A stretch of DNA of 64,000 bases, taken from assembly GCA_028713575.1 (NCBI GenBank), contig JAQTOB010000002.1, forward strand, positions 1,371 to 65,370, written 5' to 3'. A model generated the notes under the pieces. That model worked only from the letters and a program-made list of their open reading frames with translations, did no database searches and was not told the origin of the DNA. The stretch is from Patescibacteria group bacterium. Its GTDB lineage: Bacteria; Patescibacteriota; Patescibacteriia; UBA2591; UBA6264. The number at the start of each line of letters is the position of its first letter. Positions within the stretch are counted from its first letter, which is position 1. This document shows, piece after piece, positions 1 through 64,000 of the stretch. The position numbers and the translations under genes are program-made.

Positions 1-2
1 AA

Positions 3-218
3 GATTTTGATTTTAAAATAAAAGTAACGGGCGGAGGAGTTCACGGTCAAGCGGAAGCGGTTCGTTTAGGAATCAGTCGAGCATTGATTTTATTAAATCC
101 GAGCTGGCGGAAAGAATTGAAAATGGCCGGTTTTTTGCGTCGCGACCCTAGGGTTAAGGAAAGAAAAAAACCAGGACTAAAAAGAGCTCGTCGCGCACCG
201 CAGTGGGCAAAAAGATAA
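3..218 (+). CDS. rpsI: 30S ribosomal protein S9, C-terminal fragment (gene starts upstream of window)
   Basis: Frame from position 3 reads ...[62 protein letters not shown], the canonical S9 C-terminus. The stop TAA is at 216-218. Confidence 0.85.
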
Positions 219-249
219 AAGTTTTAAGAGTTTTCTCAAAAATTTCAAT

Positions 250-277
250 CCGCCAGCTGGCGGAGCAGAAATTTTTG
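250..277 (+). terminator. putative intrinsic terminator after rpsI
   Basis: 14-bp palindrome ccgccagctggcgg (250-263) followed within a few nt by a TTTTT run. Confidence 0.45.
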
Positions 278-290
278 TCAGAAAACCTTT

Positions 291-430
291 ACCCCGCCCC
301 CAACAGTTTTAAAATATAACAGTTTTTCGTGACTTAGTCTTTAAATCTTTATTTTTATTTTAATAAAAGCATTTTTTAAAAAATGACTTCATGTTATATT
401 TTAGAAAAACAAAACTGTTGGGGGCGGGGT
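291..430. repeat. perfect 20-bp inverted repeats (291-310 accccgcccccaacagtttt / 411-430 aaaactgttgggggcggggt) bracketing a 100-bp AT-rich segment
   Basis: Read directly from the sequence. These are GC-rich arms in an AT-rich intergenic region immediately upstream of the glycan operon start at 488. Confidence 0.8.
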
Positions 431-487
431 GCTCAAATTTATAGCGAAATTTTTATCGCTACGCTCTAAAATTTAGATAACTTTGGC

Positions 488-1969
488 ATGGTTTCCACAG
501 CCAAGAATACATTTTATTTATTGATTGCTTATATCTATCAAAAATTGATAGCGCTCTTTTACTTTATTGTTTTAGCTAGATATTTAGGCGCGGATGGATT
601 TGGTAAATATACTTTTGCCCTTTCCTTTACCGCGCTTTTTTCTGTGATTATAGACTTCGGGATGTACTCGGTTTTAACCAGGGAAATTGCCCGCGACAAA
701 GAAAAGACAAAAAAATATTTTGGCAACATCCTAACTTTTAGCTTAGTATCGGGAATTTTTGTTTTAATTTTAGTTTGTTTCTTAATTAACGTTTTACATT
801 ATCCATTAGTAACAAAAAGATTGGTTTATTTCTCAGGTCTGATTATTTTTTTAGACACCCTGGCCCTGTCCTTTTATTTTGTTTTTCGCGGACATTTAAA
901 CACCAAATACGAAGCCCTAGGGGTTATTATTCACAAAACAGTTATGTTCCTTGCTGGACTGTTTTTGATTTTTATCAAAGCCAAATTATTTTTAATGCTT
1001 TTGCCCCTTTTATTGGCTAGTTGTTTTTACTTGACTAATGCGGTTTTTTGGCTGAAAAGAAAATTAAACATTTGGCCGGTTCCCAGATTTGACAAAGAAA
1101 CTCTAAAATCATTACTTAAACTTTCCTGGCCGTTTTTTATCGCCGCTTTATTTGCCAAGCTTTATGCCACTAGTGATACGATTTTACTTTCATATTTAGC
1201 CGATGACCAAGCCGTAGGCTGGTACAATGCGGCGCAAAAATTAACCAACGCTTTTATGCTCTTAATCGCCGGTTCTTTAAGTTCAGCCCTTTATCCGTCT
1301 TTGAGTTATTATTTCGTTCGTTCTAAAGAAGAAATGGGCAGGGTCTTTACCCAAGCGATTTTTTATTTGATGTTGATTACTATTCCTTTGGTTTTTGGAC
1401 TTTTAATTTTAGCCAAACCTATAATTCTTTTTATTTACGGGACCGGTTATACTCCCGCCGTTACCACTTTGATTCTTTTAGCCTATTCAATTCCCTTTAT
1501 GTTTTTGGACTTTATTATGGTCTCTCTTTTAAACGCCGGTGAAAAGCAAAAAATCAATACCCTGATTCATGGTTTGGGGGCGGGATTGTTTCTTATATTG
1601 AATTTAATTTTAATTCCTCTTTTTTCCCAAAATGGCGCGGCTTTGGCGGTTTTTTTAGGGATGGCAATAATTTTTATTTTAGAGGTTTATTGGTCTAAAA
1701 AGATAGTTAGAATAGAAAAAAAATATTTATTTAAAAAAATCATTTATATTTTTCTTTCCAGCGTCTTGATGGGGATTCCTTTGTTTCTATTGAGGGACAG
1801 AATTCATCTTGTTTTTTCCGTTATTTTTGGGATTTTAGTCTACTTTGTTTTTGCTTTTGCTTTTCATTTAATTCAGAAAAAAGAAATGGTATTTCTTAAA
1901 GAATTTTTGCTCTTTAAGAAGGGAACTGAAAATGGAACTGAAAATGTCAAAAAAAGTTTGGGAACTTAG
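488..1969 (+). CDS. polysaccharide biosynthesis protein / oligosaccharide flippase (Wzx/MOP superfamily-like)
   Basis: 493-aa ORF with roughly 12-14 predicted TM helices and basic loops. It is the first gene of a glycosyltransferase cluster, and the start ATG is 488. Confidence 0.65.
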   Translation: MVSTAKNTFYLLIAYIYQKLIALFYFIVLARYLGADGFGKYTFALSFTALFSVIIDFGMYSVLTREIARDKEKTKKYFGNILTFSLVSGIFVLILVCFLINVLHYPLVTKRLVYFSGLIIFLDTLALSFYFVFRGHLNTKYEALGVIIHKTVMFLAGLFLIFIKAKLFLMLLPLLLASCFYLTNAVFWLKRKLNIWPVPRFDKETLKSLLKLSWPFFIAALFAKLYATSDTILLSYLADDQAVGWYNAAQKLTNAFMLLIAGSLSSALYPSLSYYFVRSKEEMGRVFTQAIFYLMLITIPLVFGLLILAKPIILFIYGTGYTPAVTTLILLAYSIPFMFLDFIMVSLLNAGEKQKINTLIHGLGAGLFLILNLILIPLFSQNGAALAVFLGMAIIFILEVYWSKKIVRIEKKYLFKKIIYIFLSSVLMGIPLFLLRDRIHLVFSVIFGILVYFVFAFAFHLIQKKEMVFLKEFLLFKKGTENGTENVKKSLGT

Positions 1970-1984
1970 TTCCCAAACTTTTTG
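1956..1984 (+). terminator. intrinsic terminator overlapping the stop of the flippase gene
   Basis: Stem gtttgggaa / ttcccaaac with loop cttag, then TTTTT. The same hairpin motif recurs at 9540-9566. Confidence 0.55.
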
Positions 1985-2178
1985 TTCCCAAACTTTTCTA
2001 AAAGTATTATAATGTATATATAGAAATCCGACCTCAATAGATAATCTATGAATAAAAAATTGATAGGGCTCGACTTCGTCAAGCCAGTTAAACCAGGTCG
2101 CACCTGGGTGCCAGGTGAGACCTGGTAAGTTTTTACTAAAGTCATTTTTACGGGCTTAACCTGTATTAAAATATTGAT

Positions 2179-3441
2179 ATGTCTGGAAAATTAGAGATAA
2201 TCATGTTCAATATGTCCGGTTATTCGGAATGGCAAAAGGGGATAGCTAATCGGAATTATCACCTTTTCCGTAAGTTATTGGAAAATGATGCTGTCGGCCG
2301 GATTATTTGCGTTGATTTTTTGCCCTTTACCTTTAAAAGGGCGATTAGAAATTATTGGCAAAATATTTTTAAGGGAGAAAAAGGAGAAGTGATTTTTCGC
2401 GATTTAACCACTCGGGTGATTAGAATCCCTCATTCACAAACTGAAGTTTATGTTTTTTCTACCATTGATTCCATTTTTTCTTCCGCCATGGTTATTAAAA
2501 AAATAAACAAAGTTTTAAGTAAAATATTCCAGTTATCCAATTACCCAACAACCCGATTGCCAAGAGTAATTTGGTCCTGCTTTCCTATGTTTGTTGATTA
2601 TTTTTCCGCCAAAGGCGGATCCGCCTCTGGCGGAGAGAATTTACCTCACGATTTAACAGTTTTTGATGCCGTGGATAATTGGATTGAACATCCGTCTTTT
2701 ATAAAACAAAAAGAAAAATTAAATAAAAATTATCAAATAATCGCGGGAAAAAGCGATTTAATTTTTACGGTTTCGGAAAATCTATTGGGATTTTTTAAAA
2801 ATTTTGGACGAGAGAAAGATGTTTATTGGATTGCTAATGGCGTAGACGTTGTTCACTTTATGGAGAAATCAACAACGAAGCCAGAAGATTTAAAGAATAT
2901 TCCCCGGCCAATTATCGGTTATGTGGGGATTATTCAGCAAAGATTAGACATAGATTTGTTAGAATATTTGGCGGAGAAAAATCCAGAAAAATCATTTGTT
3001 TTAATCGGACCGCTTTGGCCGGTTTATTTTCAAAAGATAAGAAAGCCGGCAATAGAAATTCAAAGGCTAAAAAAATACAAAAATATTTATCTTTTGGGTC
3101 AAAAAAATTATTTGCAAACGCCGGATTACATCAAAAATTTTGATTTAGCTATTAGTCCGCATCGTTTGAATAATTTTGTTAAATATACCAATTCACTTAA
3201 AGTTTTAGAATATTTAGCTTGCGGTCAGCCCGTGGTTAGCACTCCGCCCTCAGGAGTAGAGAGGTTTTCTCATTTGGTTTATATCGCCCAAGATTATCAG
3301 GATTTTAATAAAAAAATGGAAATGGCTTTAAGAGAAAATAATGAAGAATTGAAAAATCAAAGAATCAGTCAAATGAAAAATCAGGATTGGAGTTTTAAAA
3401 TAGAAGAAATGATTAAATTGATTAAGGAAAAATTATTATGA
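2179..3441 (+). CDS. glycosyltransferase, GT-B fold (family 1/4-like)
   Basis: 420-aa ORF whose C-terminal half resembles the GT1 C-domain (…GYVGIIQQRLDIDLL…FVLIGP…YLLGQKNY…). It lies in the glycan cluster and overlaps the next gene by 4 nt. Confidence 0.55.
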   Translation: MSGKLEIIMFNMSGYSEWQKGIANRNYHLFRKLLENDAVGRIICVDFLPFTFKRAIRNYWQNIFKGEKGEVIFRDLTTRVIRIPHSQTEVYVFSTIDSIFSSAMVIKKINKVLSKIFQLSNYPTTRLPRVIWSCFPMFVDYFSAKGGSASGGENLPHDLTVFDAVDNWIEHPSFIKQKEKLNKNYQIIAGKSDLIFTVSENLLGFFKNFGREKDVYWIANGVDVVHFMEKSTTKPEDLKNIPRPIIGYVGIIQQRLDIDLLEYLAEKNPEKSFVLIGPLWPVYFQKIRKPAIEIQRLKKYKNIYLLGQKNYLQTPDYIKNFDLAISPHRLNNFVKYTNSLKVLEYLACGQPVVSTPPSGVERFSHLVYIAQDYQDFNKKMEMALRENNEELKNQRISQMKNQDWSFKIEEMIKLIKEKLL

Positions 3442-4328
3442 CTCTTTCCATAATTATTGTTAGCTGGAACGTTAAGGCCCTTTTAGAAAGGTGTCTGGAT
3501 TCCGTTTTCCGTAATTTAAATGATTTAGAAGCGGAAATTTTAGTTGTGGATAATAATTCTCAGGATGGGAGCCAAGAATATTTAAAGAGTAGACAAAGTT
3601 ATAATTTGAAAATTATTTTAAATAACAGAAATTTTGGATTTAGCCAAGCCAATAATCAAGCCCTAAAACAGGCAAAAGGGGAGTATATTTTATTTCTTAA
3701 TCCAGATACGGAAATTATAGATGATGTTTGTCGGCAGGCAATCCAACTTTTACAACAAAACAAAGACTGGGGATTAATTGGTTGTCAGTTAATTGGTCCG
3801 GACAATAGAATTCAGTCCTCAGTAAGAACTTTCCCCAGCGTCGGGAATCAACTGATTCTTCTTTTAAAGCTCCAGTATTTGCTGCCCGGCCTTAGGACAT
3901 TGAAAAGATATTTTCGTCAGGATTTCAATTATGACCAGATTGCTGAGGTTGACCAGGTGGCAGGAGCATTTATGATGACAAAAAAAGAAGTTTTGGAACA
4001 GATAGGGAGTTTTGATGAGCGCTTCCATTTGTGGTTTGAAGACGTTGATTTTTGCTATCGGTTAAAACAAGTTGGTTATAAAATTATTTACTATCCTCGG
4101 AGAAAAGTAATTCATTATGGCGGACAGAGTTTTAATCAACTTTTATCCAAAGAGAGACAAAAAATTTATAACCACAGTTTACGGCTTTATTTTAAAAAAC
4201 ATTTTCCTCCTTTTTATTATTGGCCCATTATTTTAGTTCAGCCATTAAGTTTATTTTTGGCTCGGTTAAGCGAAGTTTTTTCTGTTACAAAAAAAGAACA
4301 AATAAAAAAAAGATTAAAAGTCAACTAG
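3438..4328 (+). CDS. glycosyltransferase family 2
   Basis: N-terminal MTLSIIIVSWN…VVDNNSQDGS matches the GT2 DxD/NxS pattern, with FEDVDFCYR in the C-terminal region. Confidence 0.8.
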   Translation: MTLSIIIVSWNVKALLERCLDSVFRNLNDLEAEILVVDNNSQDGSQEYLKSRQSYNLKIILNNRNFGFSQANNQALKQAKGEYILFLNPDTEIIDDVCRQAIQLLQQNKDWGLIGCQLIGPDNRIQSSVRTFPSVGNQLILLLKLQYLLPGLRTLKRYFRQDFNYDQIAEVDQVAGAFMMTKKEVLEQIGSFDERFHLWFEDVDFCYRLKQVGYKIIYYPRRKVIHYGGQSFNQLLSKERQKIYNHSLRLYFKKHFPPFYYWPIILVQPLSLFLARLSEVFSVTKKEQIKKRLKVN

Positions 4329-4335
4329 TTTTAAA

Positions 4336-5772
4336 ATGAAAGAGGATAATTTAAAATTAAATTTAGGAATAATGATTTTTTGTTTTTTTCTTTTTCATTT
4401 GTTTTCTTTTTTGGCTTATCAACATCCTTGGTTAAATAGCTTATTTTTTTGGTTAATTATTATTTTAGCGATTATTTTTAGTTTATATAGATTAGAATAT
4501 GGATTTTTATTTCTGATTTTTGAATTTTTTTCCGGTCATGAAGGCCATTTATTTGAATTTGTCGGACTTTCTTTAAGGTGGGCTTTATTTTTAGTGATTA
4601 TTTTTATTTGGTTTGTTCGGCGATTCAATCAGGAGAAGAAAAATTTTTTTCGACGCCTTATTCAACCAAAAATATCTTTATTTTTTTCAATTTTTTTACT
4701 GATTGTTTTTTTGTCTTTTATTCAGGGGTTGGTTCAAAATGACCCAGTTTTGGCGATTAAAGATTTTATTAATTATTCATATTTTTTCTTGATTTTTCCT
4801 TTAATGGATGTTGTTAAGAACAGGTGGTTTCAGGAAAAAACTTTCAAGATCGGTAAAGCGGCGACCATTGGCATTACCTTAGTAACGATTTTTGTTTTTG
4901 TTCTTTTCGTTTCAGGTTTAGTTAATGTCCATGGTCATTTTTATTGGTGGTGGCGAGGCACGGTAATCGGTAAGGCCACAGATACGGGTACTGGATTTTT
5001 CCGCATTGTCAGTTCGGCGCATCTTTTAATGGTGCCAATTTTTTTGCTTTATCTGAGTTTTTTGTTCGTGCCGGAAATTAAAAAAAAGAAAACCTGGTTT
5101 TGGCTGGCTTTTTTGTCCAGTGTGGTTCTTCTGATTAATTTTTCCCGCGCTTATTTTCTTGGCATTGTCATTGGCTTATTTTTTTTAGGCAGGAGTTTAC
5201 CTTGGAGACGCTGGCTATGTTTTTCTCTAACTACGATTTTGGTATTATTTTTTGAGTTTTTTATTATTTTTGGTTTGGCCACCGGCGAATGGGGGAATCA
5301 AGGCGCGTTATTTTTCGGGAAGAGAATCCAAACCGTGGTGACGCCCGGCGAAGAGGTGAGTTCTTTAAGCCGGATGAACATCCTGCCCCAGTTGCTGAGT
5401 CGGTTGGAAAAAGAACCGATATTTAGCCAGGGGCTGGGCACTACTGTTTCCTATTTTGATCCGGTTACGCAGATGCAGAAATCCACTTTTCATTTAGACT
5501 GGGGTTATCTGGAGATGTGGTTAGAACTAGGCTTTTTCGGTTTGTTGTTTTATTTTTTTCTTTTATTTAATATTTTTTATCAGGGATGGCGAAAATTGAA
5601 AGAACTGACCCAAATTTGGGGGAAAAGGCTAATTATCGGCTTGCTAGCCGGTTTGGCGAGTCTGATGGTTGCCACCTTGACCGGTCCATTTTTGTTTCAT
5701 CCCTTGGGAATATTTTACGTGGTTTCAACCGCGGCCATAATTAACATTTTAAAAAATGAAAACTCGGCTTAA
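4336..5772 (+). CDS. O-antigen ligase/polymerase-like (Wzy_C-type) polytopic membrane protein
   Basis: 478 aa with roughly 10-12 TM helices and a large loop region. It sits in the glycan cluster between GT genes. Confidence 0.45.
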   Translation: MKEDNLKLNLGIMIFCFFLFHLFSFLAYQHPWLNSLFFWLIIILAIIFSLYRLEYGFLFLIFEFFSGHEGHLFEFVGLSLRWALFLVIIFIWFVRRFNQEKKNFFRRLIQPKISLFFSIFLLIVFLSFIQGLVQNDPVLAIKDFINYSYFFLIFPLMDVVKNRWFQEKTFKIGKAATIGITLVTIFVFVLFVSGLVNVHGHFYWWWRGTVIGKATDTGTGFFRIVSSAHLLMVPIFLLYLSFLFVPEIKKKKTWFWLAFLSSVVLLINFSRAYFLGIVIGLFFLGRSLPWRRWLCFSLTTILVLFFEFFIIFGLATGEWGNQGALFFGKRIQTVVTPGEEVSSLSRMNILPQLLSRLEKEPIFSQGLGTTVSYFDPVTQMQKSTFHLDWGYLEMWLELGFFGLLFYFFLLFNIFYQGWRKLKELTQIWGKRLIIGLLAGLASLMVATLTGPFLFHPLGIFYVVSTAAIINILKNENSA

Positions 5773-6919
5773 ACTCATTATTCAAATCGTTACCTGGAAT
5801 AGTGAAAAATTTTTAAAGGACTGTTTGGATTCAATTTTTTACCAGACTTTTAAAAATTTTTCTTTACTCATAATTGATAACGGCTCAACTGATAGGACTT
5901 TGGATATCGTCAAAAATTATTCTCAGGAGAAAATTAAAGAAAAATTTGGTCGGAATAATAAGTTATTTGTTTTTTATAATAATAAGAACATAGGTTACAG
6001 TCGGGCTCATAATCAGGGCTTTCATCTTCAGAAATCGGAATTTGTTTTAATTTTAAATCCAGACGTTATTCTTGAACCTGATTTTTTGAATCAGATAATA
6101 AAAGTGGCGAGTAAAGAAAAAAGAACCGGCAGTTTTGGCGGCAAGCTTTTAAAAATTAAGAGCGGGGATTGTGAGTGCGAAGAAAAAATTAAAACAGATA
6201 TTCTTGATAGCACAGGTATGAGATTGTTTAAGAATTATCACTTTATTGAACGCGGACAAGGAGAAAAGGACCAAGGTCAATATGACAAACAGACAAATGT
6301 TTTTGGCATTACCGGCGCTTGTGTTTTATACCGCCGCGTCGCCTTAGAAGACGTTAAAATTTTTAAAATAAATATTGCCCGTCTTCGTTCTCATCAGGTT
6401 CGGGCTACGGCGGGCGCTCAATTTTCTAATCAAATCAAAAATTTAGAGGGAATTGGCGAATATTTTGACGAAGATTTTTTTGCCTATCAGGAAGATGTGG
6501 ACTTGGCTTGGCGTTTGCAGATAGCCGGCTGGTTGTCCCTTTACGTGCCGAAGGCCAGAGCTTATCATTACCGAGGAACGGGACTAAAAGAAAGGCCGAA
6601 TTTAAGAGAAATCATTAAAGGCCATCTTAGCCGTCCGGCACAAGTAGAGTTTTTTTCCTATCGCAACCATTTATGGCTGCTTTTAAAAAATCTTCAGACA
6701 AGGAATTTTTTTTCCGGTTTTTTCTGGATTTTTCTTTATCAACTGGGGAAAGAAACTTATTTGTTTTTTACCAAGCCAAAGGTTTTGTTTAAGGGAGGAA
6801 TTAGTTTTTTTCTTGGATGTGGAAAAATGTTAAAAAAGAGAAGAATGATTATGAAACAGGCTAGGGTTTTGCCTAAAGAAATCAAGGCCTGGATACAAAA
6901 ATCACATTTTTATCATTAA
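5756..6919 (+). CDS. glycosyltransferase family 2
   Basis: IVTWNSEKFLKDCLDSIFYQTF…IIDNGSTD…YQEDVDLAWR carries GT2 motifs. Confidence 0.75.
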   Translation: MKTRLKLIIQIVTWNSEKFLKDCLDSIFYQTFKNFSLLIIDNGSTDRTLDIVKNYSQEKIKEKFGRNNKLFVFYNNKNIGYSRAHNQGFHLQKSEFVLILNPDVILEPDFLNQIIKVASKEKRTGSFGGKLLKIKSGDCECEEKIKTDILDSTGMRLFKNYHFIERGQGEKDQGQYDKQTNVFGITGACVLYRRVALEDVKIFKINIARLRSHQVRATAGAQFSNQIKNLEGIGEYFDEDFFAYQEDVDLAWRLQIAGWLSLYVPKARAYHYRGTGLKERPNLREIIKGHLSRPAQVEFFSYRNHLWLLLKNLQTRNFFSGFFWIFLYQLGKETYLFFTKPKVLFKGGISFFLGCGKMLKKRRMIMKQARVLPKEIKAWIQKSHFYH

Positions 6920-6920
6920 T

Positions 6921-7730
6921 ATGGAATTATCAATCATTATCCTTAATTACAATCATAAAAATCTTTTAAAAAATTGCTTAAAAAGTTTGCAAGAAGCGAG
7001 TATTAAATCGTCTTATGAATTGATTATTACAGATAATGGCTCAAATGATCAGAGTCAGGAATTTTTATCCCAATTAAAAAAGGGGAATTCTGAAATCAAA
7101 GTTATTTTTAATTCTAAAAACTTGGGTTATAGTCGGGCGAATAATCAGGCCATTAAATTGGCACAAGGGAAATATATTTTAATTTTAAATCCTGATATTA
7201 TTGTTTTCCCTCAATCAATTGATAAATTGAAAGAATTTTTACAAGAAAATTCCCAGGTCGGCGTAGTGGGTCCGCAGCTGCTCAATCCGGATAAAAGCAT
7301 TCAGTATTCTTGTTGCCGTTTTCCTAATTTATTGACACCTTTATTGCGAAGAACCTTTTTAGGCTGCCGGCCTTGGTTTAAAAAGGAATTAGGCCATTAT
7401 TTAATGTTTGATTTTGACCATCAACAAACCCGAGAAGTTGATTGGCTCATCGGCGCTTCTTTAATGATAAAAAAGGAGGTTTTTGAGAAAGTTGGTTTAT
7501 TTGACGAGCGCTATTTTGCTTATTTTGAAGACGTGGATTTTTGTCGCCGGGTCCGGGAAGCCGGCTTTAAAGTTATTTATTTCCCTCAAACGCAGATGAT
7601 TCACTTTCATCAACGGCTTTCAGCCGATGGCTCGTTTATCCATTCCTTGTTTTCTAAAGCGACGTGGATTCACATTAAAAGCGCCTTAAAGTATTTTTGG
7701 AAGTGGCGAAAAAATAAAAAAGTGTTATAA
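6921..7730 (+). CDS. glycosyltransferase family 2
   Basis: MELSIIILNYNHKNLLKNCLKSL…ITDNGSNDQS…FEDVDFCRR carries GT2 motifs. Confidence 0.8.
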   Translation: MELSIIILNYNHKNLLKNCLKSLQEASIKSSYELIITDNGSNDQSQEFLSQLKKGNSEIKVIFNSKNLGYSRANNQAIKLAQGKYILILNPDIIVFPQSIDKLKEFLQENSQVGVVGPQLLNPDKSIQYSCCRFPNLLTPLLRRTFLGCRPWFKKELGHYLMFDFDHQQTREVDWLIGASLMIKKEVFEKVGLFDERYFAYFEDVDFCRRVREAGFKVIYFPQTQMIHFHQRLSADGSFIHSLFSKATWIHIKSALKYFWKWRKNKKVL

Positions 7731-7746
7731 TTATTTTGATAAATAT

Positions 7747-7820
7747 TCGGGGGTCGTCTAATGGCAGGACATCAGGTTTTGGTCCTGAGAATTGGGGTTC
7801 GAGTCCCTGCCCCCGAGCCA
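7747..7820 (+). tRNA. tRNA-Gln (anticodon TTG), CCA encoded
   Basis: Hand-folded cloverleaf: acceptor tcggggg/cccccga, D-stem gtct/ggac, anticodon stem tcagg/cctga with loop ttTTGgt, T-loop ttcgagt, discriminator G then CCA. The T-stem needs two G·U pairs. Confidence 0.7.
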
Positions 7821-7865
7821 TAAACCAGAACGAAGTTCGGTTTAGAATATATTAGAATATATATA

Positions 7866-8330
7866 AAAAAATACACAGGGGAAAAAAATACACAGGTTCA
7901 ACCTGTGTATTTCTAACCTATGCATTTCTGATTTTAAAAGGTATGATATAATTAAAATATGGGTTGGATATAAAAAAATACACAGGTTGAACCTGTGTAT
8001 TTTTAATTTATGCATCTCTAATTTTTGACTTTTTGACCAGGGGACTGTCCCCAAAAGACGTCCTTCTACAATCCCCATTTTTGACCAGGGGACTGTCCCC
8101 AAAAGACGTCCTTCTACAATCCCCATTAGTGCTGGATTTTGGAACGATTTTTAAAAAATAGTCGAATATCGACTACTCTATATGAAATGAAAAAAGGCGT
8201 CAGGAACCTTTTAATGAGTAATCTTTTATAATATAATTAAAATATGGGTTGGATATAAAAAAATACACAGGTTGAACCTGTGTATTTTTAATTTTTTAAA
8301 AATAGTCGAATATCGACTACTCTATATTTA
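7866..8330. repeat. mosaic of short repeats between tRNA-Gln(TTG) and the next gene
   Basis: Four components read directly. A 27-bp palindrome aaatacacaggtt[g/c]aacctgtgtattt occurs three times (7886-7912, 7976-8002, 8261-8287). A perfect 64-bp direct repeat lies at 7946-8009 and 8231-8294. A 48-bp unit is tandemly repeated twice at 8030-8125. A motif tttaaaaa(a)tagtcgaatatcgactactctata containing a 17-bp palindrome occurs twice (8147-8183, 8293-8329). Confidence 0.85.
8030..8125. repeat. 2 x 48-bp tandem repeat tttttgaccaggggactgtccccaaaagacgtccttctacaatcccca
   Basis: Two identical adjacent units. Each unit is homologous to the 5' ~45 bp of the ~210-bp elements at 54385 and 56325. Confidence 0.85.
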
Positions 8331-8424
8331 AGAAAGAAGTTGTTTATTATTTTGTTTGCCGCCTTTTTTATTTTTTCTGAGGTGGTATAATAAAACTGGA
8401 TTAATAATTATTAATATTAATATT

Positions 8425-9045
8425 ATGAAAATAAAATTAATGACAAAAAATATTATTATTTTAGTGGTTATTTTGGCAGTAATTTTTCTTTTAATGATGT
8501 TTAAAACGAAGGAGGATAGAAAAGAATTTGACTTGAATGAAATAGCCAGTTTTGAAGAATGCGTGAATGCCGGTTATCCAATAATGGAATCATATCCTCG
8601 GCAATGTATAACGTCGGATGGTCAGATTTATGTTGAAGAACTGCCCGTTTCCGGAGATTTTATTGTCGGTGGCGATGCGGATGAGCATGGCTGTATTGGT
8701 TCAGCCGGTTATTCTTGGTGTGAACCGAAAAATAAATGTCTGAGGATTTGGGAAGAAGCGTGTTATGAAAGCGCAGGACAAGAGATTCAATATATTTTAG
8801 CTGGAAAATATGACCGCCCGGTCAATGAAGTAAGAATAAATATTTTAAAAGAAAAAGATGATTTTGTCAGCGGTAGTATTTTATTCGGTCAAGGCGGACC
8901 AGGAGAAGGGGGAATGTTTTTAGCGAAAAAAATAAATAATATTTGGCAACTTTTGTATGATGGCAACGGCAGTGTGGATTGTGAAAATTTAAGAACAGAA
9001 CATGAATTTCCCGAAGAGATATTAAGACCGAATTTTTGCGATTAA
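8425..9045 (+). CDS. hypothetical secreted or membrane-anchored Cys-rich protein
   Basis: The ORF track starts at 8356, but ATG at 8425 gives MKIKLMTKNIIILVVILAVIFLLMMF, an N-terminal signal/anchor, followed by a Cys-rich domain. It shares a ~30-aa motif (C..AG…M.S.P.QC.T.DG.I) with the protein at 55273-56289. Confidence 0.45.
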   Translation: MKIKLMTKNIIILVVILAVIFLLMMFKTKEDRKEFDLNEIASFEECVNAGYPIMESYPRQCITSDGQIYVEELPVSGDFIVGGDADEHGCIGSAGYSWCEPKNKCLRIWEEACYESAGQEIQYILAGKYDRPVNEVRINILKEKDDFVSGSILFGQGGPGEGGMFLAKKINNIWQLLYDGNGSVDCENLRTEHEFPEEILRPNFCD

Positions 9046-9066
9046 TTATAATTAAGAATATTATTT

Positions 9067-9525
9067 ATGAGTTATCTTGAAAATAGTTTAATAGATGACG
9101 AGCAATTAATTTATCGCGCCAGGTTACATTGGATAATTTTTCTTTTGCCTGCTGTATTTTCTTTGATTGTTTTTATGCTTTTTATTACCGATGACATTTC
9201 TAACAATGAAACATCTTTACTTTTTGCAGTTATTGTTTTGTGGCTATATTCTTTTATTTATTTTAAGACCTCGGAATTCGGGATAACAAACAAAAGAGTA
9301 CTGTTTAAAACGGGTTTTATTAGGAGAAATTCTTTAGAATTTTTTTTAACTCAAGTGGAAGCAATTGAAATCAATCAAGGAATTTTTGGCCGTTTGTTAA
9401 ATTATGGCGCAGTTATTGTCAAAGGAAGCGGTGGCAGTGCTAATTCTTTTTTTAGAATTGACAATCCTTTAGAATTTAGAAAAAAGACTCAAGAACAAAT
9501 TATTTTGTCTCAAGAGAAAAAATAA
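9067..9525 (+). CDS. bacterial PH-domain (bPH_2, YdbS/YdbT-like) membrane protein
   Basis: Two N-terminal TM helices followed by KRVLFKTGFIRRNSLEFFLTQVEAIEINQGIFGRLLNYGAVIVKGSGGS, typical of DUF304/bPH_2. Confidence 0.5.
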   Translation: MSYLENSLIDDEQLIYRARLHWIIFLLPAVFSLIVFMLFITDDISNNETSLLFAVIVLWLYSFIYFKTSEFGITNKRVLFKTGFIRRNSLEFFLTQVEAIEINQGIFGRLLNYGAVIVKGSGGSANSFFRIDNPLEFRKKTQEQIILSQEKK

Positions 9526-9539
9526 AAAAGATTTTAAAA

Positions 9540-9566
9540 GTTTGGGAACTTAGTTCCCAAGCTTTG
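9540..9566 (+). terminator. putative terminator hairpin, second copy of the gtttgggaacttagttcccaa motif
   Basis: Near-identical to the 1956-1984 hairpin, with a weaker T-run downstream. Confidence 0.4.
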
Positions 9567-9604
9567 TTATTATCAAACAAGTAAAATTTTAGTATAATAA
9601 AGAC

Positions 9605-10741
9605 ATGACCAAAGAAAAAATAAAAAGTATTATTTATGCTATTTCTGTTTTATCTGGAACAATTATCGGCGTGGCCTTGTTTTCGCTTCCATATTTAACT
9701 TTGCAAGTCGGCTGGTTAACCATGCTTTTGTATTTTATTATTCTCGGCGGTTTGATAGTTTTATTGCACGTTTTATTTGGCGAATTAGTGTTGCAAACTC
9801 CGGACCAAAAAAGATTTCCCGGCATTGCCGAATATTATTGGGGAAAGAGGGGAAAATATTTAACATTAACCACTCATTTAATTTGTTTGGTTTGTACGAT
9901 TCTCGCCTATATCCTTGTGGGTGGCGGATTTTTATATGAGTTATTATCAATTATAATTCCTAATATTTCCTTACCCTTGGCTATTTTGATTTTTTGGGCC
10001 TTGGGCGCTTTAATTATATTTTTGGGATCGTCTGCCCTTAATAAAATTCAGCTTGTTGGCATAATCAGCTTTATTTTTGTTATGTTGGGCTTGGCCTGGC
10101 TGGGAAGAGCAGAGATCTCAATGGCTAATGTTTTTGCTCGTAACGGAGATAATATAAATTGGTTTATGCCCTATGGCATTTTAATTTTTGCTTTATGGGG
10201 GATGACTTTAATTCCCCAGATAGAAGACATTTTAGGGAAAAACAAGCAGTATATGACCCGTGTTGTTATAGCTTCAATAATCCTGCCTATTATTGTTTAT
10301 ATTCTTTTTACGGCCCTTGTCTTAGGTATCAGCGGAACAGGAACCGAACCTTTAGCTTTAACCAGTTTAAGTAATCAATTGGGAAAAGGCGCTTATTCTT
10401 TAATTTTGTTTTTCGGGCTAATTACCACCTTCACTTCTTTTATCGCCATTGGCTTGATTATGGCGCAAGTTTTTGAATTTGACCTTAAGATTAGAAAAAT
10501 AAAATCTTGGACAATGACCGTTTCTTTGCCTCTATTGCTTTATTTTGCCGGTATTAAGAATTTTTTAGAATTGATTATTTTTCTTGGCGCTGTTTTACTG
10601 GCGATTGACGGAATAAACATGCTTTTAATGTATCGCCATGGTTTGCCGCAAGCCAAGCTTTGGAAACGTTTTGCAAGCCTTATTCTAATTATTATGCTTA
10701 TGGGCGGGATTGTTTATGAAATTGCCTCTTTAATAAACTGA
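9605..10741 (+). CDS. aromatic amino acid (Trp/Tyr) permease family (HAAAP) transporter
   Basis: 11-TM protein whose N-terminus IYAISVLSGTIIGVALFSLPYL resembles the Mtr/TnaB/TyrP signature. It is a paralogue of 30927-32069. Confidence 0.55.
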   Translation: MTKEKIKSIIYAISVLSGTIIGVALFSLPYLTLQVGWLTMLLYFIILGGLIVLLHVLFGELVLQTPDQKRFPGIAEYYWGKRGKYLTLTTHLICLVCTILAYILVGGGFLYELLSIIIPNISLPLAILIFWALGALIIFLGSSALNKIQLVGIISFIFVMLGLAWLGRAEISMANVFARNGDNINWFMPYGILIFALWGMTLIPQIEDILGKNKQYMTRVVIASIILPIIVYILFTALVLGISGTGTEPLALTSLSNQLGKGAYSLILFFGLITTFTSFIAIGLIMAQVFEFDLKIRKIKSWTMTVSLPLLLYFAGIKNFLELIIFLGAVLLAIDGINMLLMYRHGLPQAKLWKRFASLILIIMLMGGIVYEIASLIN

Positions 10742-10748
10742 ACAAATA

Positions 10749-10777
10749 TTGACAAAACATAATTTTTTTGTTATAAT
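10749..10777 (+). promoter_or_regulatory. consensus sigma70-type promoter
   Basis: TTGACA (10749-10754), 17-nt spacer, TATAAT (10772-10777). A strong RBS AAGGAGG precedes the ATG at 10828. Confidence 0.5.
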
Positions 10778-10827
10778 CTAAATATTAAAGATTAGAAATT
10801 CATTAAAAATTAAAAAAGGAGGACACT

Positions 10828-11040
10828 ATGATTATTGTCCTTAAAAAAATGAATATTGCCATTTCGATGAAAAGGTGGGAGGCAATATTCTGGGGGACTA
10901 TAGGGTTCGCCGTTGGAGGATTTCTCTCAGCGTTCTTTATCTTCCCCGTCCCTGTATTAGAGATTATTGTGAAAATCACTTTGATTTTTGCAATAATAGG
11001 AGGCGTTGTAATTTTCTATAGAACTCGCCACTCTAGTTAA
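10828..11040 (+). CDS. small hypothetical membrane protein (70 aa)
   Basis: Strong SD, two hydrophobic helices and a consensus promoter upstream. Confidence 0.4.
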   Translation: MIIVLKKMNIAISMKRWEAIFWGTIGFAVGGFLSAFFIFPVPVLEIIVKITLIFAIIGGVVIFYRTRHSS

Positions 11041-11057
11041 GGCCACAATGAAATTTT

Positions 11058-11090
11058 AAATAGGGCCCCCAAATAGGACCCTATTTTTTG
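11058..11090 (+). terminator. putative intrinsic terminator
   Basis: Stem aaataggg/ccctattt with a 13-nt loop, then TTTTTT. Confidence 0.4.
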
Positions 11091-11096
11091 AAACAA

Positions 11097-11268
11097 AGTT
11101 AAAGCCCTGTTTGATAACAGGGCTTTGTAGATAGATACGCCGAGTGTTCAGGAAGAGAGCGGCAATAATACTCTTCCTGATTTATTGGCCGGGAGGAAAC
11201 GGCCCAAAGACACCCGGCGTTTAATTTTGGGAGACATTTATTAGGGATAAGAACTAATAAATGCCCCC
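11097..11268. ncRNA. candidate structured small RNA of unknown class (strand undetermined)
   Basis: An 11-bp perfect hairpin sits at 11101-11126. A three-stem junction spans 11138-11220: outer stem acgccg/cggcgt, inner hairpins caggaagag…ctcttcctg and ggccg-ggaggaaa-cggcc. A hairpin gggagacatttattag…ctaataaatgcccc (11230-11268) is followed by a U-rich tract. There is no ORF, and the downstream cdd promoter lies beyond it at 11357. Confidence 0.3.
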
Positions 11269-11356
11269 TTCTATTTTATATAAACTCCTTTATATTTAAA
11301 AATTAAACTTAAATTAAAATTATTATAACACATTTTTTTAAAAAAGCAAGACCTTG

Positions 11357-11385
11357 TTGAAAAATAAATAAAAATACTATATAAT
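11357..11385 (+). promoter_or_regulatory. consensus sigma70-type promoter for cdd
   Basis: TTGAAA (11357-11362), 17-nt spacer, TATAAT (11380-11385). Confidence 0.5.
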
Positions 11386-11404
11386 ATGATAATAGAATTT
11401 TAAA

Positions 11405-11863
11405 ATGAAAAACATAAAATTTAAAGATTTAAAAAGAAAATATCAACTGCTTTTAAATGAGGCAGAAAAGGCCGCCTCTAAGGCGTACGCGCCATATAGC
11501 CGTTTTCAAGTAGGTGCTGCTTTGCTTACGCAAAAAGGGCTGATAATCGGCGGGGCGAATGTGGAAAATGCGAGCTATGGTCTATGTATTTGCGCCGAGA
11601 GGGCGGCTTTAATTAACGCCAATACTCAAGGAGAGCGTCGTTTTAAAGCGTTGGCGATGATTGCTCGGGGCGGAGCGGATGGTAAAAAAATAATTAGCCC
11701 CTGTGGCGCTTGTCGTCAAATGTTGTTTGAATTTTCCGAGAATTCTGGAATTGACCTTGAAATACTGATGTCAAATTTTAATAAAAGTAAAATCGTTATT
11801 GCCAAAATCTCCGAGTTATTGCCCTTGGCTTACGGACCAAATGATTTAGGTATTAAGATTTGA
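11405..11863 (+). CDS. cdd: cytidine deaminase
   Basis: Zinc motifs C[IV]CAE (GLCICAERAA) and PCGACRQ, with small tetrameric-type length. Confidence 0.85.
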   Translation: MKNIKFKDLKRKYQLLLNEAEKAASKAYAPYSRFQVGAALLTQKGLIIGGANVENASYGLCICAERAALINANTQGERRFKALAMIARGGADGKKIISPCGACRQMLFEFSENSGIDLEILMSNFNKSKIVIAKISELLPLAYGPNDLGIKI

Positions 11864-12672
11864 TTTCCATGATTGATACGCATGCGCATTTAAATTTTGA
11901 AGATTTTAAAGACGATTACCAAGAGGTCATTAAAGATAATTTTAAAAATGGTTTAATGGCGCTTATTAATGTCGGCTCAAACTTGGAGACCAGTCAGAAG
12001 GCGATAAAGATTACTAAAGAATTTACAGGTTGTTATGCCGCCTTAGGTTTGCACCCCATTCACGTTGAGGACGAAGAATTTAATGAAGAAAAATACAAGG
12101 AATTGATTGAAAAGAATAAGGAAAAAGTCAAAGCCATTGGGGAAACTGGTCTTGATTTTTATCATTCACAAAACAACAAGGAAAAACAAAGATCCTTATT
12201 TTTGAAACATATTTCCCTAGCTAACTTGTCTGATTTGCCGATTATTATTCATTCCCGAGGAAGCAAAGGAAATCCAAGAGATGCTTATTTGGAGTTATTA
12301 GAAATTATTAAAGGGCTGCCAACCTCACGCTCAAGTGCGGTTAGGGGAGTGATTCATTGTTTTTCCGCCAATAGGGAGATTGTCCAGGAATTTTTAAAAC
12401 TTGGTTTTTACGTGGGCTTTGACGGGCCTATTACTTTTAAAAATGCCGACCCATTGGTCTTGGAAGCGGTAAAAGAAACACCCCTAAACAAGATTTTACT
12501 AGAAACCGATTCTCCCTACTTGACTCCGGAACCATACCGTGGTCAGAGAAATCAACCGGTTTATATTCGCTTCGTTGCTCAAAAAATTGCGGAATTGAAA
12601 AATATTTCCCTTGAAGAAGTAATCAGCCAAACAACTAAAAATGCGCAGAAATTGTTTGACATAAAATTATGA
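11860..12672 (+). CDS. tatD: TatD family metal-dependent hydrolase/DNase
   Basis: N-terminal IDTHAHL and the conserved TatD layout. It overlaps cdd by 4 nt. Confidence 0.85.
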   Translation: MISMIDTHAHLNFEDFKDDYQEVIKDNFKNGLMALINVGSNLETSQKAIKITKEFTGCYAALGLHPIHVEDEEFNEEKYKELIEKNKEKVKAIGETGLDFYHSQNNKEKQRSLFLKHISLANLSDLPIIIHSRGSKGNPRDAYLELLEIIKGLPTSRSSAVRGVIHCFSANREIVQEFLKLGFYVGFDGPITFKNADPLVLEAVKETPLNKILLETDSPYLTPEPYRGQRNQPVYIRFVAQKIAELKNISLEEVISQTTKNAQKLFDIKL

Positions 12673-12910
12673 TCTGCGGACTTGTCTTCGGCTCGTTGAC
12701 ATTTGTTTCCTTGATTTTACATCATGGGACACATCTTTCCGGCTGGTTTTACGTCGGCAACATGGGGACATGTTTAATCTTCGCCCTTAATCAGAACGAG
12801 GCTTTTTCAACGGACGATGATTGTTAAATTATTTATTAAAAGCCCGATATTTATAATATCAGGCTTTAACTATACAGGGTTCGACAAATAATGCGTTCTG
12901 TGTTAAAATA

Positions 12911-15877
12911 TTGCTTATGGCGGAAAATGATTCATTAAGTAAAATTTTAAAAGGATTAAATCCCGAGCAAAAAAAGGCAGTCTGTCACGGTCCTGGTCCT
13001 TTGATGATTGTTGCTGGCGCCGGCACGGGTAAAACTACGGTTATCACCAGAAGAATCGCTTGGCTTGTCTTGAGCGGCCTGGCGAAGACCGATGAAATTT
13101 TGGCTTTAACCTTTACGGAAAAAGCGGCCCAAGAAATGGAAGAAAGGGCAGACAAGCTTCTTCCTTACGGATACGTGGATTTATGGATTTCCACCTTTCA
13201 TTCTTTTTGCGAAAGAATTTTACAAGAGCATGCCTTAGATATAGGTTTGCCTTTAAATTTTAAACTGCTTAATGAGGCTCAGCAGTGTTTTTTAATTCAA
13301 GAGAATTTTAATCAATTTAATCTTGATTATTATCGGCCTTTGGGCAATCCGACCAGATTTATCCAAAGCCTGGTTAAACATTTTTCTCGAGCTAAAGATG
13401 AATTAATTAGCCCGGAAGATTATTTGGAATATGTAGAAAATTTAAAGACGAATGAAGACATGACTATGTCCGGTGGACAATTAACCCAAGAAATCAGTCG
13501 TTTAAAAGAATTGGCTGAAGCTTATCATGTTTATCAACAATTACTTTTAAAGAACAATGCTTTGGATTTTGGAGATTTAATCAATTATACCCTGCGTCTT
13601 TTTGAAAAAAGACCGCAGATTTTGGAAAAATATAAAAACCAGTTCAAATATATTTTAGTGGATGAATTTCAGGATACCAATTGGGCCCAGTATAAATTAT
13701 TACAAACACTAACCAAAGCCAATGATAATCTAACCGTGGTACTTGATGATGACCAAGCAATCTATTTATGGCGCGGCGCTTCATACAACAATGCTTTGCA
13801 GTTTAAAAAAGATTATCCAAAAGCTAAGCAAATAGTTTTGGTGAGCAATTACCGTTCTTGTCAGAATATTTTAGATTTAGCGTATAATTTTATTCAACAG
13901 AACAATCCGGAAAGGTTGGAAGCGCAAGAGAAAGAAATGGTTAAAAAACTCAAAGCTAAAAATCAAGGTGAAGGAGAAATCGTTCATTGGCGCGTTAAAG
14001 ATCAAGAAGAAGAAGCCAGGATTGTGGTGGAGAAAATAATTGATTTGAAAAAAAGAGACCAGGAAGCGAGCTGGAATGATTTTGCCGTTTTAGTTCGGGC
14101 AAATAGTCAAGCGGAGATTTTTGTTCAAGCTTTAAATATGGCTAATGTTCCTCATCAATTTTTAGCCCGGTCGGGCCTATTTTCCAAGTCAATAATTTTG
14201 GACATTCTTTCTTACTTGAAATTGCTTGACAATTATCACGAAAGTCCGGCAATTTATCGCGTACTTATTTCCCCGATTTTTCAAAATAAAATTAAGGGCG
14301 AGGATTTAGCGAATTTAACGAATTTTGCTTATAAGAAGTCCTGGTCGCTTTACGAAGCAATGCAAAAAGCCAGCATTATTCCTAAACTTTCTTCATCAAC
14401 CATTGGACAATTAAATATTTTTTTATCTTTAATTCAAAAACATACAGAATTGTCTAAAAGCGAAAATGTTAGTAAAGTAATCTACGCTTTCTTAGAAGAT
14501 TCCGGATATTTAAAAATTTTAGCCAAGCAAGAAGATAGAAGCGAGAAAAAAAATAGAGAAAAGGTTTTTTGGTTAAATCAGTTCTTTAAAAAAGTGGAAA
14601 ATTTTGAAGCAGTTAATTTTGATAAATCAATTAATAATTTTAATCGGATGATGGACTTAATGATCAGTACCGGTGATACGGGCAGCATGGATTCTGGATT
14701 AGAAGAAGGACCAGAGGCGGTTAAAGTGAGCACAGTACATAGCATCAAAGGATTGGAATTTAAATATGTTTTTATCGTTAATCTGGTTGATAAAAGATTC
14801 CCGACCATTGAACGCCATGAAGCCATTGAATTACCTAAAGAATTAATCAAAGAAATTATCCCTCAAGGAGATATTCATTTGCAAGAAGAAAGAAGGCTTT
14901 TTTATGTAGCTTTAACCCGAGCTAAATATGGCTTATATTTGACTTCAGCCGAGGATTATGGAGGAAAAACCGTAAAAAAACCATCAAGATTTTTATATGA
15001 GATTAGTTTAATTAATGAAAAAGAAACAGAAAAGAGAAATAAAAAAGAGATTTTAGCCAAGCCATTAGATGAATTTCAAAAAGAAAAGCCAACGGTTTTG
15101 CCGGCGCGATTTAGTTTTTCTCAGTTAATCGCTTTTGATACTTGTCCTCTGCAATATAAATTTGCTTTTATTTTAAACATTCCCCGGAAAGGAAGATATG
15201 TTTTTAGTTTTGGCAAGAGCTTACACAAGACTCTTTATCAATTTTCTCAGATTTGGCGGGAAAACCAAAAAACAAAACAAAAAAATTTATTTGACAAAAA
15301 AACGGGAAAAGAAAAAATTTTGCCATTTGAATATTTATTGAAAATTTATGAACAATGCTGGATTGACGAATGGTATCAAAACAAAGAACACCAAGAAAAA
15401 TACAAAGAAAAAGGAAAACAAGTTTTAAAAATGTTTTATGAAGATTTATTTAATACCAATCCCAAGATAAGATATTTGGAGAAAGAATTTAATTTTAAAA
15501 TAGGGGGATATATTATAAAGGGTTTTATTGATCGCGTAGACGAAAATAACGGCGGATTGGAAATTATTGATTATAAAACCGGACAGGGGGGAAGTAAAAA
15601 TCTTGATTTGGAAAAGAAACAACAACTTTATATTTATCAATTGGCGGCGCAAAAACTGCCAACAGCTTTTAATAAGCCAATTCAACAACTTACTTTTTAT
15701 TATTTAGAAACAGGAGAAAAAGTTTCTTTTTTGGGGAAAGAAGAAGATTTAAAAAAAATTGAAGAGAAAATAATTAAAACTATTAATAAAATAAAACAGG
15801 GAGATTTTTCTCCTCGGCCCAGCCGACTTTGTCGTTTCTGCGACTTTTTCCCCATTTGCCAGTATCGTCAGGAATAA
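12911..15877 (+). CDS. UvrD/PcrA/AddA-family ATP-dependent DNA helicase fused to a C-terminal PD-(D/E)xK nuclease with a Cys cluster
   Basis: Walker A GAGTGKT and UvrD-type helicase motifs sit in the N-terminal two-thirds. The C-terminal end CPLQY…DRVD…IIDYKTG…CRFCDFFPICQ is RecB/AddB-type nuclease-like with an Fe-S-type cysteine cluster. The likely start is ATG at 12917. Confidence 0.8.
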   Translation: MLMAENDSLSKILKGLNPEQKKAVCHGPGPLMIVAGAGTGKTTVITRRIAWLVLSGLAKTDEILALTFTEKAAQEMEERADKLLPYGYVDLWISTFHSFCERILQEHALDIGLPLNFKLLNEAQQCFLIQENFNQFNLDYYRPLGNPTRFIQSLVKHFSRAKDELISPEDYLEYVENLKTNEDMTMSGGQLTQEISRLKELAEAYHVYQQLLLKNNALDFGDLINYTLRLFEKRPQILEKYKNQFKYILVDEFQDTNWAQYKLLQTLTKANDNLTVVLDDDQAIYLWRGASYNNALQFKKDYPKAKQIVLVSNYRSCQNILDLAYNFIQQNNPERLEAQEKEMVKKLKAKNQGEGEIVHWRVKDQEEEARIVVEKIIDLKKRDQEASWNDFAVLVRANSQAEIFVQALNMANVPHQFLARSGLFSKSIILDILSYLKLLDNYHESPAIYRVLISPIFQNKIKGEDLANLTNFAYKKSWSLYEAMQKASIIPKLSSSTIGQLNIFLSLIQKHTELSKSENVSKVIYAFLEDSGYLKILAKQEDRSEKKNREKVFWLNQFFKKVENFEAVNFDKSINNFNRMMDLMISTGDTGSMDSGLEEGPEAVKVSTVHSIKGLEFKYVFIVNLVDKRFPTIERHEAIELPKELIKEIIPQGDIHLQEERRLFYVALTRAKYGLYLTSAEDYGGKTVKKPSRFLYEISLINEKETEKRNKKEILAKPLDEFQKEKPTVLPARFSFSQLIAFDTCPLQYKFAFILNIPRKGRYVFSFGKSLHKTLYQFSQIWRENQKTKQKNLFDKKTGKEKILPFEYLLKIYEQCWIDEWYQNKEHQEKYKEKGKQVLKMFYEDLFNTNPKIRYLEKEFNFKIGGYIIKGFIDRVDENNGGLEIIDYKTGQGGSKNLDLEKKQQLYIYQLAAQKLPTAFNKPIQQLTFYYLETGEKVSFLGKEEDLKKIEEKIIKTINKIKQGDFSPRPSRLCRFCDFFPICQYRQE

Positions 15878-15932
15878 GAACCTTGTCAATCAGTATTCAA
15901 ATGTTATAATGTTTTAATATTATTATAATTAC

Positions 15933-16029
15933 TACGAAATATAAAATCGTACGAAAACGAAAAAAATAAATTAATAATATAAGCATAAAATTAGATTTCG
16001 TATTTTCGTAATTTTTTCGCAATTTCGTA
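15933..16029. promoter_or_regulatory. array of heptamer repeats (TTTCGTA / TACGAAA) in inverted arrangement around an AT-rich spacer
   Basis: Three TACGAAA-type copies on the left at 15933-15961 face four TTTCG[T/C]A copies on the right (15996, 16004, 16015, 16023). The array lies upstream of ORF 16047 and pheST. Confidence 0.4.
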
Positions 16030-16046
16030 GGAAGAGCGAAGCGCTT

Positions 16047-16436
16047 ATGACTTTAAAAAAATATCTTAATCTAATGATGGTTTTGACCGCTATTTGCTGG
16101 CTGTCCTGGCTTGTGGTCTTGTTTTTTATTAATCCCGAAGAAACCGGTTTAATGGGGTTTATTTTATTTTATTTTAGCTTATTTTTGGCGATTTTGGGCA
16201 CGACTTCTATTTTGGGATTTATTATTCGCGCCCGCTTTAATCAAGGACCTGTTTTTAAACAAGTGGAAGTTTCTTTTCGTCAAGGGATTTGGCTTGGAAT
16301 GTTGGCTATTGGACTGTTGCTTTTAAAAGAAACAGAACTTTTGCGTTGGTGGAATGGAATTTTTCTTTTTTTGTTTTTAACTTTTTTAGAATTTTTCTTT
16401 TTATCTTCGCGTAAAAGATTTAAAGGTGCGGTATGA
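16047..16436 (+). CDS. hypothetical small membrane protein
   Basis: 129 aa with 3-4 TM helices. It overlaps the pheS start by 4 nt. Confidence 0.4.
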   Translation: MTLKKYLNLMMVLTAICWLSWLVVLFFINPEETGLMGFILFYFSLFLAILGTTSILGFIIRARFNQGPVFKQVEVSFRQGIWLGMLAIGLLLLKETELLRWWNGIFLFLFLTFLEFFFLSSRKRFKGAV

Positions 16437-17467
16437 TAGAAAAAATAAGACAATTAAAAGATAAGGCGATTCAGGAGATAAAGCAATCAAAAGGACCAAT
16501 AGAAATGGAAAAAATCTGGCGTAAGTATTTGGGTCGCCAAGGCGGAGAATTAACCAGGATTTTACGTGGCTTGAAGGATTTATCAATTAATGAACGGCCG
16601 AAAATCGGCAGTTTTGCCAATCAGACAAAAAAGGAAATAGAGGATTTTTTAAACGAGAAAAAACAAAATCAAGGAAATTTTTCAGAAAAGAACAAAGAAA
16701 ATTCTAATTATCTTTTACCCGGGAAGAAAATAGACTATGGACATCTTCATCCTTTGACGCAAATTCGCTATGAGATAGCGGACATTTTTTCTTCTTTAGG
16801 TTTTGAAATTTTAGAAGGACCAGAAGTAGAAACAGATTATTATAATTTTGAAGCTTTAAATATTCCGGCCGGCCATCCGGCTCGGGATATGTGGGACACT
16901 TTTTATCTTAAATCAGAAGAAAGAAAAAATAAAAATAAATGGTTGTTGCGAACTCATACTTCAACCATGCAGGTGAGGGTGATGGAAAAAAATAAGCCAC
17001 CGCTGAAAATCTGCGTTATTGGTCGATGTTTTCGTCATGAAGCCACAGACGCCTCACATGAACATACCCTTCATCAAGTGGAGGGATTTATTGTAGACAA
17101 AGAGATTACCGTGGCTAATTTAATTTATGTTTTAAAAAACTTTTTAAATGCTTTGTTCAACCGGGAAGTTAAAATCAGATTAAGGCCTAGTTATTTTCCT
17201 TTTACCGAGCCGAGTTTTGAGGTTGATTTTGCTTGTCTAAATTGCCAGGGTAAAGGATGTCCGGTTTGCAAACATACAGGCTGGGTGGAAATTTTAGGGT
17301 CAGGCATGATTCATCCTAAAGTTTTTCAATATGCCGGCTATCCCAAAGGAAAATATACTGGGTTTGCCTTTGGTATGGGCTTAGATAGGTTAGCCATGAT
17401 GAAATACCAGATAGACGACATCCGTTTATTCCATTCAGGTGATTTACGATTTATTAATCAATTCTAA
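16433..17467 (+). CDS. pheS: phenylalanine--tRNA ligase alpha subunit
   Basis: Class II motifs: …FRHEATDASHEH…GFAFGMGLDRLAMM. Confidence 0.9.
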   Translation: MIEKIRQLKDKAIQEIKQSKGPIEMEKIWRKYLGRQGGELTRILRGLKDLSINERPKIGSFANQTKKEIEDFLNEKKQNQGNFSEKNKENSNYLLPGKKIDYGHLHPLTQIRYEIADIFSSLGFEILEGPEVETDYYNFEALNIPAGHPARDMWDTFYLKSEERKNKNKWLLRTHTSTMQVRVMEKNKPPLKICVIGRCFRHEATDASHEHTLHQVEGFIVDKEITVANLIYVLKNFLNALFNREVKIRLRPSYFPFTEPSFEVDFACLNCQGKGCPVCKHTGWVEILGSGMIHPKVFQYAGYPKGKYTGFAFGMGLDRLAMMKYQIDDIRLFHSGDLRFINQF

Positions 17468-17475
17468 TTTCATTT

Positions 17476-19908
17476 ATGAAATTATCGTATAACTGGTTAA
17501 AAGAATTTTTACCCAAATTGAAAAACCCTTTTGAATTAGGAAGAATTTTAAGCATAAAAGTGGCGGAAGTGGAAAAAGTTTTTGAAGCGGGGAAAGAGTT
17601 TGATAAAATAGTAGTGGCAAAAATTTTAGAAGTTAAATATCACCCCCAAGCAGATAAATTAAAAATTGTTTTAGTGGATACGGGTAAAGAAAAATTAGAA
17701 ATCGTTTGTGGCGCATCAAATATTAAACCAGGACAAAAAGTGCCCTTGGCATTAGAGGGGGCTTATTTGCCCGCCGGCGTAGGCAGGTTAAATGGAATGG
17801 AAATAAAAACCGCTGTGATTAGGGGAGTAGAATCAAAAGGTATGCTTTGCGCTGAAGATGAATTGGGACTGGGGCCTGATCATCAGGGTATTTTAATTTT
17901 AGATTCTAAAGCAAAGGTTGGCCAACCTTTAAGTGAATATTTGGGATTAAATGATTTTATTTTGGAAATAGAAAAAAAATCATTAACTCATAGGCCAGAT
18001 TTGTTTAATCATTTGGGTTTTTGCCGAGAAATGGCAGCAATTTTGAATTTAAAGATAAAAGAGAATAAACAGAAATTAAAAATTAGTAAATCAAATAAAT
18101 CGCCATTACAAATTAAAATTTTAGACCAAAAACTTTGCCCGCGTTATATGGCCGTGGTAATGGAAGGAATAAAAGTTGAGCCTTCGCCAGACTGGCTTCA
18201 GCATAGATTAAGAAATTTAGGGGTCAGCTCCATTAATAATATAGTTGACATCACCAATTATGTTTTAATGGAACATGGTCAACCCCTGCATGCTTTTGAC
18301 GCTGATTTAATTAAAGATAATAAAATTATAGTTCGTCAGGCAAAAGAGGGAGAGAAAATTATTGCTTTAGACGATAAAGAATATGAATTATCAGAAGAAG
18401 ATTTAGTGATTGCCGATAGTCAAAAGCCCATTGCTTTAGCCGGCATTATTGGCGGAAGAAATTCAGCCATTAATCAGAATACGCAACGGATTGTCATTGA
18501 ATCAGCTAATTTTAACAATGTTAGAGTAAGAAGAACTTCTTGGCGTTTGGGCTTGCGGACAGAAGCGGTCATCAGATTTGAAAAAGAATTGCCCTTGATT
18601 TTTAGTGAAAATGGTTTAAATCGAGCCATTGAATTGATTCAAAAATTAACCAAAGGAAAAGTGGTCAGCAAATTATATGATTTAAAGAGTCCAGGGGCGC
18701 AGGTAATACTAAAACAAAAAAAAGAAATTGTTTTTAGTCCAGAAAAGGCTAGGAAATTTATTGGTGAAGAAATAGAAGATGAAACTATGAAAAATTTTTT
18801 GCAAAATTTGGGGATGGAAGTAAAAAGGGGAAAAAATCAATGGCTTGTGAGAGTGCCGTTTTATCGTCAAGATTTAAATATCTTTGAAGATTTAATTGAA
18901 GAGATTGTGAGGATTTACGGTTCAGACAAAATTATTCCTCAACCGGTTTTTGGCGAATTGCGTTCGTTACGCCAAAAGCAAGAATTTGTTTTGGAAAAAG
19001 AAATAAAAAATGTTTTAATCGGACTTGGTTTTAGCGAAGTATACAGTTACATTTTTTACAACACTTCTTGTGTTATTGACCAGGAAAGACATTTATCAAT
19101 TGAGAATCCGCTGAATAAAGATCAGAAATTTTTAAGAACCACCCTTTTGCCCATGCTTTTGGAAAAGGCGGAAAAAAATATCAATTATTATTCTCAATTT
19201 AAAATTTTTGAGGTCGGTCATGTTTTTTATAAAGAAAAAGAAAATTATTTTGAAAAAAAGAATTTGGCAGGGATTATTACTTATTTAGAAAAAGAAAAAG
19301 ACGAGTTTAACCATTTAGAAGAAGAGCCGATTTTTCAAACAATGGGTTTATTGGAAACATTTTTTAATAATATCGGATTAGAGGTTAAATACGAGAAAGC
19401 TGATAGCCAATTTTTAAAAAATTCTTTTAATGGTTATTGGTTGGCGGCAAAAGATTCATATAAAATTAGGATACAGAATAAAACAGTTGGCGTCTTGGGG
19501 GAAAATAAGGTCCAAGAAAAAGAACATAAATTAGAAAATGATTTAATGGTTTTGTTTGAAGTTGATTTGACAGAATTAATGAAACTTAATTTTTCAGAAA
19601 AGAAATTCAAGCCCATTCCTCAATATCCGGCGGTAAAAAGAAACCTTTCTTTTATTTTAAATAAAAATAATTTTAATTGGTTTGAGATTTCTACGGAAAT
19701 ATTTAAAATAGACCCTTTAATTAAAAATGTGGATTTTTCCGAATTTGTTGATGCTAAATGTTTTAAGGATGGAAGTTGCAATTTATGTTTTTCTATTACT
19801 TATCAATCTTGGAAAAAAACTTTAAAAGCAGAAGAGGTGAATATTGTTGAAAAAAAAATTATTGATTTGATGAAAGAAAAATTTAACGCTCACTTAAGGA
19901 ATTTCTAA
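17476..19908 (+). CDS. pheT: phenylalanine--tRNA ligase beta subunit
   Basis: 810 aa, with an N-terminal tRNA-binding domain followed by B3/4 and B5 domains and an FDX-ACB-like C-terminus. It sits directly downstream of pheS. Confidence 0.9.
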   Translation: MKLSYNWLKEFLPKLKNPFELGRILSIKVAEVEKVFEAGKEFDKIVVAKILEVKYHPQADKLKIVLVDTGKEKLEIVCGASNIKPGQKVPLALEGAYLPAGVGRLNGMEIKTAVIRGVESKGMLCAEDELGLGPDHQGILILDSKAKVGQPLSEYLGLNDFILEIEKKSLTHRPDLFNHLGFCREMAAILNLKIKENKQKLKISKSNKSPLQIKILDQKLCPRYMAVVMEGIKVEPSPDWLQHRLRNLGVSSINNIVDITNYVLMEHGQPLHAFDADLIKDNKIIVRQAKEGEKIIALDDKEYELSEEDLVIADSQKPIALAGIIGGRNSAINQNTQRIVIESANFNNVRVRRTSWRLGLRTEAVIRFEKELPLIFSENGLNRAIELIQKLTKGKVVSKLYDLKSPGAQVILKQKKEIVFSPEKARKFIGEEIEDETMKNFLQNLGMEVKRGKNQWLVRVPFYRQDLNIFEDLIEEIVRIYGSDKIIPQPVFGELRSLRQKQEFVLEKEIKNVLIGLGFSEVYSYIFYNTSCVIDQERHLSIENPLNKDQKFLRTTLLPMLLEKAEKNINYYSQFKIFEVGHVFYKEKENYFEKKNLAGIITYLEKEKDEFNHLEEEPIFQTMGLLETFFNNIGLEVKYEKADSQFLKNSFNGYWLAAKDSYKIRIQNKTVGVLGENKVQEKEHKLENDLMVLFEVDLTELMKLNFSEKKFKPIPQYPAVKRNLSFILNKNNFNWFEISTEIFKIDPLIKNVDFSEFVDAKCFKDGSCNLCFSITYQSWKKTLKAEEVNIVEKKIIDLMKEKFNAHLRNF

Positions 19909-20027
19909 CAGCGCTTGGTGCAGAAATCATAAACCCTAAATAAATTCATATTTTATATTTAGATATTCGGATTTTGATATTATTTAGAGTTTAGAAATTA
20001 GAATTTATAAATTTAAACGAAATAATT

Positions 20028-21017
20028 ATGGCATATGATATTTTAACCATTGGCGGAATAATGCGAGACGTTATTTTTTTAACCAAAGAAGGTTTGATTA
20101 TTGAAAATCCGCAAAATCCTTTATGTCAGCGTCTGCTTGGTTTTGAATTGGGCGCGAAAATTTATGTTAATCAAGTTCATTTTGAAGCCGGCGGCGGAGC
20201 GAGTAATACCGCGGTTGGATTTTCCAGGCTTGGTTTAAAAACAGCGATTATGGGTCGGGTTGGTCAAGACAGAGAAGGGGAAGAATTGATTAAGGGTTTA
20301 AAGAAGGAAAAAGTGGATACACGCTGGATTCAAATAGATAAAAAATTTAGCACCGGTTTTGCCGCTATTCTTGCTTTAAGCCATCGGAAGAGGGCTCATG
20401 CTATCTTTGCTTATCGTGGCAGTAATGATAATTTGGTTTTAAAAATAAACAAAGAAGAAGTAAAAAAAGCGAAATGGATTTATCTTTCATCATTAAGTTC
20501 GCCAATTTGGGAAAAGTTCCTCAAAGATGCCTTTTCTCTTAAAACTGGAAAAATAAAACTTGCCTGGAATCCTTCCAATGTGCAATTAAAAGCCGGATGG
20601 AAAAGTTTAGATAAGTATTTGAGAAAAACAGATGTTTTAATACTTAATGACGACGAGGCAAGGGAATTAGTTTTATCAAAAACAAGAATTAAAAATTTAA
20701 GCAATAAAAATTTACTTCAACATCTTTTTCAGATGGGTCCCCAGATTTCTATTATTACTGCCGGCAAAAAAGGAGCTTACGCTTATAATGGGAAAATGTA
20801 TTATCAAAAGCCGGCGCCAGCCAAAGTTATTCACGCCACGGGCGCGGGTGATTCTTTTTCTGCCGGGTTTATTTCCAGCTTATTTTATTGTCCCCAAGAC
20901 ATACAAAGGGCTTTAAAATGGGGAGTGACCAATAGCGCTTCGGTTATTGACCATGTTGGAGCGCAAAAAGGATTATTGAATAAAAACCAAATTATTAAAT
21001 TAAGTAAAAATGTTTAA
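20028..21017 (+). CDS. PfkB-family carbohydrate kinase (ribokinase-like)
   Basis: GGGASNTAVGFSRLGL (GG motif) and TGAGDSFSAGF (anion-hole motif). Confidence 0.8.
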   Translation: MAYDILTIGGIMRDVIFLTKEGLIIENPQNPLCQRLLGFELGAKIYVNQVHFEAGGGASNTAVGFSRLGLKTAIMGRVGQDREGEELIKGLKKEKVDTRWIQIDKKFSTGFAAILALSHRKRAHAIFAYRGSNDNLVLKINKEEVKKAKWIYLSSLSSPIWEKFLKDAFSLKTGKIKLAWNPSNVQLKAGWKSLDKYLRKTDVLILNDDEARELVLSKTRIKNLSNKNLLQHLFQMGPQISIITAGKKGAYAYNGKMYYQKPAPAKVIHATGAGDSFSAGFISSLFYCPQDIQRALKWGVTNSASVIDHVGAQKGLLNKNQIIKLSKNV

Positions 21018-21606
21018 GGTTCCCGTAGAAATATCCGCTCGCCATGTTCATTTGAGTCAAGAACACTTAACGATTCTTTTTGGCTCTGATTATCAATTAA
21101 ATAAATTGAAAGATATTTCCCAGCCGGGGGAATTTTCATGCCAAGAGACTTTGATTTTAAAAACCGATAAAGCAGAAATAAAAAACGTAAGGATTGTCGG
21201 TCCCTTAAGAAAACAAACACAGGCAGAAATATCTTTAACCGATGCCAGAAATTTAGGGATAAGGCCGCCGATTAGGATTTCTGGAGACTTGACCGGGTCG
21301 GAAAAATGTTCTTTAATCGGACCGGCCGGAATGATTGATTTAACAGAAGGCGTGATAGTGGCCCAACGCCATTTACATTTAGACCCAGTTTCCGCCCAAG
21401 AAAACAAATTAAAAAATAAAGAGATAGTTTCTGTTTTGGTTAATTCTAAAAATAGAGCAATTACTTTTCATCAAGTTATGGTCAGGGTTTCGCCTAATTT
21501 TAAGAATAGTTTTCATTTAGATACAGACGAAGGCAATGCCGCCGGCCTTAGAGGAGGGGAACAAGGAATTGTTATTAAAAATGAATTTCATAAAGATGAA
21601 TATTAA
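21010..21606 (+). CDS. pduL: PduL/EutD-type phosphate acyltransferase
   Basis: Two PduL repeats: VPVEISARHVHLSQEHLTILFG and VIVAQRHLHLDPVSAQ. Confidence 0.65.
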   Translation: MFKVPVEISARHVHLSQEHLTILFGSDYQLNKLKDISQPGEFSCQETLILKTDKAEIKNVRIVGPLRKQTQAEISLTDARNLGIRPPIRISGDLTGSEKCSLIGPAGMIDLTEGVIVAQRHLHLDPVSAQENKLKNKEIVSVLVNSKNRAITFHQVMVRVSPNFKNSFHLDTDEGNAAGLRGGEQGIVIKNEFHKDEY

Positions 21607-22657
21607 AAAACCCAAAATAGCCGTAGTTATTGTTACTTATAACGGTCGGAAATATATTTCCGATTGTTTTAATAGTTTAAAAAAACAAACCCTGCCGGTT
21701 AGTGACATTATTTGTGTTGACAATGCTTCCCGGGATGAGACAATTGAATACTTGGAAAAAAAATTTCCCGAATCCAATTTAATCAAAAACAAAAAAAACC
21801 AGGGATTTGCCCAAGCCAATAATCAGGGGATACAGATGGCCTTACAGAATAATCCTGATTATGTTTTTCTTTTAAACCAGGATACAATTTGCCGCAAAGA
21901 TTGTTTAGAAAAGTTAGCGGAACAGGCGGAAAAGGAAAAAGAAAATATTTTTGCTTGGCAACCCTTAATTTTCTGCTGGCCACAAAAGGATTTAATTCAA
22001 ACCGCCGGAGACAAAATTCATTACCTGGGTTTTGGTTTTTGCGGTGATTACAAAAAGTCAGTTAATCAATTATCAGTTATCAAGAATCAATTGCCTGACA
22101 TCACTTATGCTTCCGGCGCGGCGATGTTCATCAATGCTTCCGCCTTAAAAAAAGTAGGTTTTTTAGACAAGGACCTGTTTTTATACCACGAAGATTTAGA
22201 TTTATGCCTGCGGGCGAGATTTTTGGGTTATGAGATAAAATTAGCGCCGACGGCAATTATTTACCATAAATATACCGAAGGAATTCCTAAGCATCGTTGG
22301 TATTGGTCGGAAAGGAATCGTTTGTTGACCTTATTAAAGTTCTATAAATTGCCGACCTTAATTTTAATTTTTCCCGCTTGGTTGTTTATGGAAATTGGCG
22401 TCTGGGGATTCAGTTTATTGACCGGTTGGTTTCATTTAAAACTTAAGAGCTATTTTACTTGTCTTTGGCAGATTCCTAAAACCCTGATTAAAAGAAGAAA
22501 ATTGCAAAAAATGAGAAAAATAAAAGACCGGCAGTTAGCGGAATTTTTGGAAGCAGAGTTCAGTTTTGCCGGTTTTGATAATCCAATTATTAAGAAGATT
22601 GTTAATCCTATTTTAGGAATTTATTGGAAAATAGTTAAAAAAATAATTTTTTGGTAA
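21581..22657 (+). CDS. glycosyltransferase family 2
   Basis: KIAVVIVTYNGRKYISDCFNSLKKQ…DNASRDE, then a C-terminal membrane segment. The start is ambiguous: the ORF opens at 21536 with in-frame ATGs at 21581 and 21596. Confidence 0.7.
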   Translation: MNFIKMNIKKPKIAVVIVTYNGRKYISDCFNSLKKQTLPVSDIICVDNASRDETIEYLEKKFPESNLIKNKKNQGFAQANNQGIQMALQNNPDYVFLLNQDTICRKDCLEKLAEQAEKEKENIFAWQPLIFCWPQKDLIQTAGDKIHYLGFGFCGDYKKSVNQLSVIKNQLPDITYASGAAMFINASALKKVGFLDKDLFLYHEDLDLCLRARFLGYEIKLAPTAIIYHKYTEGIPKHRWYWSERNRLLTLLKFYKLPTLILIFPAWLFMEIGVWGFSLLTGWFHLKLKSYFTCLWQIPKTLIKRRKLQKMRKIKDRQLAEFLEAEFSFAGFDNPIIKKIVNPILGIYWKIVKKIIFW

Positions 22658-22663
22658 TTTATC

Positions 22664-22699
22664 AACTTCTTGCAGGTCGCACCTGCAAGAAGTTTTTTA
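22664..22699. terminator. bidirectional intrinsic terminator between convergent genes
   Basis: 14-bp stem aacttcttgcaggt / acctgcaagaagtt with loop cgc, then TTTTTT. A related palindrome occurs at 28685-28711. Confidence 0.65.
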
Positions 22700-23143
22700 T
22701 TCCCTTATTTTCTCGGCCAGTTTTTTTAGTTCGTCGGAATCGGCTTGAGGGCCAAGAAGGGTACTCAAATATCCGGGATAATTTTCAAAAAACACTTTTT
22801 CTTTTGCCTCCATACTGATAAATTTTTTACCCAAGCCATGCAGGGGATAAAGTTTTAAATGGGCGTGATTAACCCCCATGCCTTCCATTACCAAAGCGGT
22901 CCTTTGTGTTTTCAGTTTTTTGTCCAACAGTTTAGCCACTTCTTTTCCCGCCTGCATAAATCTTTGGTAAATATCATCAGGCATTTCAAAGGCGTAAGAA
23001 TTATAATGTTTCTTAGGCATCACCAGGGTCATACCTTTGGTGTTGGGAGAGATGTCCAAAATGGCCAGAAATTCGTCATTTTCCCAGATTTTATGGCTAG
23101 GAATTTCTCCGTTAATGATTTTACAAAAGATACATTCTGACAT
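22697..23143 (-). CDS. HIT-family (histidine triad) hydrolase
   Basis: N-terminal CIFCKIING…IPS and the histidine triad region NHAHLKLYP. Confidence 0.75.
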   Translation of the reverse strand: MSECIFCKIINGEIPSHKIWENDEFLAILDISPNTKGMTLVMPKKHYNSYAFEMPDDIYQRFMQAGKEVAKLLDKKLKTQRTALVMEGMGVNHAHLKLYPLHGLGKKFISMEAKEKVFFENYPGYLSTLLGPQADSDELKKLAEKIRE

Positions 23144-23383
23144 ATTTTTTTAAGTAAAATTATTTAAGATGGTTTATATTTTAGCATAAAATAAAAACAA
23201 GACAATCATTTTAAAGCAATGTTAGACGACGGAATTTATTATTTTTTAAAATATAGCAAGACCTTTTATGTTTTACAAGAGAAGCATTTTTAAAGAAGTC
23301 GTTTTTTAAATATTTAAAAAAGAAATTTTCAGGGAAAAAGAAAAAACACTGGATTATTTAATCCAATGTTTTTTTTAAAATTT

Positions 23384-23749
23384 TTATTTGATTTGAACCC
23401 AAGACCGCTCTGGTACATGGTCATTGGGTTGATAACTCACCTCAACCAGCTCCACTTTTTCCCCCACCTTAAGATATCTCGGTGGGTTTACAATGACAAG
23501 GAATGGTATTCCGTCATTGTTTTTGACCTCAACGAATCCCAGATTATTGATAATCCGGACCGGGGTCGTTATAATGAAGATGTCATCAGGATTCCAGGCG
23601 GTAATACTGGGATTATCTCCTGGCATTGTTTTTACAACCGATTTTAGACACGGTTGTAATAAGAATATTACAATTAATACTATTGTCATTAGTATAATTG
23701 TAATAACCTCTGCTTTTATAACCCCGATAAACTTTAAAAATTTTTTCAT
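23384..23749 (-). CDS. hypothetical small secreted or membrane-anchored protein (121 aa)
   Basis: N-terminal MKKFLKFIGVIKAEVITIILMTIVLIVIFLL is a signal/anchor. It is preceded on the - strand by TTGACA-17-TAAGAT and GGAGG. Confidence 0.45.
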   Translation of the reverse strand: MKKFLKFIGVIKAEVITIILMTIVLIVIFLLQPCLKSVVKTMPGDNPSITAWNPDDIFIITTPVRIINNLGFVEVKNNDGIPFLVIVNPPRYLKVGEKVELVEVSYQPNDHVPERSWVQIK

Positions 23750-23781
23750 TTTTCCTCCTTTGATTTTAATTTACTGTCTAT

Positions 23782-23810
23782 ATCTTATCACAAAATTTCC
23801 CCCTTGTCAA
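23782..23810 (-). promoter_or_regulatory. sigma70-type promoter (- strand) for the 121-aa gene
   Basis: On the - strand TTGACA (plus-strand coordinates 23805-23810), a 17-nt spacer and TAAGAT (23782-23787). The RBS is GGAGG. Confidence 0.45.
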
Positions 23811-24048
23811 TCCCGTGTACAAGATGAGTATATAGGTAACGCTTTTATTAGTCTGGGGTCTGACCCCTAAATTATGCCCCTAAAATAGTGATTAATAAAG
23901 CGTTTTAGAAAAAAAATTGAGATTTGTAACGATTTTGATTGATTTTATTTGATTCATTATACCACTCACCAAAAATAAAAATAAAAAAAAAAGACCAGGT
24001 AGCCTTTTAATTAATATAGATTAAAGGGATTAGACGTTTTTATTTTTT

Positions 24049-24147
24049 CTAATCCCTTAATATAGCCACTATAAGTGGCAAAATATAAATAATTAACACC
24101 ACGATTATCGTGATGACAATTTTCTGCCGTGGCGATATTTCTTTCAT
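24049..24147 (-). CDS. tiny hydrophobic membrane peptide (32 aa), not in the ORF track
   Basis: The - strand reads GGAGGgaaaaATG and encodes MKEISPRQKIVITIIVVLIIYILPLIVAILRD*. It is driven by a near-identical copy of the promoter/RBS module of the gene at 23749. Confidence 0.35.
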   Translation of the reverse strand: MKEISPRQKIVITIIVVLIIYILPLIVAILRD

Positions 24148-24180
24148 TTTTCCCTCCTTTAATTTTAATTTATTGTCTAT

Positions 24181-24209
24181 ATCTTATCACAAAATTGCCT
24201 TTTTGTCAA
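24181..24209 (-). promoter_or_regulatory. sigma70-type promoter (- strand), duplicate of the 23782-23810 module
   Basis: On the - strand TTGACA (24204-24209), 17-nt spacer, TAAGAT (24181-24186). The block ttgacaa[a/g]ggg..aattttgtgataagatatagaca.taaattaaaat.aaaggagg.aaaaatgaaa is shared between both copies. Confidence 0.45.
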
Positions 24210-24263
24210 GATATGATAGAATTATAAGAAACTCGTATACTATTAATAAACCATTTTATTTTT

Positions 24264-25478
24264 ATGAGAGTAGTTCATCTTGTTTCTACTTTTCCTCCTT
24301 ATAAAGGGGGAATGGGCAATGTTTGTCTGGCACAAGCCAAAAATCTTGCTTCTTTTGGTCATCAAGTTTCCGTTTATACTCCCCTAGAGACTTCTTTGGA
24401 GATTTTGGAGACCAGGTCTCCAAAGAAGTGGATTTTGGAGACCAGGTCTCCAAAATCTAGGTCTCCAAAATCTATTTCGGACGCGGGATTTGCAGTGAGA
24501 TATCTCAAACCCCTGTTTAAATACGGCAACGCCGCTTTTGTGCCCGGTATTATCAAGAGTTTGAAAAATTTTGACCTTATTCATTTACACTGGCCGTTTT
24601 TAGGCGGAAGCGAAATTCTTCTTTTATGGCGTTTGTTTAGGAAAAAACCAAAATTGATAGTTCAGTATCATATGGATTTAATCGCTCCGGGATTGAGGGG
24701 CTTAATTTTTAAATTAAACTTTTTTTTATTTGCGCCTTTAATGGTCAAACTGGCGGATAAAATTTTAGTTTCTTCACAGGATTATTTAGAACATTCTGAT
24801 TTAAAAAGACATTGGTTGAAAAATAAGGAAAAATTTATAATTAGTCCTTTCGGCGTTGACCAACAAAGATTTTTCCCGCAAGAAAAAAAAGGTGAATTAC
24901 TGGAACAATACGGCCTAAAAAACAAGAAGATTATTTTATCAGTCGGCGGTTTAGACAGAGCTCATTATTTTAAAGGCGTTAGATTATTAATTATGGCCTT
25001 AACTGAACTAAAGGACAAAATGCCTGATTTATACTTATTGCTGGTCGGGGAAGGAAATTTACGGCCGGAGTATGAAAAATTAGCCAGTGATCTGGGAATA
25101 AAAAAAAGAGTAATTTTTAGCGGCCGGGTTGAAGATAATCAATTACCAGATTATTACAATTTAAGCGATGTTTTTGTTTTTCCTTCTTTTAGTCGGTCCG
25201 AGGCGTTTGGCTTGGTTTCTTTGGAAGCGATGGCTTGCGCCAAACCGGTTATTCTTTCCGATTTGCCCGGAGTCAGAACTTTAGCAAAAGACAACGGATT
25301 AATATCTAAAGTTAACGACATAGATGATTTAAAGGAAAAAATTATTTCTATTTTTTCTTGTTCGGAAAAATTGAAAGCAATGGGGGAGAATGGGCTACGA
25401 ATGGTTAAGGGCAAATATCATTGGCTGTCCATTGTTAAGGAGATAGAGAAAATTTATGTTCAAGCAGTTGCTTCGTAG
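24264..25478 (+). CDS. glycosyltransferase family 4 (GT-B, group 1), carrying an internal in-frame repeat insertion
   Basis: MRVVHLVSTFPPYKGGMGNV…EAFGLVSLEAMACAKPVI is the GT4 signature. A low-complexity segment LETRSPKKWILETRSPKSRSPKS is encoded by a 30-bp tandem repeat. Confidence 0.8.
   Translation: MRVVHLVSTFPPYKGGMGNVCLAQAKNLASFGHQVSVYTPLETSLEILETRSPKKWILETRSPKSRSPKSISDAGFAVRYLKPLFKYGNAAFVPGIIKSLKNFDLIHLHWPFLGGSEILLLWRLFRKKPKLIVQYHMDLIAPGLRGLIFKLNFFLFAPLMVKLADKILVSSQDYLEHSDLKRHWLKNKEKFIISPFGVDQQRFFPQEKKGELLEQYGLKNKKIILSVGGLDRAHYFKGVRLLIMALTELKDKMPDLYLLLVGEGNLRPEYEKLASDLGIKKRVIFSGRVEDNQLPDYYNLSDVFVFPSFSRSEAFGLVSLEAMACAKPVILSDLPGVRTLAKDNGLISKVNDIDDLKEKIISIFSCSEKLKAMGENGLRMVKGKYHWLSIVKEIEKIYVQAVAS
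24401..24474. repeat. 2.5 copies of a 30-bp in-frame tandem repeat containing the palindrome ggagaccaggtctcc
   Basis: gattttggagaccaggtctccaaa occurs at 24401-24424 and 24431-24454, and a partial third copy at 24455-24474. The 30-bp period keeps the frame. Minus-strand ORFs 24374-24556 and 24384-24584 are artefacts of this repeat. Confidence 0.85.
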
Positions 25479-27720
25479 AATTGAAAAAAATAAAAATATT
25501 TTTATTATAATTAGCCTTTTAGCAGTTATCTTTTGGTATTTGAATTTTTCTACCAACAGGCAGGGGCCCGCCCTTAGTGGATGGTTTTATTTTTTAAATA
25601 TTTTTTGTTTTCTGGTTTATTTCTTTCTCAATTCCTTTTGGTTGGGTAAAATCCTTCGGCGTTATGGCTGGGAAAGAGAGCTTTATTTTATTTTTGGGGC
25701 TTTTTGCTTGTTGTTTTTAATCGCTTTTGGCATGGCCGTGCCCATTGTCATTTATCGAGTAACTCCGGTTTATTTATTAATCTGGTTGCTGTTGCTGACC
25801 GGATTAATTTCTTTTGTCCTAGAAAAGACAAATAAAAAGCCGACAGTAAATAAGGAAATGGAGAAAACGGGAAATAGATTTGCTTTTAAACCTCTTTATC
25901 TTCTCCTGTTCGTTTTATTGGCTGGTTGTTTGTTTTTTCTTTTTTACAGCCGAACCGGGGAATACGTTGATTCTCCTTGGAAAATAATTCATCCGCTTTA
26001 TCTTTATGCCTGGTTAGGAGTGATTTTTATTCTTGGCTGGTTGGCTTTTACCAAGATTAAAATAAAACATTTTCTTTTTCTGGTTATCCTTGCTTCATTG
26101 GTTTTTCATGCTTATTTAATAATTCCCTATAAAGCGGGATTTGGCGGAGACAAATGGCGGCATATTGGGGCGGAACAATGGCTGGCTGAAGGGAAAATTT
26201 ATGAACCGGTCCTTTTGGGAAAAAATGTTTCCCGAATTCCTTTAGGACCATTTCAGGTCCCGGAAGTGTTAGTGGCCGGCAATAAAACTTCTTATGCCAA
26301 TATGTGGGGTTTAACCATTGCTTTATCCTGGCTGACGGGCATAAATATTTTTTATTTAGATTTAATTTTAGGCTTTTTACTTTTTTCTATTTTTTTGCCG
26401 TTTTTGCTTTTGAAACTCGGGTTGTTTTTTTCTCAAAAAAAAGAATTTCTATTTTTATTAATGTTGATGCCTTTTTGTTTTTATCCTTTTCAGGTTTACG
26501 GCAGTATTACCGTGCCCATGACTTTTTCTTTTCTACCTTTCCTTTTTAGTCTTATATTTATTGCTCAGTATCTGAAACAGAAGGAACATTCGAAAAAATT
26601 GTTTTGGTTTTTAGTTCTTTTTATTCCTTTCCTCTATTTTGGCTACCTAGTCTATCTGATTTTGTTTTTGGAAATGTTCGTGCTGGCGATTTTGATCAAA
26701 AACATGAAGGAAAATAAAAAGGTTTCTATTCCTCTGCTGGTATTTTTCTTCTTGATTTTATTGCTGCTAATTCCGGGCATGGAAACGTACAACCAGTATT
26801 CATGGCTAAAGAACGAAACACCGGTCAAGATCCATGTCGGGGAAATGTTCAGGAACTTTCCTTTAAAACTGATTATTTCCCAACCGGTTTTCCCCCGGGT
26901 TTACGGGTTTGAGCAAGATAACTGGCTTTATGCCATGACCGACCGGGAATTGTCGCGTTCGGCACTTCTTGACCTTCTGCCCTGGGCCCTGATACTGACG
27001 CCCTTGGTCTGGCTTTTCACTGTTTTCGGATTCTGGCGTTTTAGAAAATCAAGGACGCCCGGATTAGGCCTGCTATTTTTTTTCATCTTGGCGGTCGTTT
27101 TGGTTAATCAGATGATTTCTTCATATCTGATGGACGGGAATCATCTACTGACCAAGCGCTTGGTGATGTTTACTTCTTTCATGTTCTTTATGCCTTTATG
27201 CTGGGGGGTCTGTTGCTTTAAGGGAAAGATCAGGCGGAAATTTTCTTCCTCTTTGGTTCTCTTCTTTCTCGCCATATTCATTTCCTTATTGTCGGTTACG
27301 GTTTACGCTTCGGGTCCGCGGTTCCAGGTGGTTACGCAGGATGAGTATCAGGCGGCTCAATATCTTTGGCAAAATATGGAAAAATCACCACAGGGGAAAT
27401 ACTGCGTCTTGGCCAATACTTGGCCTTTACTGGCCTTAGAAGGCGTATCAGGACGGCAAATCGTTACCGGCGGCTTTCCTTATTATTATGAATACCGGCA
27501 ACCGGAGAGGACTCAGCTGTTTGAGAATATGAACAGTAATCCTTCCGTCCGTTATCTGGAAAAGTCTTTGGAAATAACCGGGGCCGATGAATGCTATTTT
27601 ATGACTGAAGAAAGATGGGTCTATTTTGACAAAAGAGAACAGATTATTGAACAATTGGACGAGATACTGGGTCAACATGAGAGTCTGGGTAAGGTAATGA
27701 TTTGGAAATACAAACCATAG
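25456..27720 (+). CDS. large polytopic membrane protein, possibly a GT-C-type glycosyltransferase (ArnT/PMT/YfhO-like)
   Basis: 754 aa, with more than 15 TM helices followed by a ~150-aa soluble C-terminal domain. It sits in the glycan gene block and its family is uncertain. Confidence 0.35.
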   Translation: MFKQLLRRIEKNKNIFIIISLLAVIFWYLNFSTNRQGPALSGWFYFLNIFCFLVYFFLNSFWLGKILRRYGWERELYFIFGAFCLLFLIAFGMAVPIVIYRVTPVYLLIWLLLLTGLISFVLEKTNKKPTVNKEMEKTGNRFAFKPLYLLLFVLLAGCLFFLFYSRTGEYVDSPWKIIHPLYLYAWLGVIFILGWLAFTKIKIKHFLFLVILASLVFHAYLIIPYKAGFGGDKWRHIGAEQWLAEGKIYEPVLLGKNVSRIPLGPFQVPEVLVAGNKTSYANMWGLTIALSWLTGINIFYLDLILGFLLFSIFLPFLLLKLGLFFSQKKEFLFLLMLMPFCFYPFQVYGSITVPMTFSFLPFLFSLIFIAQYLKQKEHSKKLFWFLVLFIPFLYFGYLVYLILFLEMFVLAILIKNMKENKKVSIPLLVFFFLILLLLIPGMETYNQYSWLKNETPVKIHVGEMFRNFPLKLIISQPVFPRVYGFEQDNWLYAMTDRELSRSALLDLLPWALILTPLVWLFTVFGFWRFRKSRTPGLGLLFFFILAVVLVNQMISSYLMDGNHLLTKRLVMFTSFMFFMPLCWGVCCFKGKIRRKFSSSLVLFFLAIFISLLSVTVYASGPRFQVVTQDEYQAAQYLWQNMEKSPQGKYCVLANTWPLLALEGVSGRQIVTGGFPYYYEYRQPERTQLFENMNSNPSVRYLEKSLEITGADECYFMTEERWVYFDKREQIIEQLDEILGQHESLGKVMIWKYKP

Positions 27721-27787
27721 CATTAAAACATTAAAACAAATTATTTTTACGTTTTCGTATTTTTATGTTTTAATAAAATAGCCATTT

Positions 27788-28429
27788 ATGCATAAAAAAA
27801 TTCTAATTATCTATCGCTTGATTTTGATTTTTGGAGTTTTAATACTCTTTGCTTGGCTTTTGCAAAAGAACATAGTCATGAAAGGGGATTTGTCTTTAAG
27901 TAAGGATTTTTGTTTTTCTTCCCGTTTTATATCCAATCTTTATCCCGAAGACCGGGCCGGGATTTTAGAAAAAGATGAAGCGAAAAATTGTTTTCAAAGA
28001 ATTTTTGTGGAGCCGGCATATTTCAAGGTAAAGATTCCTCGGACTTTTGATACTGCCAGAGTGACGGTTATTTATGCTAATCCGAATCAAGCTGAAATTA
28101 AACTTGGCTTGCTTAAAAAAAGAGAGTATCCTTTAGATTGGCGTTTCAGTTTGAAAGACCTTCAGGTTATTAGTTGGGAAGAGGACCAGGGAGGAAATGT
28201 TTGGTTGACCGCAGAAGCGGACTTTACGGTAGGAGAAGAACATCTTAACGATCATGCTTTGGAATTTTTCTTTTCATCGCCCGGATTAATTGGTCATCGT
28301 TATCAGATAAAAGTTAAGAAAATAGAAGTTGAATTGGTCCGGTCAGCCAGTAATTGGTCTGATTTTTTTCGCGATGTCAAAAATTATCTTATAAACAAAA
28401 CAAAAAATGTCAGAGCAAAATTCAAATAA
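27788..28429 (+). CDS. hypothetical protein with N-terminal TM anchor
   Basis: 213 aa with a single N-terminal hydrophobic helix and no recognisable motifs. Confidence 0.4.
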   Translation: MHKKILIIYRLILIFGVLILFAWLLQKNIVMKGDLSLSKDFCFSSRFISNLYPEDRAGILEKDEAKNCFQRIFVEPAYFKVKIPRTFDTARVTVIYANPNQAEIKLGLLKKREYPLDWRFSLKDLQVISWEEDQGGNVWLTAEADFTVGEEHLNDHALEFFFSSPGLIGHRYQIKVKKIEVELVRSASNWSDFFRDVKNYLINKTKNVRAKFK

Positions 28430-28643
28430 TAGAATCTTCAAAAAGTACGGGGTTAATATTTATTATTTTTTTCGGGATTTGTTTTTCACTAGTCTGTGCT
28501 TGCTTTTATTTTTATTAATTATTGAAGACCTTCAGCCGGGCTTTGTCAGTTTTTGGCTGGAAATGAAATATGTCCTAGGCATTGTTCTGGTGACGGGGAT
28601 ATTAGCCCTTCTGGCGGCAAGGGAAAACGGAAGGAGAGAATAA
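28407..28643 (+). CDS. hypothetical small membrane protein
   Basis: 78 aa with two hydrophobic segments. It overlaps the upstream gene. Confidence 0.3.
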   Translation: MSEQNSNNRIFKKYGVNIYYFFRDLFFTSLCLLLFLLIIEDLQPGFVSFWLEMKYVLGIVLVTGILALLAARENGRRE

Positions 28644-28684
28644 CAGGGACTAAGGTAAGGTTAGGATTCATGGACAAAGCACAA

Positions 28685-28736
28685 CTTCTTGCAGGTCCGA
28701 CCTGCAAGAAGTCTGCGAGAAGTGCTGCGAGAAGTG
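28685..28736. repeat. inverted repeat cttcttgcaggtc/gacctgcaagaag followed by 2 x 12-bp tandem ctgcgagaagtg
   Basis: It belongs to the same palindrome family as the terminator at 22664-22699, but no T-run follows here. Confidence 0.6.
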
Positions 28737-28758
28737 CTGAATCATTAATATTTACAAA

Positions 28759-28983
28759 ATGAAAAAAGTGAAAAATGCTATTATTTTTTGTCCTGAGAAA
28801 TTAGAGAAAATAAAAAGATTGATATGGGTCAAAGAAACGGAAAAATTTCATATTTTATGTGATTTTAGCCAAACCGGATATTTTTATGTTAAAATATTTA
28901 GTATATTTAGTATTAAGGAATATATAGATATCCCTAAAGATAAATATTTTTTAAATGATAATATAAATAAAATATATGTTTAA
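28759..28983 (+). CDS. hypothetical protein (74 aa)
   Basis: The ORF has no recognisable motifs and overlaps the next ORF by 8 nt. Confidence 0.25.
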   Translation: MKKVKNAIIFCPEKLEKIKRLIWVKETEKFHILCDFSQTGYFYVKIFSIFSIKEYIDIPKDKYFLNDNINKIYV

Positions 28984-29767
28984 AAATTTTTTGAAAAATT
29001 TTGATAATCCGCAAGAAGAATTGATTAATCAGAAAGAATCAATTAATCCAATTAAATCAGAGCATTTAAGAGAGGGGATTAAACCAATTATGGCTTGCGT
29101 TGGGACGCCCGATGATTTTCCTGAGCCAATCAAAAAAGTGATGTCTAAAGAAAATAAATTAGTTAATGTAAATTTTTATGAAAATTTTATAGGATTAAGT
29201 TTAAAGAGATTCAAAAACGCCGGAGAATATTCTTATGTTATATCTAATATAAATAATAAAAATAAATTTTCCGAGTGTTTTTTAAACTGTACAGGATTAA
29301 TAGTCGCTGGTTTTAGTAAAAAAACAAATGAAAATATTTCTTTCGTCAGCCATCAAAATCCTGGCTTTTTTTTAGAAAGTGAAAACAATAAAAAGAAATT
29401 TTCCAAAGACCTTAGGCAAAGGCTATTAAAATTAAAAGATAAAAGTTTAGACAAAACCATTGATGCGGTGATTGTTGGCGGAAATTATTTTAGCCAACAG
29501 GGAAAAGTTAATGAGTTTGGGGAGGATTATTTTGCTTCAATCAAATTATTGTCAGAAGAAGTATTAAAAATTTTAGGATTTGAGCCAGTGGTTATAATTG
29601 GACCCAAAATAATTGATAGAAATCATGGCGATGAAGATATTTTTTACGACAATAAAAATAGGCAGCTTTATATCGTCAGGTTATCTGTTGACAACAAAAC
29701 AGCAAAAAGTTTCATCCCAAGTGATTTAGAAGAACAAAGTAAAAATTGGGACAAAGATAAATTTTAA
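28976..29767 (+). CDS. hypothetical protein (263 aa)
   Basis: No TM segment and no recognisable motifs. It lies upstream of rmuC. Confidence 0.4.
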   Translation: MFKNFLKNFDNPQEELINQKESINPIKSEHLREGIKPIMACVGTPDDFPEPIKKVMSKENKLVNVNFYENFIGLSLKRFKNAGEYSYVISNINNKNKFSECFLNCTGLIVAGFSKKTNENISFVSHQNPGFFLESENNKKKFSKDLRQRLLKLKDKSLDKTIDAVIVGGNYFSQQGKVNEFGEDYFASIKLLSEEVLKILGFEPVVIIGPKIIDRNHGDEDIFYDNKNRQLYIVRLSVDNKTAKSFIPSDLEEQSKNWDKDKF

Positions 29768-29892
29768 CAAAGTGATTATTATAACCTTTACGAAGTCGCT
29801 TTGTTTGATATAATAAAAATATGAATCCTATTATATTTTTAGGAGTTTCTATTTAAGGTTTAGGAAAATTAATTTATTTAATTTTTAACAGA

Positions 29893-30924
29893 ATGAACAT
29901 TTTTTTTATTGTTTTAATCGTTATCGTTTTACTCGGATTTTCAGGCGTGTTTTATTTCTTATTTCGGGCATTTGACAATAAAAAAGCCAATGAGGGACAG
30001 GGGATGATGATGTTGCAGAATCAGATCGGTGAAATTAGGCAAAGTATTCAGTCTCAGTATCAGCAAAGCCTTAATCTTACTAAAGATTTAACAGAAAAAC
30101 TGGGCAAATTAGACCAAACCAATCAACAGATTGTTGGTTTTGCCGACCAGTTACAGGGATTACAGGATATTTTGAAAAATCCCAAACAAAGAGGCGTTTT
30201 GGGGGAATATTTTTTGGAATCGGTGTTAAAGAATGTTTTGCCGCCGAAGATTTATAAAATGCAATATAGCTTGGGGAAAGACGAGGAAACAGAAAAAGAA
30301 TTAATCGTAGACGCGGTAATTTTTATTAAAGAAAAAATCATTCCTATTGATTCCAAATTCTCTTTGGAAAATTATAATCGTTTACTAAACGAACACAATC
30401 CGGAGCAGCAAAAACAGTTGGAAAAAATTTTTAAGCAGGATTTAAAAAACAGGATTGATGAAACCTCCAAATACATTAAGCCAGAAAAAAATACTTTTGA
30501 CTTTGCTTTTATGTTTATTCCTTCTGAAGCTATTTATTATGATTTATTAATCAATCAAGTTGGCCCGATTAAAAGCGTTACTAATAACTTGATTGAATAC
30601 GCGGTAAAGGAAAAAAGAGTAATTATTGTTTCTCCTACCACTTTTTTAGCTTATTTGCAAATGGTATTACAGGGTTTAAAATCATTACAAATTGAAGAAT
30701 CGGCAAAACAGATTAAAAAAAATATTGAGATACTTAGCCAACATTTGCTTAGATACGATATTTATTTTAAAAAATTAGGGAATCATTTAGAAACTACAGT
30801 CAACAGCTATAACATTGCTTATAAAGAACTGGGGAAAATTGACAAAGATGTGGTTAAGATAACCGGCGGGGGAAAAAAAATTGAACCGCTGTCTTTAGAT
30901 AGACCAAAAGTGATTGAGGAATAA
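29893..30924 (+). CDS. rmuC: DNA recombination protein RmuC
   Basis: N-terminal TM, a long coiled coil, and the C-terminal motif FDFAFMFIPSEAIYYDLL, which matches the RmuC MFIPSE signature. Confidence 0.75.
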   Translation: MNIFFIVLIVIVLLGFSGVFYFLFRAFDNKKANEGQGMMMLQNQIGEIRQSIQSQYQQSLNLTKDLTEKLGKLDQTNQQIVGFADQLQGLQDILKNPKQRGVLGEYFLESVLKNVLPPKIYKMQYSLGKDEETEKELIVDAVIFIKEKIIPIDSKFSLENYNRLLNEHNPEQQKQLEKIFKQDLKNRIDETSKYIKPEKNTFDFAFMFIPSEAIYYDLLINQVGPIKSVTNNLIEYAVKEKRVIIVSPTTFLAYLQMVLQGLKSLQIEESAKQIKKNIEILSQHLLRYDIYFKKLGNHLETTVNSYNIAYKELGKIDKDVVKITGGGKKIEPLSLDRPKVIEE

Positions 30925-30926
30925 TT

Positions 30927-32069
30927 ATGAACAAAAAATATTTATTTATAAAAGCCATTTCCGTGCTTATCGGCACTATTATCGGAGCGGGAATTTTTGG
31001 CTTACCCTATGCTTTTGCCCAAGGCGGGTTTTTACTCGGCTTATTTTATTTATTGCTTTTAACAGGATTATTTTTAATTGCTAAACTTTGTTATACAGAA
31101 ATTATTCTTCGCACAAATGATAATTTAGAAATGGCTGGTTATGTGGAACGTTATTCGGGTCGCTTAGGCAAAATAATTATTACGCTTTGTTTAATCTTTG
31201 GGACTTATGGCGCTTTAACCGCCTATACCATTGGGGTGGGAGAATTTCTTTATTCTTTACTTAATCCTATTTTAGGCGGAACGCAAGTATTTTGGTCTAT
31301 TATTTTTTGGGTCCTGGCCAGCATTTTAATTTTTATCGGCATCGGCATTATCAGCCGCATAGAAGTTTTTATGGTTTTCGTTTTAATTTTTATTATTTTT
31401 TTTGTTTTTTTAAAATGTTTTCCTTATTTTAATTTTCAAAATTTAAAGTATGTTAATTTAGATTGGCGAATAATTTTTTTCCCCTATGGTCCGATTCTTT
31501 TCGCCCTGGGAGGAGCTTCGGCTATTCCAACCATGAGACGGATTTTAAAAGATAAAACTTATCTTTTAAAAAGGGCCGTGATAATTGGATTTTTTATTCC
31601 CGTAATCATATATTTGATTTTTGCCTTTATTGTAGTCGGAGTGAGCGGGAAACAAACTTCGGAAACTGCTTTAATCGGCCTGACTAATTTTACAGACGGC
31701 AATCTTTTATTAATTGGTGGAGTTTTTGGCATCTTTGCCATGACAACTTCTTTTTTGGCATTAGGACATTTTTTAAAAGAATTGTTTCATCGCGATTATC
31801 ATTTGCCTAAAATTGTTGCCGGATTGTCAGTAGTAAGCGTTCCTTTGATTTTTTTCCTTATAGGTATGAGAAGCTTTATTACTGTCATTAGTTTTGCCGG
31901 CGGCGTTCTTTCTGGTATGCAAGGGATAATTTTGATTGTCACTTATTATCGGGCAAAGAAAAAGGGCGATCGCCAGCCGGAATTTAGTTTTAATTTACCT
32001 CGTTTGCTGGCTTATTTTATTTATTTTTTATTTATTTTCGGTATTGTATATCAATTTATTTATGTCTGA
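30927..32069 (+). CDS. aromatic amino acid permease family (HAAAP) transporter, paralogue of 9605-10741
   Basis: IKAISVLIGTIIGAGIFGLPYAFAQGGFLLG resembles the Mtr/TyrP N-terminal signature. The protein has 11 TM helices. Confidence 0.55.
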   Translation: MNKKYLFIKAISVLIGTIIGAGIFGLPYAFAQGGFLLGLFYLLLLTGLFLIAKLCYTEIILRTNDNLEMAGYVERYSGRLGKIIITLCLIFGTYGALTAYTIGVGEFLYSLLNPILGGTQVFWSIIFWVLASILIFIGIGIISRIEVFMVFVLIFIIFFVFLKCFPYFNFQNLKYVNLDWRIIFFPYGPILFALGGASAIPTMRRILKDKTYLLKRAVIIGFFIPVIIYLIFAFIVVGVSGKQTSETALIGLTNFTDGNLLLIGGVFGIFAMTTSFLALGHFLKELFHRDYHLPKIVAGLSVVSVPLIFFLIGMRSFITVISFAGGVLSGMQGIILIVTYYRAKKKGDRQPEFSFNLPRLLAYFIYFLFIFGIVYQFIYV

Positions 32070-33108
32070 TAAATTAATTTTAGTTTTAAACGCCGGTAGT
32101 ACTTCCTTTAAGTACAAATTATTTAATGAACAATTAAAAACGATTAAAGAAGATAATTATACGCACTTAGACGGAAAGACCAATAGTCATTTAGAGGTTT
32201 TTCGCAAGATTCTTAGAGAAATCGGGGATTTGACTGATATTAAAATTGTAGGCCATCGGATTGTGCACGGTGGCGGAAAATTTTTTCAACCAACATTGAT
32301 TGATGATAATAATTTTCAAGAATTAAAGTCATTCAATCATTTAGCGCCTTTGCACAATCCTTATAATTTGCAAATTTTAGAATCTTCCCGCGTCTATTTG
32401 TCTCATGCTCCGCAATTAGCTGTTTTTGATACGGCTTTTTTTATTTCTCTTCCTTTTAAAGCCAAAATTTATGCCCTGCCTCTGGAGTATTATGAAAAAC
32501 ATCATTTACAACGTTTTGGGTTTCATGGTATTTCGCATCAATCAGCGGCCGAACAGGCAAGAGAAAAATTAAAAAGAAAATTAAATACTCTTAATTTAAT
32601 TATTTGTCATTTAGGCGGCGGTTGTAGTGTGACGGCGGTTAAAAACGGTCAAGCCATTGATACAAGCATGGGGTTTACCCCTATGGACGGATTAGTCATG
32701 ATGACTAGGTCGGGCAATATTGATCCGGGCATAATTCTTTATTTACATGAAAATTTTAACATGCCTTTTTCGGAAATCAATTATTTATTAAATAATCAGT
32801 CAGGCATAAAAGGTTTGTTTGGCAATTCCGATTTTAAAAAACTTTTAAAAGCGGTTAAAAGGGGAAACAAAAAAGCCAAACTGGCTTTTGATATTTTTGT
32901 TTATCATGTTCAAAAATATATTGGCGCTTATGCCGCGATTTTAGGAAAAATCGACGCTTTGGTTTTTACTGGCGCTATTGGTAACGGCGACCCTTATACT
33001 CGCAAAAAAATTTGCCAATTGGAAATGTTGAGAAAAATTAAAATTTTAAATTTTAAGGCCGACGAAGAAAAGGTCATTGCTCAAGAATGTCAAAAATTAT
33101 TAATTTGA
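32062..33108 (+). CDS. ackA: acetate kinase
   Basis: MSDKLILVLNAGSTSFKYKLF…HRIVHGG…GFHGISH are acetate/propionate kinase motifs. The start is chosen at ATG 32062 within the longer ORF 31936-33108. Confidence 0.9.
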   Translation: MSDKLILVLNAGSTSFKYKLFNEQLKTIKEDNYTHLDGKTNSHLEVFRKILREIGDLTDIKIVGHRIVHGGGKFFQPTLIDDNNFQELKSFNHLAPLHNPYNLQILESSRVYLSHAPQLAVFDTAFFISLPFKAKIYALPLEYYEKHHLQRFGFHGISHQSAAEQAREKLKRKLNTLNLIICHLGGGCSVTAVKNGQAIDTSMGFTPMDGLVMMTRSGNIDPGIILYLHENFNMPFSEINYLLNNQSGIKGLFGNSDFKKLLKAVKRGNKKAKLAFDIFVYHVQKYIGAYAAILGKIDALVFTGAIGNGDPYTRKKICQLEMLRKIKILNFKADEEKVIAQECQKLLI

Positions 33109-33123
33109 TATAAAAATTAGTTT

Positions 33124-33399
33124 ATGAATAGTTTTAATAAAATTGAAGCAAGCATTCCAGATGAAGATGTTTTTGGATGGATAGAATCCTTAAAAAGAGG
33201 AGGAATGAGCGAAGAGGAAATAGATTTGATTTTAGAAAGACTCAATTATTATTATCGGAAGGCGAAAAATCATTTATCAGTTGAAGAAGAATTAGAAATA
33301 ATAAACAAGGAACATTTTGCCAAGCACGGCCGACCTTTAGATAGTGAACAAAAAGAATATTTTAGAAAAGGATTAAAAACAAAGAGGGGAGAAAAGTAA
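33124..33399 (+). CDS. hypothetical small protein (91 aa)
   Basis: The product is charged and helical with no recognisable motifs. Confidence 0.3.
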   Translation: MNSFNKIEASIPDEDVFGWIESLKRGGMSEEEIDLILERLNYYYRKAKNHLSVEEELEIINKEHFAKHGRPLDSEQKEYFRKGLKTKRGEK

Positions 33400-33673
33400 T
33401 TTTGCTCTTTAAAAATTTATTTTAATAAATCCGGTTTTTACCGGATTTTTATTTTGTTCCATTCTGAATTCTAATTTTCCTAAATTTTTTATGGTAAGAT
33501 ACTCGCCGCACTCGGATTTATTTAGTCGCTATTTTGCGGCGGTTAATAATTAATAAATTTTAAACAATAAATTGTTAATAAATTTAGATGGCAAAATTAA
33601 AATGAAAGATTTTATTATTTTGATAAAAATTATTGCAGTTTTAATTTATAATTTTTGAAAATAGTGAAAAAAG

Positions 33674-33779
33674 TTATCCACAGGGCAAAGATTGTTTTGT
33701 GGGAAAAAATGGTTTATAATACATCTGTTGTGTATATCTGTGGATAAAAGTGGGGATAAATAAAGATATCTGTGGATAA
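33674..33779. promoter_or_regulatory. cluster of DnaA boxes
   Basis: Perfect TTATCCACA on + at 33674-33682. Perfect boxes on - (TGTGGATAA) at 33739-33747 and 33771-33779. A one-mismatch box TGGGGATAA at 33751-33759 and a weaker TGTGGGAAA at 33698-33706. An AT-rich tract lies upstream (33590-33670). Confidence 0.5.
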
Positions 33780-33799
33780 CTCTCAAATAATATTTTTAT

Positions 33800-34231
33800 A
33801 TGTTTATCGGCGAATACCATTATTCAATAGATGATAAAAATAGATTAGGTCTGCCTGTTAAATTTAGACTTGATCTTTTTAAAGGCGCAGTAGTCACGCG
33901 GGGTTTGGATGCTTGCCTTTTTTTATTTCCCAAAAAAGAATGGGAAAAATTGGCAGCTAAGTTGGCAGAAATGCCAATCAGCCAATCAAAGCCGCGGGCT
34001 TTTGCCCGCTTGATGTTGGCCGGCGCCATGGACGTGGAATTGGATAAACAGGGTAGAATTAATTTGCCTGATTATTTACGCAGTTATGCTGATTTGGGTA
34101 AAAAAGTAGTGGTGGCCGGTTTATACAATCGTTTGGAAATTTGGGACGAAAAGAAATGGGAAGAATACAAGAAAACATCAGAGGAAGACAGCTCAGAAAT
34201 TGCCGAAACATTAGGAGAGTTGGGAGTATAA
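33800..34231 (+). CDS. mraZ: transcriptional regulator MraZ
   Basis: MFIGEYHYSIDDKNRLGLPVKFR… with a duplicated SpoVT/AbrB-like MraZ fold. It is the first gene of the dcw cluster. Confidence 0.85.
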   Translation: MFIGEYHYSIDDKNRLGLPVKFRLDLFKGAVVTRGLDACLFLFPKKEWEKLAAKLAEMPISQSKPRAFARLMLAGAMDVELDKQGRINLPDYLRSYADLGKKVVVAGLYNRLEIWDEKKWEEYKKTSEEDSSEIAETLGELGV

Positions 34232-34344
34232 TAGAAATGGAAAATATAAAAATCAAAACATAAAATGATAACACGAGACACAAAAAATAAAATAATAGAA
34301 TCAGATATAATTTTTAATTTTGATTTTTAGGTTTTAAATTATCT

Positions 34345-35214
34345 ATGCATATTCCAGTTCTTTTAAAAGAAGTTATTGAATATTTTAATCCCAGTCCGGG
34401 CAAGAATTTTATTGACGCAACTATTGGCGGCGGGGGACATGCCAAAGAAATTTTAAAAAAAACATTTCCAGATGGGAAATTACTTGGATTAGACGCTAGT
34501 CCGGAAGCAATTGAAGACATTAAAGCTCAGACAAAGGAAAGCGATTTAAAAAGACTTATTTTAATTAATGATAATTTTTCTCATTTAAAAGAGATTGTTC
34601 AAGAAAATAATTTTCAACCAGTTAATGGAGTTTTATTTGACTTAGGATTATCAAGTAATTTATTAGCAAGTAGCGGTCGGGGATTCAGTTTTATGGCGCA
34701 TGAATTTTTAGACATGCGGTATAATCCGCAAGGCCAATCTTTAACGGCGGATAAAATTATTAACAATTACGATAAAAATGATTTAGAAATGTTTTTTCGG
34801 GATTATGGCGGAGAAAGGTTTGCTGGTCGCATCGCTCAGGCCATTGTTAAGGAAAGAAAAAACGGGAAAATTACTATGACCAGCCAATTAGTAATGATTA
34901 TAAGAAAAGCTTTAGGCCGCCGTTTTCATGTCAAAAGTTTAGCCAGGGTTTTCCAGGCCTTAAGAATTAAGATTAATTACGAGATGGAAAATATTCAATT
35001 GGGCTTTAATGACGCGGTTGACATTTTGACATCGGGCGGAAGAATTATTGTTCTTACTTATCATTCAGGTGAAGACCAAATTGTAAAAAATCTTTTTAAA
35101 CAAGAACCAAGAATAAAAATAATAAATAAAAAAACCATTAAACCCTCTCAAGAAGAAATTAAAAATAATATTCGGGCGCGGAGCGCCAAAATGAGAGTAG
35201 GGGAGAAAATTTAA
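34345..35214 (+). CDS. rsmH: 16S rRNA (cytosine1402-N4)-methyltransferase RsmH (MraW)
   Basis: MHIPVLLKEVIEYF…DATIGGGGHA. Confidence 0.9.
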   Translation: MHIPVLLKEVIEYFNPSPGKNFIDATIGGGGHAKEILKKTFPDGKLLGLDASPEAIEDIKAQTKESDLKRLILINDNFSHLKEIVQENNFQPVNGVLFDLGLSSNLLASSGRGFSFMAHEFLDMRYNPQGQSLTADKIINNYDKNDLEMFFRDYGGERFAGRIAQAIVKERKNGKITMTSQLVMIIRKALGRRFHVKSLARVFQALRIKINYEMENIQLGFNDAVDILTSGGRIIVLTYHSGEDQIVKNLFKQEPRIKIINKKTIKPSQEEIKNNIRARSAKMRVGEKI

Positions 35215-35220
35215 AACATT

Positions 35221-35553
35221 ATGACTCTTGCTCAAAAATTTTTCCGAACAATTTTCGGAGAAAAACAAAAAACAAAATACATCGTTTTTAATTGTTCCGC
35301 TTTATTGGTTTTTATTTTAATTGTTGTTTTTTATTTAATTCAAGTTAATACCGGCATTTCTTATCGTTTAGAAATGGAAAAAACAAACAAAGAAATAAGA
35401 TCTTTAAAAATTGAAAACGAAGAACTTTTAAAACAAACGACCGTAGTCGGTTCTATGGCTAATGTTCACCAATTGGCGCAAGGACTAAAAATGGTTAAAG
35501 TCGACCAAACGGATTATTTATTTATGTCAGAAGAGGTTTTTGCCAGAAAATAA
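35221..35553 (+). CDS. ftsL: cell division protein FtsL-like (septum formation initiator family)
   Basis: 110 aa with a short cytoplasmic N-terminus, one TM helix and a coiled coil. It occupies the conserved position between rsmH and ftsI. Confidence 0.5.
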   Translation: MTLAQKFFRTIFGEKQKTKYIVFNCSALLVFILIVVFYLIQVNTGISYRLEMEKTNKEIRSLKIENEELLKQTTVVGSMANVHQLAQGLKMVKVDQTDYLFMSEEVFARK

Positions 35554-37345
35554 TTTTATATATGATATGAATAGAAGGATAAAAATACTAATAATGTTAG
35601 TATTTCTTTTAGGATTTTGCGTGGTTGGTCGACTTTTTGAATTGCAAGTTTTGGGCCATAATTTTTTGGGTGAAACGATTTACCGCCGACAAATAACAAA
35701 GAAAATAATTCCGGCGGAACGGGGAAAAATTTTTACTCACGACGGGAAAGATTTTTATTCCGTGGCCATTAATGTTAATACTTATAATTTAATTGCGTCA
35801 CCGAATGAAGTTTCACAATCAAAAATAACGCCCGCGCAATGGTTGGGGAAAATCGTTTCTTATTTGGATATTTCCGAACCAACGTCTGTTTCAGAAGAAG
35901 TATTTTTAATTCAAGAGAACGAAGAAACAAATAAATTAAAAAATGTTTTGATTAGAATTTCCAGCAAAAATGATTATTATGAATTATTAAAAAAGGGATT
36001 AACCACTAAGGAAATGGAAGAAATTCAAGATTTGAATTTACCGGGTATAAGTTTTGAAACAGTTCCTCGGCGTTATTATCCAGAAGAAAACGTTTTTAGT
36101 CATTTAATTGGTTTTGTTAATTTGCCACAAGATTGCGAGCAGGGAATATGTCAAGGTGGTACTGGCCAATATGGCTTGGAAAAATTTTTTGATAAAGAAC
36201 TTGCTGGTCAATCTGGATGGCAAAACATAGAAAATAGCGGCGGCTTGCCTGATTATACTAAAGACACCATTAAGCCGGCAAAAAAGGGGATTGATTTAGT
36301 TTTAACCATTGATCGCACCATTCAATTTTTTACTTGTCAACTTCTTGGAAAAGCAATTAAAGAATATGAAGCTACAGAAGGATCAATTGTGGTTTTAGAA
36401 ATCAAAACAGGAAGAATTTTAGCTCTTTGTAATAAGCCGGATTTTAATCCTAATAATTATTCTGAAGTAAAAAATTATTCTTTATTTAAAAATCCGGTTG
36501 TTAATTCGTCTTTTGAGCCAGGCTCAATTTTTAAAGTTATTACCATGGCGAGCGGATTAGACAGTGGGGTGGTAATTCCGGAAACAACTTTTCTTGATTT
36601 GGGAATGATTGATATAGATGGAGATGTTATCCATAATGTTGACGACAGAAGCTTTGGTTATCAAGATATGACCGGGATTTTGGAAAAATCAATTAATACG
36701 GGCGCAGTTTTTGTAGCACAAAAGTTAGGTCGTCCTAATTTTCGTAACTATTTGAAAAAATTTGGTTTTGGTAGCCTGACTAAAATTGAGTTGCCGGATG
36801 AAATGATTGGCGACATTAGTAATTTAGATCAAAAACAAAAAATATACTTAGCGACCGCTTCTTTTGGTCAAGGAATTACAGTTACGCCCATACAAATGGT
36901 TAACGCCATTGCCGCCATTGCCAATAAAGGCAAATTGATGAAGCCTTATTTAATTGAGGCAATAATTAAAGATGGACAAAAAATTATTCAAGAGCCGGAA
37001 TTTATTCGTCAGGTAATTTCTCCATCCGTTGCCTCCTCTTTAACCGCGATGATGGTTTCGGTTTGTGAAAAAGGCTATGGAAAGGGAGCACAAGTAAAGG
37101 ATTATTATGTAGCCGGAAAAACAGGAACGGCACAAATCCCCCAAAAAGGAGGCGGTTATTCTGACGAGACAATCCATTCTTTTGTTGGCTTTGCGCCGGC
37201 GACTGATCCAAAGTTTGCGGTTTTAATTAAATTTGACAAACCTCAAAAAGGACGTTTTGCCGAATCAACCGCGGTTCCGGTATTCGCGCAATTGACGGAG
37301 TTCATTTTGGATTATTACCACATCCCGCCAGACAAAAAACATTAG
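35540..37345 (+). CDS. ftsI: penicillin-binding protein 2 / FtsI-type transpeptidase
   Basis: SxxK (GSIFKV), SxN (KSINTG) and KTGT (AGKTGTAQ) motifs, with an N-terminal TM anchor. Confidence 0.85.
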   Translation: MPENNFIYDMNRRIKILIMLVFLLGFCVVGRLFELQVLGHNFLGETIYRRQITKKIIPAERGKIFTHDGKDFYSVAINVNTYNLIASPNEVSQSKITPAQWLGKIVSYLDISEPTSVSEEVFLIQENEETNKLKNVLIRISSKNDYYELLKKGLTTKEMEEIQDLNLPGISFETVPRRYYPEENVFSHLIGFVNLPQDCEQGICQGGTGQYGLEKFFDKELAGQSGWQNIENSGGLPDYTKDTIKPAKKGIDLVLTIDRTIQFFTCQLLGKAIKEYEATEGSIVVLEIKTGRILALCNKPDFNPNNYSEVKNYSLFKNPVVNSSFEPGSIFKVITMASGLDSGVVIPETTFLDLGMIDIDGDVIHNVDDRSFGYQDMTGILEKSINTGAVFVAQKLGRPNFRNYLKKFGFGSLTKIELPDEMIGDISNLDQKQKIYLATASFGQGITVTPIQMVNAIAAIANKGKLMKPYLIEAIIKDGQKIIQEPEFIRQVISPSVASSLTAMMVSVCEKGYGKGAQVKDYYVAGKTGTAQIPQKGGGYSDETIHSFVGFAPATDPKFAVLIKFDKPQKGRFAESTAVPVFAQLTEFILDYYHIPPDKKH

Positions 37346-37430
37346 AATATTGGAGCATGAGAGCATAAGAATAGAAGAATAAAAATAATAATAAAATTTA
37401 ATTTTTTATTTTACTTTTAACGAAGATTTT

Positions 37431-38732
37431 ATGTTATTAAAAATTTTACAAAAAATTTTAGCTTTTATGGCCAAAAAAATAATTAAACGGCACAAACCGT
37501 TAGTAATTGGTATTACCGGAAGCGTGGGCAAATCTTCTGCCAAGCAGATGATTTCTTTGATTTTGAAAGACCAAATGGATATTCGTGAAAGTAAGGGTAA
37601 TTATAATAATGAAATTGGTGTGCCTTTAACCATTATTGGCATAAGCAAATCGCCAGGGAAAAATGTTTTGGGTTGGTTTAGAGTTTTTATTTTCGCTTTA
37701 ATTAAAATTATTTTTAAAAAAAGATTTTATCCAAAAATTTTGGTTTTGGAAATGGCTGCGGATAGACCGGGCGATATTGAATATTTACTTAAAATAGCCG
37801 CTTGCAACATTGGAGTAATAACCGCTATTTCTTCGGCTCATATAGAATTTTTTGAGAGTTTAGAAAACATAGCTAAAGAAAAAAGTTCGCTCATTTCTAA
37901 TTTACCAGAAAACGGTTGGGCAATTTTAAACATGGACGATAAAAGGGTGGCAGGCCTTAGAAATGCGGCCAAGGCGCAGGTTTTAACTTATGGTTTTGAT
38001 TCTCAGGCCGATTTGCGGGGATTGGGATTGGAAATAGACCAGACTTTAAAACCAGAAGGACCAATAATAAATGGTTTGCAATTTAAAGTAAGTTATCGGG
38101 GCAATGTGATACCGGTTTTTTTGCCAAAAGCAATTTCTTTTAGCCAAGCTTATTCCGCTTTAGCCGGCCTGGCCGTTGGCTTGGCCTTAGGTTTTAATTT
38201 AATTGATTTAGTTCAATCTTTTGAAAAACATAAAAATTTACCCGGTCGTATGAATTTAATTTCTGGAATTAATAAAAGTTTAATCATTGATGATACCTAT
38301 AACTCTTCGCCCCGAGCCGTAGAAGCGGCGTTAGAAACCCTGAACAAGATAGAAATTAACTCACAAGCAAGTAGATGGGTGATACTTGGCGATATGTTGG
38401 AATTAGGAGAAATTAGCCAAAAGGCCCATTATCAAATCGGCGAAAAAATTAATAAAGAAAAAATTGATTATTTAATAGTTGTGGGGAAGGAAGCGGGAGC
38501 CATTGCTCAGGGTGCCAGAGAGAACGGTTTTATAAATGAAAATGTTTTTATTTTTGAAAATTCCATGGCCGTGACAAAGTTTTTAAAATCAAGGATTAAA
38601 ACCGGCGATGTGATTTTAATCAAAGGTTCGCAAAAGATGCGTTTAGAAAGATTGGTCAAGGAAATAATGTTGCAGCCAAGAATGGCAAAAAAATGTTTGG
38701 TCCGCCAGAGCCATTATTGGCTTAAAAATTAA
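37431..38732 (+). CDS. murF: Mur ligase family protein, probably UDP-MurNAc-pentapeptide synthetase MurF
   Basis: P-loop VIGITGSVGKSS and Mur ligase middle and C-terminal domains. Its position after ftsI in the dcw cluster fits murF. Confidence 0.6.
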   Translation: MLLKILQKILAFMAKKIIKRHKPLVIGITGSVGKSSAKQMISLILKDQMDIRESKGNYNNEIGVPLTIIGISKSPGKNVLGWFRVFIFALIKIIFKKRFYPKILVLEMAADRPGDIEYLLKIAACNIGVITAISSAHIEFFESLENIAKEKSSLISNLPENGWAILNMDDKRVAGLRNAAKAQVLTYGFDSQADLRGLGLEIDQTLKPEGPIINGLQFKVSYRGNVIPVFLPKAISFSQAYSALAGLAVGLALGFNLIDLVQSFEKHKNLPGRMNLISGINKSLIIDDTYNSSPRAVEAALETLNKIEINSQASRWVILGDMLELGEISQKAHYQIGEKINKEKIDYLIVVGKEAGAIAQGARENGFINENVFIFENSMAVTKFLKSRIKTGDVILIKGSQKMRLERLVKEIMLQPRMAKKCLVRQSHYWLKN

Positions 38733-38777
38733 AACTTGTTATTTTTTAATATAACAAGAGATAGACAAAAGCAATAA

Positions 38778-38810
38778 GCCCCGGAAACGATTTCCGGGGC
38801 GCTTATTTAT
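38778..38810. terminator. bidirectional intrinsic terminator between murF (+) and the elp3-like gene (-)
   Basis: Stem gccccggaaa / tttccggggc with loop cga, then a T-rich run. Confidence 0.6.
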
Positions 38811-40384
38811 TTTAATTTTTTAATCAGGTAAGTATTTTTGAGACGATAGCCGAGACGGCGGTAGTATTGGCGCACACCGATGCCGGAGATGACCGCCATT
38901 TTTTTATACCCTTGTTTTTTGGCGATTTTTTCCGCCTCAATCATTAACTTTTTTCCAAAACCCAAATGCTGAATCGCTTTTTTATTTTTTTTATTTACTT
39001 CTACTGATTGACCATAAGTGTGCAACTCTCTGATTAAAGCGGTATTTTTTAAAACCGGAAAAATTTGGTCGCTGTTTTTTGATAAACGTAAACGACAAAA
39101 GGCAATCAATTTACTCTCTTTCTTGTTTTCAAATGATAAGAAAATTTCTTTCCCTTCTGAAGCGACATATTCTCGTCTAATTAATTTAAAACTTGAAATT
39201 TTAAATTTTAAATCTTTTATTTCCCGACAACGAATACATTGACAGGGCTTTTTCAATTCTTTCATTTTTTTCTGGACAAATTCCCTAAGATTTGATATTT
39301 TACTGCCACCCTGTATTTGCCAAGCCGGGATATCACGAATTAAGCGATTAATTCGCGTGTAAGGAGGAACAATTAATTTAATTTTTATTAAAAGATTGAT
39401 TAATTGTTGGTCAGAATATGGTTTATATTTTTCTTTTTTCCAAAGTTGATATAGAAAAGACCCTTTGGTGACCACGCAAGGATAAATTTTAAGCATGTCC
39501 GGATGAAAATTTGAATTAGTAAAAACTTTTTTAAATTTTTTGAAATCATTTTGCAATGAAGAGCCGTAAAGACCGGGCATTAAATGATAACATATTTTAA
39601 ACCCTGCGTTTTTCAGTAATTTTGTTGCCGCAATAATTTCTTCAATCCCGTGTCCTCTTTTGTTTTTTTTCAAGATTTTGTCGTCAATAATTTGAACCCC
39701 CAATTCAACTCGGGTACACCCAAGTTTTCTCATTCTTTTAATTTCTTTTAATGTTATATAATCAGGCCGAGTTTCTAAAGTAAGGCCAATTATTCGGTGT
39801 TTGGCTTTTTCATTTATTTTTTGTGCTGTTTCCAGGTTTTTACTGATTAATCCATTGGCCGCGTCAAAACATTTTTTAATAAACCAGGTTTGGTATTTCG
39901 GGGGCAAATAAGACCAAGTACCGCCAATGACAATCAATTCTATTTTATCAACCGGATGACCGCCTCTTTTTAGCATCTCAATTCTTTTTTTTACTTGAAG
40001 AAAAGGATTATATTTTAATGTTTTCGCCCTTTCTACCGCCGGTTCTCCGGATAAATAACTTTTAGGAATGCCTTTTTCTAAAGGGCAGTAAAGGCAATGC
40101 CCGGGACAGGGCCAAGGTTTGGTTAAAACCGCGACCACGGCCACGCCGGATAAAGAACGAATGGGTCTTTTTTTTAGTATTTTTTCTAAAAATTCATTGT
40201 TTTTTATTTTTTTGTTTTTTTTCAATTTTTGATAAAAACTTAAAATATCAACATTGCTTGGCGGGTCAATTTTATATTTAGCGCAAAATTTTTGTTTTTC
40301 TTTTATTAAATCGTCAAAAGAATTAATTTTTTTCAAAATTAATTTTTTAATTAAGAGAAACATTGATTTTTCTTTACAATTCAT
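38807..40384 (-). CDS. Elp3-like radical SAM / GNAT acetyltransferase (tRNA wobble-uridine modification family)
   Basis: Radical SAM motif PCPGHCLYCP (CxxxCxxC) in the N-terminal half. A C-terminal GNAT acetyl-CoA motif QHLGFGKKLMIEAEKIAKKQG. The 525-aa length is typical of archaeal and bacterial Elp3 homologues. Confidence 0.7.
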   Translation of the reverse strand: MNCKEKSMFLLIKKLILKKINSFDDLIKEKQKFCAKYKIDPPSNVDILSFYQKLKKNKKIKNNEFLEKILKKRPIRSLSGVAVVAVLTKPWPCPGHCLYCPLEKGIPKSYLSGEPAVERAKTLKYNPFLQVKKRIEMLKRGGHPVDKIELIVIGGTWSYLPPKYQTWFIKKCFDAANGLISKNLETAQKINEKAKHRIIGLTLETRPDYITLKEIKRMRKLGCTRVELGVQIIDDKILKKNKRGHGIEEIIAATKLLKNAGFKICYHLMPGLYGSSLQNDFKKFKKVFTNSNFHPDMLKIYPCVVTKGSFLYQLWKKEKYKPYSDQQLINLLIKIKLIVPPYTRINRLIRDIPAWQIQGGSKISNLREFVQKKMKELKKPCQCIRCREIKDLKFKISSFKLIRREYVASEGKEIFLSFENKKESKLIAFCRLRLSKNSDQIFPVLKNTALIRELHTYGQSVEVNKKNKKAIQHLGFGKKLMIEAEKIAKKQGYKKMAVISGIGVRQYYRRLGYRLKNTYLIKKLK

Positions 40385-40459
40385 TATTAAATGATAACAT
40401 TTTATTTAAAAATCAAAAGACCATGTTGTCTTGTCATAAAATTCTGTTATTATTAGCCC

Positions 40460-41149
40460 ATGAGACAAAAAAATGTTCAAATGGTTTTAGAAGATAATAA
40501 AAATAATTGGGATGAAATAGCCGATAAATTTTCCCAAACCCGTCATCATCTTTGGTTTGAATTTGCAGATTTTAAGGATTATATTAAAAAAGGGGACAAG
40601 GTTCTGGATTTAGGCTGCGGCAACGGCCGATTAATTGAATTATTTGATAAAGATATTGATTATTTAGGCGTTGACCAGTCGCAAAAATTGATTGAAGCGG
40701 CAAAAAAGAGATTTCCTTCGGGTAAATTTTTTGTCGCCGACGCCCTTAATTTGCCGTTTAAAAAAAAATTTGATGTTATTTTTTCTATTGCTTTTTTTCA
40801 CCATATTCCTTCCCAAGATTTACGCTTAAAAATTTTAAAAGATTGTTATAGTTTTTTAGCACCAAAAGGAGTTTTTATTTGTTTAGTTTGGAACCTTTTT
40901 CAGCCGCGGTTAATTTGGAAATACAATCTTGGTAAAATCATTTTTGGTTTTAAAAATGTTTTAATTCCTTTTAAAATCAAAGAGCAAAAAATAAAAAGAT
41001 ATTATTACGCTTTTACTAAAGGAGAATTAAAAAAATCTTTTAAGAAAACCGGTTTTAAAATTATAAAATGTTATTATGTTAGAAAGGGTCGGTTGGCCAG
41101 TCGGTTGAACGGATATAATTTAATTTTAATCGCCAAAAAAGATGATTAA
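40460..41149 (+). CDS. class I SAM-dependent methyltransferase
   Basis: Motif I VLDLGCGNGRL. Confidence 0.7.
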   Translation: MRQKNVQMVLEDNKNNWDEIADKFSQTRHHLWFEFADFKDYIKKGDKVLDLGCGNGRLIELFDKDIDYLGVDQSQKLIEAAKKRFPSGKFFVADALNLPFKKKFDVIFSIAFFHHIPSQDLRLKILKDCYSFLAPKGVFICLVWNLFQPRLIWKYNLGKIIFGFKNVLIPFKIKEQKIKRYYYAFTKGELKKSFKKTGFKIIKCYYVRKGRLASRLNGYNLILIAKKDD

Positions 41150-42497
41150 AAATAATATTTTTAAAGCTTATGACATTAGGGGAGTTTATCCCGCGGAGAT
41201 TAATGAGGAAGTCGCTTTTAAAGTTGGCGTTTCTTTAGCTAAATTCTTAAGAAAGAAGTTGAAAAAAAATAATCTTCGGATTGTGGTCGGCCGTGATTGC
41301 CGCTTGTCTTCACCCTCCCTTTTTCAGGCACTCTGTCAAGGAATATTTAAGGAAAAAGCAACAGTAATTGATATTGGTTTAGTTTCCACCGACACCCTTT
41401 ATTTTGCTCTCAGTTATTTTAAATATGACGGCGGCGCAATGATTACCGCTTCACATAATCCCAGAGAATACAATGGTTTTAAAATGCAGATACGCGGCCA
41501 GAAATTTATTTATCAAGAATGGGGAATGGAGGAAATAAAGAGATTAGTTAATAAAACAAAAATATCAGAAAAAGAAATAAAAGGAAAAATTATTAAAAAA
41601 AATGTTATTCCCTTTTACGTTAAACACATTTTGAAATTAATTGACCTCAAAAATATAAAAAAATTAAAAGTTGTGGTTGATGCCGGCAATGGTATGGGCG
41701 GCCGAAACATCAAAGAGATTGCAAAAAAAATACCAATTACCTTATTTCCTTTATATTTTGAACCAGACGGTAATTTTTCTTCTCGTCATCCCGATCCAAT
41801 AATTAAAAAAAATCTTAAGGACTGCCAAAAAATGGTGATTAAAAGAAAGGCTAATTTTGGTTTGGCCTTTGATGCCGACGCTGACCGGACAATTTTTTTT
41901 GACGAACGCGGAGAAATTATTAGAGGCGATATGATTATTGCTTTATTCTCTCAATATTTTTTGAAAAAATATCCCGGAGCGAAAATTGTTTATAATTTAA
42001 TCTGTTCTCGGGCAGTAGAAGAAATTATTAAAGAAGCCGGTGGTTATCCGCTTAAAGTCAGGACAGGCCATGTTTTTATAAAGGAAAAAATGTTAAAGAA
42101 GAAAGCCGTCTTCGGCGGCGAGAAATCAGGCCATTTATTCTTTCCTGATGTTTTTTATTCTGAATGCGGCGGCCTAGTTTTTTTGATCATGATTAAGATT
42201 CTTTCCGAAACAGGGAAAACTCTTTCTGAATTAATAAAACCATTTAATAGATATTATCAAATTAATATTAATTTAAAAATAAAAAATAAAGAAAAAATAA
42301 TTAAAAAATTAAAGAGTTTTTATCAAAAAGAAAAAAGGAATCAAGTTGACGGCTTAACCATAAAATCAAATGATTGGTGGTTTAATGTAAGGCCCTCCAA
42401 TACTGAACCATGTTTAAGATTTGTTATTGAGGCAAAAAATAAAAAAATTGCTCAAAAAGAGTTTAAGCAGATAAAAGAAATCGTTAAAAAAGTTTAA
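41142..42497 (+). CDS. phosphomannomutase/phosphoglucomutase (alpha-D-phosphohexomutase family)
   Basis: Active-site TASHNP, metal loop DADADR and the sugar-binding region. Confidence 0.85.
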   Translation: MIKNNIFKAYDIRGVYPAEINEEVAFKVGVSLAKFLRKKLKKNNLRIVVGRDCRLSSPSLFQALCQGIFKEKATVIDIGLVSTDTLYFALSYFKYDGGAMITASHNPREYNGFKMQIRGQKFIYQEWGMEEIKRLVNKTKISEKEIKGKIIKKNVIPFYVKHILKLIDLKNIKKLKVVVDAGNGMGGRNIKEIAKKIPITLFPLYFEPDGNFSSRHPDPIIKKNLKDCQKMVIKRKANFGLAFDADADRTIFFDERGEIIRGDMIIALFSQYFLKKYPGAKIVYNLICSRAVEEIIKEAGGYPLKVRTGHVFIKEKMLKKKAVFGGEKSGHLFFPDVFYSECGGLVFLIMIKILSETGKTLSELIKPFNRYYQININLKIKNKEKIIKKLKSFYQKEKRNQVDGLTIKSNDWWFNVRPSNTEPCLRFVIEAKNKKIAQKEFKQIKEIVKKV

Positions 42498-42505
42498 CTT
42501 TAAGA

Positions 42506-43486
42506 TTAGGATAGGCCCATGTTTTTTTTAACTTCTCTCATGGTTTGAGAAGCGATTTCCTTGGCTCGTTTGGCTCCTTCAAGGAGCGTTTTTTTTATTT
42601 CCTTTTCTTTTAATTTTTTTCTTCTTTCTTGAATCGGTTTTAGCTCCTTAAATATATTTTCAGCTAAAAGTTTTTTACATTCCAGGCAGCCGATTTTAGC
42701 CTGAGTGCACCCTTCCACCACGTAATCCAAATCTTTTTTATCAGAAACCAATTGATGGAGGGTATAAAGATTGCATTTCTCCGGCGTGCCGGGGTCGGTT
42801 TTTCTTTTTCTGGCCGGGTCGGTCATTGCCGTGGACAATTTGCGGTAGATCGTTTCCTTTGAGTCGGATAAGGCGATGTAGCTTTCCGGGCCGTATGATT
42901 TGCTCATTTTTTTGGTTGGGTCAGTCAAACTCATTAATCGAGACCCCTTTGTTAAGAGCGATTTTGGTGAAGGGAATGTTTCACCGAATTTTTTATTAAA
43001 ACATCTAGCGATTTCTCTAGTTAATTCCACATGTTGTCGTTGGTCGTCTCCAACTGGCACGACTTGGGCTTTATAAAGAAGAATGTCAGCCGCCATCAGG
43101 ACCGGATAATTAAAGAGTCCTGCATTAACATTTTCAGTGTTTTGTTTTGACTTTTCTTTAAACTGAGTCATTCTTTTTAAATCGCCGAGCGAGGTGATGG
43201 TGCTTAATATCCAGGCCAATTCAGTATGCTCGGCCACGGCTGACTGGACGAAGATGATTGATTTTTTCGGGTCAAGCCCGCAGGCCAAATAATCCCCGGC
43301 TAAATCCAGAATCCTTTGTGGCATTTTTTTTGGTTCATAGGAAATAGTAATGGCGTGATAATCAACAATACAAAATAAACCGGAATACTCTTCTTGCAGT
43401 TTAATCCAGTTTTTAATGGCCCCAAAATAATTGCCGATATGGAGCAGTCCGGTTGGTTGAATGCCGCTGAAAAGTCTCTTTTTCAT
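42506..43486 (-). CDS. trpS: tryptophan--tRNA ligase
   Basis: GIQPTGLLHIGNY (HIGH region) and KMSKS. The 326-aa length fits TrpRS. Confidence 0.9.
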   Translation of the reverse strand: MKKRLFSGIQPTGLLHIGNYFGAIKNWIKLQEEYSGLFCIVDYHAITISYEPKKMPQRILDLAGDYLACGLDPKKSIIFVQSAVAEHTELAWILSTITSLGDLKRMTQFKEKSKQNTENVNAGLFNYPVLMAADILLYKAQVVPVGDDQRQHVELTREIARCFNKKFGETFPSPKSLLTKGSRLMSLTDPTKKMSKSYGPESYIALSDSKETIYRKLSTAMTDPARKRKTDPGTPEKCNLYTLHQLVSDKKDLDYVVEGCTQAKIGCLECKKLLAENIFKELKPIQERRKKLKEKEIKKTLLEGAKRAKEIASQTMREVKKNMGLS

Positions 43487-43531
43487 ATTATTTTAATTAT
43501 ATTTAAATAATAATAATTTTATAAAAGAGGA

Positions 43532-43614
43532 TGCCAGAGGTGGGACTCGAACCCACAAGCCCTTCGGCATACGGCCCTGAACCGTACGTGTTTACCAAAT
43601 TTCACCACTCTGGC
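43532..43614 (-). tRNA. tRNA-Leu (anticodon CAG), class II with long variable arm, no encoded CCA
   Basis: The reverse complement folds as acceptor gccagag/ctctggc, anticodon stem tacgg/ccgta with loop ttCAGgg, a 13-nt variable arm (gcc-gaag-ggc hairpin) and T-arm gtggg-ttcgagt-cccac. Confidence 0.8.
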
Positions 43615-43689
43615 TCTTAAATTATGAGTATCTGTTTTGCCAATGGATTTATCAAATGCCATTGCGGTTCGTAAATCAATCAAATAATT

Positions 43690-45459
43690 TTATCTCGTTA
43701 TTTTGTTAAGTTGTCTTCTGGTTTTAATATACCAGTTTTCAATATTATTAAAACGGTCAGCGGGGTGAGTAATAAAATTAATTTCAATGCCCTTTATTTT
43801 TTGGTCAACTAAATATCCGTGGATTTGATTATAAAGAAAAATGGCCGGGACATTATCCACAATTATTTCTTGAAATTCATGATAATATTTTCTTTTTTCT
43901 TCTTGATTTTGTGCTAAAGAAGATTTTTCTAAAAGCTCATCACTGCGACGATAATTAAAGGCCGTTAAATTAAGACCCGGGGGATAAATTTGCGAAGAAT
44001 GCCAAAGAAAAAATGGATCAGGGTTATAGTTTTCTAGTACTCCGTAGAGAAAGGCTTGAAAATTTCTGTTTTTAATAATTTCTTTTATTTGCTCCGGCGG
44101 CACTATGATCAATTTAACCTTTAGTCCTATGTTTTGCCATGATTTTTGAATCAGTTGAGCGGTTTTTACAAAATCAGGCTGATCAACTGTAGTTAAAGAA
44201 ATCTCTAGAATTTTATTATTTTTCTCATAAAAATCTGTGTTTTTTCTCCAACCAGCCATAGTTAATAAATTTTCCGCCGTTGTTGGCTCGTAGTTATAAG
44301 TTTTTATTTCCGGATTGTAATAGGCAGAATAAGGAAGAATTGGCCCGTGGATAACAATGCCTTGTTCATTGAATACCTGGCTGAAGATTTCTTGTTTAGG
44401 GGTTAGATAAGCCAGGGCTTTTCTAACGGATTTTTCCTGTAAATAATTTATTTTTTCTTCAATTGGGAAATCTCTAAGATTAAGAAAGACGGCGGTGTAA
44501 TAAGGCAAATTAAATTGATAATATTTAAAATTTCCGACAAACGATAAATCTTGATTTAATTGTTTAGATGAATAATTAAGGCCTTCTATTTCCTGATTTT
44601 TTAACATCTCCAGGGCTTGATCAAAGTCGGAGTAAAAACTAAAGACCAGATCTTTAATAAAAGGAGATTGGTCGTAAAATTTTTCATTAATGATTAAATC
44701 ATATAATTTAATTTTGTTTTCTAAGTTTCGCGCTAAAGAAGCAAATTTATAAGGACCAGTTCCAACTGGTTTCAAGTTAAATTCTGACTGGGTAAAATTT
44801 TCCGGCTTGATTTTTCCCCATATATGTTCAGGCAAAATACCAAAGGTTAAATTTGACCAAAAAGTTATGGAAGAATTTTCCGCGGCAACCTGAAAGCAAT
44901 TTTCATCAATTTGGTTAATTTGAATATTCTTTATTTTTTCTAAAAGGGGGCTTTTAAAAACCGGATTTTTAATTAAAGAAAAAGTAAAAAGAATATCTTC
45001 TATGTCTAATTTTTCCCCGTCATGCCAATAGACATTTTCTTTTAAACAAAAAATATGTTCTTTTTGTTCAGGGTTGAAAACAAAGCTTTTTACTAAATCA
45101 GGCTGTAGCTCTGAGTTTTGATTGAGTTTTAATAAACCGGAAAAAATTAAATTAACAAGAGTTAAATCAGTTTCATCCACGGCTAAAACAGGATTGATGA
45201 ATTTTGGCTGACCGACTAAGCCCTCTATGTATCTCCCTCCTTTCTGAGGAACAATTTCCGAATGAGCGAAATAAAAACGACCAATCAATAAAACCAAACA
45301 AACAATAATTATTAAAGAAAATAACTTAATCAGTTTTTTTTCTTTTTGTGAAAGAACCTGATTAAGATATTTTAGTTGTTTCCAAGTGGGAATTATTTTA
45401 TGTTTTTCTTTTTTTGTTTTTTGAAAAAAAGAAAACTTTTTTAATAATTGTTTAAACAT
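43690..45459 (-). CDS. ABC transporter substrate-binding protein, family 5 (peptide/nickel type)-like, membrane anchored
   Basis: 589 aa with an N-terminal TM anchor and an SBP_bac_5-like size and layout. No partner permease or ATPase is adjacent. Confidence 0.5.
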   Translation of the reverse strand: MFKQLLKKFSFFQKTKKEKHKIIPTWKQLKYLNQVLSQKEKKLIKLFSLIIIVCLVLLIGRFYFAHSEIVPQKGGRYIEGLVGQPKFINPVLAVDETDLTLVNLIFSGLLKLNQNSELQPDLVKSFVFNPEQKEHIFCLKENVYWHDGEKLDIEDILFTFSLIKNPVFKSPLLEKIKNIQINQIDENCFQVAAENSSITFWSNLTFGILPEHIWGKIKPENFTQSEFNLKPVGTGPYKFASLARNLENKIKLYDLIINEKFYDQSPFIKDLVFSFYSDFDQALEMLKNQEIEGLNYSSKQLNQDLSFVGNFKYYQFNLPYYTAVFLNLRDFPIEEKINYLQEKSVRKALAYLTPKQEIFSQVFNEQGIVIHGPILPYSAYYNPEIKTYNYEPTTAENLLTMAGWRKNTDFYEKNNKILEISLTTVDQPDFVKTAQLIQKSWQNIGLKVKLIIVPPEQIKEIIKNRNFQAFLYGVLENYNPDPFFLWHSSQIYPPGLNLTAFNYRRSDELLEKSSLAQNQEEKRKYYHEFQEIIVDNVPAIFLYNQIHGYLVDQKIKGIEINFITHPADRFNNIENWYIKTRRQLNKITR

Positions 45460-45463
45460 TTTA

Positions 45464-45685
45464 TTATTGAGCGACGAATAAACGGAAAACCCCTAATCCC
45501 ATAAAAGTAATTACTAAAATAATCGTCGCCGAGAAAATTATTTTTTCCAATCCCCTTTTTGTATGATAACCTTCGCCGCTGCCGCCGAAAGCCGAAGATA
45601 AACCGCTTCCCCTTTGTTGTAAAAGAACAGAAACGATTAAAAGAACGGAAATAATGATTTGGATAATATTTAGTATTTTTGTCAT
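45464..45685 (-). CDS. secG: preprotein translocase subunit SecG
   Basis: 73 aa with two TM helices and LLQQRGSGLSSAFGGSGEGYHTKRGLE, the SecG signature. Confidence 0.7.
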   Translation of the reverse strand: MTKILNIIQIIISVLLIVSVLLQQRGSGLSSAFGGSGEGYHTKRGLEKIIFSATIILVITFMGLGVFRLFVAQ

Positions 45686-45691
45686 ATGTTT

Positions 45692-46486
45692 TTATTTAGC
45701 AGATAAATATACGTTTTTTAACAAATAAATCACGGTTAAAGGTCCAATTCCTCCGGGCACGGGCGAAAGATAATGTGTTTTTAAATGAATTTGAGAGTCA
45801 ACGTCGCCGACTGATTTCCCTTTTTTACCAGAGGCAGACCGATTATAGCCAACATCAATAATAACTGCATTTTTTTTTATCATAAAGGGCTTAAGAAAAT
45901 TAGGTTTCCCTAAAGCAACAATTAAAAAGTCCGCATTTTTAATTTTATTTTTTTTGAAATTTTTTAAATCAATGATTTCAACAATTAGTTTCTTTTTTTC
46001 CAAAATATTTTTTAAAGGATAAGTAAAAACAGGATTTTTTCCCAAAATGACAAATTTTTTATTTTTGAGTGGCCTTTCACTTTGTTGAATTAGTTTTAGG
46101 ACGGCTTGATAAACCGGAGAAATAAATTTTGTTTTTGGTCCAAATCCATCAACATCTTTTTGAGGAGAGATATTTTCTACCAAGACATCAGGATTAAATT
46201 TTTTTGGCAAGGGCATTTGAACAATCAAGCCGTGAAAATTTTTGTTTTGATTTATTTTTTTTATAACCGCAATTATTTTTTTTTGCGCAATTGAAGCAGG
46301 GAAACGAAAAAGCTTAAATTTCATTCCCAGTCGTTCAGCTGCTTTCTGTTTCAGCTTAACATAAATTAAAGAACCTGAGTTTTTTCCAATTAGAATAACA
46401 GCCAGGCCTGGTTTTTGTGGGCATTTTTTTATTTTATTTTTTAGCCCTTTTTCAATTTTTTTGGCCGTGTCTTTGCCGTATAACAT
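45692..46486 (-). CDS. folD: bifunctional methylenetetrahydrofolate dehydrogenase/cyclohydrolase
   Basis: …IGKNSGSLIYVKLK…PVPGGIGPLTV are FolD motifs. Confidence 0.85.
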   Translation of the reverse strand: MLYGKDTAKKIEKGLKNKIKKCPQKPGLAVILIGKNSGSLIYVKLKQKAAERLGMKFKLFRFPASIAQKKIIAVIKKINQNKNFHGLIVQMPLPKKFNPDVLVENISPQKDVDGFGPKTKFISPVYQAVLKLIQQSERPLKNKKFVILGKNPVFTYPLKNILEKKKLIVEIIDLKNFKKNKIKNADFLIVALGKPNFLKPFMIKKNAVIIDVGYNRSASGKKGKSVGDVDSQIHLKTHYLSPVPGGIGPLTVIYLLKNVYLSAK

Positions 46487-46487
46487 T

Positions 46488-47747
46488 TTATATCTTTAAT
46501 TTAGAATAGAGGGGGTGACTTCGCGCCAATTCTTTTACTTGTCGCGCGGTTTTTTTGAGAATTACCGGATTTTCCGGGTTGTAAACAACTTGACTGATTA
46601 ATTGGCCGATGATTTTCATTTCTTTTTCTTTAAATCCGCGTGTGGTCAGGGCTGGCGTTCCTAACCTGATTCCCGAGGGATTAAAAGGCGTCCGCTGGTC
46701 ATAAGGAATCATATTTTTATTAACATAAATACCAACCGCTTCTAAAGATTTCTCCGCTTGTTTGCCCGTTACTCCAGTTTTAGTTAAATCAACCAGAATT
46801 AAATGATTGTCTGTGCCGCCAGAAATAAGAGTTAAATTATTATCCTTTAACGATTGAGCTAAAGTTTTGGCGTTTTTTACAATCTGTCGGGCGTATTTTT
46901 TAAAACTCGGCAAAGAGGCTTCTTTTAATGCCACGGCAATAGCGGCGGTAGTGTGATTATGGGGTCCGCCCTGAAAACCGGGAAAAACGGTTTTATCAAT
47001 CATTTCCGCGTATTCTTTTTTACACATAATCATGGCACCCCGCGGTCCGCGCAAAGTTTTATGAGTAGTGGTAGTAACGATGTCAATAAAAGGAAAAGGA
47101 TTAGGATGAACGCCGCCGATAATCAGGCCGGCCAGATGGGCAATGTCCGCCATGCTAACAGCCTTGACTTTTTTGGCAATCTCGGCGAATTTTTTGAATT
47201 TAATTATCCGCGGATAAGCCGTAGCCCCGCAAATAATAATTTTCGGACGATATTTTTTCGCCAGTTTTTCCACTTCTTTATAGTCTATCAGATGATTTTT
47301 TGGATTGACGCCGTACTGAACAAAATTAAAGATGCGACCGGAAAGATTAACTTTATGCCCGTGAGTCAGATGGCCGCCATGCGCCAAGTTCATGCCCATA
47401 ATGGTGTCGCCGGGCTGTAACAAGGAAAAATAAATTTCTAAATTAGCCGGAGAACCAGAATATGGTTGGACATTGACGTGTTCGGCATAAAACAGCTTTT
47501 TAGCCCTTTCTATCGCCAATGTTTCTATTTCATCAATGAACTGATTACCCCCGTAATATCTTTTCCCGACATAGCCCTCTGAATACTTATTGGTGAGAGG
47601 GGACCCTAGGGCTTCTAAAACTGCTTCAGAAACGAAATTTTCAGAGGGAATCAATTCCAAGCCCTGTCTTTGGCGGTTTATTTCTTTTGCCAATGATTTC
47701 GCGATTTGGGGGTCTGTTTTTTTTAACATGGTTAAATTATATCTCAA
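46488..47747 (-). CDS. glyA: serine hydroxymethyltransferase
   Basis: THKTLRGPRGAMI, the PLP-lysine region, and the 419-aa length. Confidence 0.9.
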   Translation of the reverse strand: MRYNLTMLKKTDPQIAKSLAKEINRQRQGLELIPSENFVSEAVLEALGSPLTNKYSEGYVGKRYYGGNQFIDEIETLAIERAKKLFYAEHVNVQPYSGSPANLEIYFSLLQPGDTIMGMNLAHGGHLTHGHKVNLSGRIFNFVQYGVNPKNHLIDYKEVEKLAKKYRPKIIICGATAYPRIIKFKKFAEIAKKVKAVSMADIAHLAGLIIGGVHPNPFPFIDIVTTTTHKTLRGPRGAMIMCKKEYAEMIDKTVFPGFQGGPHNHTTAAIAVALKEASLPSFKKYARQIVKNAKTLAQSLKDNNLTLISGGTDNHLILVDLTKTGVTGKQAEKSLEAVGIYVNKNMIPYDQRTPFNPSGIRLGTPALTTRGFKEKEMKIIGQLISQVVYNPENPVILKKTARQVKELARSHPLYSKLKI

Positions 47748-47827
47748 ACAGTTATTTTGTCAATTAATATTGACAAAGTTTGAATTTTATGGCATATTTA
47801 TTATATATTTTAAGAAAAGGAGGAAAA

Positions 47828-48019
47828 ATGGGCACAAGAAAAAAAAATGAGGATGGCCTCTTGGTAGAGGCGTCCTCGCAAAAGCCCTATTCAAAGGGCT
47901 TTGACGATCGCATCAATGAAAGATGCGACTCAACGCCTCCTGAAGGCGTTGATTATTGGTGGTGGAAAATCCACTACCAACATGGGCAAGAGGATGCCCA
48001 GAAAATTTTGGACGAGTAA
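47828..48019 (+). CDS. hypothetical small protein (63 aa), relatively GC-rich
   Basis: A perfect SD AAGGAGG sits 6 nt before ATG 47828 (the ORF track begins at 47780). A strong terminator lies downstream. No recognisable motifs. Confidence 0.3.
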   Translation: MGTRKKNEDGLLVEASSQKPYSKGFDDRINERCDSTPPEGVDYWWWKIHYQHGQEDAQKILDE

Positions 48020-48031
48020 CTCATCTCGTCC

Positions 48032-48070
48032 AAAAAAAAGCTTCTGACCTCAGAAGCTTTTTTTATTTTC
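48032..48070 (+). terminator. intrinsic terminator
   Basis: aaaaaaaagcttctga-cc-tcagaagcttttttt is a perfect extended stem followed by a U-run. Confidence 0.7.
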
Positions 48071-48103
48071 TTTTTTTTGCTATACTATAATTTATACCAA
48101 GAA

Positions 48104-48175
48104 GCCGCTATCGTCTAGTGGTTAGGACACATGGTTCTCAGCCATGAAACCAGGGTTCGACTCCCTGTAGCGGTA
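48104..48175 (+). tRNA. tRNA-Glu (anticodon CTC), no encoded CCA
   Basis: Acceptor gccgcta/tagcggt (G1·U72), D-arm gtct-agtggtta-ggac, anticodon stem catgg/ccatg with loop ttCTCag, T-arm caggg-ttcgact-ccctg, discriminator A. Confidence 0.8.
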
Positions 48176-48234
48176 TTTATTGCCTTAATTTATATTTAAT
48201 TTATAATATAAGTATTATTCATAAACATAAACAT

Positions 48235-48732
48235 ATGCCTCATGAAATAAAAGAACATCCGATTTCTTCAGAGATTCCTCAACCAGAGTCTTCTTTAGAA
48301 ACCCCGTCTTCTTTAGAAAAAAAAGAACAAGAATCAAAATTTATTGAACCGGCGAAAACGGATGAGATTTTAAAAAAAATAAAAAAAGCTTTACCGGGGA
48401 TTAAAACCAAACTAACCACTACTATTGTCAAAGAAAAAAGCCAAACAGTGAAAGAAATAGAAAATATTTTATCCGAAGACATGAATGAGATTTATCAGAA
48501 TTTGTCGCCAGACATTAAGCAGGAATTTAAAAGAAGGGGCGAAGAGACGGCGTTTAAAATAGAACAATTGATTTGTCAGGTTAAAATCGCGGTTTATAAA
48601 ATAGTGGATTTAATTAAACAATGGCTATTAATTGTGCCGGGGGTGAATAAATTCTTTTTAGAACAAGAAACAAAAATAAAAACAGATAAAATTTTAGCTT
48701 TATCGGAAAAGGAAAAAAAGAATAAAGTTTAA
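48235..48732 (+). CDS. hypothetical charged protein (165 aa)
   Basis: Lys/Glu-rich, no TM and no recognisable motifs. It precedes the VirD4/TraG-like ATPase. Confidence 0.35.
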   Translation: MPHEIKEHPISSEIPQPESSLETPSSLEKKEQESKFIEPAKTDEILKKIKKALPGIKTKLTTTIVKEKSQTVKEIENILSEDMNEIYQNLSPDIKQEFKRRGEETAFKIEQLICQVKIAVYKIVDLIKQWLLIVPGVNKFFLEQETKIKTDKILALSEKEKKNKV

Positions 48733-48742
48733 TTAATATAAT

Positions 48743-51292
48743 ATGGGGTTAGATATTTATTCAAATATTTTGTATTGGCGCGAGCGAGGATTTTTTAATC
48801 TTAAATTTTGGCTCCCTTTTTTTGTTTTAATATTATTTTTAATTTTATTCTTCTTTTTAAAAAAATATTTAAGAAGGTCGGCTCAATATAAGTTTTCTTT
48901 TCAGCGCGCCATTCTTTTAGTCACGGTGCCTAAGATAAAAATGGATAAAGAAGAAAAAGAGAAAACCCCCAAAGAAATGTTGCAACCAATAGAAAATTTT
49001 TTTGATAACATTGGCGGATTAAAAGCACAAAAAGGATTTAAAACTTGGTTTTTAGGCCGTTCAGACCATTTTTCTTTTGAAATACTTTCAGACAAGCAGG
49101 GTATTATTTCTTTTTATGTGGTCGTGCCGCGAAATTTGCAAACGTTTTTTGAACAACAAGTTCACGCGCAATATCCAGCGGCGCAAATAGAAGAAGTAGA
49201 TGACTATAATGTTTTTTTACCCCACGGAGAAGTTGTTTGCGCCAGTCTTACCTTAAGAACTTATTCCATGTTCCCAATTAAAACCTATAATAAGACAGAA
49301 ACTGATCCTTTAAATGCCATTACTAATTCTTTGAGCCGAATTGCGGAGGAAGATTCAGCCGCGATTCAAATTATGGTTCGTTCGGCTCAGTCAGGTTGGC
49401 GTCAACCCGGCATCAAAGTTGCCCTAGAAATGCAACAAGGCAAAAAATTATCAGAGGCGCTAAAAAATATGAGCGGAGGTTTATCAAAATTTTTTAGTTT
49501 TTTAACCGATTTTATTTTTCCCAAATCGCAAAAAAAACAAGATAAAGAATTAGATAAGCCGCATCAACTTTCACCCATGGAACAAGAAGTCGTTAAGACC
49601 ATTGAAGAAAAGGCGAGCAAGGCCGGAATGGATGTAAATATTAGAATTGTGGTTTCTGCCCGCGATAAAGGATTGGCTGAAAGCTATTTAGATAACATTG
49701 TTAATGCTTTTGCCCAATATACGGGTTATGAATACGGCAATGGATTTAAAAAAGCAAAAATGAATAAAAACGAGATTATTAGGAATTTTATCTACCGGAA
49801 TTTTAATGAGAATATAAGTTTTGTTTTAAACACAGAAGAAATGGCCAGTATTTATCATTTTCCATTGCCGACAACAGAAACGCCAAATATTCGTTGGTTA
49901 ATGGCGAAAAAAGCGCCGGCGCCGATTAACATTCCGCACGAAGGCTTGTTTTTAGGTTACAATATCTATCGCGGTCAAAAGACAGCCATTAAAATTAAAA
50001 GAGAGGACCGTCGTCGACATATGTATGTTATTGGTATGACCGGTACAGGCAAATCTTGGTTTGCCGAAGGCTTGGCTATGCAAGATATTGCCAATGGCGA
50101 GGGTATCTGCTTTATTGACCCGCATGGAGACGCTATTGGTCATATTTTAGAAAGAATTCCCAAGAATAGAGCCGAAGACGTAATTCTTTTTGACCCGGGC
50201 GACTTAACTCGGCCATTAGGATTGAATATGTTAGAATATGATTTTTCAGAACAAAAAACTTTTGTCATTAATGAAATCATGAATATTTTTGACAAGCTTT
50301 ACGATTTGCGCGCAACCGGTGGTCCGATTTTTGAACAATATTTTAAAAACGCTTGTCATTTGGTTATGGATGATATAGCTTCAGGTTCTACTTTATTGGA
50401 AATTCCTAAAGTTTTAGCTGATGATGAATTTAGAAGATATAAGCTTTCCAAATGCAAAACCTTAATGGTTAAAGAATTTTGGGAAAAACAAGCTTTAAAG
50501 GCGGGGGGTGAAGCTTCTTTACAAAATATGGTTCCTTATATTACTAGTAAATTGACACCGTTTTTGACTAATGAATTTATGCAACCTATTATTTCCCAGC
50601 AAAAAAGCAGTTTGAATTTTAGAGAGGCCATGGATAATAAAAAAATAATTTTAGCTAAATTATCTAAAGGTAAAATTGGTGATACCAATGCCTATTTGTT
50701 GGGAATGATTATTGTTGGCAAGATTTTAATGTCTGCTTTGAGTCGTGGAGATATGCCGGAAGAAAAAAGAAATGATTTTTATTTATACATTGATGAATTT
50801 CAAAACTTTTTAACCGAAAGTATGCAGGTCATTTTATCCGAAGCGAGAAAATACCGTTTATGTTTGAATATTATTCACCAGTACATCGGCCAGTTGGTTA
50901 AAAATAGTGATACTAAATTTAAGGACTCCATTTTTGGCAACGTGGGGACAAAAATAGCCTTTCGTATCGGCGTGGACGATGCTGAAGATTTGACTAAAGA
51001 ATTTGCCCCGGTTTTTAATGAATACGACTTTTTAAATATGCCTCAATATAGCGCTTTTGTAAAACTTTTGATTGACAATGCCAATCCGCCGGGTTTTAAT
51101 ATTTCTACGGTTCCTTTTGACCAAATCCCCGGAGTGCCACCGGCTAATCCGGAAATCGCAAAAATTATTAAGGAATTATCTCAATTAAAATACGGCAAAA
51201 CTTTACCCATGATTGAACGGGAAATAAGTCAAAGAAGTCAAATTATTAATCAATTAAAGCAAACAACAGATGGTAATTTATCGCAAATATAG
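48743..51292 (+). CDS. membrane-anchored P-loop ATPase, VirD4/TraG/TrwB coupling-protein-like (or HerA/FtsK-like)
   Basis: N-terminal TM helix, Walker A GMTGTGKS and Walker B FYLYIDEFQNF. The C-terminal region …LCLNIIHQYIGQL… resembles the TraD/TraG C-terminal domain. Confidence 0.5.
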   Translation: MGLDIYSNILYWRERGFFNLKFWLPFFVLILFLILFFFLKKYLRRSAQYKFSFQRAILLVTVPKIKMDKEEKEKTPKEMLQPIENFFDNIGGLKAQKGFKTWFLGRSDHFSFEILSDKQGIISFYVVVPRNLQTFFEQQVHAQYPAAQIEEVDDYNVFLPHGEVVCASLTLRTYSMFPIKTYNKTETDPLNAITNSLSRIAEEDSAAIQIMVRSAQSGWRQPGIKVALEMQQGKKLSEALKNMSGGLSKFFSFLTDFIFPKSQKKQDKELDKPHQLSPMEQEVVKTIEEKASKAGMDVNIRIVVSARDKGLAESYLDNIVNAFAQYTGYEYGNGFKKAKMNKNEIIRNFIYRNFNENISFVLNTEEMASIYHFPLPTTETPNIRWLMAKKAPAPINIPHEGLFLGYNIYRGQKTAIKIKREDRRRHMYVIGMTGTGKSWFAEGLAMQDIANGEGICFIDPHGDAIGHILERIPKNRAEDVILFDPGDLTRPLGLNMLEYDFSEQKTFVINEIMNIFDKLYDLRATGGPIFEQYFKNACHLVMDDIASGSTLLEIPKVLADDEFRRYKLSKCKTLMVKEFWEKQALKAGGEASLQNMVPYITSKLTPFLTNEFMQPIISQQKSSLNFREAMDNKKIILAKLSKGKIGDTNAYLLGMIIVGKILMSALSRGDMPEEKRNDFYLYIDEFQNFLTESMQVILSEARKYRLCLNIIHQYIGQLVKNSDTKFKDSIFGNVGTKIAFRIGVDDAEDLTKEFAPVFNEYDFLNMPQYSAFVKLLIDNANPPGFNISTVPFDQIPGVPPANPEIAKIIKELSQLKYGKTLPMIEREISQRSQIINQLKQTTDGNLSQI

Positions 51293-52367
51293 GCCAAAAA
51301 CTTTTAAGGAAGTAATTGGTCAAGAAAACATTGTGCAAATTTTAGAAAACGAAATTAAAAGTGATAAAGTTGCTCATGCTTATCTTTTTACCGGACCTCG
51401 CGGTTTAGGTAAAACCACTTTATCAAGATTAATGGCCAAAGCAGTTAATTGTTTAAATAGAAAAAACGGAGAATCAGAACCATGTAATAAATGCGACCAT
51501 TGTCAAAGCATCAACAATAATCGTTTTATAGATTTGATTGAACTTGATGCCGCTTCACAAACGGGGGTGGATAATGTGCGAGAAAACATTATTGCTTATT
51601 CAAGAATTCCTCCGGCTCAAGGCAAATACAAAGTTTTTGTCATTGATGAATGCCACATGCTTTCTTTGTCCGCCTTTAATGCCTTGTTAAAAATATTAGA
51701 AGAGCCGCCTAAATATGTTATTTTTATTCTTGCTACTACAGAAATTCATAAATTGCCAGAAACCATTATTTCTCGATGCCAGAGATTTGATTTTAACAAA
51801 GTGAGCATGGAAAAAATTGTGCAAAGAATGGAAACAATTATGAAGCAAGAGAAAATAAAAGTGGATAAAAAAGTTCTTCAAAATATCGCTAGTCGTTCTG
51901 AAGGTTGTGTCAGGGATGCGGAAAGTCTTTTAGGTCAATTAATGTTTTTAAATGATAAAAATATTACCGAAAAAGAGGCCAGTCTGATTTTGCCTTTGGC
52001 TCAGACCGATGCTATTGTCAAATTTTTGCAATTTATTTTTAAAAAAGACAAAACCGAAGCGGTTAAATTAATTAATGAACTTTTAGAACAGGGGATAAAC
52101 TTGGACCAATTTGTCGTTGATTTAATAGAATTTTTAAGAAAGATTATGCTGATTAAAATCAAGGCGGTTAATAAAGATTATTGGCTCCAAGATGAAAATT
52201 TTCAAAAAAAAGCAGACGAAATGGCGGGAAAAACAGAATTAAAAACCTTAATTTCTGCCCTTGATGTCTTTATCAAAACCAAAATTCAACTGGGTTACAG
52301 CGAAATTCCGCAGTTGCCTCTGGAACTGGCTGTTTTAAAAATTTGCGAAGAAGCACAGCCTAAATAA
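51270..52367 (+). CDS. dnaX: DNA polymerase III subunit gamma/tau (short form)
   Basis: GPRGLGKTT P-loop, Zn-module CNKCDHC and SRC arginine finger. At 365 aa it contains only domains I-III. Confidence 0.85.
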   Translation: MVIYRKYRPKTFKEVIGQENIVQILENEIKSDKVAHAYLFTGPRGLGKTTLSRLMAKAVNCLNRKNGESEPCNKCDHCQSINNNRFIDLIELDAASQTGVDNVRENIIAYSRIPPAQGKYKVFVIDECHMLSLSAFNALLKILEEPPKYVIFILATTEIHKLPETIISRCQRFDFNKVSMEKIVQRMETIMKQEKIKVDKKVLQNIASRSEGCVRDAESLLGQLMFLNDKNITEKEASLILPLAQTDAIVKFLQFIFKKDKTEAVKLINELLEQGINLDQFVVDLIEFLRKIMLIKIKAVNKDYWLQDENFQKKADEMAGKTELKTLISALDVFIKTKIQLGYSEIPQLPLELAVLKICEEAQPK

Positions 52368-52510
52368 TAAATAAAAACAAGCCATGGCCCACAACGGGCG
52401 ACGCCTGTTTTTAGTAGATACTATGAATAATAGTATCTGAATATAGAATAACAATTTGACACAAAAGGTCAAGCGCTAATCTGTGGGGAACTAAAACTAG
52501 TTAACTTTCC

Positions 52511-53692
52511 ATGAAAACAAACGTTGACGAAAAACAAATTAAAGGATTATTAACTCGAGGAGTTAATGAAGTAATTGATTTTAGTCATTTAAGAAAACGT
52601 TTGTTATCGGGAGAAAAATTAAGAATCAAATTAGGCATTGACCCTACCAGCCCTCATATTCATTTAGGAAGGGCGGTTTCTCTTCTTAAATTAAGAGATT
52701 TTCAAAATCTTGGGCACAAGGTGGTATTTATTATTGGCGATTTTACTGGTGTTGTTGGCGACACTTCTGACAAAGAAAGCGAACGCCCCATGCTTTTTAA
52801 AAAACAGGTGGAAGAGAATATGAAAACGTATATCAGGCAAGCTGGGAAAATTTTAGACATGGAAAAAACCGAAATTTGTCATAATTCTACGTGGCTAAAA
52901 AAACTTGGCTATGAAGAAATAGGAAAACAGGCGAATCAGTTTTCTTTAGCTGAGTTCATCAATCGGGAAAACATTAAAAAGCGACTAAACTTGGGGACCA
53001 GGGTTTCTTTAAGAGAACTTCTTTATCCTTTAATGCAGGGATATGACAGCGTTGAAGTGAAAGCTGACGTGGAGCTCGGGGGAACAGACCAGAGATTTAA
53101 TTTGCTGGCAGGTCGGACCTTGCAGGAATATTATGGTCAAAAACCTCAGGACGTAATGATGACTAATCTTATTTTAGGTACGGACGGCAGAAAAATGAGT
53201 TCCAGTTGGGGTAATACTATCAATATTGTGGACAAACCAAGTGAAATGTTCGGTAAAATAATGAGTTTAACCGATGATTTAATCATAACCTATTTTGAAC
53301 ACTGCACCCGGGTTGATATGGATAAGGTGAAAAAATATAGCGAAGAATTGAAGGCCGGTAAAAATCCCAAAGATGTCAAAATGGATTTAGCTTATGAGAT
53401 TACCAAGATATACTGGGGAGAAAAAAAATCAGAAGAAGCCAAAGATTATTTCATCACTGTTTTTCAAAAAAAGGGAATTCCGCAAGAAATATCGAAAATG
53501 AAATTGGCGAACAAAAATATTCTTGAGATTTTGGTTTTAAGTAAATTGGCAAAAAGTAAAAGCGATGCCAGAAGGCTAATAGGTCAAAAAGGCGTAACAG
53601 TTGATGGAAAAACAATAGAATCAACAGAAGAAACAGTTAAAAAGGGTAGCATTATCCAAAAAGGAAAAAGATATTTTGTAAAAATCATTTAG
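52511..53692 (+). CDS. tyrS: tyrosine--tRNA ligase
   Basis: HIGH-like PHIHLG, a KMSSS variant of KMSKS, GGTDQRFN, and a C-terminal S4-like RNA-binding domain. Confidence 0.8.
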   Translation: MKTNVDEKQIKGLLTRGVNEVIDFSHLRKRLLSGEKLRIKLGIDPTSPHIHLGRAVSLLKLRDFQNLGHKVVFIIGDFTGVVGDTSDKESERPMLFKKQVEENMKTYIRQAGKILDMEKTEICHNSTWLKKLGYEEIGKQANQFSLAEFINRENIKKRLNLGTRVSLRELLYPLMQGYDSVEVKADVELGGTDQRFNLLAGRTLQEYYGQKPQDVMMTNLILGTDGRKMSSSWGNTINIVDKPSEMFGKIMSLTDDLIITYFEHCTRVDMDKVKKYSEELKAGKNPKDVKMDLAYEITKIYWGEKKSEEAKDYFITVFQKKGIPQEISKMKLANKNILEILVLSKLAKSKSDARRLIGQKGVTVDGKTIESTEETVKKGSIIQKGKRYFVKII

Positions 53693-53725
53693 ATGCCGGG
53701 TCGTCTAACTTGCCCCGCCAATTTT

Positions 53726-54061
53726 ATGTCATATCTTTATATTTTAAAAAATAGATTAGGCAGGCATTATATCGGGATTACTAAATTAGAACCAAGAGAA
53801 AGATTAAAACGACATAATCAAGGAGACGTTTATTCAACAAAATCCGGGAGGTCCTGGAAAATAATTTGTCTAGAAAAATTTGAAACTCTTAAAGAAGCAA
53901 GAGAAATGGAAAAAATGATAAAGAGATGGAAAGGCGGAAATGCATTTAAAAAGTTTCTCTGCAAAACTGCCGGGTCGTCTAATGGCAGGACAACGGATTC
54001 TGGCTCCGTTTATCTTGGTTCGAATCCAAGCCCGGCAGTTTTGCAGAAAAACAAGATATAA
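53726..54061 (+). CDS. GIY-YIG nuclease family protein (YhbQ/UPF0213-like). The ORF reads through tRNA-Gln(CTG) before reaching a stop
   Basis: MSYLYILKNRLGRHYIGIT…RLKRHN…EAREMEKMIKRWKG covers the GIY/YIG/Arg/Glu motifs. The last ~30 codons are encoded by the tRNA gene itself. The ORF track begins at 53693. Confidence 0.55.
   Translation: MSYLYILKNRLGRHYIGITKLEPRERLKRHNQGDVYSTKSGRSWKIICLEKFETLKEAREMEKMIKRWKGGNAFKKFLCKTAGSSNGRTTDSGSVYLGSNPSPAVLQKNKI
53968..54038 (+). tRNA. tRNA-Gln (anticodon CTG), no encoded CCA
   Basis: Acceptor tgccggg/cccggca. A 19-nt block gtcgtctaatggcaggaca is identical to tRNA-Gln(TTG). Anticodon stem acgga/tccgt with loop ttCTGgc, T-arm cttgg-ttcgaat-ccaag, discriminator G. 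Confidence 0.8.
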
Positions 54062-54259
54062 ATTTGGCGGGGTGAACAGGACAACGGATTCTGGCTTCGT
54101 TTATCTTGGTTCGACTTGTCCCGTTAAAGGCGGGAATCCAATCTTGGCAGCCATCCTTCGCCAAGGCTACGAAATGGCTAAAACTATGTTGTTGTATTTG
54201 TTGCTTTGAATTTTAGGTAGTCCGGAACTTTAGTGAAGGATACCAAGCCCGGCAGTTTT
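54062..54259 (+). pseudogene. disrupted second tRNA-Gln copy and duplicated tRNA 3' end (att-like direct repeats)
   Basis: 54077-54114 matches tRNA positions ~20-57 (37/38) and is preceded by a D-arm-deleted remnant tggcggggtgaa. 54243-54259 repeats the tRNA 3' end ccaagcccggcagtttt exactly (17/17). A ~128-bp unrelated insert separates the two pieces, and a scrambled gggaatccaatcttggcag lies at 54132-54150. Confidence 0.6.
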
Positions 54260-54384
54260 TTATTGCTTCCGTTCCTCAAAACCTTCAGCCCGCTATATAA
54301 ATAGCGACGAAGACACTGATGCTGAGGGAAGCGCCGACGAACGAGAGTGAAGAGGGACTGAGCTTAACAGAGCGAATGTAATTA

Positions 54385-54597
54385 ACTTAAGAAAGGGGTC
54401 TGTCCCCAAAAAATGCCTTTCTAAAATCCTTATCAGTGTTGGATTTTAAGACGATTTTTAAAAAATAGTCGAATATCGACTACTTTAGAAAAATTAAATT
54501 CACCAAAATGGGACCGCCTTTGGAAAATGGCATACAGGGGCCGGACATAGATTTTTTAAAAGTCAGACCCCTTAAAGGGAAGATTGAGGAGGTTTAA
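54385..54597. repeat. ~210-bp conserved structured repeat element, copy A
   Basis: It is ~96% identical to 56325-56528. The 10-bp terminal inverted repeat (possible P1 stem) is aaggggtctg (54393-54402) / cagacccctt (54564-54573). Internal hairpin aaatcc…ggattt. A 17-bp palindrome tagtcgaatatcgacta lies at 54466-54482. It ends with an RBS-like gaggagg just before the downstream ORF. Confidence 0.85.
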
Positions 54598-54774
54598 CAT
54601 CTGATGTGATGGTGAGTACCTACGAGGTGAGACCTCGTAGGGGTGATGAAAAATTCCCGTTTTTGTTTTTTGGCCCAATTTCGCCTCTATCTTTTACAGG
54701 GTCGCCACTTTTTATTGAGGTATATAAAAATACGAAATTATTTAAATAATTTGCGGATTAAAAAATTTAATTTT

Positions 54775-55107
54775 ATGAAAACAATCAAATGGTTTGCTCG
54801 AATAATCGCATTATGTATTCTGGTGTTCGCTTTGCCGTTTTATTTTGGCTACGGTAATCCATTGCCGTTTGCTAATCCGAATTATTCTTTGTGGGAGAAT
54901 GTTGCACTATCTATGATGCCACTGGTTTTTATCGGTTTAGCCTTGGGCTGGAAGTATCCAAAAATCGCAGGCTGGCTTATTATTAGTGCAATTGCAATTG
55001 GTTTTATCGTTGGACTTTTAACAGAAGCAAACCTCAGTATCAATCTGGCAGTTCCTATCATTCCAGGAATTTTGTATTTAATAGATGGGTATAAAAAAAA
55101 TGAATAA
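54775..55107 (+). CDS. hypothetical small membrane protein (110 aa)
   Basis: ATG 54775 gives MKTIKWFARIIALCILVFALPFYFG… with 3-4 TM helices. The upstream in-frame extension from 54643 overlaps the repeat element and looks non-coding. Confidence 0.4.
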   Translation: MKTIKWFARIIALCILVFALPFYFGYGNPLPFANPNYSLWENVALSMMPLVFIGLALGWKYPKIAGWLIISAIAIGFIVGLLTEANLSINLAVPIIPGILYLIDGYKKNE

Positions 55108-55276
55108 ATATATTAAGATAATACTTTCTATTCTGGCGGTATTATTCGGGTTATTTTTAATTGTATTTGGCGGATACGATGACAGTCCTGGAGCACAAGG
55201 ACTTGGACTTATATTAGTTATTACTACAGTCATTATCGTAATTAGAAGCAGAAAGAAAAACAACAATCCACTATGA
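55085..55276 (+). CDS. hypothetical small membrane protein (63 aa)
   Basis: Two TM helices and a basic C-terminal tail. Confidence 0.3.
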   Translation: MGIKKMNKYIKIILSILAVLFGLFLIVFGGYDDSPGAQGLGLILVITTVIIVIRSRKKNNNPL

Positions 55277-56289
55277 TTTTTGAGCATTCATCAAAAAACA
55301 AAAAGGTATTATTGTTTATTTTTATAACTATTTTAATGATAGGTGTTTTTTTGTCTTTATATTCGTCAGTCATCTTTCAAGAAGGCAATCCTTGGCCACA
55401 AATCAAAGGAATGGTTCAATTAAAATTTGGCGATAGTGATATTGTGAAGTTGTCGGGTTCAGATAATAAATTTATGACCGAAAGTAAAAACGGGACCATG
55501 ATACATAATTTCATGAAAACCAAAGGATACGAATTTACCGAGCAAATGGGTTCAGGTTACTTCTTCAAATCTTCTACAGGACAAAGCGCCATTGCCACTC
55601 ATAAATATTACACTCGTTATTATTCGCTTTGGACTATTACCGAAAATAACAATTTCCAAACTGACAACGATCTGTGGGCGATGACTACCGATAACAACGG
55701 AGCAACCTTTCAATATCCAAAAGAGTTATTGGCCAAATATATTAGTATTGTAGAGTGGCCGCCGACAGTTAAGGTGGAATTTGGCAGTTTCTCTTGCGTT
55801 GAGACGCCACAAGAAAAAAGCAGTATGCTTGAAATAACCAGTCAGAGATTGGTTGATGATAGAATTTACTGCGTTAATGTTAAAAATGAGGGAGCGGCGG
55901 GAAGTGTTTATTCTTCCTATGTTTATACGACTCCCAGGAGAGGAAAACTGGTTTCGGTTAGCTTTGTCTTGCGCTATACGAATTGTGCCAATTATGACGA
56001 GGAGCAGAGTCAGGCCTGTACAAGCGAGCGCGAGGCTTTTGATTTTGATGCGACAGTGGATCGCATAGTCCAGACTGTTAAATGGGATTCAGCTTTAAGT
56101 GAAGACACCTTATTTAATCAAATAGCTAAATGTTTGGTATCAAGTCGGTCGGAAGATCAGGAAAAATGCGATGAATTTTTGAAACAGATTAGCGATTTTG
56201 ATTCCTGCGTAATGGCTGGTTTCTCCATAATGAAATCAAACCCTCTCCAGTGCGCCACGCCAGACGGCCGAATCTTTATTCAAAAGTGA
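55273..56289 (+). CDS. hypothetical secreted or membrane-anchored Cys-rich protein (338 aa)
   Basis: N-terminal signal/anchor. The C-terminal 30 aa CVMAGFSIMKSNPLQCATPDGRIFIQK are homologous to CVNAGYPIMESYPRQCITSDGQIYVEE in the protein at 8425-9045. Confidence 0.45.
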   Translation: MIFEHSSKNKKVLLFIFITILMIGVFLSLYSSVIFQEGNPWPQIKGMVQLKFGDSDIVKLSGSDNKFMTESKNGTMIHNFMKTKGYEFTEQMGSGYFFKSSTGQSAIATHKYYTRYYSLWTITENNNFQTDNDLWAMTTDNNGATFQYPKELLAKYISIVEWPPTVKVEFGSFSCVETPQEKSSMLEITSQRLVDDRIYCVNVKNEGAAGSVYSSYVYTTPRRGKLVSVSFVLRYTNCANYDEEQSQACTSEREAFDFDATVDRIVQTVKWDSALSEDTLFNQIAKCLVSSRSEDQEKCDEFLKQISDFDSCVMAGFSIMKSNPLQCATPDGRIFIQK

Positions 56290-56324
56290 AATAAGTAATT
56301 TTTCGGTATAATAGACTCAAGAAA

Positions 56325-56528
56325 GGGGTCTGTCCCCAAAAAATGCCCTTCTAGAATCCTTATCAGTGTTGGATTTTAAGACGATTTTTAAAAAATAGTC
56401 GAATATTGACTACTTTAGAAAAATTAAATTCACCAAAATGGGACCGCCTTTGGAAAATGGCATACAGGGGTCGGACATAGATTTTTTAAAAGTCAGACCC
56501 CTTAAAGGGAAAATTGGGGAGGTTTGAC
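56325..56528. repeat. ~210-bp conserved structured repeat element, copy B
   Basis: Same element as 54385-54597. A TATAAT lies at 56307-56312 just upstream. The internal palindrome carries one mismatch (tagtcgaatattgacta, 56396-56412). It ends in an RBS-like ggggagg before ORF 56546/56588. Confidence 0.85.
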
Positions 56529-56587
56529 CTCAGTAATATAGGGACGTGACAGGGTTCGGCCCAGCAAATTATTGTAAAATAATATAC

Positions 56588-57034
56588 ATGAACAAAATAA
56601 CGCTCCATAATCAATGGGTTGTCAAAGCTCCCATAAATGATGTATTCAGAATAATGACCGACTTTGAAAAATTTCCGAAGAATTTTCCAAAGGTTGCTGA
56701 ATCAATACAGATTAATAAACGGGAAGGAAATTATTTGGGAATGGACGCAACCGTAAAATCATTCGGCAAAAGGTTTCAAGTAAAGATGAAAACTCAAATC
56801 CTCCCAGGGAAGGGCTTTATCTCAGATAATGACAGTTATCAGTTTGGGACTTCCGGACATGAAGAGCTGCTGCTTTCCGAACACGTTGAAGGAACTTTAA
56901 TTGACTATACCTATCAGGTCACCATTCATAAAAAATGGCTGAGTATAATCGCTGTACCTCTGCTGCGCTGGTATTCAATGAAATACTGGGAAAAGGCGGT
57001 TATTGATCAGCTTAAAAAGACCCTTGAGAAATAA
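56588..57034 (+). CDS. SRPBCC-superfamily (polyketide cyclase/START-like) protein
   Basis: MNKITLHNQWVVKAPINDVFRIMTDFEKFPK… is typical of the Bet v1/SRPBCC fold. Start chosen at ATG 56588, as the ORF track's 56546 start lies inside the repeat. Confidence 0.55.
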   Translation: MNKITLHNQWVVKAPINDVFRIMTDFEKFPKNFPKVAESIQINKREGNYLGMDATVKSFGKRFQVKMKTQILPGKGFISDNDSYQFGTSGHEELLLSEHVEGTLIDYTYQVTIHKKWLSIIAVPLLRWYSMKYWEKAVIDQLKKTLEK

Positions 57035-57077
57035 TTGAAAGTAGGAGTATGCAGGGGTTCAATTCCTACATTTTTTC

Positions 57078-57106
57078 TTGACAAATTTTTATTTTTATCG
57101 TATAAT
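57078..57106 (+). promoter_or_regulatory. consensus sigma70-type promoter
   Basis: TTGACA (57078-57083), 17-nt spacer, TATAAT (57101-57106). Confidence 0.5.
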
Positions 57107-57195
57107 ATAATTGTTAGATTAAAAGATTCCTAAAAGGGGAGTTTTTTAATTCAAGGTCGATCTTTAACAAGTTAAAGCAAAAAAGAGGCACGCCT

Positions 57196-57465
57196 ATGGC
57201 TTTATTTTTTATTGGCATTTTGGAGATGATTATTGTCACCACCTGGACTAAAGTCGTAACCCGGACGAAGATTATCGCAAGCGGAATAGTTACCTTAATC
57301 AACATTTTGATTTGGTATTATGTTTTAGAGACAATTGTTAACGATATTAACAATTGGCGTTTAGTTCTCTTGTATGCTTTTGGTTGTGCTCTGGGTACGA
57401 TGTTGACGACTTTTTATTTCGCCAACAGAGAAAAAACAGGGCAAGCGGAAAAGAAGCTAGAATAA
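57196..57465 (+). CDS. hypothetical small membrane protein (89 aa)
   Basis: Three TM helices, with a terminator downstream. Confidence 0.35.
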   Translation: MALFFIGILEMIIVTTWTKVVTRTKIIASGIVTLINILIWYYVLETIVNDINNWRLVLLYAFGCALGTMLTTFYFANREKTGQAEKKLE

Positions 57466-57536
57466 CATTATTTTAGTCTTTGTGCTTATGACACCAGAAG
57501 ATTCATTGCCGAATAGTCGCAAGACAATCGGTAACT

Positions 57537-57575
57537 AAAAATCGCTTTTATTATATGTAAAGCGATTTTAGTTTT
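57537..57575 (+). terminator. intrinsic terminator
   Basis: Stem aaaatcgcttt / aaagcgatttt with a 10-nt loop, followed by a U-rich run. Confidence 0.55.
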
Positions 57576-57612
57576 AAATAAAATGTGTTATAATGTTAAA
57601 AATTTTAATAAT

Positions 57613-58434
57613 ATGTCAAAAAAAATTGTTGATTTCGTAAAAATCGCCTGGTATGGTAAACATTTTGGCGAAGAACCTCCTTTGGTTGGAAAAAGGGGAG
57701 CAGGCGCCATATTTTTTACTGGTTGCAATTTAAGATGCATTTATTGCCAAAATTTTCAAATTTCTCAACAAGGTTTAGGCAAAAGGTATAATCTTAAAGA
57801 ATTTATTGACATAATGCTAAAATTACAAAAGGAAAGGGCCCTGAATATAGACTTAGTTACGCCGACCATCTGGCGTAAACAAATAAAACAAGCGGTTATT
57901 TTAGCCAAAAAAAAGGGATTGAAGATTCCGATTGTTTGGAATTCAAACGCTTATGAAGAAGTTGATGATTTAAAAGAAATGGAGGGATTGGTGGATATTT
58001 ATTTGCCGGACTTTAAATATAGCGATGATAATTTGGCTTTTAAATATTCCGGAGCAAAGAATTATGTTACTAAAGCAACGGCGTCAATCAAAGAAATGCA
58101 GCGCCAAGTTGGCAACTTAAAAACATTTAAGGGCATAGCGGAAAAAGGGATAATCGTTAGGCATTTAATTTTGCCAAATCAGGCAAAGAATAGTTTGAAT
58201 GTTTTAAAAATCATCAAAAAAATTGATAAAGATATTATGGTGAGCTTGATGACGCAATACGAACCGGTTCACAAGGCGAAGGATTTTTCAGAAATAAACA
58301 GAACAATAAATAAAAAAGAATTCAATGAAGTTTTAAATTACTTTTTATTTTTGAATTTTAAGAACGCCTGGATTCAAGAGCGGGGAAGCCACCATATTTT
58401 TTTGCCTGATTTTAATAAAAAAAATCCTTTTTAA
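57613..58434 (+). CDS. radical SAM protein, PflX-like (COG1313; pyruvate formate-lyase-activating-enzyme homologue)
   Basis: …YGKHFGEEPPLVGKRGAGAIFFTGCNLRCIYCQNFQIS carries the CxxxCxxC cluster. The ORF track opens at 57583, and ATG 57613 is preferred because an extended -10 TGtTATAAT sits at 57586-57594. Confidence 0.65.
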   Translation: MSKKIVDFVKIAWYGKHFGEEPPLVGKRGAGAIFFTGCNLRCIYCQNFQISQQGLGKRYNLKEFIDIMLKLQKERALNIDLVTPTIWRKQIKQAVILAKKKGLKIPIVWNSNAYEEVDDLKEMEGLVDIYLPDFKYSDDNLAFKYSGAKNYVTKATASIKEMQRQVGNLKTFKGIAEKGIIVRHLILPNQAKNSLNVLKIIKKIDKDIMVSLMTQYEPVHKAKDFSEINRTINKKEFNEVLNYFLFLNFKNAWIQERGSHHIFLPDFNKKNPF

Positions 58435-58478
58435 AAAACAAATTTTATGTTATAATAATTTTTTATGATTAAAAATAT

Positions 58479-59213
58479 ATGAATACTTTAATTTGGATAA
58501 TTATTTCCGCTTTTATTATTAGCTTAACAGCTTGGGTCGGTTTAATTACTTTAATTTTAAAAGAAGAAAAATTAAAAAAAATTCTTTTACCCTTAGTGGC
58601 TTTTTCCGCCGGCTCTTTAATCGGTGGCGCTTTTTTACACTTGATTCCTGAAGCCCTGGAAAGAGAAGGTTCTGAAAATGTCTTTTTTTGGCTTTTAATC
58701 GGATTTTTAATTTTCTTTTTAATGGAACAATTTTTGCATTGGCATCATTGCCACCGAGTTCCTTCTGAACATAAAAAGCCGGTAACTTATTTAATTCTTA
58801 TTTCTGACGGCATTCATAATTTTATTGACGGCATGATTATTGCCGGCTCTTTTTTAATTAATGTAAAGATGGGGATTATTACTTGGTTGATTTGCTTAGG
58901 TCATGAAATTCCCCAGGAAATAGGGGAATTTGGTATTTTACTCCATGGCGGATGGAAAAAATATAAAGCCCTGTTATTCAATTTTGTTTCCGCCTTAATG
59001 ATTATTCCCGGCGGGCTTTTCGTTTATTTTATTTCTCAAGAAATCAATACGACTTTCTTGCTTTCTTTCGCTGCTGGCAATTTTATTTACATTGCAGCTT
59101 CTGATTTAATCCCAGAAATAAAAACAGGAGAAAATTTAAAAAAAAGTTTAAAACACTTTTTCTTTTTCATCCTTGGTATTTTATTTATTTTTTTAATTGG
59201 CATGATTGAATAG
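58479..59213 (+). CDS. ZIP-family divalent metal (zinc) transporter
   Basis: HEIPQEIGEFGILL ZIP signature and an 8-TM layout. Confidence 0.8.
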   Translation: MNTLIWIIISAFIISLTAWVGLITLILKEEKLKKILLPLVAFSAGSLIGGAFLHLIPEALEREGSENVFFWLLIGFLIFFLMEQFLHWHHCHRVPSEHKKPVTYLILISDGIHNFIDGMIIAGSFLINVKMGIITWLICLGHEIPQEIGEFGILLHGGWKKYKALLFNFVSALMIIPGGLFVYFISQEINTTFLLSFAAGNFIYIAASDLIPEIKTGENLKKSLKHFFFFILGILFIFLIGMIE

Positions 59214-59264
59214 AGGCCAATTTTCCTTTATTAAAAGTTATTTAATTAATAATAATTTAATATT

Positions 59265-60107
59265 ATGAATAATGAATTTGAAAACAAAATTTTTGAAGAC
59301 TTAACCCAAGAACAAATGTTTTCTAAAGCGAAAAAAGTTATTCAAAGAGAAGAAATAAAACCCCGTGATTTTAAGGACCTTTATGGCGAAGATAATGTAC
59401 AAATTGACGAACAATACGTGGAAAGAATGGAAAGAATATTTAAACAAGAAGAAAAACCGGAACAAAAAAAAATAAATCAGTTGGCGACTATTTTTGAAGC
59501 AGTTATTTACGAACATGGTGAATTAAGCGATTGGTTCGGACCAGACGCTTATATGATTAAATCTTCCCGTTATGATGACATAAAAAACGGCGTAGACAGT
59601 GTAATAGAGTTTAGAGAAGATGAGCGCGCAGCCTCCCATTTGGCTTTGGCCGTTGATGTCACTTTTAGTTCGGATACACAAAATAAATTTAAAAGAATAA
59701 AAAAAGAAATTGATAACGGCCAATTGGCTAAAGTTAAATATTTTTGCTCAGAACATTTGAGTATTAGAGGAGAGTTAAGCCATTTGCCTCGTGTAATAAT
59801 CGGCGCCGGGGCTAAAACCGTCAATGAATTAGGAGAATTGTGGATAGAAGAAAAAAACAAAAAATTAGGCAATCATCATATTCAATTTCAGATTTTAGAA
59901 GAGATATTAATGCAAATGAAAGCTTTTGCCAAATATGCCAAAACAAAGAAACAAAACGAAATCGCGGATACTTATGAAAAAACAGCTAAAATGATTGAAA
60001 AGATATATCAAAATAAAAAAGAGAATTTAAAAGACGATGGAGAAAGGGATGAGATTTTTTATCATCTTAAGGATTTGGTAAATTTCTTTGACCTTTTTTC
60101 TGATTAA
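59265..60107 (+). CDS. hypothetical soluble protein (280 aa)
   Basis: No TM and no recognisable motifs. It lies immediately upstream of the ECF sigma factor gene. Confidence 0.4.
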   Translation: MNNEFENKIFEDLTQEQMFSKAKKVIQREEIKPRDFKDLYGEDNVQIDEQYVERMERIFKQEEKPEQKKINQLATIFEAVIYEHGELSDWFGPDAYMIKSSRYDDIKNGVDSVIEFREDERAASHLALAVDVTFSSDTQNKFKRIKKEIDNGQLAKVKYFCSEHLSIRGELSHLPRVIIGAGAKTVNELGELWIEEKNKKLGNHHIQFQILEEILMQMKAFAKYAKTKKQNEIADTYEKTAKMIEKIYQNKKENLKDDGERDEIFYHLKDLVNFFDLFSD

Positions 60108-60110
60108 TAT

Positions 60111-60698
60111 ATGGATTTTTCCGACCAGCAATTAATAGTTGATTATCTAAAGGGTGATGAAGAATCTTTTAAGATTTTGATTAAACGATATCTTAAACCG
60201 ATTTATAATTTTGTTTATCAATACGTTAATGACCCACAGGAAGCGCAAGACATTACTCAGGAAGTGTTTGTCAGGGTCTGGCGTTATTTGAAAAAATTTA
60301 ATCAAAAAAAAAATTTTAAAACCTGGCTTTTTCAAATTGCTAAAAATGTTTCTATAGATTTTTATCGAAAGGCTCGCTTTCATGGAGGAGAAAGAAAAAA
60401 TATTTCCTTTAGTGATTTTGAAAACGAAAAAGGGGAAAATATTTTAACAGAAACCATTCCTGACCCCGGACCTTTGCCCGATGAAATTTTAGAAAGAAGC
60501 GATATAGGTCAGCAACTGGCGAAAGCGACAAAAAAACTGTCGTTAAATTATAAAAACGTCATTTGTCTTTATTATTATCATCATTTTACTTTTCAAGAAA
60601 TTGCCGAAATTTTATCTGCGCCGTTGAATACAGTGAAGAGCCAGCATCGCCGAGCCCTATCCATCCTCAAAAAGATTTTAGAAAAAGATTTTAATTAA
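60111..60698 (+). CDS. ECF-type RNA polymerase sigma-70 factor
   Basis: Region 2 (YLKPIYNFVYQYVNDPQEAQDITQEVFVRVW) and region 4 HTH (FQEIAEILSAPLNTVKSQHRRAL). Confidence 0.8.
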   Translation: MDFSDQQLIVDYLKGDEESFKILIKRYLKPIYNFVYQYVNDPQEAQDITQEVFVRVWRYLKKFNQKKNFKTWLFQIAKNVSIDFYRKARFHGGERKNISFSDFENEKGENILTETIPDPGPLPDEILERSDIGQQLAKATKKLSLNYKNVICLYYYHHFTFQEIAEILSAPLNTVKSQHRRALSILKKILEKDFN

Positions 60699-60774
60699 TG
60701 TTATATTATTTAAAAAGGATGCACCAAAATGCTTCTTTTTATCGTATAAATAATAAGAGATAATTTTAAAATTT

Positions 60775-61209
60775 ATGTTAAATAATTACGAAAAATTATT
60801 TGGTCATTTAAACTCTCAAGAGCCTCCGGTTAACATTTTTGACCGGATTATTTTGTTGATTCAACAAGAAAAAGAAAGAAAGCGCACGAAAAAGATATTA
60901 TTTATTTTTTCAATTCTTTTCGTAATTTCTTTAATCATTACTCCTTTATCATTCAATATCTTCATTAATCAGATTAAGGATTCGGGAATTACATATTTTT
61001 TTTCCACTGCCTTTAACGACTTGGATGTCTTTATTGCTTTGTGGCAAGATTTTTCTTTAGCCATTTTAGAATCCCTGCCACTGATGGGTTTGTTGACTTT
61101 TGTTTTTAGCTTGGCCGTTTTTCTTTTTACCTTTAGGTTATTTTTCCGCAGAAAAAAACTTTTAATTGATTATTTATTTTCTCATCAACATTTACATAAC
61201 ATTATTTAA
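60775..61209 (+). CDS. putative anti-sigma factor (single-pass membrane protein)
   Basis: Short cytoplasmic N-terminus, a TM helix, and a position directly after the ECF sigma gene. Confidence 0.4.
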   Translation: MLNNYEKLFGHLNSQEPPVNIFDRIILLIQQEKERKRTKKILFIFSILFVISLIITPLSFNIFINQIKDSGITYFFSTAFNDLDVFIALWQDFSLAILESLPLMGLLTFVFSLAVFLFTFRLFFRRKKLLIDYLFSHQHLHNII

Positions 61210-61228
61210 TTAAATTAACAACAATAAT

Positions 61229-61765
61229 ATGAACGAAGAAAAACAAAATGAAGAAAAACAAAATGAAAAAAAGGGAAACGACATTTTTAAATGGATAATT
61301 GTTGGTCTAGTTGTTTTTCTGGCGATAATTATGATTTTTGTCCTCGGGATGTTTGTCGGCGCCAACAGAGCAAAATTTTCCTATAAATGGGCGGAAAATT
61401 ATCATAAAAATTTTAGTGGACCGCGACAAGGATTTTTTAATGATTGGCGTCGTCCTCCTATTTTTCCCGATAATTTTATAGAAGGTCACGGTATTTTCGG
61501 TGAAATTATCAAGATTAACGACAATGGCTTTGTTATTAAGGACCGAGGTGACATTGAAAAGGTGGTTTTAACTGACGAGAAGACAATTATTAAAGACAAG
61601 ATGAAAAATGTAGGAAAGGACGAATTAAAAGTGGGTGTCAGGGCGGTCGTCATTGGTTCCCCGGATGAACAAGGACAGATTCAAGCAAAATTAATCCGGG
61701 TTTTTAATGAGGAAATGACGGAAAAAATGTCCCGAAAACAGTTTTCTTTGTTTAAACAAGAATAA
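61229..61765 (+). CDS. hypothetical membrane-anchored protein with N-terminal NEEKQ tandem repeat
   Basis: MNEEKQNEEKQNEKKG is encoded by 15-bp tandem DNA repeats and is followed by one TM helix. Confidence 0.4.
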   Translation: MNEEKQNEEKQNEKKGNDIFKWIIVGLVVFLAIIMIFVLGMFVGANRAKFSYKWAENYHKNFSGPRQGFFNDWRRPPIFPDNFIEGHGIFGEIIKINDNGFVIKDRGDIEKVVLTDEKTIIKDKMKNVGKDELKVGVRAVVIGSPDEQGQIQAKLIRVFNEEMTEKMSRKQFSLFKQE

Positions 61766-61767
61766 TT

Positions 61768-63735
61768 TTGGTTATAAAAATTATGATTAAAAAAATATTA
61801 AAGGCGATATTTAAACATAAATTTATCACCCTAATAATTTTTTTTCTTATCGTTGGTGGAATTTATGTTTATTATAAAAAAAACGCCAAAAAAGAAACGG
61901 CTTTACAATATACTATTTCTTCAATAAAAAAAGGTTCTTTGATTATTTCCGTTTCTGGCAGTGGCCAGGTTTCCGCTTCTAATCAGGTAGAAATAAAACC
62001 AAGGGTTTCCGGAGATTTGGTTAGTTTAAGGGTGGAAAATGGGCAAGAAGTCAAAGCCGGCGAATTATTAATGCAAATAGATACGACCAGCGCTCAAAAA
62101 GAGGTAAGGGACGCGGAAACCGACCTGGAAACCGCCAAACTTGACCTGGAAGAATTGCTAAAACCGACCGATGAATATACTTTAATGCAGGCGGAAAATT
62201 CCTTGATTGACGCGAAAGACAGTTTGACAAAATTAAAATTCACCCAACAAGCGGAATATGACGACCTTTTAAACACTATAAAGAAAGCTGAGGACGATCT
62301 GGAAAAAAGCTACGAAGATGCCTTTAATTCCATCGCCAACACCTTTCTTGATTTGCCGACCATCATTACCGGAGTGAGAGATATTTTATACAGTGAAGAA
62401 ATAGTTGACGCCGAAACATATTTATCCCAAACCTGGAACAAAGCGGCCTTATTGAATTCTATGGATACTCGGGATTATGATAAATATCAAAAAATGGAAG
62501 ACTTTATTGAACCGGCGGAAACGGCCTATGCTTCTGCCAGAGAAAAATACGACGAAAATTTTGAAAATTATAAAAACACCAGTCGTTATTCAGAGAAGGA
62601 GGACATAGAAAATTTGTTAATAGAAATTATTAACACTGTTAAATTAATTTCAGAAACAATAAAAAGAGAAGCCAATATGTTGGATTATTGGGTTGATTAT
62701 CGCTCACAAAAAAATTTAAAGATTTATAGCATAGTGAGTGATTATCAATCTGATTTAAATTCTTATACTTCAAAAACGAATAGCCATTTATCAGGCCTTT
62801 TGTCTAATCAAAGAAGTATTGAAGATTGCAAAAAAACTAAGAGCGAAGCAGAAAGAGATTTGCTGGAAATGGAGCAAAATAATCCCTTAAATTTGGCAGC
62901 AACGGAAAGAAACGTTAAAGAAAAGGAAGAAGCTCTGTCCAAGTTAAAAGAAGAACCTGATGAACTTGAGGTGAGGGCAAAGAAAATCACCATTCAGCAA
63001 AAAGAAGATTTATTAGCCGATGCCCGGGAATCTCTATTTAATCATTACATTCGCGCTCCTTTTGACGGCATAGTGACAGATATAAATGTAAAAAGAGGGG
63101 AATCGGTTTCTTCTTCCACAGCTCTTTTTACTTTGATTACCAAGGAAAAATTGGCGGAAATTACCCTTAATGAAATTGATATTGCCAAAGTGATGGTTGG
63201 TCAGCCGGCAACGATTGTTCTTGACGCTTTGGATGATTTGGCGGTAGCGGGAATTGTGGCGGAAATTGACACCATTGGAACAATTTCTTCAGGGGTTGTC
63301 ACTTATGATGTTAGAATTTCTCTTGATTCACAAGACGAGAGAATTAAGCCGGGAATGAGCCTTTCTGCAGAAATCATTACTACGCAGAAAGATGATGTAT
63401 TATTGGTATTGAGTTCGGCAATAAAGCAGGGAAGAGACGGGTTGTATGTTCAGACAGTTGAATTAATTTCTGATAAATTAGTTTCTAATAAACCGGAAAA
63501 TAGAAGTATAATTTTAAATGCTGATTTAATCCAAAATTTATCAAATCAGCCAGTTCAAATTGGCTTAAGCAATGATACAATGACGGAAATTTTAGATGGA
63601 CTTGAAGAAAATGATAATGTAATAATTCAAACTATTTCGTCATCTAATGCCAGTAATAATAATCAAATGCGAACCGGAACAGGAATTATGATTCCAGGCA
63701 TGACTGGCGGCCAAATGAGACAATTTACTCGTTAA
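61768..63735 (+). CDS. efflux transporter periplasmic adaptor (HlyD/MacA-like membrane fusion protein)
   Basis: N-terminal TM, a biotinyl/lipoyl-like hairpin (VSGSGQVSAS…KPRVSGDLV…VKAGELLMQIDT), a very long coiled coil and a beta-barrel C-terminal domain. Confidence 0.65.
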   Translation: MVIKIMIKKILKAIFKHKFITLIIFFLIVGGIYVYYKKNAKKETALQYTISSIKKGSLIISVSGSGQVSASNQVEIKPRVSGDLVSLRVENGQEVKAGELLMQIDTTSAQKEVRDAETDLETAKLDLEELLKPTDEYTLMQAENSLIDAKDSLTKLKFTQQAEYDDLLNTIKKAEDDLEKSYEDAFNSIANTFLDLPTIITGVRDILYSEEIVDAETYLSQTWNKAALLNSMDTRDYDKYQKMEDFIEPAETAYASAREKYDENFENYKNTSRYSEKEDIENLLIEIINTVKLISETIKREANMLDYWVDYRSQKNLKIYSIVSDYQSDLNSYTSKTNSHLSGLLSNQRSIEDCKKTKSEAERDLLEMEQNNPLNLAATERNVKEKEEALSKLKEEPDELEVRAKKITIQQKEDLLADARESLFNHYIRAPFDGIVTDINVKRGESVSSSTALFTLITKEKLAEITLNEIDIAKVMVGQPATIVLDALDDLAVAGIVAEIDTIGTISSGVVTYDVRISLDSQDERIKPGMSLSAEIITTQKDDVLLVLSSAIKQGRDGLYVQTVELISDKLVSNKPENRSIILNADLIQNLSNQPVQIGLSNDTMTEILDGLEENDNVIIQTISSSNASNNNQMRTGTGIMIPGMTGGQMRQFTR

Positions 63736-63739
63736 AATA

Positions 63740-64000
63740 ATGATTGAACTTTTAAATATCACCAAGATATACAAAACCGTTTCCGTGGAAACAAAAGCGC
63801 TTAAAAACGTTTCTTTTAACGTTAAAGACGGGGAGTTTATCGCCATTATGGGGCCGTCAGGTTCCGGCAAATCAACTTTAATGCATATTTTAGGATGTTT
63901 GGATGTGCCGACTAGCGGGAAATATCTTTTAGATGGTCGCGATGTTTCTCAACTTTTTGATGATGAATTAGCAGAGGTTAGAAAAAATAAAATCGGTTTT
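63740..64000 (+). CDS. ABC transporter ATP-binding protein (MacB/LolD-like), 5' part only (runs off window end)
   Basis: …FIAIMGPSGSGKSTLMHILGCLD… is a Walker A and resembles the MacB N-terminus. Confidence 0.8.
   Translation, partial: MIELLNITKIYKTVSVETKALKNVSFNVKDGEFIAIMGPSGSGKSTLMHILGCLDVPTSGKYLLDGRDVSQLFDDELAEVRKNKIGF

Follow-up and report, generated by a model that had tools for sequence, protein, structure and literature searches.

Among the closest described counterparts of the repeats analyzed here are the REP/REPIN-RAYT systems, also known as REPtrons and reportedly described by Nunvar in 2010. Such systems have been characterized in several studies (Bertels and Rainey, 2011, PMC3116915; Ton-Hoang/Messing, 2012, PMC3479197), and the canonical REP carries an unpaired GTAG or GTGG 0–2 nt 5' of a hairpin with a stem of 7–20 nt, a loop of 2–5 nt and a GC-rich base (PMC6006769). 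In TIRtrons (TIRYT), RAYT-like genes are located between long terminal inverted repeats carrying the motif GGGGWSAS (Di Nocera, 2013, PMC3733652), and these correspond to subclass 2.1 of Quentin 2018 (PMC6006769). Many of the repeats flanking TIRYT genes have GGGGWSAS in common and are arranged as dimers and clusters (PMC3733652, PMC6006769), with published examples from Acidobacteria, Stenotrophomonas and similar organisms. A literature search for RAYT, REPIN or tyrosine transposases in Patescibacteria/CPR yielded nothing relevant, an absence that is no proof of novelty, and searching for the motif strings of the present repeats returned only an unrelated antisense-oligonucleotide paper.

We analyzed a 64-kb stretch of Patescibacteria DNA (the window), in which a mosaic of repeats is located downstream of tRNA-Gln(TTG) (7747–7820, plus strand; ARAGORN; Rfam tRNA, 53.9 bits). 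The tRNA gene itself adjoins the cluster and lies outside the repeat family. It is directly followed by a trailer hairpin, AAACCAGAAC/GTTCGGTTT (7821–7852, plus strand), which is 90.6% identical to positions 2840–2809 of contig L021 from a relative, right after the tRNA-Gln(TTG) of that contig. The spacer behind this tRNA gene comprises about 130 nt in L021 as compared with 605 nt in the window; the L021 spacer has kept the same trailer hairpin and contains none of the repeats of the cluster.

The repeats that an initial annotation had listed for this locus were all recovered at the positions given and greatly exceed chance expectation. A 27-nt palindrome, AAATACACAGGTTNAACCTGTGTATTT, is found three times without a mismatch (7886–7912, 7976–8002 and 8261–8287; none of 100 shuffled sequences matched), and its arms reach 29–31 nt when the flanking A and T runs are included. 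The first of these palindromes, P1 (7884–7912, no strand), consists of an A-run, a stem of 11–13 bp and a T-run, the shape of a two-way terminator, and is immediately preceded on its 5' side by a half copy (7861–7879). The other two, P2 (7974–8004) and P3 (8259–8289), lie within the copies of a 64-nt direct repeat (7946–8009 and 8231–8294, both plus strand), which are 100% identical at a spacing of 285 nt (68 nt at 99% in a second comparison) and have a diverged third copy at 7852–7919. Neither palindrome P nor the 64-nt repeat has a copy outside this locus among all sequence fetched, and both may be unrelated to the Y1 transposase system described below. Position 8009 is also the exact end of the Logan contig L003, indicating that the assembler broke at the repeat, and contigs L005–L008 likewise end at repeats.

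Between 8022 and 8125 (plus strand), the stuttered left end of another kind of repeat was found, the module. It begins with an extra partial TTTTTGAC (8022–8029, identified by eye), which is followed by two tandem 48-mers (8030–8077 and 8078–8125) that are 100% identical and each contain one hairpin M1, GGGGACTGTCCCC (8040–8052 and 8088–8100). The full module wA (8087–8179, plus strand; nhmmer, E 5.8e-25) comprises M1, a variable stem-loop and a motif M2 (TAGTCGAATATCGACTA at 8159–8175). Its tail X (8180–8226, plus strand; …AAGGCGTCAGGAACCTTTTAATG) resembles those of the copies L1a and L2 of another genome, a likeness seen by eye and unscored. A partial second element (8291–8414, plus strand) follows, which consists of a lone M2 (8303–8319) and a 'centre' piece with an extended -10 box, TGgTATAAT (8383–8391), and ends 10 nt 5' of the ATG of gene 8425–9045. 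This element is 86% identical over 124 nt, TGgTATAAT box included, to positions 7125–7004 of contig L018, which are situated between two inverted modules. Since 8291–8414 aligns to the centre of this composite, the sequence immediately 5' of gene 8425–9045 is derived from a repeat. Stuttered partial M1 copies also occur in contigs L040 (about 60–110 and 3470–3545), L041 and L043. The duplications that produced the exact 48-mer and 64-nt copies were local and recent.

Scans with promoter and terminator consensus sequences gave counts about equal to those in shuffled sequence, and the two terminator-like calls in 7600–8600 correspond to one P palindrome and the second M2. The open reading frame 7842–8126 (minus strand) spans the palindromes and both 48-mers, so that its translation contains the duplicated peptide MGIVEGRLLGTVPWSK. 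Without a Pfam match or a conserved frame, this ORF is an artefact, as had been noted earlier, and an example of the spurious ORFs that such repeats generate. We also considered a coding role of the modules and rejected it on our own reading of the copies, as no frame is conserved and a frame that is open in one copy is closed in others.

A single module of about 95 nt includes both the 48-mer and the TAGTCGAATATCGACTA motif. A search of the window for TAGTCGAATATCGACTA with up to three mismatches gave seven matches against 0.08 expected, all at four sites (8159–8175, 8303–8319, 54466–54482 and 56396–56412, the last with one mismatch), with minus-strand matches at three of them as well. The order within the module is M1, GGGGAC(T/A)GTCCCC, then the variable stem-loop, then M2, (A/G)TAGTCGAATATCGACTAC, or, written out, (A/G)TAGTCGA-ATA-TCGACTAC. 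The distance from the start of M1 to the start of M2 is 70 nt in all full copies except that of L021, where it is 68 nt, while the 57 nt between the two motifs vary in sequence and tend to retain a stem-loop. The loops of M1 (CTG or CAG) and M2 (AATAT or ATATT) are flipped between copies, as is expected of DNA palindromes. M1 forms a GC stem of 5–6 bp and has no GTAG, and the type-I M2 has an AT-rich stem of 7–8 bp with a 3-nt loop. Type-II ends are not palindromic, and the inner module ends of either kind retain GTAGTCGA.

With a profile of the module, three full copies were detected in the window (8087–8179, 54393–54486 and 56323–56416), together with the lone M2 (8291–8323) and the duplicated M1 end (8039–8079). 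A weak match at 23854–23909 (plus strand; nhmmer, E 0.0057) may be a fourth, diverged copy, of the GGGGTCTGACCCC type. Positions 8087–8177 align to 54394–54484 and 56324–56414 with 85.7% identity over 91 nt (E 7e-16); both tRNA-Gln loci of the window consequently carry members of one repeat family, as had been proposed, although the distant elements measure 223 nt and not about 210 bp as first described. The element wB (54379–54601, plus strand) is composed of the module 54393–54486 and a degenerate inverted module (54545–54462) that have M2 in common (nhmmer, E 1.6e-24 on the plus and 1.7e-5 on the minus strand), and its right-hand terminal inverted repeat GTCAGACCCCTT (about 54562–54573) is complementary to the left AAGGGGTCTG. 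The element wC (56309–56531, plus strand) is 95% identical to wB and has one substitution in M2 (ATTGACTA), a position at which strain L004 has ATCGACTA. The outer ends of the 223-nt elements, AAGGGGTCTG and CAGACCCCTT, are inverted repeats, and each of the two copies (54.4 and 56.3 kb) pairs the module with an inverted partner, much as REPINs do. Outside M1 and M2, the window copies are only about 65–85% identical to one another and to those of contig L040; they are old and may no longer be mobile.

What defines the module family is its link to a RAYT-type Y1 transposase gene. Contig L014 contains an ORF of 200 aa (2547–3149, minus strand; Pfam Y1_Tnp, E 2e-14), which is flanked by inverted modules at 2458–2548 and 3168–3256 with M1 outermost. 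A search with this protein returned 354 relatives at E < 1e-10, named in their sources 'transposase [Patescibacteria group bacterium]' or 'REP element-mobilizing transposase RayT'. Among these is P0003, encoded on L040 and 73% identical to the L014 protein; another, P0017, belongs to the MAG that also contains contigs L001 and L002. L040 is contig 42 (3,957 bp) of MAG GCA_028711035.1, and it is assigned to the organism of the window by MAG binning and by contig 1 of the same MAG, which is 99.85% identical to window positions 46511–59692. In L040, a module (1439–1532; M1 GGGGACTGTCCCC, M2 GTAGTCGAATATCGACTA) ends a few nucleotides before the ATG of the Y1 gene (1539–2141), and an inverted type-II module (2235–2146; GTAGTCGAAATAGTTCTA…) is located 3' of its stop codon. 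Elsewhere on this contig there are additional modules and stuttered partial M1 copies, and 3548–3668 duplicates a module plus the 22 nt with which the Y1 ORF begins.

Flanking by modules is a consistent feature of the Y1 genes, including that of the MAG matching the window. An M1-type module directly upstream and pointing at the gene was found at all eight distinct Y1 loci examined (L014, L022, L028, L032, L034, L040, L041/L043 and L045), and the GGGGTCAGACCCC type flanks the genes of L022, L028 and L034. The downstream partner was detected in inverted orientation at five loci, appeared inverted by eye at two and was direct at one (L028). The transposase gene is enclosed by M1/M2 modules on both sides in L014 and L040, and dispersed modules of the same kind are present in the window, the rest of L040, L001, L002, L009, L010, L018 and L021. 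No Y1 gene was detected by tblastn within the 64-kb window.

To which class the Y1 enzyme belongs was assessed with several profiles. The protein matched Pfam Y1_Tnp (E 2e-14 for L014, and 4.5e-16), and it scored 58 bits with the NCBIfam model REP_Tyr_transpos, under the 80-bit cutoff of that model, as well as 19 bits with the IS200 model, whose cutoff is 55 bits. A profile of twelve family members found its best PDB match in 4ER8, the RAYT enzyme TnpA-REP of E. coli (E 7e-4), aligning PNHFHL with PEHMHC, HLFQDRF with IWQPRFW and YIDLNAVRAGLV with YIYINPVKHGWV. Invariant in the family are Y121, N125 and, in the HUH motif (PNHFHL), both H62 and H64; the protein has the HUH motif, the catalytic Tyr and the Asn four residues later that mark the TnpA-REP class, and it is closer to this class than to IS200 TnpA. 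The Y1 domain occupies residues 14–123 of 200, and Pfam (E up to 0.1) found nothing else in the protein, in particular no C-terminal helix-turn-helix (Bac_DnaA_C, HTH_23, HTH_28). Each Y1 protein that was looked up occurred in one gene context over 3–23 contigs from many samples, a pattern more in keeping with a single-copy RAYT-like gene than with a multi-copy insertion sequence.

To follow the module beyond the window, public contigs were pattern-scanned and the copies then profiled by nhmmer. The pattern scan located the module in one species-representative MAG (L001, L002) and in 13 metagenome contigs, and it found no M2 match in viral contigs. One of the 13 metagenome contigs, L015, is GC-rich and contains only the M2 core; it was treated as a chance match. 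Full modules were detected at E 1e-18 to 1e-26 in the window, L001/L002, L009, L010, L018 and L021, and more diverged full-length modules in L014 (E 4e-9 and 5e-7), so that the family, with its fixed geometry, is present in several lineages. The copies form a size series: full elements measure about 800 bp (L014, L040), gene-less composites about 300 nt (L018, L010, L001) and doublets 223 nt (wB, wC, L021), and single modules (wA, L1a, L2) are the smallest. Their density ranges from three full modules in the 64-kb window to five or six in the 4-kb contig L040. No target tetranucleotide motif emerged from the module flanks, the left flanks being merely A-rich. In the sole close pair, the window and L004, which differ by 20 substitutions and no indel, we observed no difference in module presence or absence and no transposition event.

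Like REP/RAYT systems, the present one combines a Y1/HUH gene of the TnpA-REP class, which seems to occupy one locus per genome, with short hairpin repeats that both flank this gene and are scattered in intergenic DNA, that in many copies form inverted doublets and that have a conserved GTAG at the foot of M2. As in the BIMEs of E. coli, module copies cluster in mosaics with other palindromes. Unlike the REP, a GC-rich hairpin of 20–40 nt, the module is a three-hairpin unit of about 95 nt with a fixed spacing of 70 nt and short or AT-rich stems, the GTAG of the type-I M2 pairs with CTAC inside the palindrome, and the host is a Patescibacteria (CPR) genome, a group for which the literature search yielded no paper on RAYT or REPIN systems. 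The long inverted repeats around the Y1 gene resemble those of TIRtrons. On one strand, the outermost M1 motif of every copy is GGGGACAG or GGGGTCAG, which fits GGGGWSAS, in other notation GGGG[AT][CG]A[CG]. The repeats are also moderately abundant and arranged in dimers and clusters as in TIRtrons, whereas the 200-aa protein differs from TIRYT subclass 2.1 in having no Pfam-detectable C-terminal helix-turn-helix. With IS200/IS605 elements the complete element shares its size of about 800 bp, its one Y1 gene and the hairpins near both ends, and by analogy a single-strand 'peel and paste' mechanism is plausible. It departs from them in a protein closer to TnpA-REP than to IS200 TnpA, in an apparently single-locus gene and in mostly inverted ends. 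Some observations fit the Y1-system reading less well, namely that M2 is not a canonical REP, that the flanking modules of L028 are direct, and that compensatory changes in the middle stem would also suit an RNA role.

We consider it probable, at roughly 75%, that a RAYT-type Y1 transposase system underlies the locus, whose clustered repeats would be its non-autonomous REP/REPIN- or TIR-like members. The class of mechanism is ordinary, and the host lineage appears to be one in which such systems have not been described before. The complete element would comprise a module, the gene for the 200-aa RAYT-class Y1/HUH protein and an inverted module over about 800 bp, and the repeats of the cluster would be its gene-less ends. 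By analogy with REP/RAYT and IS200/IS605 systems, the Y1 enzyme would act on single-stranded DNA, recognizing both hairpins (M1, M2) as well as the conserved GTAGTCGA, and its cutting and rejoining would mobilize the modules and spread short copies into tolerant intergenic DNA. At 7840–8355, one full module and one partial element would have landed 3' of tRNA-Gln(TTG) and would later have been reshaped by recent local duplication, giving rise to the tandem 48-mer, the 64-nt repeat and the three terminator-shaped palindromes. The P palindromes would terminate transcription of the tRNA, and the piece with the TGgTATAAT box (8291–8414) may drive gene 8425–9045. A further-reaching proposal, that Patescibacteria possess an old, vertically inherited RAYT/TIRYT-like system of their own with a three-hairpin cassette of fixed geometry, pieces of which (e.g., TGgTATAAT at 8383–8391) were co-opted as promoters or terminators, is rather doubtful.

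These results account for a type of intergenic repeat at which short-read assemblies of candidate-phyla-radiation genomes break. If the picture holds genome-wide, populations of RAYT-type repeats would reach ultra-small, streamlined genomes, in which persistent non-coding repeats are unexpected, and the 200-aa Y1 enzyme together with two short hairpins would provide a defined pair for in vitro testing.

The modules could instead be the ends of selfish IS200/IS605-type insertion sequences, with the short copies as PATE/MITE derivatives and no single-copy RAYT system involved. A Y1 gene with two ends adds up to the size of IS200, the Pfam domain is called 'Transposase IS200 like', GTAGTCGAA occurs at both ends on the gene-sense strand in the manner of the same-strand left- and right-end hairpins, and the Y1-bearing contigs are mostly short, which suggests repeats. 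However, the score of 19 bits with the IS200 model compared with 58 bits for REP_Tyr_transpos, the match of the family profile to TnpA-REP and not to IS608 or IS200 TnpA, the one gene context per Y1 protein in up to 23 contigs and the mainly inverted flanking modules all argue against this explanation, which is unlikely. It is even harder to see the module as a structured non-coding RNA or a cis-acting leader that is co-transcribed with its neighbors. The 223-nt element does fold better than shuffled sequences (z -3.7 on the plus and -3.3 on the minus strand), the three-hairpin structure is formed in 81% of cells as compared with 35–49% when partners are slid, six of the nine pairs of the middle stem show a compensatory change, and the window copies are all co-oriented with the downstream genes. 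Both strands fit equally, though, RNAalifold giving the same three hairpins at equal energy on either and so no choice of strand for a putative RNA, and the share of paired positions (81.0%) barely exceeds that of a column shuffle (78.2%). M1 is near-invariant, M2 is either the invariant palindrome or, in a third of the copies, the non-palindromic type-II form, and covariation is seen in neither. Searches of Rfam (E up to 10 at both loci; gathering score over the whole window) found only tRNAs and chance matches, and module copies are found in either orientation, in truncated or stuttered form, within an ORF and on the two sides of a transposase gene. An RNA gene is unlikely, and we consider this explanation as a whole very improbable; REPs are known to have side effects on RNA, for instance termination or stabilization, and the modules may have them too.

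That M1 and M2 are operators of a transcription factor co-regulating the genes 3' of both tRNA-Gln genes is scarcely credible, even though near-invariant palindromes with a fixed 70-nt spacing are a usual mark of protein-binding sites, genes 8425–9045, 54775–55107 and 56588–57034 each have a copy on the 5' side, and the TGgTATAAT box is present in 8291–8414. These genes are unrelated, one having no Pfam match (8425–9045) and the others encoding a DUF7670 and a polyketide-cyclase-like protein; in other genomes the modules adjoin unrelated genes, facing either way, or enclose a transposase gene. The shared regulatory module suggested in the initial annotation is likewise at odds with copies in both orientations relative to the neighboring genes, and with one copy that cuts a GIY-YIG ORF short. 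Least probable, to the point of being negligible, is that the repeats remain from attachment sites used by integrative elements targeting tRNA-Gln. They do lie 3' of both tRNA-Gln genes, and a partial second copy of tRNA-Gln(CTG) (54077–54114 and 54243–54259) is of the integration-scar type, but the modules and the tRNAs have no sequence in common, there is no integrase nearby, and most loci of the family are far from any tRNA.

The association with tRNA-Gln is accordingly not a property of the family, and no new tRNA-Gln biology is indicated. The distance to the upstream tRNA-Gln is 270 and 355 nt for two of the full window modules, and the third (56323–56416) is 2.3 kb from the tRNA. No tRNA genes were found on the module-bearing contigs L014, L018, L040, L041, L043 and L045, and in L022 a module copy adjoins tRNA-Leu. 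Of the hotspot proposed earlier, the part concerning inserted repeats that have piled up and been rearranged stands; its specificity for tRNA-Gln does not, most module loci being without a tRNA. The idea that each tRNA-Gln is followed by a paralogous Cys-rich secreted protein was not borne out either: the two proteins have only a Cys-containing motif of 45 aa in common (44% identity), and at the second locus the gene is the third after the tRNA and not its direct neighbor.

In L001, the module begins at codon 55 of the GIY-YIG ORF, whose truncation was judged from Pfam profile coordinates, the match ending at profile position 52 of 78. This interrupted ORF, the start of the Y1 ORF copied with a module in L040 and the short, repeat-free spacer of L021 all point to insertion. 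This contig has the same neighborhood of TyrRS, GIY-YIG and module, as well as a degenerate tRNA-like fragment, suggesting that the insertion is old and inherited.

In the related contig L001, a GIY-YIG ORF (5018-5368) is truncated exactly at the start of a module, the ~95-nt repeat composed of hairpins M1 and M2 and a variable stem-loop, which lies at 5180-5273, and the Pfam match of this ORF stops at profile position 52 of 78. In L040 (contig 42 of GCA_028711035.1), the duplication of a module at 3548-3668 also takes in 22 nt from the 5' end of the ORF encoding the Y1 transposase. The same contig carries runs of partial M1 ends (…AAAAAGGGGAC…) at ~60-110 and 3470-3545, the same type of stutter as is seen in the tandem 48-mer of the window (8030-8077 and 8078-8125). 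When the copies in L002, L009 and L010 were compared with those of the window, the hairpin loops were found to be inverted, M1 displaying either CTG or CAG and M2 either AATAT or ATATT, despite which the stems of both hairpins are identical.

The 223-nt direct repeats at 54379-54601 and 56309-56531, each of which carries a module, enclose three genes (window 54602-56308), encoding a DUF7670 membrane protein, a 63-aa membrane peptide and a 338-aa secreted protein. Since the repeats lie on both sides of this segment, their recombination could delete or duplicate it.

The window contains an additional, 5'-truncated copy of tRNA-Gln(CTG) at 54077-54114 and 54243-54259, parts that are 97% identical to 53986-54023 and 100% identical to 54026-54042, respectively. 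This copy is interrupted in the T-loop region by ~128 nt, and four Logan contigs stop within or just ahead of it. The intact tRNA-Gln(CTG) is run into by a GIY-YIG ORF at 53693-54061. The truncated copy may be a scar left by integration or homing.

Other repeats were also identified. Three lineages carry the dispersed motif GGGACGTGACAGGGT(T)CGG(A/C)CC… just beyond the module ends, located at 56540-56566 in the window, at ~6792 (minus strand) in L018, and at ~936 and 1646 (minus strand) in L021, the latter two being related contigs. Two palindrome families, each with near-identical copies at two far-apart sites of the window (1950-1982 and 9536-9568; 22665-22694 and 28683-28712), are flanked by A and T runs and have the shape of two-way terminators; a gene ends directly before the copies at 1950-1982, 9536-9568 and 22665-22694. 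Both families may represent further REP-like repeats. A 62-nt repeat (23749-23810 and 24148-24209, 89% identity between copies) resembles, in its minus-strand sequence, a TTGACA promoter plus ribosome-binding leader common to two small genes on that strand.

Contigs L001, L002 and L028 belong to assembly GCA_964531505.1 (contigs CAZHDT01), whose record is entitled 'uncultured Gammaproteobacteria bacterium'. Its repeat family, Y1 clade and TyrRS/GIY-YIG neighbourhood are nevertheless also found in a Patescibacteria MAG, and the Gammaproteobacteria label may be wrong.

Follow-up and report, generated by a model that had tools for sequence, protein, structure and literature searches.

Putative DnaA boxes flank a predicted MraZ operator at the promoter of a division-gene operon in Patescibacteria

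Introduction

What is the function of a dense cluster of DnaA-box-like sequences that lies in front of the cell-division operon of a Patescibacteria group bacterium? An earlier note on this locus offered 2 answers, namely that the cluster was a candidate chromosomal origin of replication (oriC), or that it marked a DnaA-controlled promoter of the dcw genes. In the 64-kb stretch of DNA analyzed here, hereafter referred to as the window, mraZ starts at position 33800, and the cluster does lie directly upstream of it, as the earlier note had stated. Several of the parts from which such a region might be built are already known: MraZ operators have been described, as has control of the mraZ-ftsL operon by DnaA in B. 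subtilis. We therefore asked which of the boxes in front of mraZ are best ascribed to DnaA, which to MraZ, and whether the region has the attributes of an origin.

Results

We measured the cluster against the DnaA-box consensus, which is the 9-mer TTATNCACA (PMC4447404). Of the 9-mer TTATCCACA, both strands taken together, the window contains 5 exact copies compared to 0.48 expected, a total reached in 0 of 100 shuffles, and 3 of these 5 are packed into 106 bp (33674-33779). These 3 copies had been reported as perfect boxes upstream of mraZ, and all are exact: TTATCCACA occupies 33674-33682 of the forward strand, and TGTGGATAA, as read on the forward strand, occurs at 33739-33747 and again at 33771-33779. 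Two additional boxes had been termed near-perfect. This description holds for TGGGGATAA at 33751-33759, which carries a single mismatch, but is generous for TGTGGGAAA at 33698-33706, since the latter carries 2. The remaining exact 9-mers of the window, at 3545 and 43853, were treated as chance occurrences because they lie in coding sequence, inside ORFs, and are without G flanks. Within the cluster, the boxes at 33674 and 33771 form the arms of a perfect 12-bp inverted repeat (AGTTATCCACAG/CTGTGGATAACT), and 2 boxes of the cluster form a 14-bp direct repeat.

The reading of this region as a chromosomal oriC, with its unwinding element in the adjacent AT-rich tract, draws on the fact that several consensus DnaA boxes adjoin a tract of 85% AT. 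The 80-bp tract is present at 33590-33670, as had been claimed; however, it is ordinary for this DNA, which has a G+C content of 34%; 80-bp stretches in several other intergenic regions of the window are as high as 0.86-0.89 AT. GC skew likewise spoke against an origin. Each 2-kb bin of the window had positive skew, the cumulative skew climbed monotonically, and the skew was still positive over the adjoining 10 kb on the left (74 kb in total), which we took from the source contig JGI Ga0378408_0000012 (517 kb; 517,351 bp). The GC-skew check that the earlier note had suggested accordingly returned no sign change, either at 33.7 kb or at any other point of these 74 kb. Among relatives with at least 3 kb of sequence on each side of mraZ, skew was positive on both sides in 50 of 51. 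Gene context pointed in the same direction: as the earlier note had observed, the window has neither dnaA nor dnaN, its six-frame translation yielding no DnaA signature peptide, and signatures of the two were likewise missing from the adjoining 10 kb on the left and from all related loci. No DnaA-trio run (TAG/TAA) adjoined any of the boxes. The complete 1.31-Mb chromosome of a Kerfeldbacteria relative (CP181398.1) carries the homologous site at ~245 kb, and in the window itself the boxes are interleaved with a promoter and a repressor operator, as described below. Based on the skew, the gene context, the lack of trios and the ordinary AT tract, we rejected the oriC reading, and consider it exceedingly improbable.

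We then defined the transcription unit. An intrinsic terminator of the upstream 91-aa ORF, comprising a 9-bp stem with 4 G-C pairs followed by a T-run, was found on the forward strand at 33427-33448; 0.0 such sites were expected in shuffles, and this terminator is the left boundary of the mraZ regulatory region. A search of the whole window against Rfam returned 4 tRNAs only, leaving the mraZ intergenic region without a match, and a candidate hairpin at 33503-33542 was dropped since its folding energy was no better than that of shuffles (z = -1.1). To the right of the terminator, a -35 hexamer (TTGTTT, 33692-33697, forward strand) and a perfect -10 hexamer (TATAAT, 33715-33720, forward strand) could be read from the sequence. 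They are separated by a spacer of 17 bp, and the position of the -10 predicts a transcription start at ~33727. By these elements the cluster region is a predicted sigma-70-type promoter of mraZ-rsmH-ftsL-pbp-murF. On the forward strand, mraZ encodes 143 aa (33800-34231; PF02381), and is followed at 34345-38732 by genes with Pfam support for rsmH (PF01795), a PBP transpeptidase (PBP_dimer and Transpeptidase) and a Mur ligase (Mur_ligase_M and Mur_ligase_C), together with a 110-aa ftsL-like ORF between rsmH and the PBP gene; the gene after the Mur ligase lies on the opposite strand. The wider neighborhood of the mra operon includes genes for RmuC, a permease and acetate kinase, and the 10-kb stretch that adjoins the window on the left encodes topA, dprA, murG, hrcA-grpE-hsp20-dnaK and rpsI.

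Conservation was assessed by scanning species-representative genomes with the MraZ protein, which yielded 80 loci with MraZ identities of 66-92%. Informative record titles placed these loci in the Patescibacteria (Uhr-, Falkow-, Kerfeld-, Magasanik-, Buchanan- and Komeilibacteria); about two dozen were titled 'uncultured Gammaproteobacteria', which we took to be an artefact of the record titles. Sequence around the conserved elements was not alignable. Upstream regions were anchored on the motif GTGG-N6-GTGGGG. Counting the window, 73 of 81 loci had this motif in the 300 bp preceding mraZ. Relative to this anchor, the relatives kept a -35 element (TTGaC at -58 to -53; column consensus ggTTg.c at -60 to -54) and a -10 element (TAnAAT) at -35 to -30. 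Conservation among relatives was another check that had been suggested, and its outcome was positive, as box sites upstream of mraZ are conserved.

The anchor belongs to an array of 3 GTG(G/T) boxes with 6-nt spacers, GTGTatatctGTGGataaaaGTGG, at 33730-33753 of the forward strand. This sequence agrees with the published definition of an MraZ operator (PMC12957436; bioRxiv 10.1101/2022.02.09.479790), the B. subtilis repeats being GTGG[A/T]G (bioRxiv 10.1101/2022.02.09.479790), and the A-rich spacers are typical of MraZ operators (PMC12957436). The boxes begin at 33730, 33740 and 33750, corresponding to a 10-bp period and to about +3, +13 and +23 from the predicted start, such that the array begins ~3 nt past that start, at a distance of 47-70 bp from the mraZ ATG. 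No second GTG(G/T)-N6-GTG(G/T)-N6-GTG(G/T) triple was found on either strand of the 64-kb window (128 kb). The third box reads GTGGGG in all anchored loci by the definition of the anchor, and the next nucleotide is A in 70 of 71. Two further elements, GTGG at 33699-33702 and ATGG at 33709-33712, lie in phase on the forward strand inside the promoter spacer, and relatives keep GTGG-N6-ATGG at this place without the ATAA extension. The MraZ protein of the window retains D11, K13, R15, D82 and R86 in its 2 DXXXR motifs (DDKNR, residues 11-15; DKQGR, residues 82-86); both motifs, with K13, R15 and R86, were invariant among the 55 relatives compared, and the residues known to read GTG(T/G) are those retained here (PMC12957436). 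Taken together, these findings identify 33730-33753 as what is, by its sequence, a canonical MraZ operator. The reading of the region as a promoter with its operator is well supported, because the array, the -35, the -10 and the A-rich spacers are conserved amid sequence that cannot otherwise be aligned. The earlier note had overlooked the 10-bp-phased GTG(G/T) array, as well as the inverted 12-mer pair and the 14-bp direct repeat; the predicted operator was the main feature that it missed.

Assignment of this operator changes the interpretation of 3 of the 5 boxes of the cluster (33698, 33739 and 33751), which appear to be MraZ boxes plus A-rich spacers. The TGTGGGAAA box corresponds to the GTGG at 33699 in the promoter spacer, and GTGG alone is conserved there among relatives. 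The TGGGGATAA box (33751-33759, reverse strand) consists of MraZ box 3 (GTGGGG) plus spacer and is 2 nt out of the DnaA register; the ATAA extension after box 3 was present in 35 of 71 loci. The exact DnaA 9-mer at 33739-33747 (reverse strand) falls on MraZ box 2 plus spacer and represents a possible dual site. It is exact (TGTGNATAA) in 13 of 72 loci, which make up the subclade of the window, and reads AGTGGATAA (TTATCCACT on the other strand) in 24 of 71 relatives; its flanks are T/T, unlike those of the stand-alone sites. Thus, conservation of the whole 9-mer fails at 33698 and 33751, and at 33739 is confined to the subclade of the window. Since GTGG followed by an A-rich spacer mimics TGTGGATAA, the counting of DnaA boxes alone will mis-flag MraZ operators as origins.

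The 2 outer boxes behaved differently among relatives. The upstream stand-alone DnaA-type box, AGTTATCCACAG (33672-33683, forward strand; 9-mer at 33674-33682), stops 9 bp short of the -35, in an orientation opposite to that of the GTGG array. Its downstream counterpart reads CTGTGGATAACT on the forward strand (33770-33781, reverse strand; 9-mer at 33771-33779) and corresponds to about +44 to +52 from the predicted start. Across the related loci, the 300 bp preceding mraZ had a TTATNCACA density of 3.58 per kb, compared to 0.046 per kb in the other 562 kb. An exact TTATNCACA was found upstream in 43 of 72 loci, and in the 300-bp scan the coding-strand orientation outnumbered the other in the upstream zone by ~35 to 4. 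Coding-strand copies were located either at -73 to -76 (19 loci) or at about -117 to -129, so that the distance of the upstream box is variable, with 2 modes. In loci where it is far from the -35, the box comes after the stop codon of the upstream gene but before a terminator hairpin, so that its distance to RNA polymerase is not fixed. Unbiased counting of k-mers at -160 to -45 returned TTATCCACA as the commonest 9-mer (32 of 71 relatives), followed by its own overlapping extensions, (A)GTTATCCACAG(G).

The downstream site lies at +21 from box 3, where TGTGNATAA was exact in 23 loci and matched with at most 1 mismatch in 42 of 72. Column conservation was examined in loci picked by an independent criterion, namely that box 3 reads GTGGGGATAA (n = 35). 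Positions A28 and A29 of the site were kept in 34 and 33 of the 35 loci, respectively, compared to only 26 for G25, the fourth G of GTGG, which was otherwise A, C or T. The variants seen were TGTGCATAA, TGTGAATAA, TGTGTATAA and TGTTAATAA, and they include the cores GTGC, GTGA and GTTA. This pattern fits the DnaA consensus TTATNCACA and not GTG(G/T). The upstream and +21 sites share common flanks (A at -2, G at -1 and G at +10) that the MraZ array box does not have, and at both sites the whole 9-mer and its flanks are kept among relatives with position 5 left free. Neither flanking box was found in 17 of 72 operator-bearing loci. Beyond the clade, the 12-mer AGTTATCCACAG is identical to box R4 of E. 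coli oriC, and 33673-33687 of the window (GTTATCCACAGGGCA, 15 nt) is identical to E. coli oriC R1 with its flank. Judged from these columns and flanks, the sites at 33672-33683 and 33770-33781 are a motif class separate from the MraZ boxes, and the flanking 12-mers are most likely genuine DnaA boxes.

We considered whether MraZ on its own could account for all of the sites. According to this explanation, the flanking 12-mers are MraZ boxes, MraZ prefers the extended sequence GTGGATAA, and the likeness to DnaA boxes is coincidental, with no role for DnaA. Every site does contain the GTGG core, and since this holds for each of the putative DnaA boxes (position 5 is C in 39 of 47 upstream boxes), MraZ may bind these as well. 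The +21 site is in an exact 22-bp register with box 3, although the 12 nt between the two are not conserved; the register could reflect an MraZ box in a skipped register, or it could reflect 2 proteins held in a fixed geometry. The A-rich spacers are those of MraZ operators, a published example from outside the clade has GTGGGATAA units together with inverted GTGG boxes (Table S5), and E. coli MraZ is reported to bind a promoter that contains a DnaA box (PMC4446571). In contrast, several observations are difficult to reconcile with MraZ alone. The stand-alone sites have C-T before GTGG and a conserved ATAA-C after it, whereas the array boxes have A-A before it and T-rich complements. The GTGC, GTGA and GTTA variants of the +21 site keep ATAA intact, the upstream site has the opposite orientation and occurs at variable distance, in 2 modes, and the 12-mer is that of E. 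coli R4. A change in MraZ specificity as the cause of the ATAA extension was rejected, as MraZ has the same DNA-reading residues whether or not a locus carries ATAA-type sites. Position 7 of MraZ alone differs between the 2 classes (H versus K/S/T), a difference that may reflect phylogeny.

A further copy of the motif bears on this question. At a threshold of at most 1 mismatch, the 12-mer occurs 3 times in 74 kb of the source genome, twice at mraZ and once at hrcA. The hrcA copy precedes the -35 of that gene's promoter by 18 bp, beside a canonical CIRCE element and with no GTGG array nearby; the same 12-mer stands alone there, which would argue against an operator read by MraZ only. A scan of metagenomes with HrcA yielded 4 loci, 1 of which was identical to the query, and the box was absent from the 3 non-identical hrcA loci. 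On balance, we regard MraZ as the sole reader of the sites as unlikely, albeit deserving of serious consideration. The hrcA copy also invites the explanation that a lineage-specific transcription factor, neither DnaA nor MraZ, has a small regulon, mraZ and hrcA-dnaK among its members, where it reads aGTTATCCACAg, as the motif is promoter-proximal and orientation-biased at 2 unrelated promoters. However, the motif agrees exactly with the DnaA-box consensus and with E. coli R1/R4 in its 9-mer, in the freedom of position 5 and in its flanks, and no candidate for such a factor is encoded beside the site; we judge this explanation to be improbable.

Even if DnaA does bind, the boxes need not control transcription. 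They might instead constitute a locus for titrating or recycling DnaA (similar to datA, DARS or the B. subtilis DBC), which came to lie in the mraZ intergenic region by chance and has no transcriptional role. The presence of 3 exact boxes and 1 near-exact box within 106 bp in the subclade of the window would suit such a locus. Most relatives, however, carry only 1 or 2 boxes, and across relatives the boxes keep constant positions with respect to the -35, the -10 and the operator, making a purely titrating role very improbable.

The explanation that we favor, and which we hold to be reasonably probable from the sequence patterns, is that 33670-33785 comprises a promoter, an MraZ operator and genuine flanking DnaA boxes. 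The suggestion that the region is a DnaA-controlled dcw promoter thus survives in part: it is plausible for the boxes at 33674 and 33771, with their conserved TTATNCACA and R1/R4-like flanks, and falls away for those at 33698, 33739 and 33751, which belong to the predicted MraZ operator.

Discussion

The motifs in front of mraZ, their positions, their conservation among relatives and the absence of origin features are direct observations. The identity of the proteins that bind, as well as the sign of the regulation, we infer as follows. RNA polymerase would initiate at ~33727 from the -35 at 33692-33697 and the -10 at 33715-33720. Oligomeric MraZ is expected to occupy the phased boxes, with one subunit per box reading the DNA via K13, R15 and R86, and by analogy to E. 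coli, B. subtilis and Mycoplasma would repress its own operon by blocking either the binding or the escape of RNA polymerase. DnaA would bind to the inverted 12-mers at 33672-33683 and 33770-33781, which by sequence are likely high-affinity boxes that bracket the promoter. In the subclade of the window, where MraZ box 2 is also a perfect DnaA box (33739-33747), DnaA might bind there too, and possibly spreads over the sites that share the GTGG core or competes with MraZ for them. Expression of the division genes would thereby depend on the status of the replication initiator, to which it is probably tied; by analogy to B. subtilis yllB-ftsL, the effect of DnaA would probably be repression.

A broader version of this model would hold that the 2 regulators form a switch conserved in a whole class of Patescibacteria, that the 22-bp register lets DnaA gate MraZ autoregulation, and hence division, and that the site at hrcA-grpE-dnaK extends a small DnaA regulon in genomes that are reduced and poor in regulators. 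We offer this extension tentatively, as a possibility that we would not expect to hold in full. If DnaA does bind the flanking boxes, the region represents a simple and directly testable circuit that connects replication initiation to division in bacteria that are poor in regulators. What is new is the architecture, in which perfect putative DnaA boxes with R1/R4 flanks bracket, and partly coincide with, an MraZ operator at fixed positions in dozens of uncultured CPR lineages. The literature that we searched yielded no paper that combined Patescibacteria with DnaA boxes.

The operator itself closely resembles the MraZ-binding repeats of E. coli, B. subtilis, M. genitalium and M. gallisepticum. 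As in these organisms, 3 direct GTG(G/T) boxes with 6-nt spacers are placed at the transcription start upstream of mraZ, the cognate MraZ has K13, R15 and R86, and the operon is mraZ-rsmH-ftsL-pbp. Unlike those repeats, box 3 is here always GTGGGG, the spacers read ATAA in about half of the clade, additional in-phase boxes are present in the spacer between the -35 and the -10, and there is no box at +10 but a site at +22. The B. subtilis repeats, GTGGAGCGAAGTGGTGAATAGTGG, have no likeness to DnaA boxes, and the superposition of MraZ and DnaA sequences is for this reason considered specific to the clade studied here.

Regulation by DnaA has a precedent in B. subtilis, where, according to several papers that cite Goranov et al. 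2005, DnaA is reported to bind and negatively regulate the promoter of yllB(mraZ)-ylxA-ftsL-pbpB (PMC2533591, PMC8203912, bioRxiv 10.1101/2022.02.09.479790). The operon is the same, and so, by analogy, would be the proposed logic, in which the initiator lowers expression of division genes. In contrast to the Patescibacteria locus, with its perfect consensus 9-mers, its R1/R4-type flanks and an inverted pair bracketing the promoter, no consensus DnaA box was found in the 100 bp upstream of B. subtilis mraZ. The sites described here differ further in that the boxes overlap with the MraZ operator, that many CPR lineages conserve them, and that they are putative DnaA sites.

Two comparisons can be made with E. 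coli. The flanking boxes share their extended sequence with oriC R4 (AGTTATCCACAG) and R1 (GTTATCCACAGGGCA), with which they have in common an inverted arrangement of the pair at a distance of ~100-200 bp. They differ from R1/R4 in having no origin context, and in the reversed orientation of the pair, with TTATCCACA on the left and TGTGGATAA on the right. The second comparison is to mioC. E. coli MraZ is reported to bind a site that overlaps the mioC DnaA box (Eraso et al. 2014, as cited in PMC4446571); recognition sequences for MraZ and DnaA are superposed on one promoter in both systems, with a GTGG core in common. Unlike mioC, which is a different gene located adjacent to oriC, the overlap found here is at the promoter of mraZ itself. 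Should DnaA bind the boxes upstream of mraZ, these would provide a rationale, at the level of sequence, for the reported overlap of MraZ and DnaA at E. coli mioC.

Replichore of the window

Nearly all genes of the window (1-64000) lie on the + strand and GC skew is positive from end to end; the window therefore falls entirely within a single replichore, co-oriented with replication. The replication origin should be situated more than 10 kb away, past the left end of the window.

A possible second regulon member: the hrcA promoter

The 12-mer AGTTATCCACAG of the mraZ promoter recurs, with its orientation unchanged, at the hrcA-grpE-hsp20-dnaK promoter, which is located on the same contig, outside the window and ~5.7 kb to the left of its first position (L087:3781-3838; L087 is contig DNA left of the window). 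Here, the 12-mer lies 18 bp from the -35 on its upstream side. A canonical CIRCE element (TTAGCACTC-N9-GAGTGCTAA) is present, and its spacer contains the -35 (TTGACG); the -10 is TATAAT. The hrcA-grpE-hsp20-dnaK promoter is a possible second member of a regulon shared with the mraZ promoter.

Repeats and a hairpin near mraZ

A 14-bp perfect direct repeat, ATATCTGTGGATAA, is present at positions 33734-33747 and 33766-33779 with a spacing of 32 bp, and TATC-TGTG-GATA inside it is partly palindromic in its own right. The extra ATATC of this repeat displayed no conservation among relatives. Between the upstream terminator (33427-33448) and the AT-rich tract (33590-33670) lies a G+C-rich stem, CGCCGCA...TGCGGCG (33503-33542), with a 25-nt loop and, in the fold, an extension to 8 pairs. 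Its folding energy was no better than that of shuffles (z = -1.1), and Rfam returned no match for it.

Upstream boxes, leaders and mraZ copies in relatives

Seven mraZ loci of relatives (L052, L066, L063, L017, L031, L032 and L074) bear a TT(A/G)TCCACA upstream box 100-130 bp 5' of box 3, the third GTG(G/T) box of the MraZ operator. In these loci the upstream gene's stop codon precedes the box by 3-16 bp, or more in some, and the box is itself followed by an adjoining terminator-like hairpin with a T-run and then by the mraZ promoter. Uhrbacteria-like loci (L017, L023, L025, L031-L033, L040, L061, L071 and L079) are without the +21 site, the DnaA-type box 21 nt past box 3. Replacing it in their mraZ leaders, at ~+10 to +60 from box 3, are a variable hairpin and then a conserved GRTGCTCAYTTTTATTT element; this element might represent an attenuator or another binding site.

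In Kerfeldbacteria-like loci, a conserved AAAACCGAA(A/G)GTCAA(T/G)A element adjoins the 5' side of a TTATNCACAG box (L028:3636-3672, L038:3360-3396 and L065:1271-1307), at least several hundred bases 5' of mraZ. On contig JBAYNP010000006.1 (L054 and L058), mraZ is present twice (about 4735-5163 and 12158-12586); the copies are oppositely oriented, ~7 kb apart and identical in promoter-operator sequence, owing to an inverted duplication or else to an artefact of assembly.

Likeness to E. coli oriC

Box R1 of E. coli oriC and its flank (L093; NC_000913.3, ~3925801) are identical to window positions 33673-33687 over 15 nt (GTTATCCACAGGGCA). E. coli oriC R4 is identical to the 12-mer of the upstream box in the CPR mraZ promoter.

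Follow-up and report, generated by a model that had tools for sequence, protein, structure and literature searches.

A GIY-YIG nuclease cassette nested within a disrupted tRNA-Gln gene of a Patescibacteria bacterium carries an intact tRNA-Gln and resembles a selfish element with palindromic ends

Results and Discussion

In the window, the 64-kb stretch of Patescibacteria DNA that we analyzed, a 368-bp cassette interrupts the D-loop of an outer tRNA-Gln gene, where it takes the place of TGG, and the cassette itself contains a GIY-YIG nuclease gene and an intact tRNA-Gln. A second break in the outer gene, in the T-loop, holds a 21-nt palindromic mini-element, and one further relic of a tRNA 3′ end lies downstream of that break. 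Comparison of their sequences places the mini-element and the cassette ends in one family. The intact inner tRNA-Gln is both a functional gene and the cargo of the cassette. We lean towards reading this observed anatomy as the work of a selfish GIY-YIG/palindrome element that lodges inside tRNA genes and provides a replacement tRNA, an account under which the nuclease would cleave DNA and the element would be mobile.

Anatomy of the tRNA-Gln locus

The pieces of the locus follow one another in a nested order, and all of the oriented ones lie on the plus strand. The first is nt 1-15 of the outer tRNA-Gln (TGCCGGGTCGTCTAA, 53694-53708), a 15/15 copy of 53968-53982 that abuts the TyrRS stop codon on its 3′ side. 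The cassette then opens with its left end (IR-L; CTTG + CCCCGCCAA + TTTT, 53709-53725), which belongs to inverted repeat I1 (53713-53738/54047-54072, 26 nt, 81% complementary); the left arm of this repeat reaches 53738 and overlaps the start codon of the GIY-YIG ORF (53726-54061; Pfam PF01541, E = 6 × 10−14). The acceptor stem of the inner tRNA is prolonged by a helix whose leader strand (53953-53967) lies inside the 3′ end of the ORF. The inner, intact tRNA-Gln(CUG) itself (53968-54038) was called by ARAGORN, matches the Rfam tRNA family at 59 bits, and forms a clean cloverleaf atop the extended helix. It is followed by the trailer strand of that helix (54039-54052, inverted repeat I2) and by the right end of the cassette (IR-R; AATT + TTGGCGGGG + TGAA, 54060-54076, inverted repeat I1). 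From left to right, the cassette therefore consists of the repeat CTTGCCCCGCC (53709-53719), the GIY-YIG ORF, the intact tRNA-Gln, and the partner repeat GGCGGGGTGAA. A sequence-only reading of this DNA had taken GGCGGGGTGAA for a D-arm-deleted remnant of the tRNA; it is instead the right inverted repeat of the cassette, paired with CTTGCCCCGCC.

The outer gene resumes beyond the cassette with its nt 19-56, from the 3′ strand of the D-stem to the T-loop (54077-54114). This block matches nt 19-56 of the inner gene (53986-54023) at 37/38 positions (BLAST E = 1.4 × 10−14), and at its sole mismatch, a T at 54097 in place of C, a G-C pair becomes G-U. The mini-element CTTGTCCCGTTAAAGGCGGGA (CTTG-TCCCGTT-AAA-GGCGGGA, 54115-54135) follows as an exact insertion in the T-loop (TTCGA^ATCC). 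Directly after the hairpin and in register with it comes a first copy of the tRNA 3′ end, copy A (ATCCAATCTTGGCAG, nt 57-71, 54136-54150), with 11/15 matches; it was also found as a repeat at 82%, and two G-U pairs would still let its acceptor strand pair with 53694-53700. An 88-nt spacer (54151-54238) separates it from copy B (GATACCAAGCCCGGCAG + TTTTT, 54239-54260), which is exact over 17 nt including the TTTT trailer (CCAAGCCCGGCAGTTTT, 54244-54260, identical to 54027-54043). The end of the spacer, ..TTTAGTGAAG, resembles by eye the decayed right end of an element (cf. ..GGGGTGAAG). The outer gene thus has two candidate 3′ ends, copy A in register and the exact copy B 88 nt farther; copy B either marks where the outer gene truly ends or was left behind by a further layer.

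The sequence-only reading had correctly noticed the 38-nt block and the exact 17-bp copy of the tRNA 3′ end. It had described the 128 bp between them as unrelated DNA, which is not true of all of it: the interval opens with the 21-nt hairpin and continues with the in-register tRNA 3′ end. It had missed the copy of the 5′ end (53694-53708), the GIY-YIG ORF, and the third, diverged 3′ end (54136-54150). No counterpart of the spacer, of the segment 54256-54400, or of a 223-nt repeat was present in any locus that we fetched. In a permissive Rfam scan of 53600-57300 (E up to 1), the only match was the intact tRNA. A second assembly of the organism keeps the arrangement, with 2 differences in 591 nt, both of them within the ORF. 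Farther downstream, 54.3-57.1 kb holds 223-nt repeats and poorly characterized genes.

The nuclease and the helix around the inner tRNA

The ORF encodes a GIY-YIG catalytic domain of the Slx1/UPF0213 type in approximately its first 78 residues (53726-53959). The frame then stays open across the whole of the intact tRNA before it stops at 54059-54061, and the final 33 residues are translated tRNA. A protein search returned 67 matches at E ≤ 1 × 10−3, of which about 60 are GIY-YIG proteins, most at 50-71% identity, and the homologues share tRNA-encoded tails (AGSSNGRT..YLGSNPSPAAL). Residues Y5, Y15, G17, R26, H30, E62, and N72 are invariant or at least 90% conserved among 27 sequences; from these conserved catalytic residues we predict a nuclease that looks active. 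The closest solved structures are a UPF0213 protein (1YWL) and SLX1 (7WME). Beyond the 78-aa domain, a Pfam scan found no DNA-binding module, and NCBIfam gave no match.

The helix on which the inner tRNA sits corresponds to inverted repeat I2 (53953-53974/54031-54052, 22 nt, 95% complementary). Leader and trailer covary in 20/20 loci: each leader pairs with its own trailer, with a mean of −16.5 kcal/mol vs −6.8 for cross-locus pairs, and a tally of 280 helix pairs contains 239 Watson-Crick, 16 GU, and 7 AC pairs. The role of the extended helix is probably at the RNA level: with the ORF lacking a stop codon ahead of the tRNA, the helix may limit expression of the nuclease by freeing the tRNA from the nuclease mRNA.

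Cassettes in other genomes

Approximately 22 cassettes with common junctions, the genuine members of a junction set of 29 rows, occur in Patescibacteria, and most are 362-376 nt long. The left junction consensus reads tcgtctaa and then, across the boundary, CTTGCCCCGCCAAATTT; the right one reads AAATTTGGCGGGGTGAA and then (g)taggac. TG(G), i.e. G18G19, is missing from the D-loop junction in all cassettes. The ORF runs into tRNA-Gln in 19/19 of the Patescibacteria loci that were found with the protein, and most of these loci have the outer 5′ fragment and IR-L upstream and IR-R and the outer 3′ part downstream. The outer 5′ fragment also precedes the cassette in further metagenome loci.

In the outer copies, break positions and insert numbers vary among genomes, some copies contain several relic layers, and extra 3′ ends downstream are also present in L006 and L012. 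In a spliced alignment, which over-fits where the outer copy is a different allele, the outer exons of L010, L013, and L004 are 70-71/71 identical to the inner gene, inserts aside; in L004, the outer anticodon loop also departs from the inner gene by eye. For L001, L003, L008, L014, and L017-L019, the low-scoring rows of this alignment were set aside in favor of reading by eye. Outer and inner acceptor stems disagree in roughly half of the loci.

Bacteroidota homologues of the nuclease (42-47% identity) stand in arrays that run from tRNA-Pro through the GIY-YIG gene to an altered tRNA-Pro copy, whose D arm is exchanged for CCCCGCC-N4-GGCGGGG. The mini hairpin thus adjoins homologous GIY-YIG genes in Bacteroidota as well.

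The mini-hairpin family

The mini-elements are hairpins of 20-28 nt whose arms equal the cassette ends CTTGCCCCGCC and GGCGGGGTGAA. The window contains a single hairpin of this motif (54115-54135), and at least 120 metagenome stretches carry minis, many of them outside tRNA genes, where the constancy of CTTG and TGAA is partly built in because the search pattern required both. In dead copies of Tyr, Met, Thr, Ile, and Val tRNAs, a hairpin replaces TG(G) in the D-loop, and these dead copies adjoin intact twins. Twenty-two mini events with an intact twin nearby yield a target rule. Minis of the form CTTG..TGAA replace TG (11), TTG (2), TGG (1), T (1), or CG (1), and the six minis that lack TGAA are all exact insertions. 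The sites comprise the D-loop of Gln, Tyr, Met, Ile, Val, and Thr genes, the anticodon TG, and the T-stem.

Other hairpin loops receive minis too. At junctions not classed as a tRNA D-loop, some of which lie in tRNA-Gln anticodon loops, 20% of minis have flanks complementary over at least 5 bp vs 2.2% of controls, and terminator loops are among these sites. In L012, a hairpin is nested within the loop of another hairpin. The solo D-loop hairpin of L008 is best read as a deletion derivative because it keeps the CCAAT/ATTGG extension of the cassette ends. Compensatory changes are found in the stems (CACCGC/GCGGTG, TCACGCC/GGCGTGA).

Two other accounts of the hairpins were considered and rejected. 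One, a “unit” model, would make them junctions of tandem acceptor stems; the compensatory changes occur within each hairpin, not between neighboring units. The other would make the palindrome a dimeric binding site in double-stranded DNA; its spacer varies from 3 to 9 nt, and its stems show compensatory changes.

Proposed mechanism

If the element is selfish, the palindrome would be the cognate element of the nuclease, the long copy its autonomous form, and the 20-28-nt hairpins non-autonomous or internally deleted derivatives of the long copy. The nuclease would cut the DNA of tRNA genes where (T)TG(G) is exposed at loop-coding positions, most commonly at G18G19 of the D-loop and also at the anticodon TG, the T-stem GG, and the T-loop. 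The break would be healed with element DNA replacing about 2 nt, a replacement that would fit the 2-nt 3′ overhangs of GIY-YIG homing enzymes. The one indirect hint of such cleavage is that 2-3 nt (TG/TGG) are replaced where elements have entered. Since a hit would kill the tRNA and otherwise be lost, only events carrying or leaving an intact copy of the same tRNA would persist, which would account for the working tRNA-Gln inside the cassette and for the intact twin beside each disrupted copy. Repeated hits and recombination between tRNA repeats may have left the layered fragments.

Some features of the locus weigh against a selfish element, as do the negative searches for an empty site, recent transposition, and viral relatives given below. 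The catalytic domain is bare at 78 aa; characterized homing endonucleases have a DNA-binding module. The intact inner tRNA also retains the site presumed to be targeted and would lack immunity. GIY-YIG enzymes are, to our knowledge, hydrolases without strand-transfer chemistry, so insertion would need host repair.

A more far-reaching proposal, which we put forward tentatively and with some doubt, is that these sequences represent a new class of mobile DNA. A 20-28-nt palindrome, CTTG-YCCCGCC-loop-GGCGGGR-TGAA, would be mobilized by a minimal Slx1/UPF0213-type GIY-YIG nuclease in Patescibacteria and Bacteroidota, guided by structure to hairpin loops and replacing TG. Its targets would be the D, anticodon, and T loops of tRNAs, terminator loops, and the loops of earlier copies; its autonomous form would sit inside the D-loop of a tRNA gene and carry a spare copy of that tRNA.

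Alternative explanations

A long-resident, vertically inherited, and possibly domesticated module would explain the uniform length of the cassettes, their conserved junctions, and the covarying helix equally well. On such an account, which we consider unlikely but the most serious of the rivals, the host retains a module that is not currently mobile, is inherited vertically as RAYT genes are with REPs, and may have a host or RNA-level function; this might be an RNase III-type step that frees the tRNA from a shared transcript, stabilization of mRNA by GC-rich hairpins, or action as a tRNA-like decoy. The near-invariant junctions and the conserved ORF are what it would lead one to expect, as are a helix in which GU pairs (16) outnumber AC pairs (7) and flanks, CUUG and UGAA, that would pair in RNA as U-A, U.G, and G.U. 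The distribution of cassettes agrees as well. In an all-against-all comparison of 52 cassettes, near-identical ones occurred only in identical flanks, with no recent transposition seen. No empty-site allele was found: the cassette is present in 5/5 assemblies whose TyrRS is identical, and relatives whose TyrRS is 71-76% identical (P0083, P0084, P0092) have no synteny and therefore provide no empty-site comparison. A scan with the GIY-YIG alignment found no relatives on viral contigs. Also in its favor, Erythrobacter has an Slx1-like GIY-YIG domain fused to a TrmH methylase (Gm18, D-loop) (PMC1564403). A retained module accounts poorly for outer copies that are broken at differing positions with differing numbers of inserts, in some genomes over several relic layers, and for acceptor stems that differ between outer and inner copies in about half of the loci. 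Copies of at least six other tRNA species are also disrupted by the hairpin, which enters unrelated hairpin loops as well and often replaces the anticodon itself, so no constant tRNA-like function is preserved.

The sequence-only reading had explained the tRNA fragments as attL/attR repeats from integrase-mediated insertion, once or repeatedly, into tRNA-Gln, and had taken 54.3-57.1 kb for a decayed genomic island. This is already largely refuted, and we judge it very improbable. It was broadly right that mobile-type DNA has been inserted into the tRNA-Gln gene and that copies of the tRNA 3′ end lie downstream of the intact gene; the pieces are nested and do not form an attL/attR pair. Every tRNA repeat lies within 53694-54260, at most 220 nt from the intact tRNA, and the proposed island is therefore outside the repeats, beyond the last of them, rather than between them. 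A slightly raised GC content across 54.0-57.0 kb (0.37-0.42 vs 0.30-0.35) would suit an island, as would the 223-nt repeats and poorly characterized genes of 54.3-57.1 kb. Integrase crossover sites in tRNA genes fall in the 3′ half, around the anticodon or T-arm, unlike the upstream 5′ fragment and the D-loop split seen here. As had been noted, no integrase remains: Pfam scans of nearly all ORFs of at least 100 aa in 42.5-63.7 kb (DnaX and an 849-aa ATPase through precomputed hits) gave no integrase-family or recombinase match, which includes approximately 10 kb on either side of the locus, and precomputed Pfam hits for L029 contain no integrase. The nested pattern with the GIY-YIG gene recurs in approximately 22 genomes without an island. 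The hairpin at 57040-57068, thought to resemble a tRNA T-arm at the far end of the island, had no tRNA-like match in the permissive Rfam scan and reads as the terminator of the SRPBCC gene.

It is just as improbable, in our estimate, that the outer tRNA-Gln is functional and that its hairpins and its ORF-bearing cassette are introns removed from the RNA, as happens with the multi-intron tRNAs of archaea or with group I introns in tRNA genes. Exact insertion is seen for many minis, inserts favor loops, the outer exons can match the inner gene at 71/71 (L013, and likewise L004 by spliced alignment), and anticodon-loop position 34^35, used here, is also used by cyanobacterial group I introns. Removal of the insert cannot restore G18G19, though, because the D-loop junction always lacks TG(G). 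Minis of the TGAA type delete the anticodon TG, some inserts lie within the T stem, and an intact twin of the same tRNA is always adjacent. The permissive Rfam scan gave no group I or group II intron match in 53.6-57.3 kb, and the hairpin flanks, read from their sequence, are loop sequence unable to form the outer helix of a bulge-helix-bulge. The organism is moreover a bacterium (DnaX, bacterial TyrRS), and we know of no splicing endonuclease in bacteria.

Plain tandem duplication of the tRNA with random decay, beside an unrelated GIY-YIG gene, is scarcely credible: tandem and partial tRNA duplicates do arise, and in L046 and L081 the upstream flank is duplicated along with the tRNA, but the pieces here are nested (5′ 15 nt, insert, nt 19-56, insert, 3′ end) rather than in the tandem order of the pseudogene that had been suggested, the junctions keep their sequences from genome to genome, the inserts form a defined palindrome family that obeys a target rule, and the ORF is linked to the tRNA in 19/19 loci.

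Implications

If the selfish, tRNA-replacing element that we favor is real, then even essential, single-copy tRNA genes of streamlined CPR genomes can host a selfish nuclease, and the parasite avoids lethality by bringing a replacement tRNA. The stand-alone UPF0213/Slx1-like GIY-YIG proteins, which are very common yet functionally obscure, would gain a defined partner in the GC-rich hairpin and tRNA D-loops, and their activity would become directly testable with oligonucleotides. The element would also explain assembly breaks at cassette loci and the 110-120-aa “GIY-YIG proteins” with translated-tRNA tails that pipelines call. It would further caution that tRNA fragments beside a tRNA gene are not always integrase att sites. 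Should the new-class proposal hold, this would be the first GIY-YIG-driven cut-and-replace element.

Comparison with known systems

A literature search of incomplete coverage returned no description of the nested GIY-YIG/tRNA-Gln architecture. Inserts in CPR rRNA genes come from the same bacterial group and likewise place a GIY-YIG ORF within the gene of a structural RNA, and they belong to neither the group I nor the group II introns; the paper concerns rRNA, with 0 occurrences of tRNA, and its passages on the inserts describe neither hairpin ends nor a cargo gene (PMC11270868).

Integrase-type insertion into tRNA genes resembles our locus in that tRNA fragments are duplicated beside an intact tRNA and a working tRNA is restored by the element. 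Here, in contrast, there is no integrase, the split is in the D-loop, a 5′ fragment has moved upstream, the insert measures only 368 bp, and a complete cargo gene, not a hybrid, provides the restored tRNA. IS1397 and ISKpn1 have IS3-family transposases, and the Rickettsia palindromic elements, which occur in RNA and protein genes, are orphan palindromes without a known enzyme. They share with the cassette family an insertion that is aimed at hairpin loops or tolerated within structured genes, and the nesting of palindromes in palindromes, but they have no link to a GIY-YIG gene or to tRNA D-loops.

REP/REPIN sequences are dispersed, short, GC-rich intergenic palindromes whose enzyme, RAYT (TnpA-REP), is an HUH Y1 transposase. 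In both systems, one nuclease-type gene is flanked by inverted copies of GC-rich palindromes and vertical inheritance is apparent. As in a REP/RAYT- or MITE-like pair, we find dispersed palindromes together with a longer, enzyme-encoding copy that shares their ends. Its enzyme does not belong to a known transposase class, GIY-YIG being the only domain, and is thus neither of the HUH Y1 kind nor of the DDE class of MITE parents. The elements described here are also few, with one in the 64-kb window, are strongly tied to tRNA-gene loops and an intact twin tRNA, and replace TG, whereas REPs are inserted beside a fixed tetranucleotide.

SegB of phage T4 is a GIY-YIG enzyme that recognizes a conserved tRNA-loop motif, leaves 2-nt 3′ overhangs, and spreads with tRNA genes (PMC2330249). 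It is a larger protein, encoded between genes in a phage, whereas here a 78-aa Slx1/UPF0213-type domain occurs in cellular genomes and its cassette occupies the D-loop in a copy of the target. The conserved palindromic ends with their mini derivatives and the ORF that reads through its cargo tRNA also set the cassette apart, and any homing by it is putative. A GIY-YIG domain with conserved catalytic residues, as expected of a Seg-like enzyme, is present, and a separate DNA-binding module for a long, specific target is absent; SegB, of the Seg family, reportedly has a DNA-binding region. What the two have in common is a free-standing GIY-YIG gene embedded among tRNA genes (in T4, the tRNA cluster), a staggered cut with 2-nt 3′ ends that fits the 2-nt replacement at the insertion sites here, and the spread of neighboring tRNA genes, which compensate for those that are overwritten (PMC2330249).

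Nested Anatomy of the tRNA-Gln Locus

Directly after the TyrRS stop codon, one tRNA-Gln gene lies within the remains of another. The outer copy begins with an exact 15-nt match to the tRNA 5′ end (nt 1–15, TGCCGGGTCGTCTAA, 53694–53708), and the position of its D-loop TGG is occupied by a 368-bp cassette. The cassette runs from 53709 (left end, IR-L, CTTG-CCCCGCCAA...) up to 54076 (right end, IR-R, ...TTGGCGGGG-TGAA), and these inverted-repeat arms together bracket a GIY-YIG nuclease ORF (53726–54061; Pfam PF01541, E = 6e-14) and an intact inner tRNA-Gln(CUG) (53968–54038; ARAGORN; Rfam 59 bits), through the whole of which the GIY-YIG reading frame continues. There follow, in 5′ to 3′ order, outer tRNA nt 19–56 (54077–54114), a 21-nt hairpin (CTTGTCCCGTTAAAGGCGGGA, 54115–54135) inserted exactly at TTCGA^ATCC, a first 3′-end remnant in register after it (copy A, ATCCAATCTTGGCAG, 54136–54150, 11/15 matches), an 88-nt spacer, and a second remnant (copy B, 54244–54260) matching the tRNA 3′ end exactly over 17 nt, including the TTTT trailer.

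The sequence-only reading had missed the 5′ fragment and the ORF, and it took the right arm of the cassette's inverted repeat for a D-arm-deleted tRNA remnant. It was correct about the 38-nt repeat (37/38) and the 17-nt copy, whose BLAST matches within the window (E = 1.4e-14 and about 5e-3) are both far above chance. The 128-bp insert that it described does interrupt the T-loop, but is not all unrelated DNA, as the hairpin and copy A lie within it.

The arrangement is identical in another assembly of the organism (GCA_028711035.1, locus L029). That assembly differs from the window at two positions in 591 nt (53680–54270), 53796 and 53907, both inside the ORF and both nonsynonymous (R24K and M61R); at residue 61, next to the catalytic E62, the family consensus is R, and the tRNA relics are identical. 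Four independent short-read assemblies confirmed the 5′ fragment, IR-L, and the ORF, and all end inside the inner tRNA, at the start of the 38-nt repeat. We also note an ATG at 53693 that abuts the TyrRS stop codon (TAGATG; 53690–53728) and is in frame with the ORF across the 5′ fragment and IR-L, so that gene callers report a 122-aa protein.

Recurrence of the Cassette

The same nesting of a cassette in an outer tRNA-Gln recurs elsewhere. A protein search gave 67 matches at E ≤ 1e-3, about 60 of them GIY-YIG proteins and most at 50–71% identity. The active-site residues of the nuclease are conserved among these homologues, and the nearest structures to the domain are 1YWL and SLX1 7WME. At each of the 19 Patescibacteria genome loci that the protein search yielded, the ORF runs into a tRNA-Gln (anticodon CUG or UUG) with no in-frame stop in between; databases therefore hold many "proteins" with translated-tRNA tails. 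The C-terminal ~33 residues of homologues (AGSSNGRT..G..YLGSNPSPAAL) are translated tRNA, the FGGVK that ends many tails is translated IR-R, and several N-terminal extensions are translated 5′ fragment plus IR-L.

Most of the 19 loci are bracketed upstream by tcgtctaa followed by CTTGCCCCGCCAAATTT(ATG), and downstream by AAATTTGGCGGGGTGAA followed by (g)taggac and the remainder of the outer tRNA-Gln. Together, genomes and metagenomes yielded about 22 full-length cassettes, most of 362–376 nt, with junctions common to all. At comparison locus L010 nothing else interrupts the outer gene, which matches the inner one at 70/71 positions; the outer exons are 71/71 identical at L013, with one extra hairpin, and at L004 by spliced alignment, with three extra hairpins and an anticodon loop that by eye departs from the inner one. 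Extra 3′ ends lie downstream at L006 and L012, as with copy B. The outer and inner acceptor stems differ at roughly half of the loci, where the cassette therefore sits in a different tRNA-Gln allele.

More distant homologues (42–47% identity) occur in Chitinophagaceae/Ferruginibacter (L020–L028; e.g. L021 2884–3640 and L023 2525–3310), in an array of tRNA-Pro(GGG), terminator, GIY-YIG ORF, and tRNA-Pro copy. In the copy, CCCCGCC-N4-GGCGGGG stands precisely in place of the D arm, some copies also have TCCCGCC..GGCGGGA instead of the T arm, and the ORF stop codon is a TAG within the tRNA 5′ end (GGGATGTAG). Since both phyla have the hairpin and a small GIY-YIG protein, the pairing of the two, around the D-loop of a redundant tRNA copy, is older than either phylum-specific arrangement.

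A Helix around the Inner tRNA

Pairing between the tRNA trailer and the final ~14 nt of the ORF lengthens the acceptor stem to some 22 bp; in the window, this leader helix and the read-through ORF 3′ end lie within 53953–54061. Despite sequence differences, leader and trailer of the same locus pair in 20 of 20 loci (mean −16.5 kcal/mol vs. −6.8 cross-locus), in a fixed register; the pairs comprise 239 Watson–Crick, 16 G-U, 7 A-C, and 18 other. The helix is under selection, and the fact that G-U pairs outnumber A-C pairs is a hint, though no proof, of action at the RNA level. No locus has a stop codon in the ORF ahead of the tRNA; cutting the tRNA out of the transcript would therefore leave the nuclease mRNA truncated and may thereby limit nuclease expression.

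A Family of Hairpin Elements

The hairpins form an element family with a target rule and a constantly present intact twin, i.e. an intact tRNA beside the disrupted copy. In the 3 kb around cassettes and the whole 64-kb window, YCCCGC(C)-loop-(G)GCGGGR hairpins are almost confined to tRNA remnants. The T-loop hairpin of the window is a member, in which two C-to-T changes keep pairing as G-U; stem changes within hairpins are compensatory (e.g. CACCGC/GCGGTG). A metagenome scan for CTTGYCCCGCC-N3-6-GGCGGGRTGAA found at least 120 stretches, and the matches listed fall into three contexts: tRNA-Gln remnants adjoining GIY-YIG genes, D-loops of dead copies of other tRNAs beside an intact twin, and non-tRNA intergenic sites, where the flanks are often complementary, placing the element in another hairpin's loop.

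In the dead copies (L046, Tyr; L049, Met; L081, Thr; L051/L089/L110, Ile; L054/L111, Val; and, by eye, similar remnants at L040/L109, Gly, and L103, Ser), a CTTG..TGAA hairpin replaces the D-loop TG and the twin is always adjacent. A GIY-YIG gene or remnant lies between copy and twin at L046, L049, L078, and L081 (decayed at L081), and several bases of upstream flank are duplicated with the tRNA at L046 and L081. Flank complementarity of ≥5 bp was found at 20% of listed junctions not classed as tRNA D-loops, a class that includes some tRNA-Gln anticodon loops, vs. 2.2% in controls. Palindromes of 25–28 nt sit inside unrelated hairpin loops at metagenome loci L052, L114, L100, L043, and L061, whose contigs carry no GIY-YIG gene; some of these hosts are terminators, including L114 and L052, the latter with an intrinsic-terminator-like stem (CACCTCGCT, hairpin, CGCGAGGTGTTTTTTTT) and then a T run. 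At L012, one hairpin lies inside the loop of another.

The target rule comes from 22 events with an intact twin for comparison. Elements ending in TGAA replace TG (11), TTG (2), TGG (1), T (1), or CG (1), at D-loop position 15–16, the anticodon TG of tRNA-Gln(UUG), or the T-stem TGG, and the six without TGAA are exact insertions. At L008, a solo D-loop hairpin still has the CCAAT/ATTGG extension found at the ends of the cassette, as expected of an internal-deletion derivative.

Neighboring Sequences

The 54.3–57.1 kb segment, proposed earlier as a decayed genomic island, encodes a DUF7670 membrane protein, a 338-aa protein, and an SRPBCC protein at slightly raised GC. It is unnecessary for explaining the tRNA fragments. 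A 223-nt direct repeat of 95% identity (54379–54601 and 56309–56531) frames it, each copy just upstream of a plus-strand gene (DUF7670 at 54775, SRPBCC at 56588). Partial copies (8039–8180 and 8291–8324) lie downstream of a tRNA-Gln(UUG) and upstream of an ORF at 8356. The repeat folds better than shuffled sequence (z = −3.3) and had no copy in any of the comparison loci; it may be a MITE-like element, or else a shared 5′ leader.

Downstream of that tRNA-Gln(UUG) (7747–7820), at about 7880–8295, three copies of the palindrome AAAAAATACACAGGTTGAACCTGTGTATTTTT are interleaved with repeated "tataattaaaatatgggttggatataaaaaa" segments, making a second repeat-rich zone beside a tRNA-Gln gene, here with no GIY-YIG gene. 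At 57040–57106, a GTAGGA-17 nt-TCCTAC hairpin and ATTTTTT precede a perfect TTGACA-17-TATAAT promoter (57078–57106). The likeness of the hairpin loop to a T arm, seen in the sequence-only reading, found no Rfam support, and the stretch reads as an SRPBCC gene terminator followed by a DUF5698 gene promoter. Two genes upstream of the tRNA locus, an 849-aa VirD4/TraG-like ATPase (48743–51292; DUF8128, DUF87, and TraG-D_C matches) is the one conjugation-type marker in the vicinity, and no other transfer genes surround it.

Proposed Mechanism and Alternatives

From these sequence patterns, we infer that the palindrome is most likely the cognate element of an Slx1/UPF0213-type GIY-YIG nuclease. The cassette would be the autonomous form and the 20–28-nt hairpins its derivatives. 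The putative nuclease would cut (T)TG(G) in loop-coding positions, and repair would substitute element DNA for about 2 nt. Insertion would kill the target tRNA, and we propose that the cargo tRNA and the twins are seen because an event persists only where it leaves or supplies an intact copy. A selfish GIY-YIG element is our preferred reading of the locus; a distinct class of structure-directed palindromic element is a tentative possibility. Counting against a selfish nuclease, the protein has no recognizable DNA-binding module, the inner tRNA retains the presumed target site, and no strand-transfer chemistry is known for GIY-YIG enzymes. Relatives at 71–76% TyrRS identity are not syntenic. 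We found no empty site among the five assemblies with the identical TyrRS, all of which carry the cassette, no near-identical cassette in a new context in an all-against-all cassette comparison, and no copy in the viral contigs scanned.

The main rival is that the module has long been resident, passes vertically, and may be domesticated, much as RAYTs are; the uniform cassette size, conserved junctions, and covarying helix fit it, and we nonetheless consider it rather unlikely. Att-type integration scars, the earlier interpretation, fail because the repeats are nested, the split lies in the D-loop, and the "island" is outside the repeats; as that interpretation had itself stated, no integrase remains (none in Pfam scans of ORFs across 42.5–63.7 kb). 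Reading the cassette and hairpins as introns of the outer tRNA also fails, since their removal could not restore the GG of the D-loop or, in many cases, the TG of the anticodon, an intact twin is always adjacent, and no intron family matched in an Rfam scan of 53.6–57.3 kb. Plain tandem duplication is contradicted by the nested order of the pieces and the conserved junctions.

Our literature search turned up neither the hairpin family nor a tRNA D-loop that houses a GIY-YIG gene together with a tRNA. The nearest items are T4 SegB and inserts in CPR rRNA genes that encode GIY-YIG proteins and reportedly belong neither to the group I nor to the group II introns (PMC11270868). SegB recognizes a conserved tRNA-loop motif and spreads along with tRNA genes; like other GIY-YIG homing enzymes it leaves 2-nt 3′ overhangs, which the ~2-nt replacement in the elements described here would match (PMC2330249).
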